Assembly: GCA_035352355.1 (NCBI GenBank)
Contig: DAOPXM010000009.1
Location: 39,957-103,956, forward strand
Origin: Deltaproteobacteria bacterium
Lineage (GTDB): Bacteria; Desulfobacterota; Desulfomonilia; UBA1062
Direction of reading: 5' to 3'
Length of the DNA: 64,000 nucleotides
How positions within the stretch are numbered: position 1 is the first letter of the stretch; each line of letters begins with the position of its first letter. The position numbers and the translations under genes are program-made. The notes under the pieces were generated by a model. That model was not told where the DNA came from. It saw nothing but the letters and a program-made list of their open reading frames with translations, and ran no database searches. Positions 1 to 64,000 of the stretch are shown here, piece by piece.

Positions 1-386
1 TTGTTCACGTTCCCATCATGATCTATGGACATGAGGAAGCGGGTCATGTTGACCGCCTCAGGGCTGAGCGAGCCGTCCGACTTGCGGGGCGCGAGATCGG
101 CCGGGGTGATGTTCGCCTTTCCCTGGGTTGAACCGAGGTCGATGTTCCCCACCGAGAACGAGATGCTTTCCCCCGGCGCATAGATGAATTCCCCCTTTTC
201 GTCGGTCACTCCGTCCCGCCAGGTATGGCTGTTGTACTCGAGTCCGGTCACCTTCCCATTGAGGAAGCTCCCGGTCGGATGATCCGGTGTTACGATGTCT
301 CCTTCACCCCCGCCGTCGCTGCAGCTCATGAGTGAAAGGATGAAAAAGACGCCAACTAGCTTTATGAACGATGTTTTGATGTGCAC
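1..386 (-). CDS. lipoprotein of unknown function (3' end runs off the window)
   Basis: Not in the ORF track. GTG start at 386..384 with AGGGGGG 5 nt upstream and an in-frame TGA just upstream. My translation is VHIKTSFIKLVGVFFILSLMSCSDGGGEGDIVTPDHPTGSFLNGKVTGLEYNSHTWRDG..., giving a signal peptide and lipobox LMSC. The frame stays open to position 1. Confidence 0.55.
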   Translation of the reverse strand, partial: MHIKTSFIKLVGVFFILSLMSCSDGGGEGDIVTPDHPTGSFLNGKVTGLEYNSHTWRDGVTDEKGEFIYAPGESISFSVGNIDLGSTQGKANITPADLAPRKSDGSLSPEAVNMTRFLMSIDHDGNVN

Positions 387-418
387 GACCACCCCCCTGA
401 TACCTTCTCAGTTACTGC

Positions 419-457
419 AAAAAAACATCCTTCTCCATATGCCCTGAATGGAGAAGG
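419..457 (-). terminator. candidate rho-independent terminator downstream of the MerR gene
   Basis: 10-bp perfect stem CCTTCTCCAT/ATGGAGAAGG (429-438 / 448-457) with a 9-nt loop. On the minus strand it is followed by a T7 run (plus-strand A-run 419-425). It lies only about 35 nt upstream of the lipoprotein start, so it could also be an attenuator. Confidence 0.45.
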
Positions 458-725
458 AAAAAGCATGTGATTCAAATATCTCGAATCCCCTGTATCGAAC
501 AGGACCGATCAATATCCGAAACCGGGGAGATTCGTCATCGAGCTGCGCTTGAATATCCTCTTTGAATCATGAAATACTTAGCAAAAACCATGCACTGCGG
601 TTGAGCTAAAGATATCAACCGATTAGCTTTTTGACCAGGGGCTACATCACGAAAGAAGGGTAAAATTTTTGCTCAAGGATGGAAGGGACTTGCACTCCGG
701 GCGGCGAGAGCGCACGCCCGGATCC

Positions 726-1418
726 CTACCTGCTCAGGCTCTTCTGGATGGTGTCCTGGATCCTCCTCTGGAATATCCTCCGGATGATGTAGGTTCTCAG
801 GAAGTCGGCCATCTTCGATATCTCGGTGGTTATCTTGATGTTCTCCTTGGTGGACTTTCCCTGGACCGCTTTTTTCCTGAGCGCCATCTCCCTGTCGACG
901 ATCGCCTCGCCGAGTTCCACATAGAAGCTCAGGCCCTTGATGTCCTGGCCGTAGTCGATGATCTTTTTCAGGACGTCACGGGCAAAGCGGACATCTTCCT
1001 GATTGTAGAGGGTCTCGTTCTTCTCGTGGATAAAGGGCATGATGAGGCTGCTCTTGAGCGCCTGGTTCAGATCGTCTTCCTTCAGACCGGTGAGCTTGAG
1101 GAATTCATGTTTGTCGATGAGGGTGGCGGGGATGTTTGCCTGGTCGCCGAAGACCGCGTCCTCGATGGCCTGCGCCTCCTCGAGGGTGAGGCCGTCGTCC
1201 ATCCTCCGCAGGATGTTCCTGATCACGGAAAGCGGGAAGTACCGCGTCTCCTGGAGGTGGCGGATTGCCTGGATCTTCTCGATGCATCCCTCGTCGTAGT
1301 AGGCCATGCTCTTGTTCACCTTCGTCGGTTCGGGGAGCAGGCCCTGCCTGACATAGTACCGGATGGTTGATGGCGGCACGCCGCTCTTGCGTGCGATCTC
1401 TCCGATCTTCAGTTCCAT
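726..1418 (-). CDS. MerR-family transcriptional regulator
   Basis: N-terminal MerR helix-turn-helix MELKIGEIARKSGVPPSTIRYYVRQGLLPEP; 230 aa. Confidence 0.9.
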   Translation of the reverse strand: MELKIGEIARKSGVPPSTIRYYVRQGLLPEPTKVNKSMAYYDEGCIEKIQAIRHLQETRYFPLSVIRNILRRMDDGLTLEEAQAIEDAVFGDQANIPATLIDKHEFLKLTGLKEDDLNQALKSSLIMPFIHEKNETLYNQEDVRFARDVLKKIIDYGQDIKGLSFYVELGEAIVDREMALRKKAVQGKSTKENIKITTEISKMADFLRTYIIRRIFQRRIQDTIQKSLSR

Positions 1419-1655
1419 CTGGCGCTCCTTTTAAGCATGAAGTAATACTATAAGGGCTCTCTATAAACCATCGCTATCCTTGTGTCAAACGCGCCAACGA
1501 TGGGATCCCTTCGCCAGGACGGGAAAAGATCGGCATGCAGGGCTGGACGTAAGGCATAGCCCCTGGTTCCTTCATCGCACCGGTACCAGGAAACCTGAAG
1601 CGCACGCTCCCCTGACGGGAGAACCGGAGGCCGCCGGGGCTCCTCCCTGGAAAAC

Positions 1656-2474
1656 CTACTTGCGGTAGTAGGACAGCGCCTCGGGCATGAGCTCCTTGAG
1701 ATTCTGGATGCGCGCCTGGTCAGCAGGGTGAGTGGAAAGGAACTCGGGCGGGGACTGCTTGTCCGCCTGGTTCATCATCCGCTCGAAGAAGGCCGGCGCC
1801 TGCCTCGGGTCGTACCCTGCCTTTGCCATGAGGATCAGGCCCAGACGGTCGGCCTCGTACTCCTGGGTCCTGCTGAAGGGGAGAACGACCCCCACCTGGC
1901 TTGCCAGCCCATAGCCTGTGTTGATGGCCTGGACAGCCGCCGGGCTCTTGTTCGCTATGGCGAGGTTCAGCCCCTGCTGGCCGAGCTGGACCAGGAGCTG
2001 CTGGCTCATCCGTTCGCCGCCGTGCCGTGCCAGGGCATGGGCTATCTCGTGGGCCATGACGAAGGCGAGGCCCGCTTCATCCTTGGTGTAAGGGAGGATC
2101 CCGGTATAGATGGCGACCTTTCCGCCCGGAAGGGCAAAGGCATTGACAGTCTTGTCGTCATCGATCACCGTGAACTGCCAGTTGTAGTCGGGCTTGTCGG
2201 CAACGGCCGCTATCCGCCTGCCGATGGTGTTCACCATGGTGTTCAGCTGCGGGTCTTTCGAAACCTTGGCCTGGTCCTTGGCGAGGACCTGCTGGTATGC
2301 CTGATTGCCCAGCTCGATCTCCTGATCCTCGGGCACGAGCAGAAGCTGTGACCTGCCGGTGATAGGCACGGTCGTGCAGCCTGAGAAGGCTGCCAGGAAA
2401 AGGAACAGTGAAAGCGCCCAGGCGGCCACCGGGTACGCACCCTTGCGAACGCTACTCTCAAACGTGAGATCCAT
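1656..2474 (-). CDS. M48-family Zn metallopeptidase, lipoprotein
   Basis: HExxH motif (MAHEIAHALARH) and signal/lipobox LAAFSGC. Start trimmed to the ATG at 2474, which has GGAGGG about 9 nt upstream; the ORF track extends to 2525. Confidence 0.85.
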   Translation of the reverse strand: MDLTFESSVRKGAYPVAAWALSLFLFLAAFSGCTTVPITGRSQLLLVPEDQEIELGNQAYQQVLAKDQAKVSKDPQLNTMVNTIGRRIAAVADKPDYNWQFTVIDDDKTVNAFALPGGKVAIYTGILPYTKDEAGLAFVMAHEIAHALARHGGERMSQQLLVQLGQQGLNLAIANKSPAAVQAINTGYGLASQVGVVLPFSRTQEYEADRLGLILMAKAGYDPRQAPAFFERMMNQADKQSPPEFLSTHPADQARIQNLKELMPEALSYYRK

Positions 2475-2626
2475 AGGTCCTATCCCTCCATGCATGTGCT
2501 TCTCTGCAGCGGCGAGCGTCCTCACCGTGCAGCCTTCTTATTCACCCTGCCGGTGATTTTGTAAAGAGGATATCGATACATCCCTATATATTAAAGATAC
2601 GAGTGAGATCCGGAAATGAGAATGCC

Positions 2627-3316
2627 CTAGGGCATGAAACGGTAACCCTTGCCCCGGATGCTGATGATGTGCTCCGGGCTCGAGGAGTCTTTCTCGATGT
2701 ATCGGCGTATGCGGGAGATGAAGGTGTCGACGGTGCGCGTCTCGATGTCCGGATCCAGGCCCCAGACGTTTTTCAGGAGCTCGGAGCGGGTCACGATGCG
2801 CCCCTGGTGGCTGGTGAGGTACTGGATGAGGTTCGCCTCGTGCGGGGTGATGCGGGACACGGTCCCGTCCCCCCGTGTGATCTCCAGGGTGCTGAAATCG
2901 AGCCTGGTATCGCCGATCCTGAGGATGTCTCCGGATCTGTACCACTCGTACCGGTCGAGCATCCGCTTGATGCGCAGCAGGAATTCCTCGAGATGGAAGG
3001 GTTTGGTGAGGTAGTCGTCCGCGCCCGCGCGGAAACCCTCGAGCTTGTCTTCTGTCTGGGATTTGGCCGTGAGGATGAGCACGGGAAGCTTCGGGTCATC
3101 CTTCCGGATGTTTCTCAGCGCCTCAATCCCGTCCATGCCCGGCAGCATGAGGTCGAGGATCACCAGGTCGATGCTGGAGTCGGCAAGCAGCGAGATCCCC
3201 CGTTCCGCGCTCGCAGCATGGAGGACCTCGTAGCCCTCGGCTTCGAGGTTGATGTGCAGGCCGAGCGCCAGCGGCTGGTCGTCCTCGATGATGAGCAGCC
3301 TCCACTTAATGCTCAT
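2627..3316 (-). CDS. OmpR-family response regulator
   Basis: Receiver domain (LLIIEDDQ...DLVILDLMLPGMDG...LTAK) plus winged-helix output (LTPHEANLIQYL...TVDTFISRIRRYIE). Start MSIKWR at 3316 forms an ATGA overlap with the kinase stop. Confidence 0.9.
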   Translation of the reverse strand: MSIKWRLLIIEDDQPLALGLHINLEAEGYEVLHAASAERGISLLADSSIDLVILDLMLPGMDGIEALRNIRKDDPKLPVLILTAKSQTEDKLEGFRAGADDYLTKPFHLEEFLLRIKRMLDRYEWYRSGDILRIGDTRLDFSTLEITRGDGTVSRITPHEANLIQYLTSHQGRIVTRSELLKNVWGLDPDIETRTVDTFISRIRRYIEKDSSSPEHIISIRGKGYRFMP

Positions 3317-4224
3317 TGCTTCAGCACCGGCAGGCGGATGAGAAAAGACGTGCCCGCAACATCCGATCCGGACGTCACCTTGATGTTCCCCCCGTGAGCC
3401 TTGATGATCATTTTCACCACATAGAGCCCTATGCCGGTCCCCGAGCCCCACATCACCCTGGCCTCGGGAAGCCTCTGAAACATCTTGAAGATGTCCCGGT
3501 ATTTTTCCCTGGGTATCCCGATGCCCGAATCCGAGAACTGAATGTATGCCCAGCCCCTTTCATGCCATGCCTCGATGGCCACTTTCGGGGCATCATTCGA
3601 ATAATGTATAGCATTTTCAGCAAGGTTGGAAAATACCAAATGCATGGCCTCGATATCGATGGAGATGGGGGCATCCCCGTGGATCTTCGTGGTGAGCGTG
3701 ACCTCCGTGAGGAGCGACTCGTGGCGCTTGAGGAAATCGCTCACGAACTGGGCAACGGTGGTCCTGGACTTCACATAGGGCTTGTGCGAGTAGCTCAGGC
3801 GCGCGCTGGCAAGGAAGTTGTCCACGAGGGACTTCAGGCGCTGGTTCTCCCCGATCATGCCGTTTAAGAGCTTGAGCTTGGTCTCTTCCGGCAGGTCCCT
3901 CTTCCTGATGGTCTCCAGGTAGAGCTGCATGGTGGCCAGCGGCGTCTTGAAGGCGTGGGTGATGGAGGAGACGAAGTGCATCTGCGTGCGCATGAGGGTG
4001 AGCTGCCGCTGGTAGAGTATAAAGAGGAAATAGATGCCGGCGAGGATGAGCAGGAGGAGCGTCGACGCCTCGATGATGACCACGATGTCCCAGGTCCCGA
4101 TGGGATTGATCCGGATGGCGTTGTACTTGATGTAGCCGATGACCCAGATGATGACGATGGAGATCCACGCGATCTGCAGTGAGATGAAGACAGTAAACGC
4201 GGGCCACCTTCTGGGATTTTTCAT
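3313..4224 (-). CDS. membrane sensor histidine kinase
   Basis: Two N-terminal hydrophobic segments, H-box FVSSITHAFKTPLATM, and N/G1/G2 boxes (NLAENAIHYS, DSGIGIP, GTGIGLYVV). Confidence 0.9.
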   Translation of the reverse strand: MKNPRRWPAFTVFISLQIAWISIVIIWVIGYIKYNAIRINPIGTWDIVVIIEASTLLLLILAGIYFLFILYQRQLTLMRTQMHFVSSITHAFKTPLATMQLYLETIRKRDLPEETKLKLLNGMIGENQRLKSLVDNFLASARLSYSHKPYVKSRTTVAQFVSDFLKRHESLLTEVTLTTKIHGDAPISIDIEAMHLVFSNLAENAIHYSNDAPKVAIEAWHERGWAYIQFSDSGIGIPREKYRDIFKMFQRLPEARVMWGSGTGIGLYVVKMIIKAHGGNIKVTSGSDVAGTSFLIRLPVLKQ

Positions 4225-4269
4225 GCATCCCGTAATAGCACCGGCTCGGGGCGAGCGCCAGCGGTTTTA

Positions 4270-4354
4270 TCGGGGTTTTGCTGATCAGGGAAACAAAGAA
4301 GCGGGATCCCGGCATGGTGTTGTGTGCCGTTCGGGGCGACAGGTGCCGGGTCAA
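4270..4354 (-). repeat. intergenic repeat family, copy A (about 30 nt downstream of the miaB stop)
   Basis: The reverse complement starts TTGACCCGGCACCTGTCGCCCCGAACGGCAC... It matches copy C at 31/36 of the first positions, and shares later blocks CATGCCGGGAxCCCGCTT and GATCAG. Confidence 0.6.
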
Positions 4355-4385
4355 TACGTGTTGTGGCCGCACCTTCCCGACCGGT

Positions 4386-5714
4386 TCAGGGTGTCGGCCC
4401 CTCGTCGACGAGCTCTCCGGTGAGGGAGTTTGGGTTCGCCTTTGTTACCCTGACCTGCCGGAAGGTGCCGATGAGGGCACGCGTGCCAGTGAAATTGACG
4501 ATGGTGTTCTGGGATGTCCTCCCGTGCACCTGGTCCGGGTTGCGCACGCTCTCGCCGTCCACGAGGACCTCGAAGGTCCCGCCCACCCGGGAGCGGTAGT
4601 TCTCGAGGGTGATCCGGCGCTGGAGCGCCTGGAGCTCCCTGAGCCTGCGGCTTTTCTCTTCGAGGGGGACGTCGTCGTCCAGGAGCGCGGCCCGGGTGCC
4701 GGGGCGCGGGGAATACTTGAAGGAGTACAGGAGGTCGAACCTCACCTCCTCGATGAGGTCCAGGGTGTCCTGGTATGCGGCTTGTGTTTCCCCGGGAAAG
4801 CCCACGATGACGTCGGCGCTGAACGCGATGTCGGGCCGGGCCGCACGGAGTCCGCGGATGAGGTTCAGGTATTCCCACCTGGTGTAGCTGCGGTTCATGA
4901 GCCTGAGCACCTCGTCGGAGCCCGACTGGAAGGGGAGGTGGATGTGGCTGCAGAGCTTCTCGAGGTGAGCGAAGCAGTCCATGAGGTCATGGCTCATGTC
5001 CTTGGGGTGGGAGGTGGTGAAGCGGATCCGCCTGATGCCATCCACCCCGCTGATCTCCCGCAGGAGGCCGGGGAAGCTCACCCCTCCCGCGTACGAATTC
5101 ACGTTCTGTCCCAGGAGGAAGACCTCGCTGACCCCCCTAAAGGCATGGACCCTCACCTCGTCGAGGATGCCCGCATGGTCCCTGCTCACCTCCCGTCCCC
5201 GTACGTAAGGCACGATGCAGTAGGAGCAGAAGTTGTCGCACCCCTGCATGATGTTGATGTAGGCCCGGTGGGGAGGGGAGACGCAGTCCTGATCGGGGAT
5301 AATGTCCATGGAAGGGATGCAGTCGCTCAGGCTGGTGTCGACCTGAGGGCCCTGGCCGGCACGCCGTTCGCCCACGATCTCCCTGATGCGGTGGAGCTGG
5401 TGGGTGCCCAGCACGACGTCCACGTGGGGCATGCGCTCGATGATGTCGGCCCCCTTCTGCTGAGCGATGCAGCCCGTGACCGCGATGATGAGCGACGGGT
5501 TCCTCCTCTTGTAGGCTTTCAGCCTCCCGATGTTGCTCAAGGCCTTCTCGTAGGCCTTCTGCCGGACCGAGCAGGTGTTGAGGATGATGAGCCCTGCCCG
5601 GCTCAGGGACTCGGTGCGTTCCCATCCGTCCCGGGCGAGGAGCGAGTACATCTTCTGCGTATCGAGGTCGTTCATCTGGCAGCCGTAGGTGAATATGTGC
5701 ACGTACCCGTTCAT
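4386..5714 (-). CDS. miaB: tRNA-i6A37 methylthiotransferase MiaB (radical SAM)
   Basis: MNGYVHIFTYGCQMNDLDTQKM (UPF0004 N-domain Cys), radical-SAM CDNFCSYCIVPYVRG, and a C-terminal TRAM-like region; 442 aa. Confidence 0.95.
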   Translation of the reverse strand: MNGYVHIFTYGCQMNDLDTQKMYSLLARDGWERTESLSRAGLIILNTCSVRQKAYEKALSNIGRLKAYKRRNPSLIIAVTGCIAQQKGADIIERMPHVDVVLGTHQLHRIREIVGERRAGQGPQVDTSLSDCIPSMDIIPDQDCVSPPHRAYINIMQGCDNFCSYCIVPYVRGREVSRDHAGILDEVRVHAFRGVSEVFLLGQNVNSYAGGVSFPGLLREISGVDGIRRIRFTTSHPKDMSHDLMDCFAHLEKLCSHIHLPFQSGSDEVLRLMNRSYTRWEYLNLIRGLRAARPDIAFSADVIVGFPGETQAAYQDTLDLIEEVRFDLLYSFKYSPRPGTRAALLDDDVPLEEKSRRLRELQALQRRITLENYRSRVGGTFEVLVDGESVRNPDQVHGRTSQNTIVNFTGTRALIGTFRQVRVTKANPNSLTGELVDEGPTP

Positions 5715-5846
5715 GGGTCATTCCCATATCCCTTCTTTCTCTCCGGAGTCAACTCCCTGTATGCAGACAGGAGAAAAAAATCTTTTTCTTAACAAGGTGA
5801 TTGCCGATAAGGTATGTAACCTCTATCGATATACGGGAGAAAAATT

Positions 5847-6299
5847 ATGGGTAAAAAAGGGTTCAGCCTTATCGAAGTCATGCTCGTCGTGGTCATCGTC
5901 GGGATCCTTGCCGCCGTCGCGATCCCATCCTACAACGGATATATCACCAGGACCAGGAGGGCCGATGCTGTAACCGCCCTCCAGACGATTGCCCTCTGCG
6001 AAGAAAAGGCCAGGGCCGAGAGCGGAGCATACAGGGATATAGCTACCCTGAGCGGGACGTACGGGCTGCGGCCGGTCCAGACCGTGGGAGGGGTCCTGTG
6101 CTTCACCCAGAGTGAATACTATCTCGTTACCGTGCCTGCTCCGACAGCCGACACCTTCGTCGCTTATGCACAGCCGAGAGGCGCACAGGCCGGGGACATC
6201 ATCCTCGCCATCAACCAGGACGGCGTGGGAGGCACCTCTGCCACAGTGGGGGGTACACTCATACCCAATCCCGAGCTGTGGAGCTCACTGAGGAAGTAG
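5847..6299 (+). CDS. type IV pilin (prepilin N-terminal cleavage/methylation domain)
   Basis: MGKKGFSLIEVMLVVVIVGILAAVAIPSY shows the G|FSLIE processing site with a hydrophobic alpha1 helix. GGGAGA RBS. Confidence 0.85.
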   Translation: MGKKGFSLIEVMLVVVIVGILAAVAIPSYNGYITRTRRADAVTALQTIALCEEKARAESGAYRDIATLSGTYGLRPVQTVGGVLCFTQSEYYLVTVPAPTADTFVAYAQPRGAQAGDIILAINQDGVGGTSATVGGTLIPNPELWSSLRK

Positions 6300-6323
6300 C
6301 ACCGGGAAGCACGACGCCTTACG

Positions 6324-6350
6324 AGCCGGAAACGTCATCCGTTTCCGGCT
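6324..6350 (+). terminator. hairpin downstream of the pilin gene (possible terminator, no U-tract)
   Basis: 11-bp perfect stem AGCCGGAAACG/CGTTTCCGGCT with a 5-nt loop, 25 nt after the stop. Confidence 0.4.
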
Positions 6351-6414
6351 TCACCGAAAAAACAAGTCCAAGAACCATTCAAGATTTCCTGAAGGATGCC
6401 CGATATCGGGGAAA

Positions 6415-6912
6415 GTGAAAACAAAAGGGCGGGTTGTATCCATATTTGCGTTCCTCCTCATGGCGGGTTGCACGACCCAGGCCACGGTCACGCCCGGAAG
6501 CCTCTGGTCCGACGACAGGCATATGACACGGCTGGAGCAGGATGTGCAGGAGTCATGTGACGCGCTGGTGAAGGGCATCGACCCGGGCAGCGTATTCATC
6601 TCCTGGGTGGACAACCTGCACCCCAACGCTCCGCTGCTTTCAGAGGCCTACATCGTGTCCATGTACGAGCGCAGCCTCATACGCCGGGGCTTTTCCATCA
6701 TCTCCGACGAGGATGGCGCCAGGTACCGGCTCATGCTCACCATGACCCCGTCCCGGAAAACCCTGCTCATCCTGGCTTCCATGAGGACCGGGGACACGGT
6801 GGTGGCCACCCGGGAGTCCCTCTTCACCCACGGCTCGGAGAACTGGAACAGGACCCTGGGCTCCTACCGGTACCGGACCAAGACCAGGATCACCCTGGGG
6901 AGCAGGCCATGA
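6415..6912 (+). CDS. lipoprotein, function unknown
   Basis: GTG start and lipobox LLMAGCTT. ATGA overlap with the next gene. Confidence 0.6.
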   Translation: MKTKGRVVSIFAFLLMAGCTTQATVTPGSLWSDDRHMTRLEQDVQESCDALVKGIDPGSVFISWVDNLHPNAPLLSEAYIVSMYERSLIRRGFSIISDEDGARYRLMLTMTPSRKTLLILASMRTGDTVVATRESLFTHGSENWNRTLGSYRYRTKTRITLGSRP

Positions 6913-7448
6913 GAGCGCTCGCTGCGATGATCCTCGCCCTTGTTCTTGCAGGCTGTACGAGCCTTGGTCTGCACCCGTACCGCACCGACGCCATCGACAC
7001 CTGCGCGGACCGGCTCGCCGAGGGCATCGCGAAGGGCCTCGAAGAGTCCCACATGGGCATGAACCTCCTCGTGAGCACACCGGTGGACGCGGTCACGTTC
7101 CATTCGAGCGATTTCGGGCTCGCCCTGCAGGAAATGATCATCAGCTCGCTGGCGCAGAGGAACGCCAACGTGGTGGATATTCAGCTCAGGAAGGAGCCGT
7201 ACGTGAACTGTGAGGACGGGCTGATCAGCCTGAGCAGGGATGCCAGCAGACTCCGCCCGGACTTCAAGGCCGACGTGATCGTGGTGAGCACGTATCTGGC
7301 CGTGCGCGACGACATCGTGGTCACGGCCCGCGCCATCGACTACACGACCAACGAGGTCATAACATCGGCAACAACGACGCTCACGAGGACCCCGAACATC
7401 GAGGGCCTTCTGAGAAACAGGGATCAGTTCAAGCTGTACGACAAATGA
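6909..7448 (+). CDS. lipoprotein, FlgO-like / TolB-N-like fold (tentative)
   Basis: Lipobox LVLAGCTS. The body (ADRLAEGIAKGL...LLVSTPVD...DFGLALQEMIISSLAQRNANVVD...LSRDASRL...VIVVSTYLAVRDDIVVTARAIDYTTNEVITSA) resembles FlgO-family lipoproteins from memory. Confidence 0.55.
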   Translation: MRALAAMILALVLAGCTSLGLHPYRTDAIDTCADRLAEGIAKGLEESHMGMNLLVSTPVDAVTFHSSDFGLALQEMIISSLAQRNANVVDIQLRKEPYVNCEDGLISLSRDASRLRPDFKADVIVVSTYLAVRDDIVVTARAIDYTTNEVITSATTTLTRTPNIEGLLRNRDQFKLYDK

Positions 7449-7480
7449 CACAGGGAGGTGGAGGTGTGGGATACCCGACA

Positions 7481-8023
7481 ATGAGGAAGAGCGCCTTCCT
7501 CGGCCTCTGTATTTTTCTGCTCGCAGGCTGCGCGCTGGTGAAGCCGGACCGCCGTTTCGACGAGGTGACCCCCATCGACTGGGGGCTCGAGAGCGCGTTC
7601 GAAAGCTCCATCGCGGTCCTGCCCTTCGAAGCACAGGATGAAAAGTGGGGCGTGTATGCCGCACGCCAGCTCCAGCAGCACCTCCTCGAGAGCAGTGCGT
7701 TCAGGCGGGTCGTCCTCTCCGATGGGGATAACGCCGATACGCAGTACGTGGTCACGGGCGACATCGAGTACATCTACTACGGCGGCACGCACTCGCCCTC
7801 GAAGGTGTGTGTGAGCGTGAAGATCACCGATACCCGTGACGGAAAGACGCGGTTCATGCGGGTCTCACGGATGTCTTCGGGCAAGGACGCGTTCCACGTG
7901 AACTGGCTGAGCAGGGTCTACGTTCCCTCGCCCTATCCCGAGGAGCTCCTGAACGCGATGCTCGCGCACATCGCCGAGGACATTTCCTTAAGGACCGTCT
8001 CAGTAGCGAAGAAGTGCCCCTGA
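7481..8023 (+). CDS. lipoprotein, function unknown
   Basis: MRKSAFLGLCIFLLAGC lipobox. Start trimmed from track position 7445 to the ATG at 7481. Its 3' end overlaps the convergent gene by 24 nt. Confidence 0.6.
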   Translation: MRKSAFLGLCIFLLAGCALVKPDRRFDEVTPIDWGLESAFESSIAVLPFEAQDEKWGVYAARQLQQHLLESSAFRRVVLSDGDNADTQYVVTGDIEYIYYGGTHSPSKVCVSVKITDTRDGKTRFMRVSRMSSGKDAFHVNWLSRVYVPSPYPEELLNAMLAHIAEDISLRTVSVAKKCP

Positions 8024-9151
8024 GTCGGTGATGAAGTACACGAGCCCCTCGGTGCTCGCCACCACCTTTTCCACCGTGTAGCCGGCGAGCGCGTCGGGGG
8101 TGCTCCAGGCTGTCCCGTTCCAGAAGTATTTCCCGCACCAGACGTTGCCCTTGGGGTCGATGTCCAGCGTACAGCTTGCCACAGCGGGCTGGGAACCCAG
8201 GGCGACGCCGTCCTTGCACACCTGGCCCCCGGTGACGTGCCAGACAGCATCCCCGGCATCGAGCGCCAGAGCGCACGAATCCCCATCGAGAATCTTGGTG
8301 GGGCTGTAATGCGGATAGGGAAGGGAGTAGATTCCCTGGTCGGTTGCCGCATGGATGGTTTGTCCGTCAGAGCTTTCAGCGAACGCGTATACTTTTTCGA
8401 AATCTTCGTCATCGTCGGTCCAGGTCCCTGTTTCACCCGTGGCATTGTAAAAGTGAAGGCCCGAATCAGAGCCCACCAGCAGGTAATAAACCTCAGACTC
8501 AGCGAGGCTCACGATCATGGCGTTGATCACGTCGTCCTCGGGTCCGGTCGTATAGGCAATGGAGGAGGTCCCGCTCCCGGACTGCTGGGAAATGGTCTTG
8601 CCCGTGGGAAGAGCTCCCCAGAGGGCATGAGCGAAGGCAAGAGGACTGTAGGCGACGTGAATGGTTCCGAAGGCCCCCACCCACCCCGTGTCCGCATCCG
8701 AGGTGGAGGTGATGTAGCGGATCTGCCCGTTCTGGAGCGATACCCAGATGCCGCCAATGATGGAGTCGTCCTGTTTCTCCATGGTGAGGGTCGACGAGGC
8801 GGGGTAGAGCACCTCCACGGTCCGGGCGCTCACCGGCAGGACAAAGGTATGGGTGTCGGTGTTGCCGTCGTCGTCGGTCACGGTGCACCTGACACGGTAG
8901 GTGCCCGGCTCGTCCGGGGCTGTCCAGTAGGCGAAGTTGTCGGTGGACGTTCCCGGGTCGAACGTTCCCCCGTCCGCGCTCCAGGAATAGGTCATGGGGA
9001 AGTGGTCGGCGACGCTGCGCACCTGGAACAGGATCTTCTGTCCCACCGTGGGGTTGTTGTCGGAGGCGGTGGCGTCCAGGATGGCCGGGTCGGATGAAGA
9101 GCAGGCGCATAAGAGCCAGAGTGCAAGACATGCGAGAATGATCTTTTTCAA
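8000..9151 (-). CDS. lipoprotein with an Ig/PKD-like N-domain and repeat-rich (propeller-like) body
   Basis: MKKIILACLALWLLCACSS lipobox. A PKD-like segment follows (YSWSADGGTFDP...GTYRVRCTVTDDDGNTDTHTF); 383 aa. Confidence 0.7.
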   Translation of the reverse strand: MKKIILACLALWLLCACSSSDPAILDATASDNNPTVGQKILFQVRSVADHFPMTYSWSADGGTFDPGTSTDNFAYWTAPDEPGTYRVRCTVTDDDGNTDTHTFVLPVSARTVEVLYPASSTLTMEKQDDSIIGGIWVSLQNGQIRYITSTSDADTGWVGAFGTIHVAYSPLAFAHALWGALPTGKTISQQSGSGTSSIAYTTGPEDDVINAMIVSLAESEVYYLLVGSDSGLHFYNATGETGTWTDDDEDFEKVYAFAESSDGQTIHAATDQGIYSLPYPHYSPTKILDGDSCALALDAGDAVWHVTGGQVCKDGVALGSQPAVASCTLDIDPKGNVWCGKYFWNGTAWSTPDALAGYTVEKVVASTEGLVYFITDSGALLRY

Positions 9152-9336
9152 ATGCCCCTCCGAACAGTTGTCAGCTTTTTCCTAGCAGATCACCGCAAAA
9201 CAGGCAAGCACGCTTTGCCGTGCCCCTGTGCTTAAAGCCTGACGGTCCCGATCCATACTCATTGCGATTTTTTTCCCATGCTGATATTAACTTACCGAAG
9301 GACCGTGGCACAACTCATCATGCAGAGGTGAAGCTG

Positions 9337-10995
9337 ATGATACTGGGAATTGATGTGGGTGGGACCCATACCGATGCGGTCTGCATCGATGGGGGTGCCG
9401 TCCGGGCAACAGCAAAGACCCTGACCGTGGGCGATCTCGTGCACTCCATCCGGGAGGTGATCCGTGCACTGGACATAGACTGCCGGAAGGTGGAGCGCAC
9501 CATCCTCTCAACCACCCTGTCCACCAACGCGATCATCGAGAAGACCTTTGCGCCTGCTGGCATGATCATATCCGCCGGCCCGGGCATCGACCCGAGGAAC
9601 TACTTCCTCACCGACGACTTCCACCTCGTGTCCGGGGCCATTGACCACCGGGGAAGGGAGTACATCCCCATCCGACCTGACGAGATCAGGGGCGTGTCCT
9701 CGAAGCTGAAGGCAAAGGGCGTGTCAGGCGTGGGCATCGTGTCGAAGTTTTCGGCCCGCAACCCCGCCCATGAGCAGGGCATCCATTCCCTCATCAAGGG
9801 TGACTTCGAGCACGTCTCAATGGGGCATACCTTGAGCGGCAGCCTGAACTTTCCCCGGAGGATCCACACCACCTTTTTCAACACCTCGGTCATGCCCGTC
9901 CAGAAGCGTTTCATGCTCTCGGTCCGGCAGGCGCTCGCCGAGCTGGGCATCGAGTCGCAGCTGCTCTTCCTCAAGGCGGACGGCGGCACCTATCCGGCCT
10001 CCGCCACCGAGCTCTACCCCGTCGAGACCATCCTATCCGGGCCGGCGGCGAGCATGATGGGCGGGCTTGCCCTGAGCACCGACCCGGGCATCACGACCCT
10101 GGTCATGGATATCGGGGGGACCACCACCGACATCGGGATCCTCATCCAGGGGGTGCCCATCCTGGAGCCCAAGGGGGTGAGCATCGACGGGCTGAAAACC
10201 CTCGTGAGGGGGCTCAAGGTTGTGTCCGTCGGTGCCGGAGGAGATTCCTGCGTTTCTCTCGTGGGAGGCGAGCTCCGGGTGGGGCCTCATCGTGAAGGCC
10301 CGCCCGTTTGCCTCGGGGGCCCGATGCCGACGCCCATGGATGCGCTGGCAGTCCTGGGGAGCTTCCCCTCGGGCAACATCGACAAGGCCAGAAGCGCCAT
10401 CGCGCCCATTGCCGGAGTACTGGGCGTCGGGATCGAGGACGTGTCCCGGCAGATCGTCTCGGCCCTGGTCAGGAATATGCGGGACAAGGCCCGGGAGTTC
10501 ATCGACGAGGTGAACAGGTACCCGGTCTATACCATCTACGAGATGCTCCACCCCGAACTCGTGGAGCCCAGACAGGTCCTGGCCATCGGCGGGCCCGCCG
10601 CACAGCTCAGGCCTTTCCTGGAGGACGCCTTCGGCATGAAGTGCGTGGTGCCCGGGCACGCCATGGTGGCCAATGCCCTGGGAGCCGCCCTGGCCAGGAC
10701 CACCACCCAGATCACCATGGTGGCGGACACCCAGCTGGGCCGCATGGTCTGCCCCGAGATGGGGATCGATGAGAAGGTGGGTTCCTCCCTGACCATGGAA
10801 GACCTCAAGAAGCAGGGGAAAGGCATCCTGACCGAGCATCTGGCGCTCCAGGGCATCACGGGCAACCTCGAGATCAGCATCCTCGAGGAGCAGACCTTCA
10901 ACATCGTGCGGGGGTTCAGCTCGGCTGGCAGGAACTTCAGGCTCAAGCTCCAGACCAAGCCCGGCATCCTCGACCAATGGAGTGTCACATGCTGA
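9337..10995 (+). CDS. hydantoinase/oxoprolinase-family (ASKHA ATPase) protein
   Basis: MILGIDVGGTHTDAV at the N-terminus and a second nucleotide motif LVMDIGGTTTDIG. Start trimmed to the ATG at 9337, which has GAGGTGA upstream. Confidence 0.85.
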   Translation: MILGIDVGGTHTDAVCIDGGAVRATAKTLTVGDLVHSIREVIRALDIDCRKVERTILSTTLSTNAIIEKTFAPAGMIISAGPGIDPRNYFLTDDFHLVSGAIDHRGREYIPIRPDEIRGVSSKLKAKGVSGVGIVSKFSARNPAHEQGIHSLIKGDFEHVSMGHTLSGSLNFPRRIHTTFFNTSVMPVQKRFMLSVRQALAELGIESQLLFLKADGGTYPASATELYPVETILSGPAASMMGGLALSTDPGITTLVMDIGGTTTDIGILIQGVPILEPKGVSIDGLKTLVRGLKVVSVGAGGDSCVSLVGGELRVGPHREGPPVCLGGPMPTPMDALAVLGSFPSGNIDKARSAIAPIAGVLGVGIEDVSRQIVSALVRNMRDKAREFIDEVNRYPVYTIYEMLHPELVEPRQVLAIGGPAAQLRPFLEDAFGMKCVVPGHAMVANALGAALARTTTQITMVADTQLGRMVCPEMGIDEKVGSSLTMEDLKKQGKGILTEHLALQGITGNLEISILEEQTFNIVRGFSSAGRNFRLKLQTKPGILDQWSVTC

Positions 10996-12299
10996 CTGCG
11001 AAGAGAAAGACCGGCCTGATCTTCTTCCCGGCCTATGACTGGGAGATCAGCCCCACCCATCCGGAACGCCAGGAGAGGCTCCTGTACACCCAGGACCAGG
11101 TGCTCGAGGAAGGCGTGCTCGACATCGAGGGCATCAAGGAGTTCAAGGCCGGCCTGGCCACGGACAAGGACATCTGCAGGCCGCACTTCTGCGTGCCGGA
11201 CGTGGACTCCCGCATCACGCCGTCGCACAACGTCTCGGCCGGAGGCTGCATCGAGGCGGCCCGTCTCGTGCTCGAGGGGACGGTGGAGCGGGCCTTCGCC
11301 CTGGTGCGTCCCCCGGGCCACCATGCCATGCGGGTCGTCCAGGGCGCCAGGGGCTTCTGCAACATCAACATCGAGGCCGTCATGATCGAGTGGGTGCGGA
11401 AGCACTACCCCCGCATCAAAAAGATCGCGGTGGTGGACACGGACTGCCACCACGGCGACGGGACCCAGGACATCTACTGGCACGACCCGAACGTGCTCTA
11501 CATCTCGCTCCACCAGGACGGCCGGACCCTGTATCCCGGCTCCGGCTTCCCCGAGGAGTTCGGCGGCCCCAACGCCCGGGGCATGACGCTCAACGTCCCG
11601 CTCCCCCCAAGGACGAGCGACGCAGGCATCCTGCACGTGATCGAGAACTTCGTCCTGCCGGTGATCGACGACTTCAAGCCCGACCTCATCATCAACTCCG
11701 CGGGCCAGGACAACCACTACTCGGACCCCATCACCAACATGTCCTTTACCGCGGGCGGGTACGCCAGGCTCAACGAGCTGCTTTCCCCCCACATAGCCGT
11801 CCTCGAAGGCGGCTACTCCATCGAGGCCGCGCTCCCGTACGTGAACACGGGCATCATCCTGGCCCTGGCAGGGGTCGACTACTCCTACATCCGGGAGCCC
11901 GACCTCAACCCCGACCGCATCAGGGAAGACCCGCGAATCATCGACTACATCAAGAACCTCTGCGACAAGCTCCTCGACATGTGGAACGCCCGCGGCACCA
12001 TCGACGTGCCCGAGCCGGGGCTCCAGCAGAGGCGCAGGAACATCTTCTACGACACGGACGGCATCACCGAGAACCAGAACGAGGTCATCAGGGTCTGCAC
12101 CCTGTGCCCCGGTGCGTTCAGGATCGACTCCAACGCGGACACCGGGTACCGCATCCTGGGCGTCCACATCCCCTGGGGCGCGTGTTCGAGGTGCAGGGAG
12201 CAGGGCCTCTCGTGGTTCGAGGATGCCGACGCCGACCGGTATTACGCCGTATATCTCCAGGACATGGACAATGACGAGTACTGCGTAAAGGTCACATGA
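10989..12299 (+). CDS. histone-deacetylase-family Zn amidohydrolase with a C-terminal 4-Cys tail
   Basis: RPPGHHA, DTDCHHGDGTQ and LEGGYS catalytic motifs. C-terminal CTLCPG...CSRCREQG. The ATG at 10989 (GGAG 6 nt upstream) overlaps the upstream stop by 7 nt; 10977 is an alternative start. Confidence 0.9.
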   Translation: MLTAKRKTGLIFFPAYDWEISPTHPERQERLLYTQDQVLEEGVLDIEGIKEFKAGLATDKDICRPHFCVPDVDSRITPSHNVSAGGCIEAARLVLEGTVERAFALVRPPGHHAMRVVQGARGFCNINIEAVMIEWVRKHYPRIKKIAVVDTDCHHGDGTQDIYWHDPNVLYISLHQDGRTLYPGSGFPEEFGGPNARGMTLNVPLPPRTSDAGILHVIENFVLPVIDDFKPDLIINSAGQDNHYSDPITNMSFTAGGYARLNELLSPHIAVLEGGYSIEAALPYVNTGIILALAGVDYSYIREPDLNPDRIREDPRIIDYIKNLCDKLLDMWNARGTIDVPEPGLQQRRRNIFYDTDGITENQNEVIRVCTLCPGAFRIDSNADTGYRILGVHIPWGACSRCREQGLSWFEDADADRYYAVYLQDMDNDEYCVKVT

Positions 12300-13192
12300 G
12301 GATCAGGAGAAAGGACAAGGTCGTACTTGCCCTGGGGGCGGGAGGCGCCCGGGGGCTCGCCCACATCGGGGTGATCCGTGCGCTGGCGGAGGAGGGCATC
12401 CCCATCGACGGCATCGCGGGCATCTCCTTCGGCGCCATCGTGGGCGCGCTCTACAGTCTGCACCTCGATATCGGCACGGTGCAGGAGAAGCTCCGGGAAT
12501 ACCTGAAATCGCCCCTGTTCCAGGAGACCGAGCGGGAGATGGAGGTGCCGGACCCGGATCGGGCGCTGGGCTTCCTCGAGCGGCTCCAGTCCACCATCAA
12601 GAAGGGCTACTTCTACACGAGGGCCTTAAGCCGCACCTCCGTGATAACCCCCGAGGCCTTCGTGCTCCACATGAGGGAGCTGGTGGGCGACCACGTCTTC
12701 ACAGACCTGAACATCCCCTTTCACTGCTCGTCCGTGGACCTCATCACCGGAGGCCCCATCATCTTCTCCGACGGACCCCTGGTGACCGCGCTCCAGGCGA
12801 GCTGCGCCACCCCCGGCTTCTTCCCCCCCGTGAGCCTCCACGGCATGCTCCTCGTGGACGGAGGCGTGGCGGAGATAGTGCCCGTGTTCCTGGCAAAGAC
12901 CTTCAGGCCGGATTTCATCATCGGCGTGGACGTGTCCCGGGAGATCGAGCCCATCAGCGAGCAGGGGCAGATCCACCACAGCCTCGATGTAGTCTTCCGG
13001 AGCTACGAGCTCACCCGCGACTTCATCAACGTCTACACGAGCAGGGAGCTCGACGTCGTGATCCGCCCCCAGATCGGCTCCAGCGACTGGTCGGACTTCA
13101 AGTTCTTCGACCACTACGTCGAGGAAGGCTACAAGGCGGCCAAGGCAAGGATGGCCGACATCAGGAAGAAGATTTTCTGGGTGGACTGGTAA
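12296..13192 (+). CDS. patatin-like phospholipase
   Basis: LALGAGGARGLAHIGV (oxyanion GGxRG), GISFGA (GxSxG) and a DGG catalytic Asp motif (LLVDGGVAE). ATGA overlap with the HDAC stop. Confidence 0.9.
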   Translation: MRIRRKDKVVLALGAGGARGLAHIGVIRALAEEGIPIDGIAGISFGAIVGALYSLHLDIGTVQEKLREYLKSPLFQETEREMEVPDPDRALGFLERLQSTIKKGYFYTRALSRTSVITPEAFVLHMRELVGDHVFTDLNIPFHCSSVDLITGGPIIFSDGPLVTALQASCATPGFFPPVSLHGMLLVDGGVAEIVPVFLAKTFRPDFIIGVDVSREIEPISEQGQIHHSLDVVFRSYELTRDFINVYTSRELDVVIRPQIGSSDWSDFKFFDHYVEEGYKAAKARMADIRKKIFWVDW

Positions 13193-13239
13193 TGTCCACT
13201 GATCCGGCGCCTGGTGCTGAATCAATGCTTGAATAAGTG

Positions 13240-13270
13240 AAAAGCCCCGGACGGGTGTTCCGTCCAGGGC
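13240..13270 (-). terminator. candidate terminator for the SDR gene in a convergent gap
   Basis: Hairpin CCCCGGACGG-gtgtt-CCGTCCaGGG. On the minus strand it is followed by TTTT (plus-strand A-run 13240-13243). Confidence 0.45.
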
Positions 13271-13335
13271 CTCCCTGTTCCGGCTTTTCTGCTTCCGGCT
13301 CTAACTTCTTCTTCCGTGCCGAGCCCCCTGAAGAA

Positions 13336-14121
13336 TCACATCGCCCCCTGGCCGCCGTCGAGGGGGATGATGGCTCCGGTCATGAAATCGGAGGCCTTGG
13401 AGGCGAGATACACGGCAAGGCCCTTGACGTGGTCGGCTTCGCCGAACATGTGCAGCGGAATCCCGCCCAGCATGATGTCGAGGATGGGCTTCATGTCGTC
13501 CTTGAAGACATACTCCATCATGTCCGTGCGGAAGAAGCCGGGTGCGATGCAGTTGACGTAGATCTTGTAGCGGGCGAGCTTCACGGCCAGGTTCTTGGTG
13601 AGGATCTCCACGGCCGCCTTGGAGGGGTTGTACGGCAGCGCCGGGTGGCCTTCCTCGATGGAGCCCCGGGAGGCCATGATGGACGAGATGTTGATGATCT
13701 TGCCGCCGCCCTGGTCCTTCATGATGTTCGCCGCCTTCTGGGAGAGGATCCACACCCCGCGGGTGTTCACGGCAAAGATCTTGTCCCACTTCTCCAGGGG
13801 GAACTGGAGGGTGGGCGCACCCCAGGTGATGCCCGCGTTGTTCACGAGGATATCGATCTTCCCGAACTCCTTCATGGTAGCGTCCACCAGGTTCTGGATG
13901 TCTTCTTCGGAAGAGGTGTCGCACTTGACCGCCAGGGTCTTCACGCCCAGCGCTTTCAGATCGTTGCACGCCTCCTCGCACTTCTGGATCTTCCGGGATG
14001 CGATCACTACGTCTGCGCCAGCCTCGGCCAGGCCCTCGGCGATGAACCTGCCGATGCCCCTGCCGCCTCCGGTCACGATAGCCGTTTTGCCCTTGAGATT
14101 CATCAACTCATTGACCTTCAT
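13336..14121 (-). CDS. short-chain dehydrogenase/reductase (SDR)
   Basis: TGGGRGIGRFIA cofactor motif, NNAG, and a YNPSKAA catalytic Tyr-x3-Lys; 261 aa. Confidence 0.9.
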   Translation of the reverse strand: MKVNELMNLKGKTAIVTGGGRGIGRFIAEGLAEAGADVVIASRKIQKCEEACNDLKALGVKTLAVKCDTSSEEDIQNLVDATMKEFGKIDILVNNAGITWGAPTLQFPLEKWDKIFAVNTRGVWILSQKAANIMKDQGGGKIINISSIMASRGSIEEGHPALPYNPSKAAVEILTKNLAVKLARYKIYVNCIAPGFFRTDMMEYVFKDDMKPILDIMLGGIPLHMFGEADHVKGLAVYLASKASDFMTGAIIPLDGGQGAM

Positions 14122-14164
14122 GGAACCTTCCTCCTTGTGCGTTTTGTCCCTTCCCGAACGATCC

Positions 14165-14749
14165 TCATGAAAAGGGGGTTTTCAATATCTGCTGCAGGAT
14201 CTTCAGCGAATTGCTTTCGATCTTCCTGTGGAGCGAGTCGCCCCGGGAGTCCATGGTGACGAGCGCGGGCAGGTCCTCCACCCGGAGCACCCACATGGCC
14301 TCGGGCTGGCCGAACTGCGTCAGGTGGACCTCCTCCACGCCCACGATGGTCCGTGCGATTGCCGAGGCTGCGCCTCCGGTGAGGTGCAGATACACGCACC
14401 CGTCGGTCCTCAAGGCCTCCCTCGTGGTCTCTCCCATGCCCCCCTTGCCCATGATGGCCCCGGGGTGGTGGGTCCTGATGACCTTCGCCTCGTAAGGCTC
14501 CTCGCGCATGGAGGTGGTGGGGCCCGCGGCCCTGATAACCCACGAGCCGTTCTCCTGGACCGCCACCGGCCCGCAGTGGTAGATCACGAGGCCCCTGAGC
14601 TCCACCGGGGATGCCCCGCCCGAGGCGAGGTACTTGTGGACCTGGTCCCTGGCCGTGACGATCCGCCCGGACAGGAGCACGGAATCACCGGTCCTCAAGG
14701 ACCGGGAGACATCGGGCGGCAGGGGGGAGGTGATCCTCGTCACAGCCAC
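14165..14749 (-). CDS. Fe-S hydro-lyase beta subunit (class I fumarate hydratase / tartrate dehydratase C-terminal type)
   Basis: The 194-aa product has the typical GRIVTARDQVHK...IYHCGP...GKGGMG pattern. It overlaps the alpha subunit gene by 10 nt. Confidence 0.85.
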   Translation of the reverse strand: MAVTRITSPLPPDVSRSLRTGDSVLLSGRIVTARDQVHKYLASGGASPVELRGLVIYHCGPVAVQENGSWVIRAAGPTTSMREEPYEAKVIRTHHPGAIMGKGGMGETTREALRTDGCVYLHLTGGAASAIARTIVGVEEVHLTQFGQPEAMWVLRVEDLPALVTMDSRGDSLHRKIESNSLKILQQILKTPFS

Positions 14750-15618
14750 CGGGCGATCCTCCCTTCAGGGTCGAGCTCTATGGACATGCGCCTCGTTGCC
14801 CAGCACGAGTAGCTCACCGAGACGAAGAAGCATGCCGGATGCCTGCCCGCCAGGCCGATCCTCGCGCCCAGGAGGGTGGTCTCCCCACCGAGCCCCATGG
14901 GGCCGATGCCCAGGCGGTTTGCCTCCTCCACGACCCTGCTTTCGAGCCTCCTAAGCTCAGGCACCGGGTTCGGCTCGTCGAGCCTGCGGAAGAGCATCTC
15001 CTTTGCGAGGAGAAGGCCTGAAGCCCGGTCGCCGCCGATGCACACCCCGATGATCCCCGGGGCGCACCCTTTGCCCTGTGCCTTGAACAGGGCGTCGAGC
15101 ATGCACTTCCTCACCCCGTCGAGATCCCTGCCCGCGTCGAGTTCGGCAAAGGGCAGGGAGTACTGGGTGCTCACGTTCTCGGAGCCCCCGCCCTTGAGCA
15201 TGAGCGAGACCGTGACCGGACCGTTCGACGGGATGAAGTGGACCTGCGGGACGTGCTCGCCGATGTTGGTGCCCGTGTTTTCCCCCGTGACCGGATCGAC
15301 GCAGTTCTGCCTGAGCATGCCTTTTTCGGTGAGAAGCGCCACCGCCTGCCTCAGAGCGTCGTCGATATCCTGGTATGTCTTCGAGGGCTCTCCCCTCACG
15401 ATGGCCAGGATCGTGCCCGTGTCCTGGCAGATGGGCAAAACACTGTCCCGCGACAGGTCAGCGCTCTCGAGGATGATGCGCAGGGTATCGCGGGCGATGG
15501 AGCCTTCCCGCTCCCTGTCGTATGCGGACGAGAGGGCGGCGCGGACGTCATCGGGCAGGACCGAGCTGGTCCTCTCGACGAGGGAGATCATGCTGGCAAG
15601 GAGGGCGGACTTCTCCAT
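14740..15618 (-). CDS. Fe-S hydro-lyase alpha subunit (class I fumarate hydratase N-terminal type)
   Basis: ICQDTGT, LMLKGGGSENVS and CPPGIIGVCIGG-like motifs. Start set at the ATG at 15618 (MEKSALL); the track's TTG at 15654 is also possible. Confidence 0.85.
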   Translation of the reverse strand: MEKSALLASMISLVERTSSVLPDDVRAALSSAYDREREGSIARDTLRIILESADLSRDSVLPICQDTGTILAIVRGEPSKTYQDIDDALRQAVALLTEKGMLRQNCVDPVTGENTGTNIGEHVPQVHFIPSNGPVTVSLMLKGGGSENVSTQYSLPFAELDAGRDLDGVRKCMLDALFKAQGKGCAPGIIGVCIGGDRASGLLLAKEMLFRRLDEPNPVPELRRLESRVVEEANRLGIGPMGLGGETTLLGARIGLAGRHPACFFVSVSYSCWATRRMSIELDPEGRIARWL

Positions 15619-15779
15619 CGGGATGACTATATCACAGCGCCTGATATTTTCCAAGGTAACCGCATGTGAGGCTTTGAAGTTTCATCCACGCCGGCGTGTG
15701 CGGGGCGTCAACATTTTTGCAGAAATGTCCCGGAGAAATGTGATAATGATTTTCTCAGCACACATATCCGGGTGGTCCC

Positions 15780-16340
15780 ATGGACAAGAAATCAGAACAT
15801 CCCGACGAGAGCATCCTTTCCGCGCTCCAGGGGGTGAAGAAGCGCGCGGCCAACATCCTCGACCTGGTGGAAGAAACCATCAGGGGCGTGCCGATACCCG
15901 AGACCGTCACCGTCTCGATGACGAAGAGCATCGCGGATCCGATCATGTGGATCGATGCCGAACGGGTCCGGAAGGCACTGGCAGACCTCATGATCAACGC
16001 CGTCGAGGCCATGCCCGAAGGCGGCGAGCTGGCCATCGGCATCGAGGGCGACCGCATCCAGGTGATCATCACCGTAAGCGACACGGGAAGGGGCATCTCG
16101 AAGGAAAACATGGACAACATCCTCATCCCGTTCTTCACCACCAAGCCCCCGGGCGAAGGGACGGGCCTGGGTCTGGCCACGGCCTATGCCACGGTGAAGA
16201 TGCATTCCGGGAAACTCGAGATCGAGTCGAATGCGGACCCCGACGCAGGCCCCACCGGGACGAGCGTCAAGATCGCCCTGCCCAGGGGCAGACAGATCTA
16301 CCTCGACTCCGCGAGGCTCATCATCCACGACGACGAGTGA
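15780..16340 (+). CDS. stand-alone HATPase_c (histidine-kinase-like ATPase) lacking a recognisable H-box
   Basis: N-box [10 protein letters not shown]1 DTGRGIS, F-box PFFTTK and G2 GTGLGLA. Only about 55 aa precede the catalytic domain, with no HExxxP-type phosphoacceptor motif, TM or sensor domain. Confidence 0.75.
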
Positions 16341-16471
16341 GTTCCGCATTGTCCTTGTAAGAACAATAGTATATATAGCCCGGCAGCACTATCCCGCAGA
16401 GATGTGTACGTGACCGTGCCAGAGCACCTGCGCAACCATTCATGTCACGAAACTGAGGACAGAGGAGAAGC

Positions 16472-17992
16472 ATGAGAGGGAAGATCGGGTTCGACAACGA
16501 GAAATACCTCAGGGAACAGACGCATGAGATCCTCGAGCGGGTGGAGCGGTTCAACAACAAGCTCTATCTCGAGTTCGGGGGAAAGCTCCTGTACGACTAC
16601 CACGCGGCACGGGTCCTGCCGGGGTACGACCCCAACGTCAAGATGAGGCTCCTGCACGAGCTCAGGGACAAGGCGGACATCATCCTGTGCATCTATGCCG
16701 GCGACATCGAGCGCAAGAAGATCAGGGCGGACTTCGGCATCACCTACGACTCGGACGCCATGAAGCTCATCGACGACCTCAAGACCTGGGGCATCGACGT
16801 CCTGGGCGTCGTGATCACGCGCTTCGAAGGCCAGCCCGCCGCCATCCTGTTCAAGAACAAGCTCGAGCGGCGGGGCGTCAAGGTCTATACCCATCGCTTC
16901 ACGAAGGGCTATCCCACGGACATCGACCTCATCGTTTCCGACGAGGGGTACGGCGCCAACGCCTACATCGAGTCGGACAAGCCGCTGGTGATCGTGACGG
17001 GCCCCGGGCCCGGCAGCGGCAAGCTCGCCACGAGCCTCTCGCAGCTCTACCACGACTACCGGAGGGGGAAGAAGGCCGGGTATGCCAAGTTCGAAACCTT
17101 CCCCATCTGGAACCTGCCCGTGATGCACCCGGTGAACATCGCCTACGAGGCGGCCACCGCGGATATCCGGGACTTCAACCTCATCGACCCGTTCCACCTC
17201 GAGGCCTACGGAAAGACCGTGGTGAACTACAACCGCGACGTGGACGCCTTCCCCGTGCTCAGGCGCATCCTCGAGACGATCACCGGCGGGGAGTCGTTCT
17301 ACAAGTCGCCCACGGACATGGGCGTGAACCGAGCCGGTTTTGCCATCGTGGACGACGAGGTGGTCCGGGAGGCCTCGCGCCAGGAGGTGATCCGCCGCTA
17401 CTTCCGCTACCAGTGCGAATACGCCATGGGCTTTGCGGACAAGGAGACCGTGCAGCGCGTGGAGCTGCTCATCAAGGATTTCGGCATCTCGCCCGAGTAC
17501 CGCTCTGTCGTGACGCCGTCCAGGGATGCGGCCAGGGAGGCCCAGATGGACGAGACAAAGGGCAACGAGGGGATCTACTGCGGGGCGGCCATCGAGCTGA
17601 AGGACGGGTCCATCGTCATGGGCAGCAACTCCCCCATGATGCATGCCGCCTCGAGCCTCATCCTCAAGGCCATCAAGCACCTGGCTGAGATCCCGGGAAA
17701 GATCGAGCTGCTACCCGACAACATCATCGAGTCCATCAGAAACTTCAAGACCGAGATCCTGGGGGAGAAGTCCGTGAGCCTCGACCTCGAGGAGACGCTC
17801 GTGTCCCTGAGCATCAGCGCCATATCGAACCCGGCGGCAAGGCTCGCCCTGGAGAAGATAAAGGAGCTCAAGGGGTGCGAGGTGCACATGACCCACATCC
17901 CGACGCCGGGCGACGATGCGGGCCTCAGGAGGCTCGGGGTCAACGTGACGAGCGATCCGAACTTCGCCACGAACAACCTTTTCATCTCCTGA
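16472..17992 (+). CDS. DUF1846/UPF0371-family protein
   Basis: The N-terminus GFDNEKYLREQTHEILERVERFNNKLYLEFGGKLLYDYHAARVLPGYDPN is characteristic of this family from memory; 506 aa. Confidence 0.8.
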   Translation: MRGKIGFDNEKYLREQTHEILERVERFNNKLYLEFGGKLLYDYHAARVLPGYDPNVKMRLLHELRDKADIILCIYAGDIERKKIRADFGITYDSDAMKLIDDLKTWGIDVLGVVITRFEGQPAAILFKNKLERRGVKVYTHRFTKGYPTDIDLIVSDEGYGANAYIESDKPLVIVTGPGPGSGKLATSLSQLYHDYRRGKKAGYAKFETFPIWNLPVMHPVNIAYEAATADIRDFNLIDPFHLEAYGKTVVNYNRDVDAFPVLRRILETITGGESFYKSPTDMGVNRAGFAIVDDEVVREASRQEVIRRYFRYQCEYAMGFADKETVQRVELLIKDFGISPEYRSVVTPSRDAAREAQMDETKGNEGIYCGAAIELKDGSIVMGSNSPMMHAASSLILKAIKHLAEIPGKIELLPDNIIESIRNFKTEILGEKSVSLDLEETLVSLSISAISNPAARLALEKIKELKGCEVHMTHIPTPGDDAGLRRLGVNVTSDPNFATNNLFIS

Positions 17993-17995
17993 GGG

Positions 17996-19177
17996 TCAGA
18001 TCTTTTCCACCTCGACGTATTTCCCTCGCTCGGTGAGGACCTGCACGAGCTCCCTGACGTACACCATGCGCATGGGCTCCCCCCGGATGATGTCCGCCAC
18101 CTGGTTCGGGTTGATGGCGGAGCCCACGATGAGGCGGATCTCGTCGGCCAGGAGCAGGGAGCGGGCGAGCTGGGTCGAGGCGTCGTTGTCATGGGGGAGG
18201 TCGTAGATGGTCTTCGACGTCCTCAGGATCTCCGCGGCCAGGCCCAGGGTGAGGATGCCCTCGGTGACGAGGTCGACCCCCTTCAGGCGCGCCGTGGGAG
18301 GCGATCCCTTCTTAGGTGCCGGCTCGTTCTGGCCCCGCTTCGAGGGGGGGACCCAGTTCACCACGAGCTCTTCCTTGAGCACCCGGGCCGCCAGCTGCGC
18401 CGTGGATCCGCCGCAGATGATCTTCTCGCCCTCGGAGGCCATGAGCCTCGAGACCGCGAACTCGTCGAGCTCCTTGTTGGCAGGCGGCCCCGTGAGCACG
18501 GTGGCGGTGATGGCGGGCCTGACCTTCATGCCCACCACGGTGGCGTCGTCCCCGGGCTTGTCGTCGTAGAGCTTTCTGCAGGTGTTCGTCAGGGCCTGGG
18601 TGAGCTTGTAGGTGTCGATGATGCCGGCCTTCAGGAAGCGCTGCACGGCGAGCGCGATGTTGTCCCACCCCCAGCCCAGCCGGTAGATGCCTCCCAGGCC
18701 GGCGTGGACGTACCCGTCGCTGATCATGATCATGAAGTCGTTTTCCTGAAGCGTAAAACGGGCCTCCCGGATCTTCCGGTCCTTCACCATGCGCTCTTCC
18801 ATGGGCAGCTTCACGATGGCGTGGTCCCTCACGAAGATCAGGGGGGGGCAGTCGAACTCCACGAGGTGGGCTTCCTGGCCGTTCTTCACGGTGAGCACCG
18901 CGAACGTGGCATAGGCGAGCTTGCGGACGCTGCACTCGGGCAGGGTCTCCACCAGGGTCTGGAGCACGTCTTCGAGGGGCGCCCCGGATTCGAACATTCG
19001 GGCGGCGATCTCGGACGTGAGCGTGGAGAGGATGCTCGCCTTGACGCCCGACCCCAGGCCGTCCGAGAGCACGGCCACGAAGGTGTCCGCCGTCTTGCGC
19101 ACCATGACCGAATCCCCGCACAGCTCCTCGTTGGCCTTGTTCAGGTACGACCAGGAGTATTCGACGATCTGCCTCAC
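17996..19177 (-). CDS. SpoIIE/PP2C-family Ser/Thr phosphatase with an unassigned C-terminal domain of about 150 aa
   Basis: CGDSVMV...FVAVLSDGLGSGVKASI...ATFAVLTV...MISDGYVHAG. The GTG start at 19177 overlaps the upstream stop (GTGA). The track ORF extends to 19759, which lies inside the upstream gene. Confidence 0.85.
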   Translation of the reverse strand: MRQIVEYSWSYLNKANEELCGDSVMVRKTADTFVAVLSDGLGSGVKASILSTLTSEIAARMFESGAPLEDVLQTLVETLPECSVRKLAYATFAVLTVKNGQEAHLVEFDCPPLIFVRDHAIVKLPMEERMVKDRKIREARFTLQENDFMIMISDGYVHAGLGGIYRLGWGWDNIALAVQRFLKAGIIDTYKLTQALTNTCRKLYDDKPGDDATVVGMKVRPAITATVLTGPPANKELDEFAVSRLMASEGEKIICGGSTAQLAARVLKEELVVNWVPPSKRGQNEPAPKKGSPPTARLKGVDLVTEGILTLGLAAEILRTSKTIYDLPHDNDASTQLARSLLLADEIRLIVGSAINPNQVADIIRGEPMRMVYVRELVQVLTERGKYVEVEKI

Positions 19178-20892
19178 TTGCCGCCTTCCTCCCCGAGGAG
19201 CTTCGCCAGGTGGGAAAAGATGGTCTTGCTCTCGGCCGTGGTCTCGCCCAAGAGGTGGGCGATCTCGTGGGCCACGCGCATCTGCTTGCTCACCACCTCG
19301 CGAGTCCTCTGGAGCGTCTCTTCGCGGATGGCGTTGAACTTCTCCTTCTCCCTCTCCCGCTCGGTGACGTCGCGGATGACGGCCACCAAGAGTCCCTGGC
19401 CCTCCACAGGAACCACGGTCTGCTTCGTGACGATGTCTTCCCTGATGCGGCAGGCCTTGGCGTACACCGGCTGCTTCGTGTCCCTCACCGAGATGTAGTC
19501 GTCGAGCACGGACACGAGGGTCGACAGGTGCTTGCCCTCGACGTCGGCGAGCTTGCACTGGAAGAGGGCCTCGGCGGAGGGCGACATGTCGTTGATGATG
19601 AGGTTGTTGTCGAAGATGATGATGGCGTTGGGGATGAGGTCCATCACGACCTGGCGCAGGGATTCGGAGCGGCTGCGCATGTTGGGTATGCACATGGTGG
19701 CCTCGGCCATGCCCCTCAATGTCGCCACCGCCTTTTCCCGGCAGCTCGAGTAGCCGCACGCCCCGCAGTTGAGCTCGTCCTCCCTGGTGTACTTGTTGAC
19801 CCTGTGGAGCACCTCCTGGATCTGCTCTTCGGAAAACTCCGGGACGTAGACCTTGCGGTCCCGGTATGTCCGGGTCAGGTCAGGCCATTCCTCACGGGGG
19901 ATGTGAAGGTCGTTCTGCCGCCTGGCGTTGAACTCGATGATCTTCTGCCGCGCCAGGTAGAGGCTTCCGGAGAGGCCGGCCATGGCAGGCCCGTTGACGC
20001 ACCCGCCCTTGCAGGCCAGGAGCTCCACGATGCCCGCTTTGAGCGTGCCGGCCCGGATGTCCGAGAGGATGTCACCAATGGAATCGAGCCCGGAGGCCAC
20101 GATCATGGAGCCCTCGAGGATGTCCGTGTTCATCCTGGCGGTGCCGACGAGCCCGCCTTCGATGGGGAAGAGGCGCGCCATCTCCGGGGTCGCCTCACTG
20201 GAGGGCTCTTCTCCCGGCTGCAGGGTCACGCCGTTCTCGATGAAGAGCTCGAGCAGCCCCCGGAAGGTGATGACCGCGTCGATCACCCCCGATACCGACT
20301 CGGCGTGCATCTCCGCCTTCTTCGCTATGCAGGGCCCCACGAACACGACGTATGCGTCTTCTCCGTACTTCTTCTTGAGCAGGCGGCCGTGGGCGATCAT
20401 GGGGGACACGATGGGCGCCAGGTGGCCGATGAGGTCGGGGTGATACTGCTCGATGAGGTTCACCACCACCGGGCACGACGAGGTGATGATGGGCCAGCGG
20501 TCCCGGTTAGCCTCCATGTATTCGCGATGGGCGAGACCCACGATCTCGGCGCCGATGGCCGTCTCTTCGGCCGCATGGCAGCCCAGATCGAGGAGGGCCT
20601 TTTCCATCTCGGCAAAGCTGCCCATGTTGAAGAAGGCCGGCGCCGACGGCGCCACCGAGGCCACGATCTTGAGACCCCTGTCCCTGGCCCCCTCGATCTC
20701 CTGGCGGGCGCTCTGGATGCTCTTGGCCTCCTGGGGACAGACGCGCACGCAGGTGCCGCAGATGATGCAGAGCTCTGGCACCACGTTGGCCTGGTGCTCC
20801 TTGACCCGGATGGCCTTGACGCCGCAGTTGCGCACGCACAGGTAGCAGTCGCGGCAGCGGGCGGGGTTGGTCATGATGACCGGTTCGTTCAT
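19174..20892 (-). CDS. sensory-type [FeFe]-hydrogenase-like protein with a C-terminal PAS domain (HydS/HfsB-like)
   Basis: N-terminal 2x CxxCxxCxxxC. H-domain motifs are TSSCP, GPCIAKKAE and ELLACKGGCVNGP. A PAS-like segment follows (LIPNAIIIFDNNLIINDMSPSAEALFQCKLADVEGKHL). Start is the ATG at 20892 with AAGGAGGGA upstream. Confidence 0.85.
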   Translation of the reverse strand: MNEPVIMTNPARCRDCYLCVRNCGVKAIRVKEHQANVVPELCIICGTCVRVCPQEAKSIQSARQEIEGARDRGLKIVASVAPSAPAFFNMGSFAEMEKALLDLGCHAAEETAIGAEIVGLAHREYMEANRDRWPIITSSCPVVVNLIEQYHPDLIGHLAPIVSPMIAHGRLLKKKYGEDAYVVFVGPCIAKKAEMHAESVSGVIDAVITFRGLLELFIENGVTLQPGEEPSSEATPEMARLFPIEGGLVGTARMNTDILEGSMIVASGLDSIGDILSDIRAGTLKAGIVELLACKGGCVNGPAMAGLSGSLYLARQKIIEFNARRQNDLHIPREEWPDLTRTYRDRKVYVPEFSEEQIQEVLHRVNKYTREDELNCGACGYSSCREKAVATLRGMAEATMCIPNMRSRSESLRQVVMDLIPNAIIIFDNNLIINDMSPSAEALFQCKLADVEGKHLSTLVSVLDDYISVRDTKQPVYAKACRIREDIVTKQTVVPVEGQGLLVAVIRDVTEREREKEKFNAIREETLQRTREVVSKQMRVAHEIAHLLGETTAESKTIFSHLAKLLGEEGGK

Positions 20893-20935
20893 GCGGTCCC
20901 TCCTTCGGTGCTGCTGGCCGTGGCCATATGGCGCC

Positions 20936-21202
20936 CTACTTCTTGAGCAGGGCGCTGTTTGCCCTGGGCAGGATCTCCCGGTGGAAGAACCCCTCCGCAT
21001 CCTCGGGTCGGATGCCGCTGAACGCGACATCGCCCACGCGGACGGAGACCCCCTTCGAGCAGGTGTCCATGCAGAAGGCTCCGACGATGTCCACCAGTCC
21101 GGTCAGGCTCTCCTTCTCGATGAGGCGCTGGAACTCGGCTGCAAGCTCGTCAGAGCCGCGGATGCTGCATGAGCTGCCGACGCATATGGTCACGATGAGC
21201 AT
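20936..21202 (-). CDS. thioredoxin-like [2Fe-2S] ferredoxin
   Basis: MLIVTICVGSSCSIRG (Cx4C) and FCMDTC (Cx3C); 88 aa. Lies 13 nt downstream of the fusion hydrogenase stop. Confidence 0.75.
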   Translation of the reverse strand: MLIVTICVGSSCSIRGSDELAAEFQRLIEKESLTGLVDIVGAFCMDTCSKGVSVRVGDVAFSGIRPEDAEGFFHREILPRANSALLKK

Positions 21203-21215
21203 GTCTTCCGTCCTC

Positions 21216-24200
21216 TCACCCGTCGAGCAGCGACGCGAGATGGGTGTCAATGAACCCGGCGGCGTCGGCCGTGTCGATGCCGGAGATGATCTTCTGGCCC
21301 ACCACGACGTTTGGCCCGCCTTCGCACTGGCCGGTGCAGAACCGCGCCTTGATCCGGAAGCGCTCCGAGAGCCCCCTGCGCCTCAGCTCGGCCGCGAGGC
21401 CCTCGAGGAGCTTCCAGGACCCCTTGACATAGCAGTTCGTGCCGATGCAGACCCCCACGTCGATGACGGGCAGCTCCTTCAGGATCACCTCGGCCTGCTT
21501 TTCCTCGAACCGCATGGAGCGGCGGCGGTAGGTGGTGTGGAGCGCGTGGTGCGACGTCTCGCTCACGGGCTGACCCAGCCAGTTTTCGTATATGGCCTGG
21601 ATGGCGGGGTTGTCCTGGCTCTTCCTCACGGGCGCCTCCTGGTCGAGCCGGTAGAGGACCTCGAGACGCGCCGCCGTGTCGCTGGCAATCTCGGGCGCAG
21701 GGTTGCCTGAGCCGTTGATGCAGCCGCCGGGGCAGGCCATGACCTCGATGAGGTCGTAGGGGGCGTCGCCGGAGCGGATGCGGTCGATGAGGTTCTGGGC
21801 GTTCTGCAGTCCGCTCACCACGGCAAGCCTCACCGTGACGTCACCTAAGGTCACGTTGGTCTCCTTCACCCCCTGCAGGCCGCGCACGCCTTCGTAGGTG
21901 AAGCTGTCGAGGCGCTTGCCCGTGACCCGCTCTGCAGCCAGGCGGAGCGCCGCTTCAGCCACGCCGCCGCTGGCCCCGAAGATGACGCCCGAGCCGCTCG
22001 CCTTGCCGAAGAAGGTGTCCACCGGGATGGGTTCGATGGCCTTCGGGTCGATACGGCGTTCGGAGAACATCCCGATGACGTCGTTCGTGGTGAGGACCAC
22101 GTCCACGTCCGCTATGCCGTCGTGGCTGAACTCCGGCCTCGCGGCCTCGTACTTCTTGGCGTTGCAGGGCATGATGGACACGAAGTAGAGGAGCGCCGGG
22201 TCCACCTTGAGCTGTCTGGCGAAGTACTGCTTCATGACCGCGCCGAACATCTGCTGGGGCGACTTGCAGGAAGACAGGTGTGGCAGGATGTCCGGTGCCA
22301 TCTTCTCGCAGTAGTTGATCCAGGCCGGGCAGCAGGAGGTGATCTGCGGCAGCACCCCGCCCTCGGCGAGGCGGCTCAGGAACTCGGTGCCCTCCTCCAT
22401 GATGGTGAGGTCCGCCGCCCAGCAGGTGTCGAAGACGAAGTTGAAGCCGAGCCGCTTGAGACCGGCGCTCAGGACGGCCATGGCATCCTCGGGGGAGATG
22501 CCGTAGTGCTGGGCGAACGCTGCCCGCACGGCCGGTGCGATCTGGGCCACCACCGTGAGCTCCGGGTTCTGGAGCGCCCTGTACACCTTGGGGAGCACCG
22601 GCTTCATGACCAGGGCGCCGGTGGGGCAGATGGAGGCGCAGTGGCCGCAGGCCACGCAGGTGGTCAGATCGAGGGGCCGGTGGTCGTTGGGTCCGATGGT
22701 GAGGACGCCCTTGGTCTCGTGGAAGCTCAGGGCGGACACGCCCTCCATCTCGCGGCACACCTTGAGGCACAGGCCGCACAGGATGCACTTGCCGGGGTCC
22801 CGGGTGATGATGGGGTGATTGTCGTCGACCGGCAGGGGCGTCGCCGGAAGCGTGTGGTCGATCGTGACGTCGTAGAGAGTCGCGCAGTCCCGCAGGTCGC
22901 ACCCGTAGCGCTCGGTGCAGCCGCACGCCAGGCACCGGGCCGCCTCGTCCATGGTGGTGTCCATGTCCCAGGTCTTCGACGACTCGTCGAAGGTCCCCTT
23001 CCTCGATTCAGGGGAGAGGACCGCGATCTCCCGGCGCTCGGCAGGCCTCACGCCCTTGAATTCCTCCGCCGGGATATCCTTCCAGCTCCCCTTCGAGCAG
23101 GTGTAGGGCTCGGGGGGAAGTTCGACCGTACCGGTCCGGATGAGGGAGTCGATGGCCTCGGCAGCCCTCCTGCCCGCGCCGATGGCGGCGATGGCGATGT
23201 CCGGCCCAGTGACGCAGTCCCCGCCCGAGAACACCCAGGGGTCAGCGGTCTGCATGGTCACCGGGTCTGCCTTGATGTTGCCCCATTTGTCCAGCAGGTT
23301 CGCGTTGCCCACGCTGGCAGCGTCCACTGCCTGGCCGATGGCCGAGATGATCGTGTTGGCGGTGATGGTGAAGTCCGAGCCCGCCACCGGGACCGGCCTC
23401 CTCCTGCCGCTCTTGTCCGGCTCGCCCAGCTCCATGCGGGTACAGGTCATCTGGAGCATGGAGCCGGCCTGCCTGATGGAGACGGGCGCCGTGAGGTACT
23501 GGATGTTCACCCCCTCCTCGATGGCCTCCTCGATCTCGATCTCCTGGGCGGGCATCTCGTGGCGGGTGCGGCGGTAGGCGATGGTCACGTCCCTGGCACC
23601 CAGCCTGAGCGCGCTGCGGGCAGCGTCCATGGCGGTGTTGCCGCCGCCGATGACGAGGACCCTCTCCCCGATGTCGGGCTTTTCGCCCCTGGCCAGCCTG
23701 GCCAGGAAGTCGAGGCCGGACATGACGCCGGGCAGGTCTTCGCCGTCGACGCCGATGGCGGTGGCCTTCTGGGCCCCCAGGCCTATGAACACGGCCGTGA
23801 ATCCGTCGCGCTTCAGGGACTCGATGGTGAAATCACGGCCGAGCTTCTTGTTGTACCGTATCTCGACACCCAGGTCGAGGATGGACCTGATCTCCTCGTC
23901 GAGCTGCCTTTCCGGCAGGCGGTAGTAGGGGATGCCCCAGCGGAGCATGCCGCCTGCTGCCTCCTGCATCTCGAAGATGGTCACGCTGTGGCCTTTCCTC
24001 CGGAGGAAGTACGCGGCGGTGAGGCCTGCCGGGCCGGCGCCCACCACGGCAACCTTCACGCCGGTGTCCGGTGCGCACTCGGGCGAGTAGGGGGACAGCT
24101 GGTACCGGTCCCAGTCCGCCACGAAGCGCTTGATCGCGTTGATGTTCACCGCGCCGTCCACCGCGTTGCGGCGGCACTCGGACTCGCAGGGATGGGGGCA

Positions 24201-24638
24201 GACGCGGCCGCAGACCCCGGGCAGGGGATTGCTCTCCTTGATGACCTCGAGGGCCTCGGCGAAGTTGCCCGAGGATACGTGATAGATGTATTTCTGGATG
24301 TCGATGTTGGCCGGGCACCTCTGCACGCAGGGGGCCACGCAGTCGCCGTAGTGGTTCTTGAGCAGGCCCTGGAGGTAGATCCGGCGGTAGCTCGTCAGCG
24401 CGTCCGATTGGGTCCTAACGATCATGCCCTCGGAGACACGGGTCGAAGTGGCGGAGACGAACCTGGTCTTTCCCCCTTCGATGACCTCAACGAACGCGAC
24501 TTCCACCGTGCTCGGGGCGCTGACCCTCGGGTCGTAGCCCAGTGCCGGGATGGAGATGCCGTGTGCCCGTGCTGCGTCGATGATGGTCGTGGTGCTGTCC
24601 GCTGTACACATTTTGTCGTCGATGGTTAAGGTGAGCAT
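21216..24638 (-). CDS. [FeFe]-hydrogenase fused to a GltD-like NAD(P)H:FAD module (glutamate-synthase-linked, group A2-like), with a C-terminal Trx-like [2Fe-2S] domain
   Basis: Domain order: Cys-less ferredoxin-like N-domain; GltD Fe-S (CVAPCVQRCP, GVCGRVCPHPCESECRRN); two Rossmann motifs (VVGAGPAGLTAA, VIGGGNTAMDAA); 2x[4Fe-4S] (CILCGLCLKVC, CVACGHCASICP); H-cluster motifs TSCCPAW, MPCNAKKYE and EVMACPGGCINGSG; SSU-like tail; then CIGTNC...CTGQC. Start set at the second ATG (24638), 5 nt after GGAGG; the track ORF runs to 24725. Confidence 0.9.
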   Translation of the reverse strand: MLTLTIDDKMCTADSTTTIIDAARAHGISIPALGYDPRVSAPSTVEVAFVEVIEGGKTRFVSATSTRVSEGMIVRTQSDALTSYRRIYLQGLLKNHYGDCVAPCVQRCPANIDIQKYIYHVSSGNFAEALEVIKESNPLPGVCGRVCPHPCESECRRNAVDGAVNINAIKRFVADWDRYQLSPYSPECAPDTGVKVAVVGAGPAGLTAAYFLRRKGHSVTIFEMQEAAGGMLRWGIPYYRLPERQLDEEIRSILDLGVEIRYNKKLGRDFTIESLKRDGFTAVFIGLGAQKATAIGVDGEDLPGVMSGLDFLARLARGEKPDIGERVLVIGGGNTAMDAARSALRLGARDVTIAYRRTRHEMPAQEIEIEEAIEEGVNIQYLTAPVSIRQAGSMLQMTCTRMELGEPDKSGRRRPVPVAGSDFTITANTIISAIGQAVDAASVGNANLLDKWGNIKADPVTMQTADPWVFSGGDCVTGPDIAIAAIGAGRRAAEAIDSLIRTGTVELPPEPYTCSKGSWKDIPAEEFKGVRPAERREIAVLSPESRKGTFDESSKTWDMDTTMDEAARCLACGCTERYGCDLRDCATLYDVTIDHTLPATPLPVDDNHPIITRDPGKCILCGLCLKVCREMEGVSALSFHETKGVLTIGPNDHRPLDLTTCVACGHCASICPTGALVMKPVLPKVYRALQNPELTVVAQIAPAVRAAFAQHYGISPEDAMAVLSAGLKRLGFNFVFDTCWAADLTIMEEGTEFLSRLAEGGVLPQITSCCPAWINYCEKMAPDILPHLSSCKSPQQMFGAVMKQYFARQLKVDPALLYFVSIMPCNAKKYEAARPEFSHDGIADVDVVLTTNDVIGMFSERRIDPKAIEPIPVDTFFGKASGSGVIFGASGGVAEAALRLAAERVTGKRLDSFTYEGVRGLQGVKETNVTLGDVTVRLAVVSGLQNAQNLIDRIRSGDAPYDLIEVMACPGGCINGSGNPAPEIASDTAARLEVLYRLDQEAPVRKSQDNPAIQAIYENWLGQPVSETSHHALHTTYRRRSMRFEEKQAEVILKELPVIDVGVCIGTNCYVKGSWKLLEGLAAELRRRGLSERFRIKARFCTGQCEGGPNVVVGQKIISGIDTADAAGFIDTHLASLLDG

Positions 24639-24839
24639 CATATCCTCCTCGGTCTGGGGTGCGCTGAGAGCTGGTTTTCCTGAAATGCCTTCAGGATATT
24701 GATCGGGGTATGGTGTATCATCCACGCTACCTCAAGATCATTCATGGCTGCTGTGTGGGCTATTTTATATCTTCTCAGTATCATTTATGAATATACAGCA
24801 AGTAACATAGGGAAGGCAATTTAAAAAAGTGTGAAAGGT

Positions 24840-25400
24840 TCAAGATAAGCGGTCTCTGTCCAGGATGGTGTTAATATTGGCGAATGTGATTTCGGGGTCT
24901 GTGTAGGCGCGGATGGTTTCATCGGGAATTCTCAGTGTGTTCACGCGGTCGAGCAGGGTGAATATCTTCCGCTCCCCCCTGTCCAGGAGGTCTTTCACCA
25001 CCGGGAGGACCCGCCGGTGATAGATGGCGTGGAGCGGTTCCCTGCCTTTCGACCAGACAGGTATGACCACGTCGTGCTCCCCGGACCGGGAGATCATGTA
25101 CGAGATGAATTCGCGGCTCAGTCTCGGCATGTCTGCGGCGAACACGAAGCACTGCGGTGTCCCGGCCACGGTGAGCGCGGTGTAGATCCCGCCCAAGGGA
25201 CCGTAACCGGGGAAGATGTCCTCGGCCACCCGGTGAGCCTCGAGCCCGGGGCGCCTGTTCCCGATGAGGATGACCTCGTCGAACAGGGGGGTGATCACAT
25301 CCACGACGTGGTCCACGAGGCTCTTTCCCTGGAAGGATGAGATGACCTTGTCGGAGCCGAACCTGCTCGACCTGCCGCCTATGAGTACGATGCCTGTCAT
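24840..25400 (-). CDS. mobA: molybdenum cofactor guanylyltransferase MobA
   Basis: MTGIVLIGGRSSRFGSDK (LxGGxSxRxG motif), about 186 aa. Start trimmed to 25400. Confidence 0.85.
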   Translation of the reverse strand: MTGIVLIGGRSSRFGSDKVISSFQGKSLVDHVVDVITPLFDEVILIGNRRPGLEAHRVAEDIFPGYGPLGGIYTALTVAGTPQCFVFAADMPRLSREFISYMISRSGEHDVVIPVWSKGREPLHAIYHRRVLPVVKDLLDRGERKIFTLLDRVNTLRIPDETIRAYTDPEITFANINTILDRDRLS

Positions 25401-25476
25401 GTGGGCTTTCACATAAAAATACCCGGGAGGGCGTGTCAAGGGCAATTATGTAGGCACGGCAAAACATAAATAGAGC

Positions 25477-25505
25477 TTGACGATACAGAACGCTTCTTCT
25501 ATACC
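25477..25505 (+). promoter_or_regulatory. candidate sigma70-type promoter for the hnd operon
   Basis: TTGACG (25477-82), a 17-nt spacer, then TATACC (25500-05). This would give a leader of roughly 280 nt before the GTG at 25793. Confidence 0.3.
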
Positions 25506-25792
25506 GGGTGCAGACAGGGGCGGCCTTTGGAGAAAACCCCGGATTACCATGAGTTACCAAGGAAAGGTTTCGAACAATTCCGGCCTGGGGGAAGGGTCCG
25601 TGGAATTCCTCCCTACTACCACACAGGGTGAAGGCGTACCTTCTAAGGTACCGGAAAAAAAGTTTAATCATCGGTGACTGAATAGTGAACCACCGTTCAG
25701 TTTCCACTTGATACGAACCCTTACTCGTGGTATGTCAGTTTCGACATGGGTGTCATGTATCAGAGGTCCGCAGAAATAATAAGGAGGGACAA

Positions 25793-26299
25793 GTGGCAGG
25801 TATTGATACGACTCAAATGGGCGCGGGGTTGGAGGAATTTTCCTCGGAACAACTCGCAAAAGTCGATGAGATCATTCTCAAGTTCAAGTCAAAGCCGGGC
25901 GCACTGATCCCGGTGCTGGAAGAGGTCCAGGATGTGTGCGGATATCTTCCCATGAGTCTTCAGCTTCGCGTGGCCAAGGGACTGGGCATCCCGGTGGCCA
26001 ACGTGTACGGCGTGGTGACTTTCTACTCATTCTTCACAATGGTCCCCAGAGGAAAGCACGTCATCAGGGTGTGCCTCGGCACGGCCTGCTACGTGAGGGG
26101 CGGCCAGAAGATCCTCGAATCTCTGGTCGGCACGCTGGGCATCGCACCTGGTGAGTGTACGGCGGACAGGAACTTCTCCCTCGAAACCGTGCGCTGTCTC
26201 GGCGCCTGCGGTCTGGCTCCGGTTGTTGTGATCGATGAAGATACTCATGGCCAGGTGAAGCCGGCAAAGCTCGATAGAATCCTGGCCGAGTACCGATAG
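25793..26299 (+). CDS. hndA: NuoE-like [2Fe-2S] subunit of NAD(P)-linked [FeFe]-hydrogenase (HndA/HydC)
   Basis: VCLGTACYVRGG (Cx4C) and RCLGACGLAP (Cx3C). GTG start at 25793, 4 nt after AAGGAGGG. Confidence 0.9.
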   Translation: MAGIDTTQMGAGLEEFSSEQLAKVDEIILKFKSKPGALIPVLEEVQDVCGYLPMSLQLRVAKGLGIPVANVYGVVTFYSFFTMVPRGKHVIRVCLGTACYVRGGQKILESLVGTLGIAPGECTADRNFSLETVRCLGACGLAPVVVIDEDTHGQVKPAKLDRILAEYR

Positions 26300-26308
26300 G
26301 AGGGTGAC

Positions 26309-26698
26309 ATGGCGAAGCTGACTATTAACGATCTCAAGAAGATCAAGGAAAAGGTTGAAAAAGAGGATCAGTTCCGGGCAGGCACCAAGCGCGTGAAGCT
26401 GACGGTTCACATGGGCACCTGCGGAATCGCGTCCGGCGCCAAGGGCATCCTCGATACGTTCATGAATGAAATCAGCGAAGCCAATGTGGAGGACGTGCTC
26501 ATCACCACGTCCGGCTGCATCGGCATCTGCTCCCGCGAACCCCTTGCGACGGTTGAAGAGCAGGGTAAGGAAGCCATCGTCTACGAGTACCTCACCGAGA
26601 ACAAGGCACGCCAGATCTTCAAGCGGCACGTCCTGGCCGGCGAGATCCAGACGGAGTTCGTCCTGGCACGGGGCAAAGAGCAGGAAGGGGGGAAGTAA
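26309..26698 (+). CDS. hndB: small thioredoxin-like [2Fe-2S] ferredoxin subunit (HndB-like)
   Basis: VHMGTCGIASGA and SGCIGICSREP; 129 aa. Lies between the NuoE-like and NuoF-like genes, as in Hnd operons. Confidence 0.8.
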   Translation: MAKLTINDLKKIKEKVEKEDQFRAGTKRVKLTVHMGTCGIASGAKGILDTFMNEISEANVEDVLITTSGCIGICSREPLATVEEQGKEAIVYEYLTENKARQIFKRHVLAGEIQTEFVLARGKEQEGGK

Positions 26699-29600
26699 AT
26701 GAAGGTCTTTCGAGCTCATATACTGGTATGCGGCGGTACCGGCTGCAGGGCGTCCGGAAGCGAGGACGTCCATGGGGCAGTCGTCAGGGAAATAGCGGCA
26801 AAAGGGCTCTCAGATGAGGTCGCCATCGTCGAAACCGGCTGCAACGGTTTCTGCGCAGCAGGCCCCATCATGGTCATCTACCCCGAGGGCACCTTCTATC
26901 AGTACGTCAAGAGTGACGACGTAAAAGAGATCATCGAAGAGCACATCATCAAGGGCCGCCCGGTCCAGAGGCTCATGTACAGGGAGCCCGTCACCGAGAA
27001 GGCCATCCCCCACATGCTCGACATCCCCTTCTTCGGCAAGCAGCAGCTCATCGCTCTGAAGAACAGGGGCCTCATCGACGCCGAGAAGATCGACGAGTAC
27101 ATCGCCCGCGACGGCTACCTGGGCGCTGCCAAGGCGCTCACCGAGATGACCCAGGACGAGGTCATCGAGGAGGTGAAGAAGTCCGGTCTCCGCGGCAGAG
27201 GCGGCGGCGGTTTCCCCACCGGCATGAAGTGGCAGTTCGCCAAGAAGTCCCAGAGCGACATCAAGTTCATCCTCTGCAACGCCGACGAGGGCGACCCGGG
27301 CGCGTTCATGGACCGCTCGGTCCTCGAAGCCGACCCCCATGCAGTGCTCGAGGGCATGATCATCGGCGGCTATGCCATCGGCGCCAACAAGGGCTACATC
27401 TACTGCCGGGCCGAGTATCCGCTGGCCATCAAGCGCCTCGACATCGCCATCCGGCAGGCCAAGGAGTACGGCCTCCTGGGAGAGAACATCCTGGGCTCCA
27501 ACTACTCCCTGGACATCGAGGTCTACCAGGGCGCAGGCGCGTTCGTCTGCGGCGAAGAGACCGCGCTCATGGCATCCATCGAAGGCAAGCGCGGCATGCC
27601 CAGGCCCAGGCCCCCATTCCCTGCATCCCAGGGCCTGTGGAAGAAACCCTCGGTTCTAAACAACGTCGAAACCTTTGCCAACATCCCGCAGATCGTCCTG
27701 AAGGGTGGGGCATGGTACTCCTCCATCGGCACCGAGCGCTCCAAGGGCACCAAGGTGTTCGCGCTCACCGGTGCGGTGAACAACGTGGGTCTGGTGGAAG
27801 TCCCCATGGGCACCCCCATCGGCGACATCATCTTCGACATCGGCGGCGGCATCCCGGGCGGCAAGCAGTACAAGGCGGCCCAGCTGGGCGGCCCCTCCGG
27901 CGGCTGCATCCCGGCCTCGGCGCTGAACACACTCACCGACTATGAAGAAATCATCAAGCTCGGCGCCATCATGGGCTCCGGCGGCCTCATCGTCATGGAC
28001 GAGGACACCTGTATGGTGGACACGGCCCGGTTCTTCATGGAGTTCTGCCAGGAAGAGTCCTGCGGCAAGTGCACCCCGTGCCGTGAAGGCACCAAGCGCA
28101 TGCTTGAGGTCCTCCACCGGATCTGCCACGGCGAAGGCAAGGATGGGGACATCGAGCTCCTCGAAGAGCTCGCGGCCACCATCAAGGACTCCGCGCTCTG
28201 CGGCCTCGGCCAGACGGCCCCCAACCCCGTGCTCTCCACCATCCGCTACTTCAGGGACGAGTACGAGGCCCACATCTACGACAAGAAGTGCCCGGCAGCG
28301 GTGTGCTCCTCGCTGTTCAAATCCCCATGCCAGTCCGCATGCCCCATCGAGATGGACGTCCCGGCCTACATCGCGCTGATCAGGGCGGGCAGGCTGGAAG
28401 ACGCCTACAGGGTCATGCTCAGGACCAACCCGTTCCCCGGCGTCTGCGGCCGCGTGTGCCCGCAGTTCTGCGCCTCGAAGTGCCGCAGGCAGCAGCTCGA
28501 CGAGCCCATGGCCATCGCGTGGCTCAAGCGCTACATCGCAGACAACGGACGCAAGCCCGTCATCGAAGCCGTACCGGTCACCCGCAAGGAAAAGATCGCG
28601 GTCATCGGCGCAGGCCCGGCCGGTCTCACCGCTGCACAGGACCTGGCGAAGCGCGGCTACAAGGTAACGGTGTTCGAAGAGCTTCCCCATGCGGGCGGCA
28701 TGATGCGCTACGCCATCCCCGAGTACCGGCTCCCGAGAAACATCATCGAGGAAGAGGTGAAGGACATCGAAGCCCTGGGTGTCGAGATCAGGACCAACAC
28801 CAGGGTAGGCAAGGACATCACCTTTGACAAGCTCCGCAAGGACTATGACGTGGTGATTCTCGCAGTGGGCGCGCACAAGAGCTGGACGCTGGACATCGAG
28901 GGCGAAGACCTCCAGGGCGTCTGGGGCGCAACCGAGTTCCTCAGGGAAGTCAACCTGGGCAAGGACGTGAAGATCGGCTCCAAGGTCGCCATCGTGGGCG
29001 GCGGCAACTCCGCCATCGACGCGGCGAGGACCGCCGTGCGTCTCGGCGCCGGCGACGTCACCATTCTCTATCGCAGGGAGCGCAAGGACATGCCTGCCTG
29101 GGAGCATGAGATCGTGGCAGCCGAGCACGAAGGCGTGAAGATCGAATACCTCGTGGCCCCCGTGAAGCTCGTGGGCGAGAAAGGCAAGCTCACCGGCGTG
29201 GTCTGCCAGAAGATGAAGCTGGGCGAGTTCGACCGCTCCGGCAGGCGTAAGCCGGTCCCCATCCCCGGCAGCGAGTACACCATCTCCATCGACACCATCA
29301 TCCCGGCCATCTCCCAGTCGTCCGACACCACCTTCATCCCCGACGGGTCCGACGTGAAGAAGGACAAGTGGGGCGGCATCGAGAAGGTGGCCAAGAGCAA
29401 AAACAGGACGCTCGCCAAGGGCGTGTACATCATCGGCGACGCGGCCACCGGGCCGGCCACGGTGGTGGAAGCCATCGCCATGGGCCACGACGTGGCCAAG
29501 GACGTGGACGCCTCCATCAGGGCCTGGAACAACGAGCCCGCCTACAGGGAGCCCGAGGCCGATAAGATCGACATCCCGTTCGAGGTGAACGAGGAGCTTG

Positions 29601-29740
29601 TCGTCACGCCCAAGGAGTTCATGCCCGAGAAGGAGATCGCGGCGAGGGTGGCCAATTTCGCAGAGGTCGAGTTGGGCTACACGAAAGAAAAGGCCTACAA
29701 AGAGGCGTGCAGATGCCTCAGGTGCGATGCGGAGCTGTAA
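26699..29740 (+). CDS. hndC: NuoF-like flavoprotein subunit (HndC/HydB) fused to a C-terminal GltD/NfnB-like NAD(P)H oxidoreductase
   Basis: Trx-like N-domain (LVCGGTGC...CNGFC). NuoF core (GGGGFPTGMKWQF, ESCGKCTPCREG). Then KKCPAAVCSSLFKSPCQSACP, GVCGRVCPQFCASKCRR, VIGAGPAGLTAA and IVGGGNSAIDAA; 1013 aa. Confidence 0.9.
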   Translation: MKVFRAHILVCGGTGCRASGSEDVHGAVVREIAAKGLSDEVAIVETGCNGFCAAGPIMVIYPEGTFYQYVKSDDVKEIIEEHIIKGRPVQRLMYREPVTEKAIPHMLDIPFFGKQQLIALKNRGLIDAEKIDEYIARDGYLGAAKALTEMTQDEVIEEVKKSGLRGRGGGGFPTGMKWQFAKKSQSDIKFILCNADEGDPGAFMDRSVLEADPHAVLEGMIIGGYAIGANKGYIYCRAEYPLAIKRLDIAIRQAKEYGLLGENILGSNYSLDIEVYQGAGAFVCGEETALMASIEGKRGMPRPRPPFPASQGLWKKPSVLNNVETFANIPQIVLKGGAWYSSIGTERSKGTKVFALTGAVNNVGLVEVPMGTPIGDIIFDIGGGIPGGKQYKAAQLGGPSGGCIPASALNTLTDYEEIIKLGAIMGSGGLIVMDEDTCMVDTARFFMEFCQEESCGKCTPCREGTKRMLEVLHRICHGEGKDGDIELLEELAATIKDSALCGLGQTAPNPVLSTIRYFRDEYEAHIYDKKCPAAVCSSLFKSPCQSACPIEMDVPAYIALIRAGRLEDAYRVMLRTNPFPGVCGRVCPQFCASKCRRQQLDEPMAIAWLKRYIADNGRKPVIEAVPVTRKEKIAVIGAGPAGLTAAQDLAKRGYKVTVFEELPHAGGMMRYAIPEYRLPRNIIEEEVKDIEALGVEIRTNTRVGKDITFDKLRKDYDVVILAVGAHKSWTLDIEGEDLQGVWGATEFLREVNLGKDVKIGSKVAIVGGGNSAIDAARTAVRLGAGDVTILYRRERKDMPAWEHEIVAAEHEGVKIEYLVAPVKLVGEKGKLTGVVCQKMKLGEFDRSGRRKPVPIPGSEYTISIDTIIPAISQSSDTTFIPDGSDVKKDKWGGIEKVAKSKNRTLAKGVYIIGDAATGPATVVEAIAMGHDVAKDVDASIRAWNNEPAYREPEADKIDIPFEVNEELVVTPKEFMPEKEIAARVANFAEVELGYTKEKAYKEACRCLRCDAEL

Positions 29741-29779
29741 GGGCCCCGCAGGTCGTTTTCTTGAAAATGGGGTAAAACT

Positions 29780-31582
29780 ATGGCGAATGTCAATGTAACT
29801 ATTGATAATATAAAAGTCAGTGTCGAAGAGGGATCCACCATCCTCGATGCGGCCAAGGCCGCCGGCATCAAGATACCCACCCTGTGCGCATGGCCTGAGA
29901 TCGATCACAGACCCGGCGCATGCAGGGTGTGCGTAGTCGAGGTTGACGGTCAGAGGAACCTCGTCGCCTCCTGCGTGTTCCCGGTGAACGAGGGCATGGT
30001 GGTCAAGACCACCACGGAGCGGGTGCGCAAGGCAAGGAAGCTCAACGTCGAGCTCCTGCTTTCGAACCACCCCACCGAGTGCAACGTCTGCGTGCGCAAC
30101 GGCAACTGCGACCTCCAGGTCGTGGCCGAGGCCGTGGGCCTGCGCGAGGTGCGCTTCACGTATCCCCAGTACGTTGCAACAGACTATATCGACGACTCGA
30201 GCCCGTCCGTGGTGCGCGACGCCCGGAAGTGCATCAAGTGTTACCGCTGCGTGACCGTGTGCGACCAGGTACAGACCGCCTCGGTCCTGTCCCCCACCTT
30301 CAGGGGCGACGACGTGCGCATCGGCCCGGCGTTCAACCTGCCGCTGCTCGAAACCAACTGCACCAACTGCGGACAGTGCATCCTGGCCTGCCCGGTGGGC
30401 GCCCTGTACGAGAAGGACGACACCGAACACGTCTGGGCTGCGCTCAACGACCCCACGAAGCACGTGGTCGTCCAGGAGGCCCCGGCCATCCGCGCGGCCC
30501 TGGGCGAGGACCTCGGCATGCCGATAGGCTCCCTGGTCACGGGCAAGATGCTCACGGCCTTGAGGAGGCTCGGCTTCGACAAGGTGTTCGACACCAACTT
30601 CACGGCGGACCTCACCATCATCGAGGAAGGCAACGAGCTGCTCCAGCGGGTGAAAACCGGCGGGAAGCTCCCCATGATCACTTCGTGCTCGCCCGGTTGG
30701 ATCAAGTTCTGCGAGCACTTCTATCCCGACCTCCTCGACCACCTCTCCACCTGCAAGTCGCCCCAGCAGATGATGGGCGCCCTCATCAAGACGTACTACG
30801 CCCAGCAGGCGGGCATCGACCCCAAGGACATCGTGTCGGTCTCCATCATGCCCTGCACGGCCAAGAAGTTCGAATGTCAGCGTGATGAGATGCGGGACAG
30901 CGGGTATCAGGACGTGGATTACGTGCTCACCACCCGTGAGCTCAGCCGCATGATCAGGCAGGCGGGCATCGACTTCGCGAGCCTGCCCGATGGCGACTAC
31001 GACAACCCCCTCGGCGAGTACACCGGCGCCGGCACCATCTTCGGCGCAACCGGAGGCGTCATGGAAGCGGCCCTTCGCACGGTGTACGCCGTGGTCACCG
31101 GAACCAATCTCGAAAGCCTCGACATCACCCCGGTCCGCGGACTCGAGGGCGTGAAGGAGGCGGCGGTCGAGGTCGGCCCCCTGGGCAAGGTCAAGGTTGC
31201 CGTCGCCCATGGGCTCAGCAATGCACGTAAGCTCATGGACAGGATCCGTGAAGGCACGGCCGACTATGCCTTCATCGAGGTCATGTGCTGCCCCGGCGGC
31301 TGCATCAGCGGCGGCGGACAGCCCATCGCGCCCAGCAACGAAAAGAGGATCCAGCGCTCCGCAGCCCTCTACAAGGATGACAATGCGGTGCAGAAGTTCC
31401 GCCAGTCTCACGAGAACCCGTCCGTGAAGAGGATCTACGAGGTCTTCCTCAAGGAGCCCCTCGGACACAAGTCCCACGAGCTGCTCCACACGCACTACTG
31501 CAAGCGCGGCACCGATCTGCCCCATGTGAAGGGTGCGGAGCTCGAGGTGAATGAGGAACACGCGACGAAAGCAGCACACTAG
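29780..31582 (+). CDS. hndD: [FeFe]-hydrogenase catalytic subunit (HndD/HydA, M3-type with SSU-like tail)
   Basis: 2Fe-2S (CAWPEIDHRPGACRVC), His-ligated cluster (HPTECNVCVRNGNC), 2x[4Fe-4S], and H-cluster motifs TSCSPGW, MPCTAKKFE and EVMCCPGGCISGGGQP; 600 aa. Confidence 0.95.
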   Translation: MANVNVTIDNIKVSVEEGSTILDAAKAAGIKIPTLCAWPEIDHRPGACRVCVVEVDGQRNLVASCVFPVNEGMVVKTTTERVRKARKLNVELLLSNHPTECNVCVRNGNCDLQVVAEAVGLREVRFTYPQYVATDYIDDSSPSVVRDARKCIKCYRCVTVCDQVQTASVLSPTFRGDDVRIGPAFNLPLLETNCTNCGQCILACPVGALYEKDDTEHVWAALNDPTKHVVVQEAPAIRAALGEDLGMPIGSLVTGKMLTALRRLGFDKVFDTNFTADLTIIEEGNELLQRVKTGGKLPMITSCSPGWIKFCEHFYPDLLDHLSTCKSPQQMMGALIKTYYAQQAGIDPKDIVSVSIMPCTAKKFECQRDEMRDSGYQDVDYVLTTRELSRMIRQAGIDFASLPDGDYDNPLGEYTGAGTIFGATGGVMEAALRTVYAVVTGTNLESLDITPVRGLEGVKEAAVEVGPLGKVKVAVAHGLSNARKLMDRIREGTADYAFIEVMCCPGGCISGGGQPIAPSNEKRIQRSAALYKDDNAVQKFRQSHENPSVKRIYEVFLKEPLGHKSHELLHTHYCKRGTDLPHVKGAELEVNEEHATKAAH

Positions 31583-31687
31583 AGAACATCCCTTGAAACA
31601 GGGGGGCAACCCCCTATAAGAAAAGGGAAACCTGCCTGCGGGGGAGGCCAGAGGCTGACCTTTAGGGAAGGATGAGGGAAAGAACAG

Positions 31688-31726
31688 AGGCCCTTGCCGT
31701 CCTCGCATGGCAAGGGCCTTTTTTTG
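31688..31726 (+). terminator. rho-independent terminator between hndD and the maturase genes
   Basis: 11-bp perfect stem AGGCCCTTGCC/GGCAAGGGCCT with a 10-nt loop, followed by T7. Confidence 0.7.
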
Positions 31727-31748
31727 TGCCCGCTTCCCGGAGGAGAAC

Positions 31749-32006
31749 ATGGAAGAAAAGACACGGAGGATCGGGGTCGTGAGCATCATCATCACGGACC
31801 GGAAGGAATCGGCCCGGGAGGTGAACGACATCCTCAGCAGGCACGGAGAGATCATCATCGGCAGGATGGGCCTGCCCTACGAGCCCCGCCACATCCACAT
31901 CATCGCGCTCATCATCAACGGGACCACCGACGAGGTGGGCGCACTCACCGGCAAGCTCGGCTCCCTGCGAGGGGTGGAGGTCAAGTCGGCCCTGACCAGG
32001 ATATGA
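31749..32006 (+). CDS. TM1266-like ACT-fold protein (putative iron-only hydrogenase system regulator)
   Basis: The 85-aa product RRIGVVSIIITDRKESAREVNDILSRHGEIIIGRMGLPY...IALIINGTTDEVGALTGKLGSLRGVEVKS matches the family pattern from memory. GGAGGAG RBS. Its stop overlaps the hydG ATG. Confidence 0.7.
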   Translation: MEEKTRRIGVVSIIITDRKESAREVNDILSRHGEIIIGRMGLPYEPRHIHIIALIINGTTDEVGALTGKLGSLRGVEVKSALTRI

Positions 32007-33415
32007 AAACCGAGGTGCTCATGAAGGACTTTATCAACGATCAAGCGATCATCGACCTGCTCGACAGATCCCTCAATCCCCATGACGCCCGGGTCAGGGA
32101 GATCATAGCGAAATCCAGGGAGCTCAAGGGCCTGGACCCCGAAGAGGCGGCTGTGCTCCTCCAGGTCCGGGATCCGGAGCTCAACGGCCTCATCTTCGAG
32201 GCCGCCCACGACATCAAGAACGCCATCTACGGCAACCGGCTCGTGATGTTCGCGCCCCTGTACACCTCGAACCGCTGCTCCAACAACTGCCTCTACTGCG
32301 GGTTCAGGAGGGACAACCGGGAGCTCAAGAGGGTTTCGCTCACCTTGGACGAGATCGCCGAAGAGGTGAGGATCCTCGAGCGCCAGGGCCACAAGCGCCT
32401 CCTCATGCTCTGCGGGGAGCAGAAGGGCGGGAGAACGCTCGACCGCTTCATCGAGGCCATCGAAACGGCGTACGCCACCACAACGGAAGGTGGGGGCGAG
32501 ATCCGGCGGATCAACGTGGAGGTGGCGCCCCAGGACGTGGAGGGGTTCAGGCGACTCAAGGCCGCGAACATCGGCACCTACGTCCTGTTCCAGGAGACCT
32601 ACCACCACGCCACCTACAAGGCCATGCACCCGAGCGGGCCCAAGGCCGACTACCTCTGGCGCCTGTCCGCCATGGACCGGGCCATGGAGGCCGGCATCGA
32701 CGATGTGGGCATCGGCGCCCTGTTCGGGCTCTGCGACTACAGGTTCGACGTCCTGGGCCTGCTCCACCACGCCCGGTACCTCGACGAAAAGTTCGGGGTG
32801 GGTCCGCACACCATGTCCGTGCCGAGGCTCGAGCCGGCCCTGAACGCACCTGCGGCCATCAGGCCGCCGAACCCGGTGAGCGATTACGACTTCAAGCGCA
32901 TCGTGGCCATCATCCGGATGTCCGTGCCCTACACCGGGATCATCCTCTCCACCAGGGAACGGCCGGAGGTCAGGCGCGAAATCTTCAAGGTGGGCATATC
33001 CCAGATCAGCGCAGGGTCCCGCACCAACCCCGGCGGCTACCACAACGGCGTGGAGGGCATGGACGATGCCGCCCAGTTCAACCTGGGCGACACACGCTCT
33101 CTCGACGAGGTCATCCTCGACATCTCGAAGGAAGGCCACATACCGAGCTTCTGCACCGCCTGCTACCGGCTGGGCCGCACAGGCAGCGACTTCATGGACC
33201 TGGCGAAGCCCGGGCTCATCCAGAAGTTCTGCCGCACCAACGCCATCATGACCTATCTCGAATACCTCGTGGACTACGCATCCCCCGAGACCAGGAGGGT
33301 GGGTGAGGAGCTCATCGGGCGCCTCGTGTCCGAGACGGGCGACAACGGCACCCGGCGTCTCCTCGAGGAGAGGCTCGAAAAGATCAGGAAGGGTGAGCGT
33401 GACCTGTACATCTGA
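32003..33415 (+). CDS. hydG: [FeFe]-hydrogenase maturase HydG (radical SAM tyrosine lyase)
   Basis: CSNNCLYCGFRRDN radical-SAM motif and the C-terminal CTACYRLGRTG...FC (CX2CX22C) auxiliary cluster motif. Confidence 0.95.
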   Translation: MKTEVLMKDFINDQAIIDLLDRSLNPHDARVREIIAKSRELKGLDPEEAAVLLQVRDPELNGLIFEAAHDIKNAIYGNRLVMFAPLYTSNRCSNNCLYCGFRRDNRELKRVSLTLDEIAEEVRILERQGHKRLLMLCGEQKGGRTLDRFIEAIETAYATTTEGGGEIRRINVEVAPQDVEGFRRLKAANIGTYVLFQETYHHATYKAMHPSGPKADYLWRLSAMDRAMEAGIDDVGIGALFGLCDYRFDVLGLLHHARYLDEKFGVGPHTMSVPRLEPALNAPAAIRPPNPVSDYDFKRIVAIIRMSVPYTGIILSTRERPEVRREIFKVGISQISAGSRTNPGGYHNGVEGMDDAAQFNLGDTRSLDEVILDISKEGHIPSFCTACYRLGRTGSDFMDLAKPGLIQKFCRTNAIMTYLEYLVDYASPETRRVGEELIGRLVSETGDNGTRRLLEERLEKIRKGERDLYI

Positions 33416-34496
33416 GACTCTCCGCATCATAGAGAAGGCCGCGCAGGGGGACGTGACGGGCAGGGAGGAGATCGTCCGCCTCCTTGAGCTCGATGCACCC
33501 GAAGAGCTAGACGCCCTGTTCAGGGCCGCCGACCGCATGAGAAAGGCCTGCGTGGGGGACGAGATCTTCCTCAGGGGGATCATCGAGTTCTCCGGCTACT
33601 GCAGCAGGAACTGCCACTACTGCGGGCTCAGGGCCCAGAACCGGGAGGTCGTCCGCTACCGGATCCCGGAAGACGAGATCGTGGCCAGGGCTCACGGCCT
33701 CTGGGAAAGGCAGTGCACCACTGTGGTCCTCCAGTCAGGGGAGGACCGCTTCTACGACAGGGAGCGGATGTGCTCGCTGATCCGCAGGATCAAGGCCGAG
33801 ACCGACCTCGCCATCACCCTGTCCATCGGCGAGCGCAGCCTTGAAGACTACCGGGCCTTCAAGGAGGCCGGCGCCGACCGCTACCTGCTTAGGCACGAGA
33901 CGGCAAATGCAGGGCTCTACCGGAAGCTCCATCCCGGCTACGAGCTCGAAGACCGGATTCAGTGCCTGAGATGGCTGAAAGGGCTCGGGTACGAAGTGGG
34001 GTCGGGGTGCATCGTCGGCCTGCCAGGCCAGACCGTGCACGACCTGGCGGACGACGTGCTCCTCATCAGGGCCCTCGACATCGACATGATCGGGGTGGGG
34101 CCGTTCATCCCGCATCCCGGGACGCCGCTCAGGGATGCTCCCGCCGGAAGCACGGACCTGGTCCTGAAGATGCTCGCGGTGCTCAGGCTCCTGACCAGGG
34201 ACACGAACATACCCGCCACCACGGCCCTGGGCGTCCTCGACCCGGGTGCCAGGAGAAATGCGTTCCTCGCCGGGGCGAACGTGTTCATGCCCAACTTCAC
34301 CCCGGTCCGGTACATGGAGCTCTACGAGATCTACCCGGGCAAGGGCCCGGAGGCCGGAACCATCGCAAAGGCATCGGAGGGCGGCTATGTCGCCCTGTTC
34401 GAGGGCATGGGCAGGACCATAGGCAGGGGCTGCGGGTACCGGGAAAAGAAGGCCTGCCCGCGGGAGCCCGGAAGCTGTGCGGGAGGCGCTGCATGA
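33399..34496 (+). CDS. hydE: [FeFe]-hydrogenase maturase HydE (radical SAM)
   Basis: IIEFSGYCSRNCHYCGLRAQN with biotin-synthase-like architecture. GTG start at 33399 (33393 is an alternative) overlaps the 3' end of hydG. Confidence 0.9.
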   Translation: MTCTSETLRIIEKAAQGDVTGREEIVRLLELDAPEELDALFRAADRMRKACVGDEIFLRGIIEFSGYCSRNCHYCGLRAQNREVVRYRIPEDEIVARAHGLWERQCTTVVLQSGEDRFYDRERMCSLIRRIKAETDLAITLSIGERSLEDYRAFKEAGADRYLLRHETANAGLYRKLHPGYELEDRIQCLRWLKGLGYEVGSGCIVGLPGQTVHDLADDVLLIRALDIDMIGVGPFIPHPGTPLRDAPAGSTDLVLKMLAVLRLLTRDTNIPATTALGVLDPGARRNAFLAGANVFMPNFTPVRYMELYEIYPGKGPEAGTIAKASEGGYVALFEGMGRTIGRGCGYREKKACPREPGSCAGGAA

Positions 34497-35875
34497 GGAA
34501 GGAGAAGGACTCCATCGGATATTTCGACATCCCGGATGACGCCTTTTACGGGATCCACACGGCCCGCGCCGTCGACAACTTCGGGGAGGGCAGGCACGAC
34601 GGGCTCTTCGTCACCGCGTACCTGCAGGTGAAGAAGGCCGCGGCCCTGGCCAACGGGGAGCTGGGCTTTCTCGACCCCGAGAGGGCGGGGGCCATCGTCT
34701 CCGCCATCGACGCCCTCATCGCCGACGGTTCGTACGGGGACATCGTGGTGAACCCCCTGAGCGGGGGCGCAGGCACCTCCCTCAACATGAACATAAACGA
34801 GGTGGTGGCAAACCACGCTTTGGCCCTCTCCGGAAGAGGGAAGGGGGACTACGGCCATATCCACCCCCTGGACCACGTGAACCTGCACCAGTCCACCAAC
34901 GACACCTACCCGAGCGCCCTGCGCATCGCCATGCTCGTACACCTGAACCGGCTCGAAGGGGAGCTCGCCTCGCTGCAGGAGGCCCTCCAGGCAAAGGAAA
35001 AGGAGTTCGCGGGCATCGTCAGGCTCGGCCGCACCGAGCTCCAGGACGCCCTGCCCATGACCGTGGGCATGCAGTTCTCGGCGTGGGCCGAGGCCATCGC
35101 CCGGGATCGGTGGCGCATCTTCAAGGCCCGGGAGCGGATCAAGGCGCTCAATCTCGGCGGCACGGCCATCGGAACCGGGTTCAATGCGCCCCGGAGGTAC
35201 ATCTTCCTGGTGCTCGAGAAGCTCAAGGAGATCACCCGGCTGGGTGTGACCCGGGCGGAGAACATGCTCGAGGCCACCCAGAACCTCGACGCGGTGGTTG
35301 AAGTATCCGGGCTCATGAAGACCCTGGCCGTGAACCTCCTGAAGATCGCCGAGGACATCCGGCTCCTGTCCTCCGGCCCTGCGGGCGGGATCGGCGAGCT
35401 CAAGCTCGAGCCCCTCCAGGAGGGATCGTCCATCATGCCCGGCAAGGTCAACCCGGTGATGCCCGAGTTCGTGAGCCAGGCCGCCCTCCTGGTCATGGCC
35501 AACGATCAGGCCATCACCCACGCGGCAGGACTCGGCAACCTCGAGCTCAACCAGTTCTCCCCCCTGGTGGCCACCCTTATGCTCCGGAACTTCACCCTGC
35601 TGTCCAGGGCAGTGACCGGTCTCGACCGAAAGGTGATCAGGACGATCGGGGTGAACGAGGATAGGATGAAGGCGCACCTCACGAACTCGGTGGCCCTGCT
35701 CACCTACCTCACGGCCCACATCGGGCACGACCTTGCCGCCGATGTGTACATGAAGATGAAAGCGAGCGGGAAGAGCGCCCGGGAGATCATCGTTGGAGAA
35801 GGGATCATGACACCTGAGAAATTCGACGAGCTGACCGCGCCGGAGCGGATCAGCATGGCGGGGTACAGGCCATGA
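34493..35875 (+). CDS. aspA: aspartate ammonia-lyase / class II fumarase-family lyase embedded in the hyd maturase cluster
   Basis: Fumarate-lyase signature GSSIMPGKVNPV, and TNDTYPSA. ATGA overlaps at both ends (34493-96 and 35872-75). Confidence 0.85.
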   Translation: MRKEKDSIGYFDIPDDAFYGIHTARAVDNFGEGRHDGLFVTAYLQVKKAAALANGELGFLDPERAGAIVSAIDALIADGSYGDIVVNPLSGGAGTSLNMNINEVVANHALALSGRGKGDYGHIHPLDHVNLHQSTNDTYPSALRIAMLVHLNRLEGELASLQEALQAKEKEFAGIVRLGRTELQDALPMTVGMQFSAWAEAIARDRWRIFKARERIKALNLGGTAIGTGFNAPRRYIFLVLEKLKEITRLGVTRAENMLEATQNLDAVVEVSGLMKTLAVNLLKIAEDIRLLSSGPAGGIGELKLEPLQEGSSIMPGKVNPVMPEFVSQAALLVMANDQAITHAAGLGNLELNQFSPLVATLMLRNFTLLSRAVTGLDRKVIRTIGVNEDRMKAHLTNSVALLTYLTAHIGHDLAADVYMKMKASGKSAREIIVGEGIMTPEKFDELTAPERISMAGYRP

Positions 35876-37101
35876 ACACGACGCCGGTGGCAAACAGGCT
35901 GCACATAGGGATTTTCGGGAAACGCAACGTGGGCAAGTCCTCGTTCATCAATGCCATCACGGGCCAGAGGCTCTCCATCGTGTCCGACGTGCCCGGCACC
36001 ACCACGGACCCGGTGGGCAAGGCCATGGAGATCGCAGGCATCGGACCCGTGTACCTCTACGACACGGCCGGCCTCGACGACACCGGCGACCTGGGCAGGA
36101 TGAGGACCGAGAGGACCAGGGACATCATCGAGAAGATCAACCTCGGCGTCCTCGTGACCACCCAGCCGGAGTTCGACGACTTCGACGAGGGGCTCCTCAG
36201 GGAGCTTGCCGACAGGAAGGTGCCCGTCATCCTGGTGTTCAACAAGGCAGACCTCTACCCCCTCGCCGGGGAGGCGGTGAAAAAGGCCGGTGAGCTGGGG
36301 GTGACGCACCTTCACGTGAGCAGCACCACGGGCGAGAACATCGAGGATGCCCGCAAGGCGATCGCCCGCATCGGGAGCGGCATCACGGTGGAGAGGGATA
36401 CCATCCTGGGCGACATCATAAACCACGGGGACATCGTCTGCCTTGTGGTGCCCATCGACCTGGGTGCTCCCAGGGGCAGGCTCATCCTGCCGCAGGTTCA
36501 GGTCATTCGGGACATCCTCGACAACGACGCCATCGCGATCACCGTCAAGGAGCGGGAGATCGAGTACGTGCTGAAGCGCATGAGCGAAAAGCCGGCCCTC
36601 GTCATCTGCGATTCCCAGGTGGTGCTCAAGGTCTCGGGCGACATCCCGCCCGATGTGAAGTTCACCACCTTTTCGATCCTGTTCTCCCGCCAGAAGGGAG
36701 AGCTTGCCACCTTCGTGAAGGGCGTGCGGGCCATCGACACCCTCGAGGACGGCGACCGGGTGCTCGTCATGGAGGCCTGCACCCACCACCCGCTGCCCGA
36801 CGACATCGGCAGGGTCAAGATCCCGCGCTGGATCAGGAACTACACGGGCAGGGACATCGCCTTCGACACCAACGCGGGGCCGTTTCGGGACAAGGACATG
36901 TCGAAGTACAAGCTCATCGTGCACTGCGGTGCCTGCATGATCAACCGCGCCGAGATGATGAGCAGGCTCGCCGAGGCCGAAAGAAGGGGCGTGCCCGTCA
37001 CCAACTACGGGATCGCCATCTCGTATGTGCACGGTGTGCTGAAAAGGGCCTTGTCTCCGTTTCCCTACGAAAAAAGCCTCCTGGAAGACCCCCTCAGTTG
37101 A
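35872..37101 (+). CDS. hydF: [FeFe]-hydrogenase maturation GTPase HydF
   Basis: P-loop GKRNVGKSSFIN, DTAG and NKAD. C-terminal cluster motif EACTHHP...HCGACM. Confidence 0.95.
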   Translation: MNTTPVANRLHIGIFGKRNVGKSSFINAITGQRLSIVSDVPGTTTDPVGKAMEIAGIGPVYLYDTAGLDDTGDLGRMRTERTRDIIEKINLGVLVTTQPEFDDFDEGLLRELADRKVPVILVFNKADLYPLAGEAVKKAGELGVTHLHVSSTTGENIEDARKAIARIGSGITVERDTILGDIINHGDIVCLVVPIDLGAPRGRLILPQVQVIRDILDNDAIAITVKEREIEYVLKRMSEKPALVICDSQVVLKVSGDIPPDVKFTTFSILFSRQKGELATFVKGVRAIDTLEDGDRVLVMEACTHHPLPDDIGRVKIPRWIRNYTGRDIAFDTNAGPFRDKDMSKYKLIVHCGACMINRAEMMSRLAEAERRGVPVTNYGIAISYVHGVLKRALSPFPYEKSLLEDPLS

Positions 37102-37193
37102 CCCTGCACCTGCTGCCGCAAACGGCATGCAGCTCAAAGCCGCCGGGATCCCTCTTTTAAGTGATCTGTCTGCCGGATAAGCAAAGTGCTGCC
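37098..37193 (+). repeat. intergenic repeat family, copy B (starts on the hydF stop codon)
   Basis: TTGACCCTGCACCTGCTGCCGCAAACGGCATGCAGC... matches copy C at 32/36 of the first positions. Later shared blocks are CCGGGAxCCC, TTT..GTGA and TGCCGGAT. Confidence 0.6.
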
Positions 37194-37458
37194 TGCAGGC
37201 TCTCAGCAGCGCAGAGCCCTTCCTACAGGGCTTTGCGGCATATGAGAAATGTTTATTAAGAATTACAAAGCATATTTTAATGTGCTTGTGATTTGAATTC
37301 AGACGCGATATGGTCTGAATATCGATTATACTGATCATACTGAACAGAGGCAGCCGGGGAGAGCGGGCACTCAGTCAAACGCGTTGAGACTCTCCCACAA
37401 TGCCCGGAAGAGAAAACCAAAACGTAGCTAACGTACACAAAATAAAACGGGGGAATCC

Positions 37459-40146
37459 ATGGCGATCACGATTGACGGCAAGGTGTGTGAATTCAGGCCC
37501 GGGCAGACGGTCTACGAGGTGGCGAAGGAGAACGGGATCCACATCCCCGTGCTCTGCCACCACGAGCAGATCCAGCCCGTTGGTGCGTGCAGGGTATGTC
37601 TCGTCGAGGTGGAGGGGGCACGGTCGCTCGTAGCGTCCTGTGCCATGCCCGCTGAGAACAATATGGTGGTCCACACCGGCACGGACCGGGTCATGGCCGC
37701 CCGCAAGCTCTCGGTGGAGCTGCTCCTGACCCAGGGACACCACAACTGCATCACCTGCGAGAGCAGCGGGGACTGCGTCCTGCAGGACCTGGTCTACTCG
37801 CTGGGCATCGAGGAGCCGCGCTTCAGCGCACCCGACAAGTACCTGGAGCTCGAGCAGGGCAACGAAATGATCATCCGCGACATGAACAAGTGCGTGCTGT
37901 GCGGGCTGTGCGTGAGGGCGTGCAACGAGGTGCAGGTCAACCAGGTCCTCGACTACGGCGGAAGAGGCCCCACGGCCACCGTGGGTCCGGCCTTCGGCAA
38001 CACCTATGAGAACTCCGAGTGCGTGTTCTGCGGCGAATGCGTCCGGGTCTGCCCTGTGGGCGCCCTGATCGAGAAGCAGGGCCGGTTCAAGGGCAGGACG
38101 GGCGACCTCCAGAAGGTCAGAACCACCTGCGGCTACTGCGGCGTGGGCTGCCAGATGGACATCAACGTGCGCGACGGCAAGATCGTGAAGGTGACCACGC
38201 CCCGGGAAGGCGCCCCTGCGCCGAACCATGGCAGCCTCTGCATCAAGGGCCGGTTCGGGTACGACTTCATCGGGCATCCTGAGAGGCTGAAGAGCCCCAT
38301 GATCAGGAAAGACGGCGAGCTGAAAGAGGCGAGCTGGGAAGAGGCCATCACGTACGTGGCTGACAGGCTTGCCGCCATCAGGAAGAAACACGGGCCCGAC
38401 GCCATCGCCGGCCTCGCATCGGCCCGGTGCACGAACGAAGAAAACTACCTGTTCCAGAAGTTCCTGCGTGCGGTGATCGGGACCAACAACGTCGATCACT
38501 GCGCCCGACTCTGACACTCCTCCACCGTGGCCGGTCTGGCCACAGCATTCGGTTCCGGCGCCATGACGAACTCCATCGCAGACCTCGAAGAGGCCGACTG
38601 CTTCCTCATCACCGGCACCAACACCACGGAGAACCACCCGGTGATCGCCACCTTCATCAAGCGCGCCGTGACCCAGCGGGGCGCCAAGCTCATCCTGGCG
38701 GATCCCCGGAACATCGACCTGGCGCGGTTCGCGACCGTCTGGCTCCGCCAGAAGCCGGGCACGGACATCGCCTGGATCAACGGCCTCATGAACGTGATCA
38801 TCTCCGAGGGGCTCCTGAACGAGACCTTCATCGCTGAGCGCACCGAGAACTTCGAGGCGGTCAAAGAGGCGGTGAAGAAGTACACTCCCGAGTACGTGGA
38901 GGGGATCGCCGGCATCCCGGCCGAGGACCTCAGGAAGGCGGCACGGCTCTACGCCACGTCGCAGGCCAGCGCCATCGTGTACGCCATGGGCATCACCCAG
39001 CACGTCACGGGTACGGACAACGTGAAGTCCCTGGCCAACCTGGCCATGCTCACGGGCCAGATCGGCAGGCCCGGCACGGGCGTCAACCCCTTGAGAGGGC
39101 AGAACAACGTGCAGGGTGCCTGCGACATGGGCTGCCTGCCCGGGACCCTGCCCGCCTACAAGAAGGTGGTTGAGGCGGCCGAGCGCGGCCCCTTCGAACA
39201 GGCCTGGGGTACCGCTCTACCCGACAAGGTGGGGCTCACCATCCCGAAGATCCTGGATGGTGCCGGCAAAGGCACCGTGAAGGCCCTCCTGGTCATGGGC
39301 GAGAACCCCATGATGTCGGACCCTGATCTCGATCACGTCAAGCACAACCTAGGCAAGCTCGACCTCCTCGTGGTGCAGGACATCTTCCCCACCGAGACGA
39401 GCGAGCTCGCCCACGTGGTTCTTCCGAGCGCCGCCTGGGCGGAGAAGGACGGCACCTTCTCAAACACCGAGCGCCGCGTCCAGAGGGTGCGCAAGGCAGT
39501 GGAAGCCCCCGGCGAGGCGCTCGAGGACTGGCGGATTCTCACCATGCTGGCGAACAGGCTCGGGTCTGGCTGGAGCTACGGGTCGGCCCGTGAGATCGCG
39601 GACGAAATCAGCAGGGTGACGCCGTCGTATGCCGGCATCACCTACGACCGCATCGAGCACGTGGGCCTGCAGTGGCCCTGCCTCAACAAGGACCATCCGG
39701 GCACGCCCATCCTCCACGGCGCGGCGTTTACCCGAGGCAAGGGCCTGTTCTCGGTGTGCGAGCACATCCCGCCCGCCGAGGAGCCGGATGCGGACTACCC
39801 GTACGTGCTCACTACGGGCAGGATCCTCTACCAGTACCACACCGCCACCATGAGCAGGCGCTCCAAAGGCCTGGTGTCCCGGACCCCGGAGGCGTTCATC
39901 GAGCTCAACCCTGATGACGCGCAGTCCCTGGGAATCGGCCATGGCGATTCCGTGGAGGTCTCTTCCAGGAGGGGCTCCATCACGGTCGCTGCCGAAGTAT
40001 CGAACCGGTGCGACAAAGGGGTGGTGTTCATACCCTTCCACTACAGCGAGGCAGCGGTGAACAGGCTCACCATCACTGCCATCGACCCGGTGGCGAACAT
40101 ACCCGAGTACAAGGTGTGCGCCGTCAGCTTGAAGAAAGCCTCATAA
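37459..40146 (+). CDS. fdhA: selenocysteine-containing formate dehydrogenase alpha subunit (NuoG-like N-terminus plus Mo/W-bisPGD domain)
   Basis: Two track ORFs (37459-38514 and 38527-40146) are in the same frame, separated only by the TGA at 38512-14 in the conserved context NVDHCARL-U-HSSTVAGL. N-terminal 2Fe-2S, His-cluster and 2x[4Fe-4S]. CGYCGVGCQM MopB cluster; 895 codons. Confidence 0.9.
38527..38543 (+). promoter_or_regulatory. SECIS-like hairpin 12 nt downstream of the UGA
   Basis: GTGGCC-GGTCT-GGCCAC forms a 6-bp perfect stem. The GGUCU apical loop resembles the GGUC loop of the E. coli fdhF SECIS. Confidence 0.6.
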
Positions 40147-40164
40147 GGACGAACGTGCGGGGGG

Positions 40165-40228
40165 TCCGTCAATCGGGCTCCCCGCCCCGTTTGCATGGAG
40201 CTCCATGCCCGGGCGGCCTGGAGATCAG
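40165..40228 (+). repeat. intergenic repeat family, degenerate copy D (just downstream of fdhA)
   Basis: GCCCCGTTTGCATGGAGCTCCATGCCCGGGCGG...GATCAG parallels GCCGCGAACGGCATGCAGCCCCATGCCGGGGA...GATCAG of copy C. It contains a perfect 16-nt palindrome GCATGGAGCTCCATGC (40193-40208). Confidence 0.35.
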
Positions 40229-40543
40229 TACCTCAGAGCCCTGCACCCCTGATGACGCCCCTCCAGCCTGTCGAATATCGGTGCAGGCGAATATGTTTCC
40301 AGCAGTGTGAAGGCTTCAGCCCACGGGAAGAGATAAATGTTCGAGTCTGTTCATCTAATTGACATTCATGCTGCCCTTGTGGTACGCCTACTACTGGTAA
40401 ACATTGAAAAGTTCATCGTCATCGCCGGGGAGCAGGAGGGGGCTTCTCCAGGGCTTACGGCGGGCATTGTGGAGATGCAAAAGGCTTCATAACCTTTTGA
40501 TCAATACTTACGAAAAAGAAATCATCGAGGAGGGAGTTTTTTT

Positions 40544-41821
40544 ATGAGCAATGAAAACCTGGAAAGCAAACGCTGGGGCATAGCCATGGCAGCTGTCGTC
40601 ATGCAGCTGTGCCTTGGCACGGTGTACGCATGGTCGGTCTTCAAGAAGCCACTCATGGCGAACCATCCATGGGGCGAGACGCAGATACAGATCACCTTCA
40701 TGATCTTCATGTTCTGCATCGGCACCGCCGCTGCGTTCGGCGGGACCCTCGTGGACAAGAAGGGCCCGAAGTTCGTGGCCACGATCGGAGGCGTCCTCTT
40801 CGGCCTGAGCACCCTGCTTGCCGGGTATGCAGACCAGATCGGCAGCCTGACGCTCCTGTACCTGTCCTGGGGCCTCATCGGCGGCATCGGCAACGGCTTC
40901 TGCTACGTGACCCCCATCGCGACCCTGATCCGCTGGTTCCCTGACAAGAGGGGCCTGGTGACGGGTCTGGCGGTCATGGGCTTCGGCCTCGGCGCGTTCT
41001 TCATGGGCAAGATCGCTCCTGCCATGATCACGTCCTTCGCAGGCGGCTTGACCGCCTCGGGTGTGGCCCAGACCTGGTACATCTGGGGAGTCATCTTCCT
41101 GGTCCTGGTGGTCGGCTCTGCGCTTCTCTTCAAGAATCCCCCCGCCGGCTGGCTGCCTGCCGGGTTCAACCCCGCCGCCGGCGGCGGGGTGTCCGCAGCC
41201 AATTCGCTCACCTTCGGCGAGGCGGTGAAGACGCCCCAGTGGTGGATGCTCTGGGCCATGCTCTTCCTGAACGTGTCCGCGGGCCTCGGCCTCATCTCCC
41301 AGCTCTCTCCCCTGGCGCAGGAGTTCTACAAGTCTCTGGTCACCGATGCTGCAGTGCTCAATGACCCGGACACCCTGACCAAGGTCCTCGCTGCCGCTGG
41401 CGGCACCGTGGTCTCGATCTCGGCCATCTTCAACGGCCTCGGTCGTCTCTTCTGGGCACGAGTGTCAGACACCATCGGCCGGAAGGCTGTGTTCGTCACC
41501 ATGTTCGCCTCCCAGGCGGTCATCTACATCCTCGTGGCCATGGGCATCATCTCCGGCTACTGGCTCTTCCTCGTGGCGTCCTGCTACCTGCTCGCATGCT
41601 ACGGCGGCGGCTTCGCCACCATGCCCGCCTTCGCGGCAGACAGCTTCGGGCCCGGCTACATCGGCAAGGTGTACGGCTTCATGCTGACCGCATGGTCGGC
41701 TGCAGGCCTACTGGGCCCCTACGTCTTCGCGACGTTCAAGGACCAGGCCCTCATGATCGCAGCGGCTCTGCTCATCGCGGGTCTTATCATCACCCTGGCA
41801 TTCAAGAAACGCGAGGCTTAA
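40544..41821 (+). CDS. MFS transporter, oxalate/formate antiporter (OFA) family
   Basis: About 12 hydrophobic segments. N-terminal MQLCLGTVYAWSVF is typical of OFA-family members from memory. GGAGGGAG RBS. Confidence 0.8.
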   Translation: MSNENLESKRWGIAMAAVVMQLCLGTVYAWSVFKKPLMANHPWGETQIQITFMIFMFCIGTAAAFGGTLVDKKGPKFVATIGGVLFGLSTLLAGYADQIGSLTLLYLSWGLIGGIGNGFCYVTPIATLIRWFPDKRGLVTGLAVMGFGLGAFFMGKIAPAMITSFAGGLTASGVAQTWYIWGVIFLVLVVGSALLFKNPPAGWLPAGFNPAAGGGVSAANSLTFGEAVKTPQWWMLWAMLFLNVSAGLGLISQLSPLAQEFYKSLVTDAAVLNDPDTLTKVLAAAGGTVVSISAIFNGLGRLFWARVSDTIGRKAVFVTMFASQAVIYILVAMGIISGYWLFLVASCYLLACYGGGFATMPAFAADSFGPGYIGKVYGFMLTAWSAAGLLGPYVFATFKDQALMIAAALLIAGLIITLAFKKREA

Positions 41822-41874
41822 GCATCGCGGGGCTCAAAGCCCCTGTGTCGATGCGAGCCTTTTTCAGAATCACC

Positions 41875-41904
41875 GGGAGGCAGGAGGGATCCTGCCTCCC
41901 TTTT
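41875..41904 (+). terminator. rho-independent terminator after the MFS transporter gene
   Basis: 11-bp stem GGGAGGCAGGA/TCCTGCCTCCC with a 4-nt loop, followed by TTTT. Confidence 0.65.
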
Positions 41905-41968
41905 CATGTGCCGTCAGGCGCGGCCGCAGGGTCTTTTCGTTGACACGTCCGGGCCCTTGTGTTAACCC

Positions 41969-42370
41969 TTGAAAAGTGAGGTGAGATTGAGGCTTTCAGA
42001 GATCAGGGACCTATTGGACGCCAAGGTGATCACGGGTGAGGACAAGCTCGACCTGGACATCACCACGGCGTTCGGCGCTGACCTGATGAGCGACGTGCTG
42101 GCATTTGCCAGGTCCGGATGCCTGCTCATCACCGGCCTCTCGAACCCGCAGTCGGTGCGGACCGCCTATGCGCTGGACATCGCGGCCATCCTGGTGTGCA
42201 GGGGCAAACCGCTCGCCGACAAGTTCATCGAGATCGCCCGTGAGCTCAGCATCCCCATCCTGTGGACCAGACTGATCATGTTCGAGGTATGCGGCAGGCT
42301 CTACCAGGAAGGACTGACCGGCTGCATCTGCCAGGCGAGCGGGACAGAGGAAAAGCACCTTGCCAAGTGA
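41969..42370 (+). CDS. DRTGG-domain protein
   Basis: LSEIRDLLDAKVITGE...FGADLMSDVLAF...LLITGLSNPQSVRTA...ILVCRGK. Non-ATG start (TTG at 41969; GTG/TTG alternatives lie within 20 nt). Confidence 0.75.
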   Translation: MKSEVRLRLSEIRDLLDAKVITGEDKLDLDITTAFGADLMSDVLAFARSGCLLITGLSNPQSVRTAYALDIAAILVCRGKPLADKFIEIARELSIPILWTRLIMFEVCGRLYQEGLTGCICQASGTEEKHLAK

Positions 42371-42797
42371 CGAATACCTCGAAGGGATCTACTACATCCA
42401 GGGCAGGGACTTCGTCGATGCCGGGGTGGTTTCCAGCGAGATCAAACGCACGCTGAAAGACAAGGGCATACCCGAGAACATCATCCGCAGGGTTGCCATC
42501 ATCGCCTTTGAAGCCGAGGTCAACATCATCTCCTATGCCGACCAGGGAACCATCCAGCTGTTCATCGAGCCGGAAGCCATCACCATCGAGGCCGTGGACA
42601 TCGGGCAGGGGATCCCGGACATTGAGCAGGCCCTGGTGGAGGGGTTCTCCACAGCGGACGACGCCATCCGGGAGATGGGCTTTGGCGCCGGTATGGGCCT
42701 GGCCAACATCAAGAAGTCCTCGGACATTTTCAAGCTCGCCTCGGAGCCGGGCAGTGGGACTCATCTGACGAGCATCATCAAGCTCAATGGACAATAA
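42360..42797 (+). CDS. GHKL-type ATPase, anti-sigma-factor/Ser-Thr-kinase-like (RsbW-like), no H-box
   Basis: FEAEVNII (N-box-like), DIGQGIPD (G1) and GFGAGMGLANI (G2); 145 aa. TTG start with AGAGGA 8 nt upstream; 11-nt overlap with the previous gene. Confidence 0.7.
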   Translation: MPSDEYLEGIYYIQGRDFVDAGVVSSEIKRTLKDKGIPENIIRRVAIIAFEAEVNIISYADQGTIQLFIEPEAITIEAVDIGQGIPDIEQALVEGFSTADDAIREMGFGAGMGLANIKKSSDIFKLASEPGSGTHLTSIIKLNGQ

Positions 42798-42815
42798 AAC
42801 CAAGGAGTAGGGGAA

Positions 42816-43157
42816 ATGACCCTTGAAACCCTTGTGGAACAGCTCAACCTGAAATGCAAATGCTGCTGGGAGAAGCTGAAAACCACCGAGATCAAAGGCG
42901 GCTATGCCGGCGATCTCCTCAGCGACGTCATGGCAAACAGCCAGGAGGGGAACGTCTGGGTGACCAGACAGGTCCATGTGAACATCGTGGCTGTGGCTTC
43001 CCTGAAGGAGCACGCCGGCATCGTCATCGTCCAGGGCGCCAACCCTGAGAAGGACACCATCGACCGGGCCACCCGGGAAGGCATTCCCATCATGGTGAGC
43101 GACCTGCCCGAGTTCGAGCTGGTGGGAAGGATCTACCAGCTCATCCAGAACGGGTGA
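42816..43157 (+). CDS. DRTGG-domain protein (second copy, N-terminal CKCC)
   Basis: YAGDLLSDVMAN...VWVTRQVHVNIVAVASL...IVIVQGANPEKDTIDRATREGIPIM. AAGGAG RBS. Confidence 0.75.
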   Translation: MTLETLVEQLNLKCKCCWEKLKTTEIKGGYAGDLLSDVMANSQEGNVWVTRQVHVNIVAVASLKEHAGIVIVQGANPEKDTIDRATREGIPIMVSDLPEFELVGRIYQLIQNG

Positions 43158-43193
43158 GCGCACTTCCTGATCCTTCAGGACAGAGGTGAGAAG

Positions 43194-43940
43194 GTGCCGA
43201 GAGTCTTCCGCTGCAATCTCCACGTGCATACCTGTCTTTCCCCCTGCGGAGATCTGGACATGCACCCGAGCGCCATCGTGGAGCAGGCACTGCGTACGGG
43301 ACTGGACATCATCGCCATCAGCGACCACAACTCCTCGGAAAACGTGGGTTACGTCATCAAGGCCGCGAGCGGCAAGCCGCTCACCGTCATCCCGGGCATG
43401 GAGGTGACCACACGGGAGGAGGTCCACGTCCTTGCCCTCTTCGACGACCTGTCGCGCCTCTACGAGCTCCAGGAAACGGTCTATGCCCAGCTCGAAGGCC
43501 TGAACAACGAGGAGGTCTTCGGGCTGCAGCCCATCGTCACCGAGGAGGGCGACGTGGAGGGCTTCAACGAGCGGCTCCTCATCGGCGCCACGAAGGTATC
43601 CCTGGAGGACCTCGTCGCCCGCATCCACGGGCTGGGCGGGATTGCCATCTCCGCCCACATCGACCGCCCGGCGTTCGGCATCATCGGCCAGCTTGGTTTC
43701 GTGCCCCCCAACGTGCCCTTCGATGCCCTGGAGATCTCCTGGAGGATGGGCATCAAAGGCGGCAGGGAGAGGTTTCCCGAGCTCGCCGGCTATCCCTTCC
43801 TCACCTCGTCGGACGCCCACTTCATCGACGACATGGGCAAGGCGTGCACGGCCATGATGCTTGAAGGGCCGAGCCTTTCGGAGATCCGTATGGCCCTGAG
43901 GCGAGAAGGGGGCAGGCACGTCCTGGAGGACGCATGCTAG
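43194..43940 (+). CDS. PHP-domain phosphoesterase
   Basis: NLHVHTCLSPCGD, AISDHNS, EVHVL, ISAHIDR and SSDAHF give the complete set of PHP metal-ligand motifs. GTG start after AGAGGTGAG. Confidence 0.85.
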   Translation: MPRVFRCNLHVHTCLSPCGDLDMHPSAIVEQALRTGLDIIAISDHNSSENVGYVIKAASGKPLTVIPGMEVTTREEVHVLALFDDLSRLYELQETVYAQLEGLNNEEVFGLQPIVTEEGDVEGFNERLLIGATKVSLEDLVARIHGLGGIAISAHIDRPAFGIIGQLGFVPPNVPFDALEISWRMGIKGGRERFPELAGYPFLTSSDAHFIDDMGKACTAMMLEGPSLSEIRMALRREGGRHVLEDAC

Positions 43941-44488
43941 AGCTTTCCCTGCACATCCTCGACATTGCCGAAAACTCCACCAGGGCGAACGCCTCCCTCG
44001 TCGAGATCACCGTGACGGAGGATCTTGTCAACGACGTCTTCTCCTTCGAGATCAGGGACAACGGCGACGGCATGGACAGTCAGACCATCGAGAGGGCCAT
44101 GGACCCCTTCTACACCACGAAGAAGGTCCGCAGGGTGGGCCTCGGGCTCCCCATGCTGGCCCAGGCGTGCGAGCGGGCAGGCGGGCGCTTCGAGATCGAG
44201 TCGGTCGTGGGCGCTGGCACCCGGGTGTACGCGGGCTTCAGGCACTCCCACATCGACCGGCAGCCCCTGGGCGACATCGCAGGGGTGGTGAGCATGCTCA
44301 TCCTCGGCAACCCGGAAAAAGACTTCCTTTACACTCACGTCATCAACGGGAGCGTCTACTCCCTCGACACCCGGGAGATCCGCCGGGAGCTGGGCGACAT
44401 CCCGCTCAACCACATGGAGGTGATCAACATGATCAGGGACAACATCCAGGAAGGCATCCTCGAGCTCAGGGAGATGCATGCGGCCTAG
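43934..44488 (+). CDS. GHKL-type ATPase (HATPase_c-like), no H-box or receiver
   Basis: LHILDIAENSTRANA (N-box), IRDNGDGMD (G1) and VGLGLPMLAQ (G2); 184 aa. 7-nt overlap with the PHP gene. Confidence 0.7.
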   Translation: MLELSLHILDIAENSTRANASLVEITVTEDLVNDVFSFEIRDNGDGMDSQTIERAMDPFYTTKKVRRVGLGLPMLAQACERAGGRFEIESVVGAGTRVYAGFRHSHIDRQPLGDIAGVVSMLILGNPEKDFLYTHVINGSVYSLDTREIRRELGDIPLNHMEVINMIRDNIQEGILELREMHAA

Positions 44489-44605
44489 CCGGCAGGCTCC
44501 AACGCGTTCACTCATTGATTTTTCTCGCGTATTACTGTATGCCTAGTAATACATTATTATTTCATAATCATAGTTTTTGACAAAGTATCTGGAGGTTTTG
44601 AATAC

Positions 44606-47600
44606 ATGGCTAGGAAGCTGAAATCGCACGAACCCCTGAGATTCGTCACCGCCACTTCCCTGTTCGACGGTCACGACGCATCCATCAACATCATGCGGAG
44701 GATACTCCAGGACTCCGGCGCAGAGGTGATCCACCTGGGCCACAACAGGAGCGTTTCGGAGATCGTCAAGGCGGCCGTGGAAGAGGGCGCCCACGGGATC
44801 GCCGTGAGCTCCTACCAGGGCGGCCACATGGAGTTCTTCCGATACCTCGTCGACCTCCTGAAGGAGCGCGGATGCCCTTACGCGAAGGTCTTCGGGGGCG
44901 GGGGAGGCGTCATCGTGCCGGACGAGATCGCCGAACTCGAAGCCTACGGCGTGGCGAAGATCTACTCCCCCGAGGACGGCAAGGCCATGGGCCTGAAGGG
45001 CATGATCTCCCACATGATGGGCATTGCCGCGTCGGTGAGGATCCCCGGCGTGGAGATGTCCCGGTCCGCCATCACCAGGGACCCGGTGACGGTGGGCAGG
45101 CTCATCAGCCAGGCAGAGGGGGCGCGGTTTTCTGGCGACCGGTCCTTCGATCCCATGCGGGCCTTCCTGAAGGGCTTCGACAGCAAAACGCCCGTGGTGG
45201 GCATCACCGGCACGGGCGGCTCGGGCAAGAGCTCCATCATAGACGAGCTCCTGCGCAGGATCCTGCACCACTACCCGGACAGGCACGTGGCCGTGGTCTG
45301 CGTGGACCCCACCAGGTCCCGGAGCGGAGGCGCGCTCCTGGGAGACCGCATCAGGATGAACCAGATCGACGACGGGCGGGTGTTCATGCGCTCCATGGCG
45401 ACACGGGCCTCGAGCCACGAGCTGTCCGAGGCGGTGGAGGACGCGCTGGTCGTCCTCAAGGCCGCGGGGTACGACCTCGTCATAGTGGAGACGAGCGGCA
45501 TCGGCCAGGCGGACACCGCGATCACCGGCGTGAGCGACTTCTCCATCTACGTCATGACCTCGGAGTTCGGCGCGCCGACCCAGCTCGAAAAGATCGACAT
45601 GCTCGACTTCGCCCACATGGTGATCATCAACAAGTTCGAGCAGGAAAAGTCCCTCGACGCGCTCAAGCACGTCAGGAAGCAGTACATGCGCAACCACGAG
45701 CTCTTCGACAGCGCCCCCGAGGACCTGCCCGTCTTTGGCACCGTCGCCAGCAGGTACAACGATGCGGGCATGGACAGGGCGTTCGCCCACCTGGTGAAGG
45801 GTCTCCGGGAAAAGGGCGCCCTGGCCTGGAAGGTGCCCCCGGTCCGGGAGGCTGATGAGGAAAAGGTGCACGAGGGCATCGTGCCCACCGCCAGGCAGCA
45901 GTACCTGAGCAGGATCGCGTCCGCGGTCAGGGGCTACCACGCCCGCACGGCCGAGGTGAGCGCGCGGATCCGGAAGATCACCGCCATCGAGGAGCTCCTC
46001 AAGGACGAGCTTGACGAAGGGACGTCGGCAGGGCTCAGCAGGAGGCTCTCCACGCTGAAGAAGGGCGTGGCGAAGAAAGACCAGGAGCTCGTGTCCTCCT
46101 GGGACAAGGTCAGCGAGCGCTACCGCTCGAAATCGTACTCGTACTCGGTCCGGGACAAGAAGATCCAGGTGTCGCTGACCCGGGAATCCTTGTCCGGCCT
46201 GGACATCCCCAAGATCGCCCTGCCTAGGTTCACGGACCGGGGCGACCTCTACACCTGGCTCAGGAAGGAGAACCTGCCGGGCTCGTTCCCGTACACCGCG
46301 GGCGTGTTCCCCTTCAAGCGCGACTGGGAGGATCCCAAGCGCCAGTTCGCGGGCGAGGGCGGGCCAGAGAGGACCAACAGGCGGTTCCACTACCTGTGCC
46401 GCCACGACGACGCCAAGCGCCTGAGCACCGCCTTCGACTCGGTGACGCTCTACGGCGAGGACCCCCACGAGATGCCGGACATCTTCGGCAAGATCGGCGA
46501 GAGCGGGGTGAGCATCTGCACGCTCGATGACATGAAGAAGCTGTATACGGGCTTCGACCTCTGCTCCCCCACAACGAGCGTCTCCATGACCATCAACGGC
46601 CCTGCGCCCATCATGACCGCCATGTTCTTCAACACCGCCATCGACCAGCAGGTCGAGGCCTTCACGAAGGACACGGGCAGGAAGCCGAACACCGGCGAGC
46701 TCGCGGCCATCAGGGACAGGGTCCTCAGGACCGTGCGGGGCACGGTGCAGGCCGACATCCTCAAGGAGGACCAGGGCCAGAACACCTGCATCTTCTCCAC
46801 AGAGTTCGCTCTCAAGATGATGGGCGACATTCAGGAGTACTTCATCGAGCACGGGGTCGATAACTTCTATTCGGTGAGCATCAGCGGGTACCACATCGCC
46901 GAGGCGGGCGCCAACCCCATCTCCCAGCTCGCCTTCACCCTGGCGAACGGATTCACCTACGTGGAGTACTACCTGTCCCGGGGCATGAAGATCGACGACT
47001 TCGCCAAAAACTTCTCGTTCTTCTTCAGCAGCGGCATGGACCCCGAGTACAGCGTGCTGGGCAGGGTCGCCCGGAGGATCTGGGCCATCGCCATGCGAGA
47101 CCTCTACGGCGCGGACGAGTCGTCCCAGCGCCTGAAATACCACATCCAGACCTCGGGCAGGTCGCTCCATTCCATGGAGATCCAGTTCAACGACATCAGG
47201 ACCACGCTCCAGGCGCTTATCGCTCTGAACGACAACTGCAACTCGCTGCACACCAACGCCTACGACGAGGCCATCACCACGCCCACCGAGGAGTCGGTGC
47301 GCAGGGCCATGGCCATCCAGATGATCATCAACCGGGAGTTCGGGCTCTCCATGAACGAGAACCTGTCCCAGGGGTCGTTCTTCATGGAATGGCTCACGGA
47401 CGCGGTGGAGGAGGCGGTGCTCAAGGAGTTCGAGCGCATCAGCGACCGCAAGGGCGTGCTGGGCGCCATGGAGACCCAGTACCAGCGCTCCAGGATCCAG
47501 GACGAGTCCCTGCACTACGAGCACCTCAAGCACTCGGGCAAGCTCCCCATCATCGGCGTGAACACCTTCGAGAACCCGGAGGCCTCCGGCGAGGGGTACA

Positions 47601-47851
47601 CCCCTGCCGGGAGCTGCATCGCGCTCACCCGCTCGACCTATGAGGAAAAGCAGGCACAATTGGACAACTGCCTGAAGTTCCAGAAGAAGAACGAAAAGAA
47701 GGCGGAAGCCGCCCTGGCGAGGCTCAAGGAGACAGCCCTTGCCGGCGGGAACATCTTTGCCGAGCTCATGGAGACCGTGCGCGTGGCCAGCCTTGGCCAG
47801 ATCACCAAAGCCCTCTACGAGGTGGGGGGCAAGTACCGGAGGAACATGTAG
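44606..47851 (+). CDS. icmF: fused isobutyryl-CoA mutase-like protein (IcmF type: B12-binding domain, MeaB-like G-protein and acyl-CoA mutase catalytic domain)
   Basis: SLFDGHDASINIMRRIL (DxHxxG B12 motif), P-loop GITGTGGSGKSS and NKFE, then a mutase TIM-barrel region (FPYTAGVFPFKR, SISGYHIAEAGA); 1081 aa. Confidence 0.9.
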   Translation: MARKLKSHEPLRFVTATSLFDGHDASINIMRRILQDSGAEVIHLGHNRSVSEIVKAAVEEGAHGIAVSSYQGGHMEFFRYLVDLLKERGCPYAKVFGGGGGVIVPDEIAELEAYGVAKIYSPEDGKAMGLKGMISHMMGIAASVRIPGVEMSRSAITRDPVTVGRLISQAEGARFSGDRSFDPMRAFLKGFDSKTPVVGITGTGGSGKSSIIDELLRRILHHYPDRHVAVVCVDPTRSRSGGALLGDRIRMNQIDDGRVFMRSMATRASSHELSEAVEDALVVLKAAGYDLVIVETSGIGQADTAITGVSDFSIYVMTSEFGAPTQLEKIDMLDFAHMVIINKFEQEKSLDALKHVRKQYMRNHELFDSAPEDLPVFGTVASRYNDAGMDRAFAHLVKGLREKGALAWKVPPVREADEEKVHEGIVPTARQQYLSRIASAVRGYHARTAEVSARIRKITAIEELLKDELDEGTSAGLSRRLSTLKKGVAKKDQELVSSWDKVSERYRSKSYSYSVRDKKIQVSLTRESLSGLDIPKIALPRFTDRGDLYTWLRKENLPGSFPYTAGVFPFKRDWEDPKRQFAGEGGPERTNRRFHYLCRHDDAKRLSTAFDSVTLYGEDPHEMPDIFGKIGESGVSICTLDDMKKLYTGFDLCSPTTSVSMTINGPAPIMTAMFFNTAIDQQVEAFTKDTGRKPNTGELAAIRDRVLRTVRGTVQADILKEDQGQNTCIFSTEFALKMMGDIQEYFIEHGVDNFYSVSISGYHIAEAGANPISQLAFTLANGFTYVEYYLSRGMKIDDFAKNFSFFFSSGMDPEYSVLGRVARRIWAIAMRDLYGADESSQRLKYHIQTSGRSLHSMEIQFNDIRTTLQALIALNDNCNSLHTNAYDEAITTPTEESVRRAMAIQMIINREFGLSMNENLSQGSFFMEWLTDAVEEAVLKEFERISDRKGVLGAMETQYQRSRIQDESLHYEHLKHSGKLPIIGVNTFENPEASGEGYTPAGSCIALTRSTYEEKQAQLDNCLKFQKKNEKKAEAALARLKETALAGGNIFAELMETVRVASLGQITKALYEVGGKYRRNM

Positions 47852-48397
47852 GTGTCAAGCCGCACGGACAAGCTCGGCCCTGGCTACATCCACATCTATA
47901 CCGGCAACGGCAAGGGCAAGACCACCGCTGCCATGGGCCTCGCCCTCAGGGCTGCCGGGTGCGGCCTGAAGACCTGCATCGTCCAGTTCATGAAGGGCCA
48001 GCACTACTCGGAGCTCGAGAGCGTGAAGATGCTCCAGGGCCTCGTTCGCATCGAGCAGTACGGGCACCCCGCCTTCTGCCGCATCACCGACTCCCCGGAC
48101 CCAGAAGACGTGGCAAGGGCCCGCGCCGCGCTCGAACGCCTGCGCGCCCTTATGGGCACCCGCGAGTACGACATCGTCGTCGCGGACGAGGCGGTCACGG
48201 CCATGAAGTTCGGCTTCATCAGCGAAGAGGACCTGCTGGGCCTCATGGAGAAGAAGCCTGAAGCCATGGAGCTCGTCCTTACCGGACGGGGCGCAACGCC
48301 CCGCCTGATCGAGGCGGCTGACCTGGTCACCGAGATGGTGGAGGTCAGGCACTACTACCAGAAGGGGGTCGCCGCCCGCTGCGGGATCGAAAGCTGA
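47852..48397 (+). CDS. cobO: cob(I)yrinic acid a,c-diamide / cobalamin adenosyltransferase (CobO/BtuR type)
   Basis: YTGNGKGKTTAAMGLALRAAG P-loop; VQFMKG; LDE-like DEAVTAM. GTG start immediately after the icmF stop. Confidence 0.9.
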   Translation: MSSRTDKLGPGYIHIYTGNGKGKTTAAMGLALRAAGCGLKTCIVQFMKGQHYSELESVKMLQGLVRIEQYGHPAFCRITDSPDPEDVARARAALERLRALMGTREYDIVVADEAVTAMKFGFISEEDLLGLMEKKPEAMELVLTGRGATPRLIEAADLVTEMVEVRHYYQKGVAARCGIES

Positions 48398-48415
48398 CGG
48401 GTGTCGGTCTCTCCA

Positions 48416-48665
48416 TACACCTGACTGTCTTAAGGTACCCCCGCCTCCTCTTCATCGGCGTCGGGGTCGGTATCGGTATCGGGGTCGAACAGTCAAATCG
48501 TGGTCGACCCTGACTCCGAACGCACCAGGGCAGGGCTGCTTACATTCTCCCATACGCATGGTGATCATCGCCTTACACCTGGCTGGCTTAAGGCCCCCCT
48601 CTTCATCGGTATCGGAGTCGATCCCGATATGTTCCTTTCGACCCCGATACCGATACCGACCCCGA
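48416..48665. repeat. composite repeat: a direct repeat of about 60-75 nt plus a 29-bp perfect inverted repeat
   Basis: IR-L 48461-48489 TCGGGGTCGGTATCGGTATCGGGGTCGAA is the exact reverse complement of IR-R 48637-48665. The direct repeat TACACCTG.CTG.CTTAAGG..CCCC..CCTCTTCATCGG.. occurs at 48416 and 48574. Confidence 0.8.
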
Positions 48666-48780
48666 AAACATCAGGGTGCACAGAGCGATCCCCTGTCTCC
48701 CGGGCAGAGGGAGAACGCACGCGGCTCTGTCCTCTTCGGGATGGATGCCCGGTCCGGATGCCGGCGTACGGCCGGGGGCC

Positions 48781-49533
48781 TCAGAACCACACGTACACGA
48801 AGGCACCCACCGCCCAGTCAGGACTGTCATCATAGATGCCGAAGGAGACGTAGGGCGCCATGCGCGCGTTTTCCCCGAGCATCAGGTTCCCCCCCAGCAC
48901 GAGGTCGAGGGTGTTCGCCGTCCCTTTCTGGGCCTCTTCCCCCACGAGCTCAACGTTGAGCGACAGGGTGTCGTCTATTGGCAAGCCGTAGCCGACCCCG
49001 TAGTTGAAGTAGGTCGTATTGTCGAAATCCCCTCCCTGCACACGGTACCCGAACTGGCCGTAGAGCAGGCCGGGGGCGATCTTGCGCTGCATGGGGATGT
49101 TGATGAACAGGTCCAGGCCGTCGTTGGCATAGGGGGCGATGTCGTCATCTCCCAGGATGGTGATGCCGGCCTGGACCGCGAAGTTTTCGTTCACGGCCAG
49201 CTTGCCGAAGAGCGTCAGGCCTTCGAGCCCTGAATCGTCGGGCGCGCCGTTGTCATCGTCGGAATTGTCGCTGTAGGCGATGAACCCGCCCAGCTCCACC
49301 GAATCGTCGAGCCCGTAGCGCACCCCCAGGGGGGCAAGCCGGAGATTGTTGTACTCGAGCCCCAGGTATTCCCGGTCCTGCTCGAGGGCCAGCCCCGCGT
49401 TCAGCTCTGCCTGCCCGCGGGGCAGCACGCCGGCGCGCTCGATCTTTATCGGCCAGGGCTCTGCCCAAAGCGTGGACAGTCCAAGGAAGGCGAGCAGTGC
49501 TCCCACTGCTGCGCCGAAAAGCGGATGTCTCAT
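48781..49533 (-). CDS. outer-membrane beta-barrel protein (possibly MetA-pathway/transporter-like family)
   Basis: Signal peptide MRHPLFGAAVGALLAFLGLSTLWA, alternating beta-strand pattern, and a C-terminal ...AFVYVWF aromatic terminus. GGGGAGG RBS. Start trimmed to 49533. Confidence 0.65.
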   Translation of the reverse strand: MRHPLFGAAVGALLAFLGLSTLWAEPWPIKIERAGVLPRGQAELNAGLALEQDREYLGLEYNNLRLAPLGVRYGLDDSVELGGFIAYSDNSDDDNGAPDDSGLEGLTLFGKLAVNENFAVQAGITILGDDDIAPYANDGLDLFINIPMQRKIAPGLLYGQFGYRVQGGDFDNTTYFNYGVGYGLPIDDTLSLNVELVGEEAQKGTANTLDLVLGGNLMLGENARMAPYVSFGIYDDSPDWAVGAFVYVWF

Positions 49534-49965
49534 ATCAACCTCCCCAGTGTAAAAGAAATAATATATGAACAGGCTCATGAACCGGATAAACGCGAGTCAC
49601 GACCGCCTGCACACATCCTCACCGGCATAAGCATACAGTAGCAATTCAGGATAAAATCTCAAGGGATCGGACCCCATTTCACGTGAGCGCTTCCCCCGGC
49701 CCAGGCGTGCAAAGAGGGGCGCAGACACCGCCCGGAAGCGAGGCCCCTGTCCCCTTTACTTTCAGGCAGCCCGGCGTTATTTTTCGACACAGGCTGAATG
49801 ATCGTCATTCCGAGCGAGGGTGCCGCCGCACGATTTTTTCCGTCCCGTACCCGTCATCCTGAGCGTCATCCGATGTCATGACCGCTTCCCTGACGCAGCC
49901 ATGCCGCGGGAAGGCCCTGCTCGGAAGCGCATCTGTGCACATGAATCTGTTCGAAGGAGGATCGC

Positions 49966-51372
49966 ATGTCCGGAAACACTGAATGGAGACACGGTGCAGC
50001 CACGATCGGCTTGAGGGAAGAGGGGCGGAAGCCATCGCAGGAGGGGAGTCGGGCGGCATGGCCGAAGGCCGGAAGATGCCTCGCGGTGCTCGCGGCAGTT
50101 CTCGTTCTGTCGCCCCTGACCTTGTCTGCGCACGTGGCGACGTACAAAAAGTCTTTCATCGACGAGGCCGGCACCCCGGGGAAATACCTCATGCACCTCG
50201 AGGGCTCACCTTACGAGATCGGCTACGCCATGGGTTATTTACGGCCGAAAGAGGTGGTCGACTACGTGCACGGCGAATACATCATGAGCATGTTCAGCTT
50301 CATCCGGGGGGACGGCTACAGCGACGAGAGCGACCCGGCACAGGGGGAGCTGGTGGATGCGCTCCTGCGCATACCCGCGGTCAAGCTCCTGCTCGAGACC
50401 GTGGCAAGGGGCGTGCCCTACGAATACCGCCTCGAGATGAAGGGCATCATGGACGGGACGAACGATGCCCTGGGCTACAAGGCGGTCACCTACCACCAGG
50501 TGATGCTGGTGAACGTGTTCCCGGTCCTGCAGTCGCTCACGACCTCGAAACAGGTCATGGGTCTTCTCGAGCTCATGTTCTCGGACTGCAACGGCTATGT
50601 CGCGTTCGGGAAGGCCACCTGCGACGGGAGGGCGCTCATGGGCCGCCACCTGATGTGGGTGGGGGACCCCAGATACATCCACAACTATGTCATCGAGTAT
50701 GTACCGCTCCTCGGGAAGAGGTTCGTGTCCGTGGCTAGCCCGGGCATGGTGGGGATCAACACAGGCATGAACACCGCAGGCATCGGCTTCGGGTGCGACT
50801 ACCTGAACGTCGTGAACGCACCGAAATACCCGGGCGGCATGGGCATGTGGCTCCTGGGGAGGAAGATCGTGCAGTACGCGTCGAGCGTCTCGGAGGCCGA
50901 ATCCATCATCCGCAGGGCGAAGGAGATCGCCCCCAGCCTGCTCATCGTGGGCGACGCAGCCGGCGACGGCGCCGTGTTCGAGGTCTACAACCGCATCGTG
51001 GCGCCGAGGTACGCGGACTGGGTGTCGCGCGACAGGAACGCCCCGGACCCGATCGAGCGGGAGGACGACCTCGTGGTGGTGTCGAACCACGCGTTCACCC
51101 GGGAGCTCTACCCCCTTGACCCGGAGCGCTCGGAGAGCTCCCTGAGGCGCTACCAGGTGCTCACGAACCTTCTCCTGGAGAGCTACGGAAAGCTCGACCA
51201 GACCTCGGGCCGGGCCATCATCGATTTCATGCACCCGCCGAGCGAGTTCTACGGGGACGACCCCGGCCAGCCCGTGCGTCAGTGCGTGGCCTTCATGGAC
51301 CTGGACGCCCGGACCATCTGGGCGCTGTACGGCAACTATGACGACCCCTGGGTGGAGTTCACGCTGCGCTGA
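49966..51372 (+). CDS. secreted C45-family (acyl-CoA:6-APA acyltransferase-like, Ntn-hydrolase) protein, paralogue 1
   Basis: GAAGGAGGA RBS. N-terminal hydrophobic segment CLAVLAAVLVLSPLTLSA. Candidate nucleophile context SDCNGYVAFG; 468 aa. Confidence 0.7.
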   Translation: MSGNTEWRHGAATIGLREEGRKPSQEGSRAAWPKAGRCLAVLAAVLVLSPLTLSAHVATYKKSFIDEAGTPGKYLMHLEGSPYEIGYAMGYLRPKEVVDYVHGEYIMSMFSFIRGDGYSDESDPAQGELVDALLRIPAVKLLLETVARGVPYEYRLEMKGIMDGTNDALGYKAVTYHQVMLVNVFPVLQSLTTSKQVMGLLELMFSDCNGYVAFGKATCDGRALMGRHLMWVGDPRYIHNYVIEYVPLLGKRFVSVASPGMVGINTGMNTAGIGFGCDYLNVVNAPKYPGGMGMWLLGRKIVQYASSVSEAESIIRRAKEIAPSLLIVGDAAGDGAVFEVYNRIVAPRYADWVSRDRNAPDPIEREDDLVVVSNHAFTRELYPLDPERSESSLRRYQVLTNLLLESYGKLDQTSGRAIIDFMHPPSEFYGDDPGQPVRQCVAFMDLDARTIWALYGNYDDPWVEFTLR

Positions 51373-51694
51373 ACCGGACCAGCCGCGCCAGGCGCCTCTA
51401 CGGGGGCCCCGGGTCCTGCCCCGGGACCCCCTCCCTGTCTCCATGCCTCATCACTCCTTTTCCTCTTGGCCTTGCAGGGCGATTTCTGTATAACGAGCAC
51501 AAACGCATACAGCCGGCGGTTATGGGCCATCACCACGGACCGTGGGGCCGTATCATGGTAATTCCCGGGTAAACACAGAAAATCAAAAGAATACCAGAGA
51601 TTCATGTTCTTCGAAGATCAGGCGGCCTGCCGCATGGGGAGAAAGGGCTTCATGCAGGCGGCCAGGGAACGAGAGATAAGAAAGGGTTTGAGAG

Positions 51695-53110
51695 GTGAAG
51701 ATGTCTATGCAGCAGGAAAAGGCAACTGGAGATCGGTTCGGGACGGAGGTCAGGGATTGGGCTTACGGCAGGATGCCGGTACACAGGCCTTCGGGAGCGG
51801 GGGCGTTCGCCGCGGCTGCCCTGCTTCTGGCGATGATGTTCATGGCGGCCCCGCCCGCTTTTGCAGACACATCGTCGTTCGGCAAGTCATACGTCAAACC
51901 GCTGGACGCCCCGGGGAAGTATCTCATGCACCTCGAGGGGACGCCTTACCAGATCGGCTATGCCATGGGGCGCATGAGGCCCCGGGACGTGGTCAGGCTC
52001 GTCCGCGGCGAGTACCTGGCGGGCATGCTCAGCCTCGCCCTGCCGGTGCTCGACAAGGGCCTGCGGCCTGTCCAGGGAGCGGCCATCGACGCGCTCCTGA
52101 GGATGCCCGGGGTGCAGCGTGTCCTCGACACCATGGCCAGGGACGTGCCGTACGAATACCGGCTCGAGATGAAGGGGATCGTGGACGGGACCAATGCGGC
52201 CCTCAGGTACAGGGCCGTAACCTACTACCACGTGCTCGTGGTGAACCTGTTCCCGGCCCTGCAGGCCGTTGTGACCTCGAGCCCGCTCACGGACACCCTG
52301 AGCGCGTGCCACGGGTTCGTGGCCTTCGGCGACGCCACCCGCGACGGGAGGACCCTCATGGGCCGCCACTTCATGTGGGTGGCTGAGCCGCTGCACGAGA
52401 TCACCTGTGTGGCCGAGTACGTCCCCGCGCGCGGCAGGAGGTTCGTGTCCGTCACCTTCCCGGGCATGGTGGGTCTGATCACGGGGGTGAACAGCGCGGG
52501 CATCGGCTGCGGGACGGACTTCTTCAACGCGACCGGCAGCCCCAGCTACCCGAGCGGGCTGGGCATGTGGTTCCTGGGCAGGAAGGTCGTGCAGTACGCA
52601 TCCACCATCTCCGAGGCGGAGCGGATCATCCGCCAGGCGGACGAGGTCGCCCCCTGCTTCGTGCTGGTGGGCGATGCCGCCGGCGCAGGCGCGGTGTTCG
52701 AGGTCTACGACCACAAGGTGTCGAAGCGGTCCGCTGCCTGGGTGCCCACCCATCCGGACACCCCTGACCCCATCGAGATGGAGGACGACCTCGTGGTGGT
52801 CTCGAACCATGCCTTCATGCCCGAGATGTTCCCCATAGACCAGTTCCCCGCGAACTCGCTGACCCGCTACGAGATCCTCACGAGCCTGGTCCTGGGGAGC
52901 TACGGGAGCCTCGACGAGGAGACCGGCCGTGCGGCCATCGACTTCATGCACCCGCCGAGCCCGTACCTGACGGGCGCGTACCAGGGGTACGGCGCCGATC
53001 CCGCACAACCGGTCAAGCAGCACGTGGCCCTGCTGGACCTGTCCACCAGGACTCTCTGGGCGCTCTACGGCCACTACAGCGACCCGTGGGTGAGGTATAC
53101 CCTGCAGTAG
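51695..53110 (+). CDS. secreted C45-family protein, paralogue 2
   Basis: Collinear with paralogue 1, sharing blocks PGKYLMHLEG, VPYEYRLEMKGI.DGTN, DDLVVVSNHAF and IDFMHPPS. Signal-like AAAALLLAMMFMAAPPAFA. Nucleophile context SACHGFVAFG. Start could be the ATG at 51701 or 51707. Confidence 0.7.
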   Translation: MKMSMQQEKATGDRFGTEVRDWAYGRMPVHRPSGAGAFAAAALLLAMMFMAAPPAFADTSSFGKSYVKPLDAPGKYLMHLEGTPYQIGYAMGRMRPRDVVRLVRGEYLAGMLSLALPVLDKGLRPVQGAAIDALLRMPGVQRVLDTMARDVPYEYRLEMKGIVDGTNAALRYRAVTYYHVLVVNLFPALQAVVTSSPLTDTLSACHGFVAFGDATRDGRTLMGRHFMWVAEPLHEITCVAEYVPARGRRFVSVTFPGMVGLITGVNSAGIGCGTDFFNATGSPSYPSGLGMWFLGRKVVQYASTISEAERIIRQADEVAPCFVLVGDAAGAGAVFEVYDHKVSKRSAAWVPTHPDTPDPIEMEDDLVVVSNHAFMPEMFPIDQFPANSLTRYEILTSLVLGSYGSLDEETGRAAIDFMHPPSPYLTGAYQGYGADPAQPVKQHVALLDLSTRTLWALYGHYSDPWVRYTLQ

Positions 53111-53136
53111 GCCCATCGAGCCGCCAGGGGACAAGG

Positions 53137-53181
53137 ATCGGGACGGGGGGTCTGCACCCGGTGCAATCCCTCCGTCCCGAT
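53137..53181 (+). terminator. long hairpin after the second C45 gene (terminator candidate, weak U-tract)
   Basis: 14-bp stem ATCGGGACGGGGGG / TCCCTCCGTCCCGAT-type with one G.T pair and a 17-nt loop, followed by TCGTATCC. Confidence 0.45.
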
Positions 53182-53487
53182 TCGTATCCAGAATAAGATT
53201 TCAGAACGGAACTATCGCATATTCGTCAATCATCGCAGGGAATAAGCAGATCCGGGCCAAGCCTGCAGAAGCGCTTCCGGTGCCATTCTACGAGATTTCC
53301 GGTTGCACTGTGCGGGTTCGGATGGTACTGGTGGCCGTAACGCGCCGGAAGGGCCGTCAGCCATCCCCGAGGGCTCAGGGGCCGCGTCGGGGCCGGTATG
53401 ACCAGGGCCCGTGCGCGGTGGGGAAGGGCCGACGTCCCCTCGTCCCCCTTCATCACATTCAGCATGAGACCATCCGAGGAGCAAGCA

Positions 53488-54231
53488 ATGTCAAAAGCAC
53501 TGAGATTCGTGATCATGGGTGCCCTGCTGCTGGCGTTAGCACCGGTACCCGGCCATACAGAACCATCGGCGACACGGTTGATCCTGGAGGATTTCGACAG
53601 CGGCGCCGTCAACAGGGAGCTCACGGTGTACGGCAACAGCTGGAACGAGCTGAGCCCGCCTGCATACAACCTCAACGCGCCGGGAAGGAAAGGTGGCGGC
53701 CGCTCCTTCACGTCGGGTACCGAACGGGCTGCGTACCTGTGCTGGAAAGAGGGCGTGCCGAACCCCTGGCCCACGGACGAGATGTACGTGTCGTTCTGGA
53801 TGCGCTACCCGACCTTCACGCCAACCGACCCCAACGAGAACATCAAGCTCTTCTATCCCCACTGGGGCAAGGCGAGGAGCTACGTGCACTTCGCCATGAC
53901 CGGCGCCGACACGGTCTACTATTCCGCAAGCGCTGCCGGCAGGATGCTCACGATGGGCAACTGGATCGCCTGCCCCGGCCAGACGGACGGCAAGTGGCAC
54001 CACTACGAGTTCTACGTGAACTTCGCCACGGGCACGGCCAGGTTCTGGTACGACGGCGTGCTCAAGGTCGACGACACCTTCGGCACGGGCGTCTGGACAA
54101 AGGACATCGACTACATCTCCGCCCCGTGCTTCGAGGGCGAGGAGCGGCGGATCTTCTCCCGCCAGATCGATGACTGGGAGATCTGGGACGGCATGCCCGA
54201 CCCGGCGTGGCTGAGCGGGGCAAAAGGCTGA
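53488..54231 (+). CDS. secreted protein, LamG/concanavalin-like jelly-roll (tentative)
   Basis: GAGGAG RBS. Signal peptide MSKALRFVIMGALLLALAPVPGHT. The pattern ...MYVSFWMRY...GKWHHYEFYVNFATGTARFWYDGVLK... is typical of LamG-like lectin folds. Start trimmed to 53488. Confidence 0.55.
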   Translation: MSKALRFVIMGALLLALAPVPGHTEPSATRLILEDFDSGAVNRELTVYGNSWNELSPPAYNLNAPGRKGGGRSFTSGTERAAYLCWKEGVPNPWPTDEMYVSFWMRYPTFTPTDPNENIKLFYPHWGKARSYVHFAMTGADTVYYSASAAGRMLTMGNWIACPGQTDGKWHHYEFYVNFATGTARFWYDGVLKVDDTFGTGVWTKDIDYISAPCFEGEERRIFSRQIDDWEIWDGMPDPAWLSGAKG

Positions 54232-54408
54232 CAGCCGCTTGAGCGGGCCGCGGGGCTGAACGCTGCGCCGTCCGCTCAAGGCCTGCGTGCGCCCCGCCCA
54301 GGGTCTGCCCCTCTGCCCGGCCGCGTGCGGCATGAGGCCCTGGCGTCACGTCTTCCCCACCGCCACGTCCGCTTGTGTTCAAGGGCGCGCGGCTTATCCT
54401 CATTCTTA

Positions 54409-54500
54409 TTGACCCGGCACCTGTGGCCGCGAACGGCATGCAGCCCCATGCCGGGGACCCGCTTTACGTGACGTGTTTGCCGGATCAGTCAAGCATCCGC
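54409..54500 (+). repeat. intergenic repeat family, copy C
   Basis: TTGACCCGGCACCTGTGGCCGCGAACGGCATGCAGCCCCATGCCGGGGACCCGCTTTACGTGACGTGTTTGCCGGATCAGTCAAGC. It contains the hairpin CGGCATG-cagccc-CATGCCG. Confidence 0.6.
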
Positions 54501-54501
54501 C

Positions 54502-55242
54502 GTGAGCAGTGGGGAGAAGCGCATGGATGACGAAGGATATACCACTACCCTCGAAGGCAGGCGGGCACGGTTTTCCAGCGAGACCGAGCAGTTCCTGGAG
54601 GTCGTGGTCTTTCTCTTTCTCATCGTGCCCTCCATGATCCTGTCGTACTTTGCCCCGGAAGAGGGGGAGACGGGCTTCCTCATCACGGCCTCGGCCATCA
54701 TCGCCCGCGACCTGGCGCTCATGTGCCTCGTCCTGTTCTTTCTGTGGCGCAACGCCGAGCCTTTGTCCTTTATCGGCTGGAAGAGGGAGCACTGGGTCAG
54801 GGAGGCGCTCATCGGCATCGCGCTCTTCCCGCTGTTCTTCATCACGCTGGGGCTGGTGGCCTACCTCCTCCAGGGCATCGGGTTCAGCATCCCCACCGCA
54901 GGAGACGGAAAGTTCGTCGCAGATGCGAGCCTCACCCACATGGCGACGGCCCTCCTGCTCGTGGTGGTGGTGGCCGTGGTGGAGGAGACCATCTTCCGCG
55001 GCTACCTCATCCTGCGCTTCCTGCACATCACGAAGAGCAGCACCTGGGCGGTCCTCGTCTCGGCGGTCATCTTCGCCCTGGGACACGGGTACGAGGGCTC
55101 GGCCGGGGTGGGGACGGTGGGGATCATGGGGGTGGTGTTCGGCGTGGTGTACCTGTGGCGCAGGAACATCATCGCGCCGGTGGTCATTCACTTTCTCCAG
55201 GACGTCCTGGGGATCATTGTGGCCCCGATGCTGTCGGGGTGA
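54502..55242 (+). CDS. CPBP-family intramembrane glutamic endopeptidase (CAAX protease/Abi-like)
   Basis: Multiple TM segments with VVEETIFRGYL, FALGHGY and HFLQDV motifs. GTG start; the ATG at 54523 is an alternative. Confidence 0.85.
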   Translation: MSSGEKRMDDEGYTTTLEGRRARFSSETEQFLEVVVFLFLIVPSMILSYFAPEEGETGFLITASAIIARDLALMCLVLFFLWRNAEPLSFIGWKREHWVREALIGIALFPLFFITLGLVAYLLQGIGFSIPTAGDGKFVADASLTHMATALLLVVVVAVVEETIFRGYLILRFLHITKSSTWAVLVSAVIFALGHGYEGSAGVGTVGIMGVVFGVVYLWRRNIIAPVVIHFLQDVLGIIVAPMLSG

Positions 55243-55246
55243 AGGG

Positions 55247-55285
55247 AAAAGGCCCGCAGCCCGTTCTCGATGCAGGGTGCGGGCC
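55247..55285 (-). terminator. hairpin terminator in the convergent gap (thiolase side)
   Basis: Stem GGCCCGCA/TGCGGGCC plus extra pairs. On the minus strand it is followed by TTTTCCCT. Confidence 0.5.
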
Positions 55286-55303
55286 TGGTGTGTACGGTTC
55301 TTC

Positions 55304-56557
55304 CTAAAGCATCTCGACGACCGTGGTCATGGACACGCCGCCGCCGCCGCAGAGCGTTGCCATGCCCAGGGTCTTGCCGCGCTTCTTGAGGGCATGGAGC
55401 AGGGTGACGATGACGCGGCAGCCCGTGCTGCCCACGGGATGCCCCAGGCCGATGCCCGAGCCGTTCACGTTCACCTTGTCCCGGTTGAGCTTGAGGTCGC
55501 GCTCGCAGGCGATGTACTGGGACGCGAAGGCCTCGTTGACCTCGATGAGGTCGAAGCTGTCCACCGTGAACTGAGGGTTGGCCTTGAGGAGGTTCCGCAC
55601 CGCAGGCACCGGCGAGTAGCCCATGATGGAGGGGTGGCACCCGCCGCGGGAAGACGCCACGATCCTGGCAATGGGCTTCAGCCCGAGCTCTTTGGCCTTC
55701 TCGGCGGACATGATGATCACTGCGGACGCACCGTCGTTGAGGCCCGAGGCGTTTCCGGCGGTCACCCTGCCGCCCTTGGGCAGGAAGGCCGCGGGCAGCT
55801 TCGCCAGGTCGTCCATGGTGAGGCCCGGCCTGAAGTGCTCGTCCTTGTCGAAGATCTTCGGGGGCTTGCCCTTCTTCTGGGGGATCTCAACGGGCACGAT
55901 CTCCTCTTTGAAGTCGCCCTCGATCGTTGCGCGCTCCGCGCTGTTGTGGCTCTTGAGCGCCACCTCGTCCATCTCTTCCCTGGTGATGCCGTGGAGGTCG
56001 GCCAGGAACTCGGCGGTCTGGCCCATGATGTAGGGCTTGCCCTTGAACATCTCGTAGATGGGAAGCCCCTTCACCGGGCTGTCCTCTCCGAGGGGCTGAA
56101 CGTGCGAGCCGCAGTGGAGGCCCCTGGTCATGCCGTCCACGAAGACCTTGTCGTTGAGCCTGCAGCCCCACCTGGCGTCGAGCGAGACAAAGGGCGTGCC
56201 GGACATGTGCTCCACGCCGCCCGCCAGGATGATGTCGGCCATCCCGGCCTTTATCATGGCGGTGCCGCTCAGGACCGCTTCCATGCCCGAGATGCAGACC
56301 CTGTTGATGGTGACCGCGGTGACCGTCTCGGGAATGCCGGCCAGCAGGGCGGCGACGCGGGTGACGTTCAGGGTGTCCACGGGCTCCATGCAGCATCCGA
56401 AACGTACGTCGTCGATCATGGCAGGGTCGATGCCGGCCCGGTCGACGGCGCCCTTCATGGCTGCCTTCCCGATGTTCCAACCGCCGACGTCCTTCAGGCT
56501 GCCCCCGAAAGAGCCGATGGCGGTTCTGCAAGCAGAAACGATGACCACATCCTTCAT
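55304..56557 (-). CDS. thiolase (acetyl-CoA C-acetyl/acyltransferase)
   Basis: MKDVVIVSACRTAIGSFGG, active-site NRVCISGMEA, NVNGSGIGLGHPVGSTG and LCGGGGVS. Start trimmed to 56557 (AAGGGGGA RBS). Confidence 0.9.
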   Translation of the reverse strand: MKDVVIVSACRTAIGSFGGSLKDVGGWNIGKAAMKGAVDRAGIDPAMIDDVRFGCCMEPVDTLNVTRVAALLAGIPETVTAVTINRVCISGMEAVLSGTAMIKAGMADIILAGGVEHMSGTPFVSLDARWGCRLNDKVFVDGMTRGLHCGSHVQPLGEDSPVKGLPIYEMFKGKPYIMGQTAEFLADLHGITREEMDEVALKSHNSAERATIEGDFKEEIVPVEIPQKKGKPPKIFDKDEHFRPGLTMDDLAKLPAAFLPKGGRVTAGNASGLNDGASAVIIMSAEKAKELGLKPIARIVASSRGGCHPSIMGYSPVPAVRNLLKANPQFTVDSFDLIEVNEAFASQYIACERDLKLNRDKVNVNGSGIGLGHPVGSTGCRVIVTLLHALKKRGKTLGMATLCGGGGVSMTTVVEML

Positions 56558-56710
56558 GAGATCCCCCTTTTCTGGTTCGTAATCTTGTCGATGGCAGAAC
56601 GTTTCATCCCGCATCAGCAAAAATGAATACTGATTCATGTATCCGAAAAGCGGGTACAAGTAAAGGAAAAAGCTCTTGAAGATTCATTGAAAAACACGCC
56701 GGAAGGGTGT

Positions 56711-57049
56711 ATGGTGCTGGTGATGAACCCGCAAGAGCATCAGGAATGCGCCCGGTGCGGGAAGTGCTGTCTCGCCGACATGATCGCCTACGTCACGCCC
56801 GACGACATGGAACGCTGGGTCCGCGAAGACCGGAAGGACATCCTGCACATCATCGAGAACGAACAGGCGGTCTGGCTGGGCGACCACTTCATCTCCTGCA
56901 GGACCGGCAGGCCCATCCACGGCTGTCCCTTCCTGGAGATGGAGGGGAGGGTGACCTCCTGCAGCATCCACTCCACCAGGCCGGGCGTGTGCAGGAACTA
57001 CCAGCCGGGAGCCTCCGAGATCTGCCCCCTGTGGTACAGGAAGAAATAA
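56711..57049 (+). CDS. YkgJ-family (CxxCxxCC) Zn/Fe-binding cysteine-cluster protein
   Basis: ECARCGKCCLADM..., with later CPFL and CSIHSTRPGVCRNY. The ATG at 56711 follows GGAAGGG. Confidence 0.7.
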   Translation: MVLVMNPQEHQECARCGKCCLADMIAYVTPDDMERWVREDRKDILHIIENEQAVWLGDHFISCRTGRPIHGCPFLEMEGRVTSCSIHSTRPGVCRNYQPGASEICPLWYRKK

Positions 57050-57118
57050 CCTGGTCAATACACGGGTCTTTTTATCGACCTTGACAAGTAAGTAAGTGCT
57101 TGCTAAAGAACTGCGCAC

Positions 57119-57799
57119 ATGGAGACCAGGAAGAGGCTGTCATTCGACCAGAGGCAGAGGCTCATCGTCGAGCGGGTCCGCGAGGTGTTCGCGCACAAGG
57201 GGCTCGAGGGGGTCACCACGAAGGAGCTCGCCCGGGTCGCAGGGGTTTCCGAGGGGCTGCTGTACAAGCACTTCCCCACCAAGCAGGCACTCTTTCAGGC
57301 CATGCTGGACTCCATCGAGAAAGACCTGCCCGACGAGATCCACGAGATCATGAAGCTCGAGCCCTCCACCGAGACCCTGGTAGCCATCGTCCACGCGCTG
57401 GCCACCATGTTCCTGTTCGAGCATTCGGACGGTATGGACGACGTGACGCGCATGTACCTCAGGAGCCTGGCCGGCGACGGCGAGTTTGCCCGGGTCCTGC
57501 TCAAGAGGCCCTACGAGGTGCTCATCCCGAAGCTCGAGGAATGCATCAGGGCGGCGATCGCATCGGGCGACGTCGTCGACAGCCCTGTGGCGCACAGCCT
57601 CAGGGCATGGTTCACGGAGCGCCTGGCCTTCATGCTCATGGCCGAGCACCTGCCCGCTGCGCCGATCATGGAGTACAGCGTATCCAGGGACAGGCTGGCC
57701 TGCAGCGCGGTCTGGTTCCTGCTGCGCGGCATGGGGCTCAAAGAAGAGGCCATACGCCGCTGCTACCCGGCAGGCGCCCGGTCGTTACACGAGGAATGA
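57119..57799 (+). CDS. TetR/AcrR-family transcriptional regulator
   Basis: N-terminal HTH FAHKGLEGVTTKELARVAGVSEGLLYKHFPTKQALF; 226 aa. Directly upstream of the efflux genes. Confidence 0.9.
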   Translation: METRKRLSFDQRQRLIVERVREVFAHKGLEGVTTKELARVAGVSEGLLYKHFPTKQALFQAMLDSIEKDLPDEIHEIMKLEPSTETLVAIVHALATMFLFEHSDGMDDVTRMYLRSLAGDGEFARVLLKRPYEVLIPKLEECIRAAIASGDVVDSPVAHSLRAWFTERLAFMLMAEHLPAAPIMEYSVSRDRLACSAVWFLLRGMGLKEEAIRRCYPAGARSLHEE

Positions 57800-57805
57800 T
57801 CGTTC

Positions 57806-59326
57806 ATGCACAGTGACACACCACATCGGCCATACCCGGGCACCCCCCCCCGCAGGCTGCCCGCCCTCGTCGCCGCAGCGGCGATCGCGGCGCTGCTGCT
57901 CGCCGGGTGCGCCGTGGGTCCGGACTTTACGCCGCCGGCCGCACCTGAGGCCCAAGGCTATACCGCCGAGCCCCTGCCACAAAGGACCGTCAGCACGCCC
58001 ACACCGGGGGGCGAGGAGCAGAAGATCGGCTTCACCAGGGACATCCCAGGTGAGTGGTGGGAGCTCTACCGCTCGCGCCCCCTGGACGAGCTCATCCGCC
58101 GGGCCCTGCAGAACAGCCCGACCCTTGCCGCAGCCCAGGCTGCCCTGAGGGAGTCCCGGGAGTACTACGCCGCCGGGCGGGGGGCGTACTTCCCCTGGGT
58201 GGACGCAGGCGCGTCGGTCCTGCGGCAGAAGGCCTCCGGGGCGGCGTCGCTGCAGCCCGGGGCGAGCACGAGCCCCTTCACCCTGTACAGCGCTTCGGTG
58301 AACGTGACGTACTCCCTCGACCTCTTCGGAGGCATGAGGCGGGAGCTGGAGTCGCTGCAGGCGCTGGTCGACTACCAGGCCTTCCAGCTCGAGGGCGCCC
58401 GCCTGTCGCTTGCCTCGAACATCGTCACCACCGCCGTGTCGGAGGCGTCGATCCGCGGGCAGATCGCTGCCATCCGGGAGATCGTGCGCATCCAGGAGGA
58501 GGGCCTCGCCGTGGTGGAGCGCCAGTTCGGGCTCGGGGCCGTGTCGCGTGCCGACGTGCTCGCCCAGAGGGCCCAGCTCGCCCAGACAAAGGCCATGCTC
58601 CCGGACCTCGAAAAGGCCCTCGACCTGACCCGGAACCGGCTCGCCGTGCTCACCGGTCAGCTTCCCGGGCAGGCGGACCTGCCCGAGTTCACCCTCGATG
58701 CGCTCGCGCTGCCGGACGAACTGCCGGTGACCCTCCCTTCGGAGCTCGTGCGCCAGCGCCCGGACATCCGCGCCTCCGAGGCGCTCCTGCACAGCGCCAG
58801 CGCCCAGGTGGGGGTGGCCACGGCAAACCTGTACCCGGACATCACCATAAGCGGCTCCATCGGGTCCCAGGCCATCCGGTCCGGGGACCTGTTCGGGGCG
58901 GGCTCCGCCTTCTGGAGCCTCGGGGCGGGCCTGCTGCAGCCCGTGTTCCGGGGAGGGCAGCTCACCGCATTGAGGCGCGCAGCCGTTGCCGCCTACGACC
59001 AGTCCGCCTCCCTGTACCGGGAGACCGTGCTCAGGGCGTTCGAGGACGTCTCGAACGTGCTCAGGGCGCTCGACGCGGACGCCCGGACCCTGAAGGCCCA
59101 GGCCGAGGCCCAGGCGGCCGCTGCGGAATCCCTCGAGCTCGCCCGGAAGCAGTTCGCCCTCGGGTCGGCGAGCTACCTGACCCTGCTCAATGCCCAGCGC
59201 CAGGAGCAGCAGGCCAGGATCGCCCTGGTCGAAGCGCGGGCCGTCCGCTACGCCGACACCGCAGCCCTGTTCCAGGCACTCGGCGGCGGCTGGTGGAACC
59301 GGGCCGAGGGGAGGCCCGGTGAATGA
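57806..59326 (+). CDS. RND efflux outer-membrane factor lipoprotein (NodT/OprM family)
   Basis: Lipobox LLLAGCAVGPDF, with a duplicated OEP repeat architecture; 506 aa. Confidence 0.9.
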   Translation: MHSDTPHRPYPGTPPRRLPALVAAAAIAALLLAGCAVGPDFTPPAAPEAQGYTAEPLPQRTVSTPTPGGEEQKIGFTRDIPGEWWELYRSRPLDELIRRALQNSPTLAAAQAALRESREYYAAGRGAYFPWVDAGASVLRQKASGAASLQPGASTSPFTLYSASVNVTYSLDLFGGMRRELESLQALVDYQAFQLEGARLSLASNIVTTAVSEASIRGQIAAIREIVRIQEEGLAVVERQFGLGAVSRADVLAQRAQLAQTKAMLPDLEKALDLTRNRLAVLTGQLPGQADLPEFTLDALALPDELPVTLPSELVRQRPDIRASEALLHSASAQVGVATANLYPDITISGSIGSQAIRSGDLFGAGSAFWSLGAGLLQPVFRGGQLTALRRAAVAAYDQSASLYRETVLRAFEDVSNVLRALDADARTLKAQAEAQAAAAESLELARKQFALGSASYLTLLNAQRQEQQARIALVEARAVRYADTAALFQALGGGWWNRAEGRPGE

Positions 59327-59380
59327 CCGTACGACCCCGGAGAGCCCGGGGCTATCTTTCGTGACATGGAGAGAGCTTTC

Positions 59381-60505
59381 ATGACCAAACGCATGGTGAT
59401 TATGCTGGCAGCCGTCCTCGTCGTGTTCGGCGGCATATTCGGCTACAAGGCCTTCATGGACCACATGATGAAGAAGTACATGGCTGCGGCCGGCATGCCC
59501 CCGGTGACGGTGTCCGCCGTGAAGGCGGCCTTCGATTCCTGGCAGCCGCAGATCAAGGCGGTGGGAAGCCTGAGGGCGGTACGCGGGGTCGACGTGGCGA
59601 GCGAGATCGCGGGCCTCGTGGAGAGCGTGCATTTCACCTCCGGCGACGAGGCAAAGGCGGGCCAGGTCCTCCTCCAGCTCAACGCGGACACCGACACAGC
59701 CCAGCTCCAGGCCATGCAGGCCGCCGCCGACCTTGCGAAGAGCACCTACGAGCGCGACAAGAAGCAGCTCGAGGCGCAGGCCATCAGCCTCTCGACCCTC
59801 GAGGCCGACGAGGCGGACCTCAGGGCCAAGCAGGCCCAAGTGTCCCAGCAGGCTGCCCTCGTGGCGAAAAAGACCATCAGGGCGCCCTTCGCCGGCAGGC
59901 TGGGCATCGCCTCGGTCAACCCGGGCCAGTACGTGAACCCGGGCGACAGGATCGTCACGCTCCAGTCCCTGGACTCCCTGCTCGTGGACTTCCTGCTGCC
60001 CCAGCAGGAGCTCTCCCGGATCTCGAAAGGGCTCAGGGTGATGGCCACGGCCGACGCCTACCCGGAGAAATCCTTCACGGGCGTCATAACCGCCATCAAC
60101 CCCCGGGTGGAGGACAAGACGCGCAACGTCAGGGTGGAGGCGAGGATAGACAACCCGGGCCGCGTGCTCCTGCCGGGCATGTTCGTGACCGTGGAGGTGG
60201 AGGCGGGCGAGCCCCGGCGCTACCTCACGCTGCCCAGGACCGCCGTGGTCTTCAACCCCTACGGCGAGACCGTGTATATCGTGGAAAACAAGGGAACCGA
60301 AGAAAAGCCCGCCCTCACGGCCAGGCAGACCTTCGTCACCGTAGGGCCTTCCCGGGGCGACCAGGTGGCTGTCCTCAAGGGTGTCAGGGAAGGGGACCTG
60401 GTGGTCACGAGCGGGCAGCTCAAGCTCAGGAGCGGCAGCCCGGTGGTGGTCGACAACCGGGTGCAGCCCTTAAGCGACCCCGACCCCAGGCCCGCAGACG
60501 GGTGA
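59381..60505 (+). CDS. RND efflux periplasmic adaptor (MFP/HlyD family)
   Basis: N-terminal TM anchor, coiled-coil hairpin (LQLNADTDTAQLQAMQAAADLAKSTYERDKKQ) and beta-barrel domains. Start could be 59366. Confidence 0.9.
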   Translation: MTKRMVIMLAAVLVVFGGIFGYKAFMDHMMKKYMAAAGMPPVTVSAVKAAFDSWQPQIKAVGSLRAVRGVDVASEIAGLVESVHFTSGDEAKAGQVLLQLNADTDTAQLQAMQAAADLAKSTYERDKKQLEAQAISLSTLEADEADLRAKQAQVSQQAALVAKKTIRAPFAGRLGIASVNPGQYVNPGDRIVTLQSLDSLLVDFLLPQQELSRISKGLRVMATADAYPEKSFTGVITAINPRVEDKTRNVRVEARIDNPGRVLLPGMFVTVEVEAGEPRRYLTLPRTAVVFNPYGETVYIVENKGTEEKPALTARQTFVTVGPSRGDQVAVLKGVREGDLVVTSGQLKLRSGSPVVVDNRVQPLSDPDPRPADG

Positions 60506-60515
60506 GGAGGGCCGC

Positions 60516-63500
60516 ATGAAGTTCACCGACCTCTTCATACGCCGGCCCGTGCTCTCCACGGTGCTGAGCCTGCTCATCCTGGTGCTGGGCCTGCGCTCCA
60601 TCAACCTCCTGCCCGTGCGGGAATATCCGGAAACCCAGAACGCGGTGGTCACGGTCACCACCGTGTACACCGGTGCCGACGCCGAGCTGGTGTCCGGCTT
60701 CATCACCACCCCGCTGGAGAACTCCATCGCCCAGGCGAACGGCATCGACTACCTCACCTCGTCGAGCACCCAGGGCGTGAGCACCATCACGGCGAACCTG
60801 AGGCTGAACTACGACGCCAACAAGGCGCTCACCGAGATCAACACCAAGGTGAACGCGGTCCTCAACCAGCTCCCCAGGGAGGCCCAGCAGCCCGTGCTCA
60901 GCCTTTCCACCGGCGAGGACATCGGCTCCATGATCATAGGGTTCTACAGCGAGGACCTGCCCACGAACAAGATCACAGACTACCTCATCAGGGTCGTGCA
61001 GCCCAAGCTCCAGGCGGTGGAGGGCGTGCAGACTGCGGAGATCTTCGGCAGGCAGGAGTTCGCGCTCAGGGCCTGGCTCGACCCGGACAGGATGGCCGCC
61101 TACGGCCTGACCGCCAGCCAGGTGAGCGAGGCGCTGGCGGCCAACGACTTTATCTCCGCCCTGGGCCGGACCCAGGGGCAGATGGTGACCGTGAACCTCA
61201 CCGCAGCCACCGGGCTGCACACGGTGGAGGAGTTCCGCAACCTGGTCATCTCATCGGCCGACGGCGCCATCGTGCGCCTGGGGGACGTGGCCAACGTGAC
61301 CCTGGGTGCGGACAGCTACGACACGGCCGTGCACTTCGACGGCAAGAGCGCCGTGTTCATGGGCATCAAGGTGGCGCCCAACGCGAACCTCCTCGAGGTG
61401 GCCGAGCGGGTGAAGAAGGCCTTCCCGGCCGTGCAGGAGGGGCTGCCCCAGGGCCTTACGGGGCGCATTGTCTACGACGCCACGGACTACGTGAACTCGT
61501 CCATCAACGAGGTGGTCACCACCCTCATCGAGGCCCTGCTCATCGTGACCCTCGTGATCTTCTTCTCCCTGGGCTCGGTGCGGTCCGTCGTCATCCCCAC
61601 GGTGGCCATCCCGCTGTCCCTCGTGGGTGCCTTCTTCATCATGCTCGTCCTGGGCTACACCATCAACCTCATGACCCTGCTGGCTCTCGTGCTGGCCATC
61701 GGCCTCGTGGTGGACGACGCCATCATCGTGGTGGAGAACGTGCACCGTCACATGGAGGAGGGGGTGCCCGTCCTGGAGGCTTCCCTGAGGGGCGCCCGGG
61801 AGCTGGGCGGGCCCATCGTGGCCATGACCGTGGTGCTCATCGCGGTGTACGTGCCCATCGGCTTCATGGGAGGCCTCACCGGCACCCTGTTCACCGAGTT
61901 CGCCTACACCCTGGCGGGCGCGGTGCTCGTGTCCGCCATCATCGCGCTGACGCTCTCGCCCATGATGTGCTCGAAGTTCTTCAAGCCTTCAGTACCGGGC
62001 GAGAGGCACCGCCTGGCCGAGTTCATCGACCGCGTGTTCAACCGCATCAGGACGGGCTATGCCGGCCTGCTGAAGGGCTCGCTGGATTCGCTCCCGGTGG
62101 TTGGGGTATTCGCGGTCCTCGTCCTCGCGAGCAACTACTTCCTGTTCACGAGCTCCCGGAGCGAGCTCGCACCCCAGGAGGACCAGGGGTTCTTCATAGT
62201 CATGCTCTCCGCCGCGCCCGACGCGAGCCTGCAGCAGACCCAGCTCTACTCGAACCAGCTCCACGAAATCCTGGCGCCCACCCCCGAGATCGACCACCTG
62301 TTCCAGGTGGAAGGCTTCGGCGGGCTGAACTCGGCCTTTGCCGGCCTGGTGCTCAAACCCTGGGAAGAGCGGGAGCGCTCCGCCAACGACATCCAGCCCG
62401 AGATCCAGGCCAAGATCAGCGGCGTCGCCGGGGCCCAGGGCGTGGTGTTCCCGCCGCCGTCCCTGCCCGGGTCCGGCCATGGCCTGCCGGTGCAGTTCGT
62501 CATCGGCACCACGGACTCGTTCGAGCGCCTCGACCAGGTGTCCCAGGCCGTGAAGGACAAGGCGAACGCAAGCGGCATATTCATGTTCGTGGACACGGAC
62601 CTCAAGATCGACAAGCCCCAGGTGGAAGTCAGGTTCGACCGGGACAAGGCGGCCCAGCTCGGCCTCACCATGGCGCAGGTGGGCAACGCGCTCTCCTCCA
62701 TGCTCGGGGGCGGGTACGTGAACTACTTCAGCCTGTCCGGGCGCTCCTACAAGGTGATCCCCCAGGTGAAGCAGAGCGATCGGCTCACCCCGGAACAGCT
62801 CAAGAATTACTACATCACCACGGGGAGCGGGGAGTCCGTGCCCCTGTCCACCATCGCGCACCTGAAGACCACGGTGGCGCCCGGCTCGCTCAACCACTTC
62901 CAGCAGCTCAACTCTGCCACCGTCTCGGGCGTGCCGGCGGCGGGTGTCACCCAGGGCCAGGCCCTCGATACGCTCGAGAAGATCGCCAGGGAGGTGCTGC
63001 CCCAGGGCTACAGCATCGACTACGGGGGAGAGTCCAGGCAGTACGTCCAGGAGTCGAGCGCGCTCCTGGTCACCTTCGCCTTTGCCCTCGTCATCATCTT
63101 CCTGGCCCTGGCAGCCCTCTTCGAGAGCTTCCGCGACCCGGTCATCGTGCTCGTGTCCGTGCCCATGTCCATCTGCGGGGCGCTCATCTTCATCAGCCTC
63201 GGCGTCGGAGGGGCCAGCCTGAACATCTACACCCAGGTGGGCCTGGTGACCCTCATAGGGCTCATCTCCAAGCACGGCATCCTCATCGTGCAGTTCGCCA
63301 ACGACCTGCAGCGGGAGGGGAGGTCGAAGCGCGAGGCCATCGAGGAGGCCGCCACCATTCGGCTGAGGCCCATCCTCATGACCACCGCGGCCATGGTCCT
63401 GGGCGTGATGCCCCTGGTTTTCGCCTCTGGCGCAGGCGCGGCGGGCCGCTACAACATGGGCCTCGTGATCACCACGGGCATCGCCATCGGCACCCTCTTC

Positions 63501-63593
63501 ACCCTCTTCGTGGTCCCTGCCATGTATCTCTTTTTAGCAGCGGAGCATCGTGCGGAAGGGGTGGCGGGGCATAGTGCGGAAGAGGCGGCATAG
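60516..63593 (+). CDS. RND multidrug efflux permease (AcrB/MexB family)
   Basis: MKFTDLFIRRPVLSTVLSLLILVLG; 12-TM architecture with two large periplasmic loops; conserved VVDDAIIVVENV; 1025 aa. Confidence 0.95.
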   Translation: MKFTDLFIRRPVLSTVLSLLILVLGLRSINLLPVREYPETQNAVVTVTTVYTGADAELVSGFITTPLENSIAQANGIDYLTSSSTQGVSTITANLRLNYDANKALTEINTKVNAVLNQLPREAQQPVLSLSTGEDIGSMIIGFYSEDLPTNKITDYLIRVVQPKLQAVEGVQTAEIFGRQEFALRAWLDPDRMAAYGLTASQVSEALAANDFISALGRTQGQMVTVNLTAATGLHTVEEFRNLVISSADGAIVRLGDVANVTLGADSYDTAVHFDGKSAVFMGIKVAPNANLLEVAERVKKAFPAVQEGLPQGLTGRIVYDATDYVNSSINEVVTTLIEALLIVTLVIFFSLGSVRSVVIPTVAIPLSLVGAFFIMLVLGYTINLMTLLALVLAIGLVVDDAIIVVENVHRHMEEGVPVLEASLRGARELGGPIVAMTVVLIAVYVPIGFMGGLTGTLFTEFAYTLAGAVLVSAIIALTLSPMMCSKFFKPSVPGERHRLAEFIDRVFNRIRTGYAGLLKGSLDSLPVVGVFAVLVLASNYFLFTSSRSELAPQEDQGFFIVMLSAAPDASLQQTQLYSNQLHEILAPTPEIDHLFQVEGFGGLNSAFAGLVLKPWEERERSANDIQPEIQAKISGVAGAQGVVFPPPSLPGSGHGLPVQFVIGTTDSFERLDQVSQAVKDKANASGIFMFVDTDLKIDKPQVEVRFDRDKAAQLGLTMAQVGNALSSMLGGGYVNYFSLSGRSYKVIPQVKQSDRLTPEQLKNYYITTGSGESVPLSTIAHLKTTVAPGSLNHFQQLNSATVSGVPAAGVTQGQALDTLEKIAREVLPQGYSIDYGGESRQYVQESSALLVTFAFALVIIFLALAALFESFRDPVIVLVSVPMSICGALIFISLGVGGASLNIYTQVGLVTLIGLISKHGILIVQFANDLQREGRSKREAIEEAATIRLRPILMTTAAMVLGVMPLVFASGAGAAGRYNMGLVITTGIAIGTLFTLFVVPAMYLFLAAEHRAEGVAGHSAEEAA

Positions 63594-63641
63594 CACGCCA
63601 GGGGAGCGGGGAAAGGAAAACGCGGCCGGATTCGAGGGCCT

Positions 63642-64000
63642 CTACCCCAGGTCCAGCCCCTTCTGGAAGTACTCCGAGGGCTGGATTCCCAGCTCTGAGA
63701 AGTGGAGGGTCCTCTTCACGACCCTCGCCCTCCCGTCGACGAACGCGTCCGGGGAAGCGAGGTCGATCTTTTTGCCCGGCGCGAGGCCGCCGCGGCCGTC
63801 GTCCTCCAGGAGCAGCACGTACGGCTGCGTCAGGTCGGATTCGCTCAGGTAGTCCATGACGATGCCCCTCTCTCCGGTGCTCAGCTCCACGATGGAGCCG
63901 ATGGGGTAGATCCCCATCATGGCGACGAAGAGCTTCATGAGCAGGGGATCGAAACGCTTTCCCCGATCGCTCCACATGTGCCTGAGCGCCTCGTCCGGGG
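63642..64000 (-). CDS. HD-GYP-type phosphohydrolase, C-terminal part (5' end beyond the window)
   Basis: The frame stays open to the window edge. PDEALRHMWSDRGKRFDPLLMKLFVAMMGIYPIGSIVELSTGERGIV is the typical C-terminal region of HD-GYP proteins. Confidence 0.6.
   Translation of the reverse strand, partial: PDEALRHMWSDRGKRFDPLLMKLFVAMMGIYPIGSIVELSTGERGIVMDYLSESDLTQPYVLLLEDDGRGGLAPGKKIDLASPDAFVDGRARVVKRTLHFSELGIQPSEYFQKGLDLG

Follow-up and report, generated by a model that had tools for sequence, protein, structure and literature searches.

The window analysed here is a 64,000-nt stretch of a contig from a Deltaproteobacteria bacterium. Between positions 41969 and 44488 it carries a cassette of five tightly packed ORFs on the + strand (g1 to g5, Table 1), the first two overlapping by 11 nt and the last two by 7 nt, with gaps of 18 and 36 nt in between. 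Their GC3 of 0.82-0.91 matches the coding signature of the window. A previous, sequence-only reading had described this arrangement as a DRTGG/GHKL/DRTGG/PHP/GHKL operon; coordinates and spacings were all confirmed, and Pfam bears out the domain content, g3 scoring below the DRTGG threshold but being a clear paralog of g1. The neighbourhood is also as described, with hndABCD-like genes at a distance, FdhA and an MFS transporter on the 5′ side and IcmF on the 3′ side. No mobile-element genes lie beside the cassette within the window.

Table 1. Features of the five-gene cassette and of its surroundings in the window.
Feature	Coordinates	Strand	Description
SpoIIE/PP2C	17996-19156		same window as the cassette
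HydS-PAS	19174-21030		group C HydS; same window
hndABCD-like genes	25727-31582		
nuoE-hndB-nuoF (GltD fusion)	25727-29740	+	diaphorase module, from domain calls
FdhA	37459-40146		Sec-containing; in-frame TGA at 38512-14
MFS transporter gene	40544-41821		directly 5′ of the cassette
Intrinsic terminator	41875-41900	+	ends the MFS transporter gene; 5′ cassette boundary
Probable sigma-70 cassette promoter	41940-41967	+	-35 TTGACA at 41940-45; spacer 16-17 nt; TGTG-extended -10 at 41958-67
g1	41969-42370	+	small DRTGG-domain protein; 133 aa as listed, ~125-127 aa from the probable TTG at 41987/41993
g2	42360-42797	+	minimal GHKL ATPase, SpoIIAB/RsbW (HATPase_c_2) type; 145 aa
g3	42816-43157	+	second small DRTGG-like protein, g1 paralog; 113 aa
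g4	43194-43940	+	predicted PHP-domain metal-dependent phosphoesterase; 248 aa; Pfam PHP and PHP_C
g5	43934-44488	+	GHKL ATPase; 184 aa; Pfam HATPase_c, 54 bits
icmF promoter-like site	44515-44543	+	TTGATT, 17 nt, TG-TATGCC; 3′ cassette boundary
icmF	starts 44606		3′ of the cassette

The terminator proposed upstream of g1 is confirmed (stem of 11 bp with 8 GC pairs, then a T-run), and its hairpin sequence is also found in the relatives L004 and L005. Alignment of the window with L001-L005 shows the -35 element in all of them (TTGACA, except for TTGACT in L001), together with a (T/A)TG-extended -10. With the promoter thus conserved in relatives, transcription is expected to start near 41973-76, so that g1 is more likely to begin at TTG 41987 or 41993 than at 41969. 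At the other end, the icmF site aligns in L001-L005 with the pattern TTGA-N17-TATG. The window sequence contains no terminator between g5 and icmF; therefore, read-through into icmF is possible.

The small proteins g1 and g3 are paralogs (31% identity, E 2e-12). Pfam assigns DRTGG to g1 with 36.2 bits (5.6e-9), against a cut-off of 25.2 that g3 fails to reach (19.4 bits, 9e-4); the best PDB profile match of g3 is the N-terminal domain of HPr kinase (E 0.034). The homologs of g1 are 117-126 aa long and conserve A37-D-L-x-S41-D-V-L, T55-G-L and R78-G-K, while D33, L35, S36, V38, W48, T50, Q52, H54 and N56 are invariant in g3. The CKCC motif previously pointed out in one of the DRTGG proteins is present in the window but is not a family feature, its cysteines being poorly kept among the homologs (C14 in 11/81, C16 in 40/81, C17 in 19/81).

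Both GHKL ATPases have invariant N, G1 and G2 boxes, which in g2 consist of E51/E53/N55, D80-x-G-x-G and G107-F-G-A-G-M-G-L, respectively. Pfam finds HATPase_c and HATPase_c_2 in g2 (28.7 bits, cut-off 27.4), the spIIAB model hits it at 1.4e-9, and its family profile matches the anti-sigma F factor SpoIIAB at 1.4e-9, kinases such as CheA and histidine kinases following at 7e-5 or worse. The second ATPase, g5, combines a histidine-kinase-type CA core (residues 1-100) with a conserved C-terminal domain of ~80 aa bearing the motif H-x-D-R-Q-P-L-G-D. By sequence the core, with its PF(Y/F)TTK...GLGL motif, is closest to KinB, ZraS and AtoS. Its AF2 model (pLDDT 91.2), on the other hand, matches the N-terminal regions of MutL, PMS2, MLH1 and TopoVI-B along its whole length (180-200 columns), whereas kinases match over the 83-103-aa CA core only; the highest-identity fold matches to this core are to BCKDK (34-35% over 83 aa). 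The MutL N-terminal fragment is only about half covered by g5 (TMt ~0.3). The model thus raises the possibility that g5 is not a kinase but an ATPase clamp that dimerises. Just past the core lie His104 and His106, the latter invariant in one alignment and both conserved at 90% or more in the other.

The metal ligands of g4 (H10, H12, H45, E70, H78, H155, D207, H209) are invariant across homologs, so the PHP motifs are intact as claimed, and two family-specific cysteines, C14 and C18 in HxHTCLSPC, are invariant in 81/81. With Foldseek, the g4 model (pLDDT 91.6) is nearest to EndoQ (E 2e-13, TMq 0.71), TM0559, BAD_1165, RNase AM and the pAp phosphatase Cv1693, with Pol III PHP exonuclease domains also among the top matches. 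Histidinol-phosphate phosphatase matches at E 0.08 only, and no PHP tyrosine phosphatase occurs among the top 50 structural matches. Sequence matches agree, NCBIfam pointing to RNase RNM and 3′,5′-nucleoside bisphosphate phosphatase. The modelled g4 thus groups with the nucleases and nucleotidases of the PHP fold and not with the PHP protein phosphatases, which does not support the phosphatase role previously assigned to it. An EndoQ/RNase AM-like g4 next to a MutL-like g5 is evidence against a simple kinase/phosphatase pair. Finally, DHp, receiver, STAS, sigma-factor and HTH domains are all missing from the Pfam results for the five proteins, in agreement with the sequence-only reading, and the set has no PP2C phosphatase either; none of the proteins is a confident homolog of a member of any characterised system.

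The five genes are a conserved unit, as had been proposed, and recur far more than expected by chance. Of 80 related genome loci, which come mostly from one order (Syntrophales) and do not represent independent events, 62 have all five in the same order, and the gene order recurs in several other lineages. Downstream of g5, 59 loci have nuoE-hndB-nuoF and HydA or FdhA, beginning within ~20-35 nt; among the 79 loci keeping g5, nuoE comes directly after it in 59, with only an SD-containing spacer in between. The self-contained operon previously described therefore holds for the window's clade, in which the set is detached from nuoEF, but not where g5 runs into nuoE. In L081-83 and L095 nuoEF is likewise not directly beside the set, as far as the partly sampled flanks extend. 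No Rfam element or conserved RNA structure was found between g5 and nuoE, where spacers are typically 20-35 nt.

Eight contexts from other lineages and three variant loci among the 80 also show the set, most of them with HydS, a group D "sensory" [FeFe]-hydrogenase whose usual slot is between g2 and g3. The set occurs, most often with HydS, in Terriglobia, Ignavibacteria, Phascolarctobacterium, a spore-former, Dictyoglomaceae, one MAG and one further bacterium, and without HydS in Phycisphaerae. NuoE/NuoF is present in 7 of the 8 contexts sampled from diverse 50%-identity representatives, and an HndB/HydD-like gene in every context seen that includes nuoE/nuoF. A location beside NuoEF-type [FeFe]-hydrogenase operons in Firmicutes, mentioned in the sequence-only reading, is seen directly in Phascolarctobacterium (L092), whose order is g1-g2-HydS-g3-PHP-NuoE-g5-HndB-NuoF-HydA. 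In L093, L094 and L096, too, g5 lies between nuoE and hndB. Elsewhere the set precedes, or is embedded in, operons for [FeFe]-hydrogenase, formate dehydrogenase or [NiFe]-hydrogenase. The co-occurrence is thus strong but, contrary to the first suggestion, not specific for H2 or formate: what the set accompanies is the NuoE-HndB-NuoF module, with HydA, FdhA or [NiFe] HoxYH alike as catalytic subunit.

Several members are fused in other genomes: PHP to g5 in P0379, P0385, P0392 and P0415, as well as in L089, where the fusion overlaps a NuoG-like gene beside hycI/hypA; g3 to PHP in P0458; and CBS domains to g2, beside DRTGG genes, in L089, L094, L095 and L096. These fusions argue for physical coupling and for a ligand-sensing input.

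The window thus holds a HydS-less copy of the g1-g2-[group D HydS]-g3-g4-g5 module, displaced beside icmF; a group D HydS gene is absent from the window, in which the protein most similar to group D HydS is the group C one (27% identity). This kinship with the group D sensory-hydrogenase module had escaped the sequence-only reading.

The set is a deeply conserved module found together with soluble, NAD(P)-linked redox enzymes based on the NuoE-HndB-NuoF diaphorase unit, which we infer to be its functional partner or target. Our preferred, though tentative, interpretation is that the cassette is an ATP-dependent, partner-switch-like regulator of NuoEF-type enzymes. In favour of it are the conserved linkage, the fusions, the SpoIIAB-like g2, and the invariant ATPase boxes and PHP ligands. 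The g1-g2 pair is arranged like spoIIAA-spoIIAB or rsbV-rsbW, with a small antagonist gene overlapping a SpoIIAB-like GHKL gene, and to this extent the partner-switch element of the sequence-only reading stands; g2 would bind or serine-phosphorylate the g1 antagonist, and in the full module HydS takes the gene position of the sigma factor, directly after g2. The products of g3, g4 and g5 would make up another unit and probably associate physically; in it, the DRTGG sensor/adaptor and the GHKL ATPase control, or are opposed by, the PHP phosphoesterase; an antagonistic action of kinases and phosphatase on the DRTGG proteins, as previously envisaged, is plausible. Putative inputs are H2, through HydS where present, and the nucleotide or redox state, through DRTGG (CBS in some lineages). 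Since the set contains no DNA-binding protein and its genes are interleaved with structural genes, it most likely acts by controlling the NuoE/HndB/NuoF module post-translationally, by analogy with the GHKL kinases (PDK, BCKDK) and their phosphatases that control dehydrogenase complexes. The phosphorylated or bound partner, the PHP substrate and this form of output are all putative. Against a regulator speak the nuclease/nucleotidase-like PHP model, the MutL-like g5, the absence of STAS, PP2C and sigma factor from the set, and its detachment from nuoEF in the window and its clade; moreover, interleaving with structural genes is also typical of assembly factors.

The structural models lend themselves to another explanation, which we consider rather unlikely: g3-g4-g5 would be one ATP-gated phosphodiesterase or nuclease, in which the MutL-like GHKL and DRTGG gate the EndoQ/RNase AM-like hydrolase, with g1-g2 tuning the enzyme. 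Its substrate would be not a phosphoprotein but RNA (e.g., mRNA of the operon itself, with post-transcriptional control as the result), or else a signalling nucleotide or a cofactor (pAp, Ap4A or an NAD(P) derivative, for example). The Foldseek, sequence and NCBIfam matches of g4, the long alignments of g5 with MutL-type proteins, and the PHP-g5 and g3-PHP fusions are all consistent with this, and CBS domains, here fused to g2, and DRTGG are known from CBS-pyrophosphatases regulated by nucleotides (AMP, Ap4A). However, g4 corresponds to only about half of EndoQ (TMt 0.46), without the further regions of that enzyme, the g5 core is of histidine-kinase type by sequence, nothing mechanistic ties a nuclease to NuoEF enzymes, and the g5-nuoE spacers carry no recognisable RNA element.

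It is less probable still that the five proteins are assembly, maturation or protection factors for the flavin/FeS module NuoE-HndB-NuoF, in which ATP-driven GHKL proteins would work as clamps or chaperones while a cofactor is processed by the PHP protein, with no signalling involved. Such a role would fit the co-transcription and interleaving with structural genes (L092, L093, L094 and L096; L089 near hycI/hypA), a linkage that follows the diaphorase module irrespective of the catalytic subunit, and the constant company of the HndB/HydD-like gene. It is at odds with the activity of the related S. aciditrophicus HydAB when made in E. coli (PMC7311640, whose abstract is silent on co-expression of neighbouring genes), with the sensing suggested by HydS and CBS domains, with the anti-sigma/Ser-kinase type of g2, and with the retention of the module away from nuoEF in the window's clade and, as far as its contig shows, in L095.

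A split, non-canonical two-component system, in which g5 or g2 is the catalytic half of a histidine kinase and a phospho-acceptor and response regulator encoded elsewhere control transcription of hyd/fdh genes, seems improbable. The g5 core is indeed closest to the NtrB, AtoS and ZraS class and is followed by conserved histidines, an NtrC-type sigma-54 activator lies directly upstream in L091, receivers lie nearby in L097, and TamHydS is reported to adjoin an AraC regulator gene (PMC8163306). Nevertheless, the five proteins lack a DHp/HisKA domain, NtrC-like genes are found near the cassette in only 4 of ~97 loci, and the promoter in the window is sigma-70-like rather than -24/-12. As for a defence or DNA-repair island placed beside redox genes by chance, the weak similarity of the PHP domain to the anti-phage proteins Ppl and TrlF is its only hint, and it is effectively refuted by synteny, the nuoE/nuoF linkage being found again in many phyla and with three different points of insertion, with no PADLOC match for 4/5 proteins and no adjoining mobile-element genes in the window.

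Among known systems, the regulatory insert of CBS-pyrophosphatases (CBS-DRTGG-CBS) also joins DRTGG with CBS in a nucleotide-sensing role, but there DRTGG is an internal domain of one enzyme, while in the cassette it forms free-standing proteins of 113-133 aa. MutL, a GHKL ATPase with an endonuclease, and EndoQ/RNase AM provide the best folds for g5 and g4, and ATPase-hydrolase fusions exist in nature; however, g4 and g5 each cover about half of these proteins, and the context of the cassette is redox metabolism, not DNA repair. PDK and BCKDK are GHKL serine kinases that, with the phosphatases PDP and PPM1K, switch dehydrogenase complexes on and off. Like them, the cassette ATPases are stand-alone GHKL proteins outside a His-Asp phosphorelay, with a genetic link to a large, NAD-linked redox enzyme; unlike them, they lack the N-terminal four-helix domain, and the PDK/BCKDK phosphatases are of PP2C type, so that the analogy is one of logic only.

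The SpoIIAA-SpoIIAB-sigmaF-SpoIIE and RsbV-RsbW-sigmaB-RsbX modules resemble the cassette in the sequence and size of g2, in the antagonist-like small gene overlapping upstream of it, in the phosphoesterase gene after it and in the order antagonist, kinase, target, phosphatase. They differ in having STAS instead of DRTGG antagonists, PP2C instead of PHP and a sigma factor; the cassette has a second GHKL protein of a different type, and phosphorylation in it is putative. The group C (M2f) HydS-PAS modules, with a PP2C phosphatase and a kinase (T. saccharolyticum hfs operon, R. albus HydS, TmHydS), are likewise putative H2-sensing regulatory modules of [FeFe]-hydrogenase operons, built on PAS and PP2C instead of DRTGG and PHP. 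Both kinds coexist in the window and are therefore not redundant copies.

The closest counterparts are the group D (M2e) HydS clusters upstream of bifurcating HydABC, whose accessory genes are orthologous to the cassette and in the same order; examples are TamHydS (Thermoanaerobacter mathranii), C. thermocellum Cthe_0335-0342 and Caldicellulosiruptor Csac_1857-1864. The L092 layout matches that published for C. thermocellum (Cthe_0335 HydS, Cthe_0338 NuoE, Cthe_0339 "histidine kinase", Cthe_0340-42), Cthe_0339 being the g5 equivalent. "Kinase" genes between sensory and bifurcating hydrogenases have already been read as regulatory (PMC3561251; PMC8163306), but these papers mention only the "kinase" gene, never the five-gene set; our literature search found no functional study of the set, as the sequence-only reading had stated, and identification of group D HydS partners was still called for in 2026 (PMC13104023). 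Compared with these clusters, the window copy has no HydS, is not beside nuoE, has its own promoter, and lies between fdhA and the MFS gene on one side and icmF on the other. It represents a widespread accessory module of NAD-linked hydrogen and formate enzymes, which elsewhere includes the putative hydrogen sensor HydS.

The five cassette genes g1 to g5 (encoding a DRTGG protein, a SpoIIAB-like GHKL ATPase, a DRTGG paralog, a PHP phosphoesterase and a GHKL ATPase with a C-terminal domain) were found as plus-strand ORFs exactly where the sequence-only reading had placed them, with overlaps of 11 and 7 nt at the first and last junctions and gaps of 18 and 36 nt in between. All five carry the coding signature of the window (GC3 0.82-0.91; window GC 63%). 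The strong terminator expected upstream of the cassette was located at 41875-41900, and alignment with the closest relatives revealed a conserved promoter in front of g1, consisting of a -35 element TTGACA (41940-45) and a TGTG-extended -10 element (41958-67). Since this promoter places the transcription start near 41973-76, a g1 start at 41969 is disfavoured, and the gene probably begins at TTG 41987 or 41993, behind a GAGGTG Shine-Dalgarno sequence. As for g4, its public annotation (database record P0001, 238 aa) begins 10 codons 3' of GTG 43194 and loses the invariant H10 of the HxH motif; therefore, the longer gene model starting at 43194 is correct. At the other end, no terminator was found 3' of g5 in the g5-icmF spacer, which contains a promoter-like sequence, TTGATT-N17-TG-TATGCC, that aligns in relatives. 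The proposal of a self-contained operon thus holds in that the cassette is here a transcription unit with its own promoter, but g5 lacks a terminator and read-through into icmF is possible. The putative icmF -10 element is overlapped by a perfect 8-bp inverted repeat, GTATTACT-N8-AGTAATAC (44529-44552), which may be an operator; its conservation among relatives is not obvious. An Rfam scan of the whole 64-kb window gave zero matches, and no riboswitch or leader was detected.

Features of the hydrogen/formate island and of the cassette (Pfam scores in bits, with cut-offs)
Feature	Position	Strand	Remarks
Orphan NtrB-type CA-domain protein	15780-16340	+	186 aa
SpoIIE/PP2C phosphatase	17996-19156	-	
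Group C HydS	19174-21030	-	C-terminal FeS motif and PAS
HydA-GltD	21216-24725	-	[FeFe]-hydrogenase H-domain fused to GltD-like NAD(P)H flavoprotein; 1168 aa
nuoE-hndB-nuoF(GltD)-hydA	25727-31582		
HndB/HydD-like gene	26309-26698		
NuoF-GltD	26699-29740	+	NuoF fused to the same GltD-like module; 1013 aa
Maturase cluster			hydG, hydE, aspartase-like gene, hydF
Aspartate ammonia-lyase/fumarase-class gene	33962-35875		the aspartase-like gene of this cluster, between hydE and hydF
FdhA	37459-40146		selenocysteine; in-frame TGA 38512-14; followed by MFS transporter, cassette, icmF, cobO
g1	41969-42370	+	ORF as listed; DRTGG PF07085, 36.2 (gathering cut-off 25.2)
g2	42360-42797	+	HATPase_c, 35.5 (26.4); HATPase_c_2, 28.7 (27.4); 145 aa
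g3	42816-43157	+	DRTGG, 19.4 (25.2), sub-threshold
g4	43194-43940	+	PHP PF02811, 34.1 (26.4); PHP_C; 248 aa
g5	43934-44488	+	HATPase_c, 54 (26.4); HATPase_c_3

The cassette lies within a hydrogen/formate island. The island also holds a second, different putative H2-sensing module (15780-21030), formed by HydS-PAS, the SpoIIE/PP2C phosphatase and the orphan CA protein, with a DUF1846 gene in between. The HydA-GltD and NuoF-GltD fusions are unusual, and the latter is kept in most related loci. In the lyase-class gene of the maturase cluster, the Lyase_1 match begins at residue 187 of the listed ORF. FdhA is divided by its TGA codon into two ORFs (37459-38514 and 38527-40146); because this codon falls within the motif CARL-U-HSSTVAGL, the gene is read as a selenocysteine formate dehydrogenase.

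Conservation was assessed by scanning one genome per GTDB species, which yielded at least 585 loci; the best 80, which are the closest relatives and mostly Syntrophales, were retained and compared by tblastn with the window proteins. The co-occurrence on which the sequence-only reading depended is borne out, with all five genes in the same order in 62 of these 80 loci, at median intergenic distances of 31, 30, 74 and 6 nt. Of the 79 loci with a retained g5, 59 continue directly with nuoE, after which come hndB, nuoF and either hydA or fdhA. Between g5 and nuoE there are usually 20-35 nt, which include a Shine-Dalgarno sequence, so that the cassette is usually the 5' part of a structural operon. 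Cis-attenuation between g5 and nuoE was considered and rejected, as the spacers are short and most contain the Shine-Dalgarno sequence alone; no conserved terminator or RNA structure was found in them, and the long structured spacers of a few loci are mutually unrelated.

The window belongs to a minority clade (loci L001-L006, L009, L016 and L081-83) in which the cassette follows fdhA and an MFS gene, or carbonic anhydrase, and precedes icmF-cobO. Indeed, in the window nuoE-hndB-nuoF (25727-29740) lies 12 kb upstream and icmF comes directly after g5. Within this clade the cassette proteins are 68-86% identical to those of the window, a level comparable with the flanking IcmF and FdhA, which indicates ordinary purifying selection on all five. 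The upstream neighbours vary (MFS, carbonic anhydrase, hybrid kinase, HdrA-like). No transcription-factor gene is conserved beside the cassette (NtrC-like genes lie near it in 4 of about 97 loci), and the idea of a DNA-binding output fixed in this neighbourhood was rejected.

Beyond these relatives, g4 has 6022 database relatives at E <= 1e-10, and an exhaustive profile search resolved its PHP subfamily into 713 clusters at 50% identity (E <= 1e-30). Among diverse representatives of such clusters, nuoE/nuoF were present in 7 of 8 sampled contexts; the eighth, related to a Poribacteria record, has neither gene on its 8-kb contig. The constant companion of the module is the NuoE-HndB-NuoF diaphorase unit and not any particular catalytic subunit. 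An HndB/HydD-like thioredoxin-fold gene of 120-128 aa stands beside nuoE in every nuoE/nuoF context seen (L084, L087, L088, L089, L091, L092, L093, L096 and L097), and its product could be a docking site or target of the cassette.

In several loci a gene of 420-460 aa is inserted between g2 and g3. Its product combines two [4Fe-4S] motifs at the N terminus with an H-domain and, at the C terminus, a Cx2Cx4Cx16C motif, and it lacks PAS. These features agree with how group D (M2e) putative sensory [FeFe]-hydrogenases, e.g., TamHydS, are defined in the literature (PMC8163306). The resulting order g1-g2-HydS-g3-PHP-g5 occurs in Terriglobia, in Dictyoglomaceae, and in Ignavibacteria and another MAG, where it lies upstream of NuoE-HndB-NuoF-NuoG-like-FlpD and a [NiFe] HoxYH-type hydrogenase. 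It is also found in front of hydABC in Phascolarctobacterium succinatutens (L092, 6437-14928), upstream of an NAD-linked formate dehydrogenase in a spore-forming Firmicute, and in one further bacterium with rnf genes after nuoF. Where the layout is of the Firmicute type, g5 is placed between nuoE and hndB and corresponds exactly to the 'histidine kinase' Cthe_0339, which earlier papers reported within the hydABC operon of C. thermocellum, downstream of Cthe_0335, an M2e hydrogenase (PMC3561251, PMC3990059). Together with the Phascolarctobacterium module, this bears out the earlier statement that the set accompanies NuoEF-type [FeFe]-hydrogenase operons in Firmicutes. The Phycisphaerae set lacks HydS, has PHP and g5 fused, and interrupts a [NiFe]-hydrogenase operon after nuoF, in front of the NuoG-like gene.

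Several of these loci show further peculiarities. In L087 (7204-17341), L088 (7205-17317) and L089 (780-11459), the cassette stands before or inside NAD-linked [NiFe] hydrogenase operons (NuoE/HndB/NuoF, NuoG-like, FlpD, small subunit, HoxH). The cassettes of L087 and L088 contain a group D [FeFe] HydS, which would tie an [FeFe]-type 'sensor' to a [NiFe] enzyme. In the KSB1 MAG locus L097 (1818-6184), a HydS-like protein is joined with HisKA and HATPase_c in a true histidine kinase of 681 aa; it is followed by two single receivers and a receiver-PAS-kinase, all directly upstream of g3-PHP-g5-HndB-NuoE-NuoF-HydA. In L096 (7739-13034), genes for RnfD- and RnfE/A-like membrane subunits come after NuoE-g5-HndB-NuoF, replacing the hydrogenase or formate dehydrogenase. 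Finally, P. succinatutens is a cultured human-gut Negativicute whose PHP cluster has 786 members, indexed in about 1500 assembly-collection blocks; the module is thus common in gut metagenomes.

The protein families were then compared with known folds. In g2, the GHKL boxes are invariant (E51 and N55 in the N box, D80-G82-G84 in G1, G107-G113 in G2), and the same is true of g5 (D10 and N14; D42-G44-G46; G69-G71), so the homolog alignments uphold the assignment of N/G1/G2 boxes to both ATPases. The g2 protein, which is a CA domain alone, qualifies as an anti-sigma/Ser-kinase GHKL ATPase of the HATPase_c_2 type found in partner-switching systems. It matches TIGR01925 (spIIAB) with E 1.4e-9, under the equivalog cut-off, and its family profile matches anti-sigma F SpoIIAB structures with E 1.4e-9, CheA and histidine kinases scoring four to five orders worse. 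Single-sequence searches of g1 and of g2 against the PDB gave no matches, whereas the family profiles did match. The g1 protein belongs to the DRTGG family; g3 alone falls under the cut-off, but it is a genuine g1 paralog (31% identity, E 2e-12) whose orthologs in L088 and L096 are called DRTGG. Common to both are a D-L-x-S-D-V motif and a conserved Thr further downstream. By fold they belong to a family (DRTGG, HPr-kinase N-terminal domain, PucR N-terminal domain) that is linked with domains for ligand binding or regulation. Residues S41 and T55 of g1 and S36 and T50 of g3 are kept in at least 90% of the homologs, the g3 pair being invariant, and are candidate Ser/Thr targets for partner-switch-type phosphorylation. 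The CKCC sequence reported for one DRTGG protein does occur in g3, but its three cysteines are conserved in 11, 40 and 19 of 81 homologs, and an Fe-S or redox motif was rejected on this ground.

The PHP protein g4 belongs to its superfamily with all metal-ligand motifs intact, as anticipated: H10, H12, H45, E70, H78, H155, D207 and H209 are invariant in 24 homologs. Two cysteines, C14 and C18 (HxHTCLSPC), are likewise invariant (81/81). PHP folds are the best structural matches of its AF2 model (pLDDT 91.6), the nearest being EndoQ (E 2e-13, TMq 0.71, TMt 0.46, 19% identity), followed by TM0559, BAD_1165, RNase AM, the pAp phosphatase Cv1693 and Pol III PHP domains. Sequence and structure together give EndoQ, RNase AM, TrpH-like proteins and Pol III PHP domains as nearest neighbours; histidinol-phosphate phosphatase appears far down the Foldseek list. 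PHP-type protein phosphatases (CpsB/YwqE), including PHP tyrosine phosphatases, were not among the top 50 Foldseek matches nor among the sequence matches. By model and sequence, the closest similarity of g4 therefore lies outside that group, a likeness with which activity on phosphoproteins is still compatible. EndoQ itself differs in architecture: the full protein has about 400 aa, with regions beyond the PHP core, whereas g4 consists of that core alone.

The CA core of g5 is of the histidine-kinase type (PF(Y/F)TTK...GLGL motif; best matches KinB, ZraS and AtoS) and is followed by a conserved 80-aa domain with an H-x-DRQPLGD motif. Its model (pLDDT 91.2) is matched over 180-200 columns by the N-terminal regions of MutL, PMS2, MLH1 and TopoVI-B, and by kinase structures over the core alone.

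Natural fusions suggest which of these proteins touch one another. Four separate 50%-identity clusters contain a PHP-g5 fusion, one of them with a Phycisphaerae record and another with a Deltaproteobacteria record, and g3 is fused to PHP in one such cluster; both fusions argue for g3-g4-g5 as one physical unit. In L089, L094, L095 and L096 (Phycisphaerae and Dictyoglomaceae included), a CBS pair is fused to g2, which argues for nucleotide-type ligands as one input.

The gene set and its order, the linkage to NuoEF enzymes, the optional HydS, the fusions and the intact ATP- and metal-binding sites are established directly. As a tentative best explanation, the cassette may be an ATP-dependent, partner-switch-like regulator. 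The order g1-g2-(HydS) would be the counterpart of spoIIAA-spoIIAB-sigF, and g3-PHP-g5 would form a second unit of sensor, hydrolase and ATPase. The diaphorase module would be controlled post-translationally, on the model of the PDK/BCKDK kinases and their phosphatases; such an output is favoured because no DNA-binding partner accompanies the set and its genes are interleaved with structural genes. It is possible, though doubtful, that the set is a signalling device of a new type, namely the transducer that has long been sought for the group D 'sensory' [FeFe]-hydrogenases, acting directly, post-translationally and with ATP on NuoE-HndB-NuoF of electron-bifurcating and NAD-linked hydrogenases and formate dehydrogenases, the DRTGG proteins of HydS-less forms sensing the nucleotide or redox state. 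The sequence-only reading is thus confirmed in its observations (genes, spacing, domains) and supported in part in its interpretation.

The main rival takes the fold evidence of the g4 and g5 models at face value and sees in the cassette a PHP phosphodiesterase or nuclease that is gated by ATP and has RNA or a nucleotide signal as its substrate; we consider this reading rather unlikely. An assembly or protection role for the enzyme would fit the interleaving of cassette and operon genes, but it is unlikely; a related enzyme is reported to be active when produced in E. coli (PMC7311640). Less probable still is a split two-component kinase: Pfam detected no HisKA-type/DHp domain in any of the five proteins, so that none qualifies as a sensor histidine kinase, and no cognate receiver or response regulator within the cassette, nor is a receiver conserved. 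A neighbourhood arisen by chance is effectively excluded, and so is a defence island; PADLOC gave a weak PHP-domain match to Ppl (1.1e-7) and zero matches for the other four proteins.

NuoEF-type hydrogenases and formate dehydrogenases determine how fermenters, syntrophs and gut bacteria manage H2 and formate, and they are targets of bio-hydrogen engineering. To our knowledge, essentially nothing is known of how their activity is regulated, and we know of no signalling partner of the group D 'sensory' hydrogenases despite years of spectroscopy. Candidate HydS partners can now be named, namely the products of five genes that form a constant set and go with the diaphorase module, not with the hydrogenase as such, with likely protein contacts indicated by the PHP-g5, g3-PHP and CBS-g2 fusions. 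An open question of hydrogenase biology thereby becomes one of concrete, testable protein partners in cultured organisms, as C. thermocellum, Thermoanaerobacter and Phascolarctobacterium succinatutens are carriers suited to genetics.

A 'histidine/serine kinase' located between sensory and bifurcating hydrogenases had been pointed out before, as had a kinase-like ATPase beside TamHydS (PMC3561251, PMC8163306). As late as 2026, a paper described the partners of group D HydS as unknown and explicitly asked for their identification (PMC13104023). As the sequence-only reading had supposed, no functional description was found in the literature for the five genes, the DRTGG/PHP members or the fusions; mentions of DRTGG were found, none in the context of a DRTGG/PHP/GHKL set. 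The neighbourhood type was partly known before; new in the window copy are the absence of HydS, the detachment from nuoEF and the own promoter. This free-standing copy indicates that the module can work without a hydrogenase-like sensor.

Compared with known systems, the cassette differs from SpoIIAB/RsbW partner switching, which comprises a STAS antagonist, a PP2C phosphatase and a sigma-factor target, all three absent from the cassette by Pfam. The earlier statement that g1-g5 contain no DHp, receiver, STAS, sigma-factor or DNA-binding domain agrees with the Pfam results, and the sole SpoIIE/PP2C gene of the window is part of the separate group C HydS module. With the group D HydS module, on the other hand, the cassette shares five accessory orthologs in the same order. 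No group D HydS was found within the 64-kb window, where the best match, 27% identical, is the group C HydS-PAS; no HydS gene lies between g2 and g3, and most Syntrophales loci are likewise without it. Given the conserved order and the link to HydS across lineages, the window cassette is a displaced version, without HydS, of a module that is both old and widespread.
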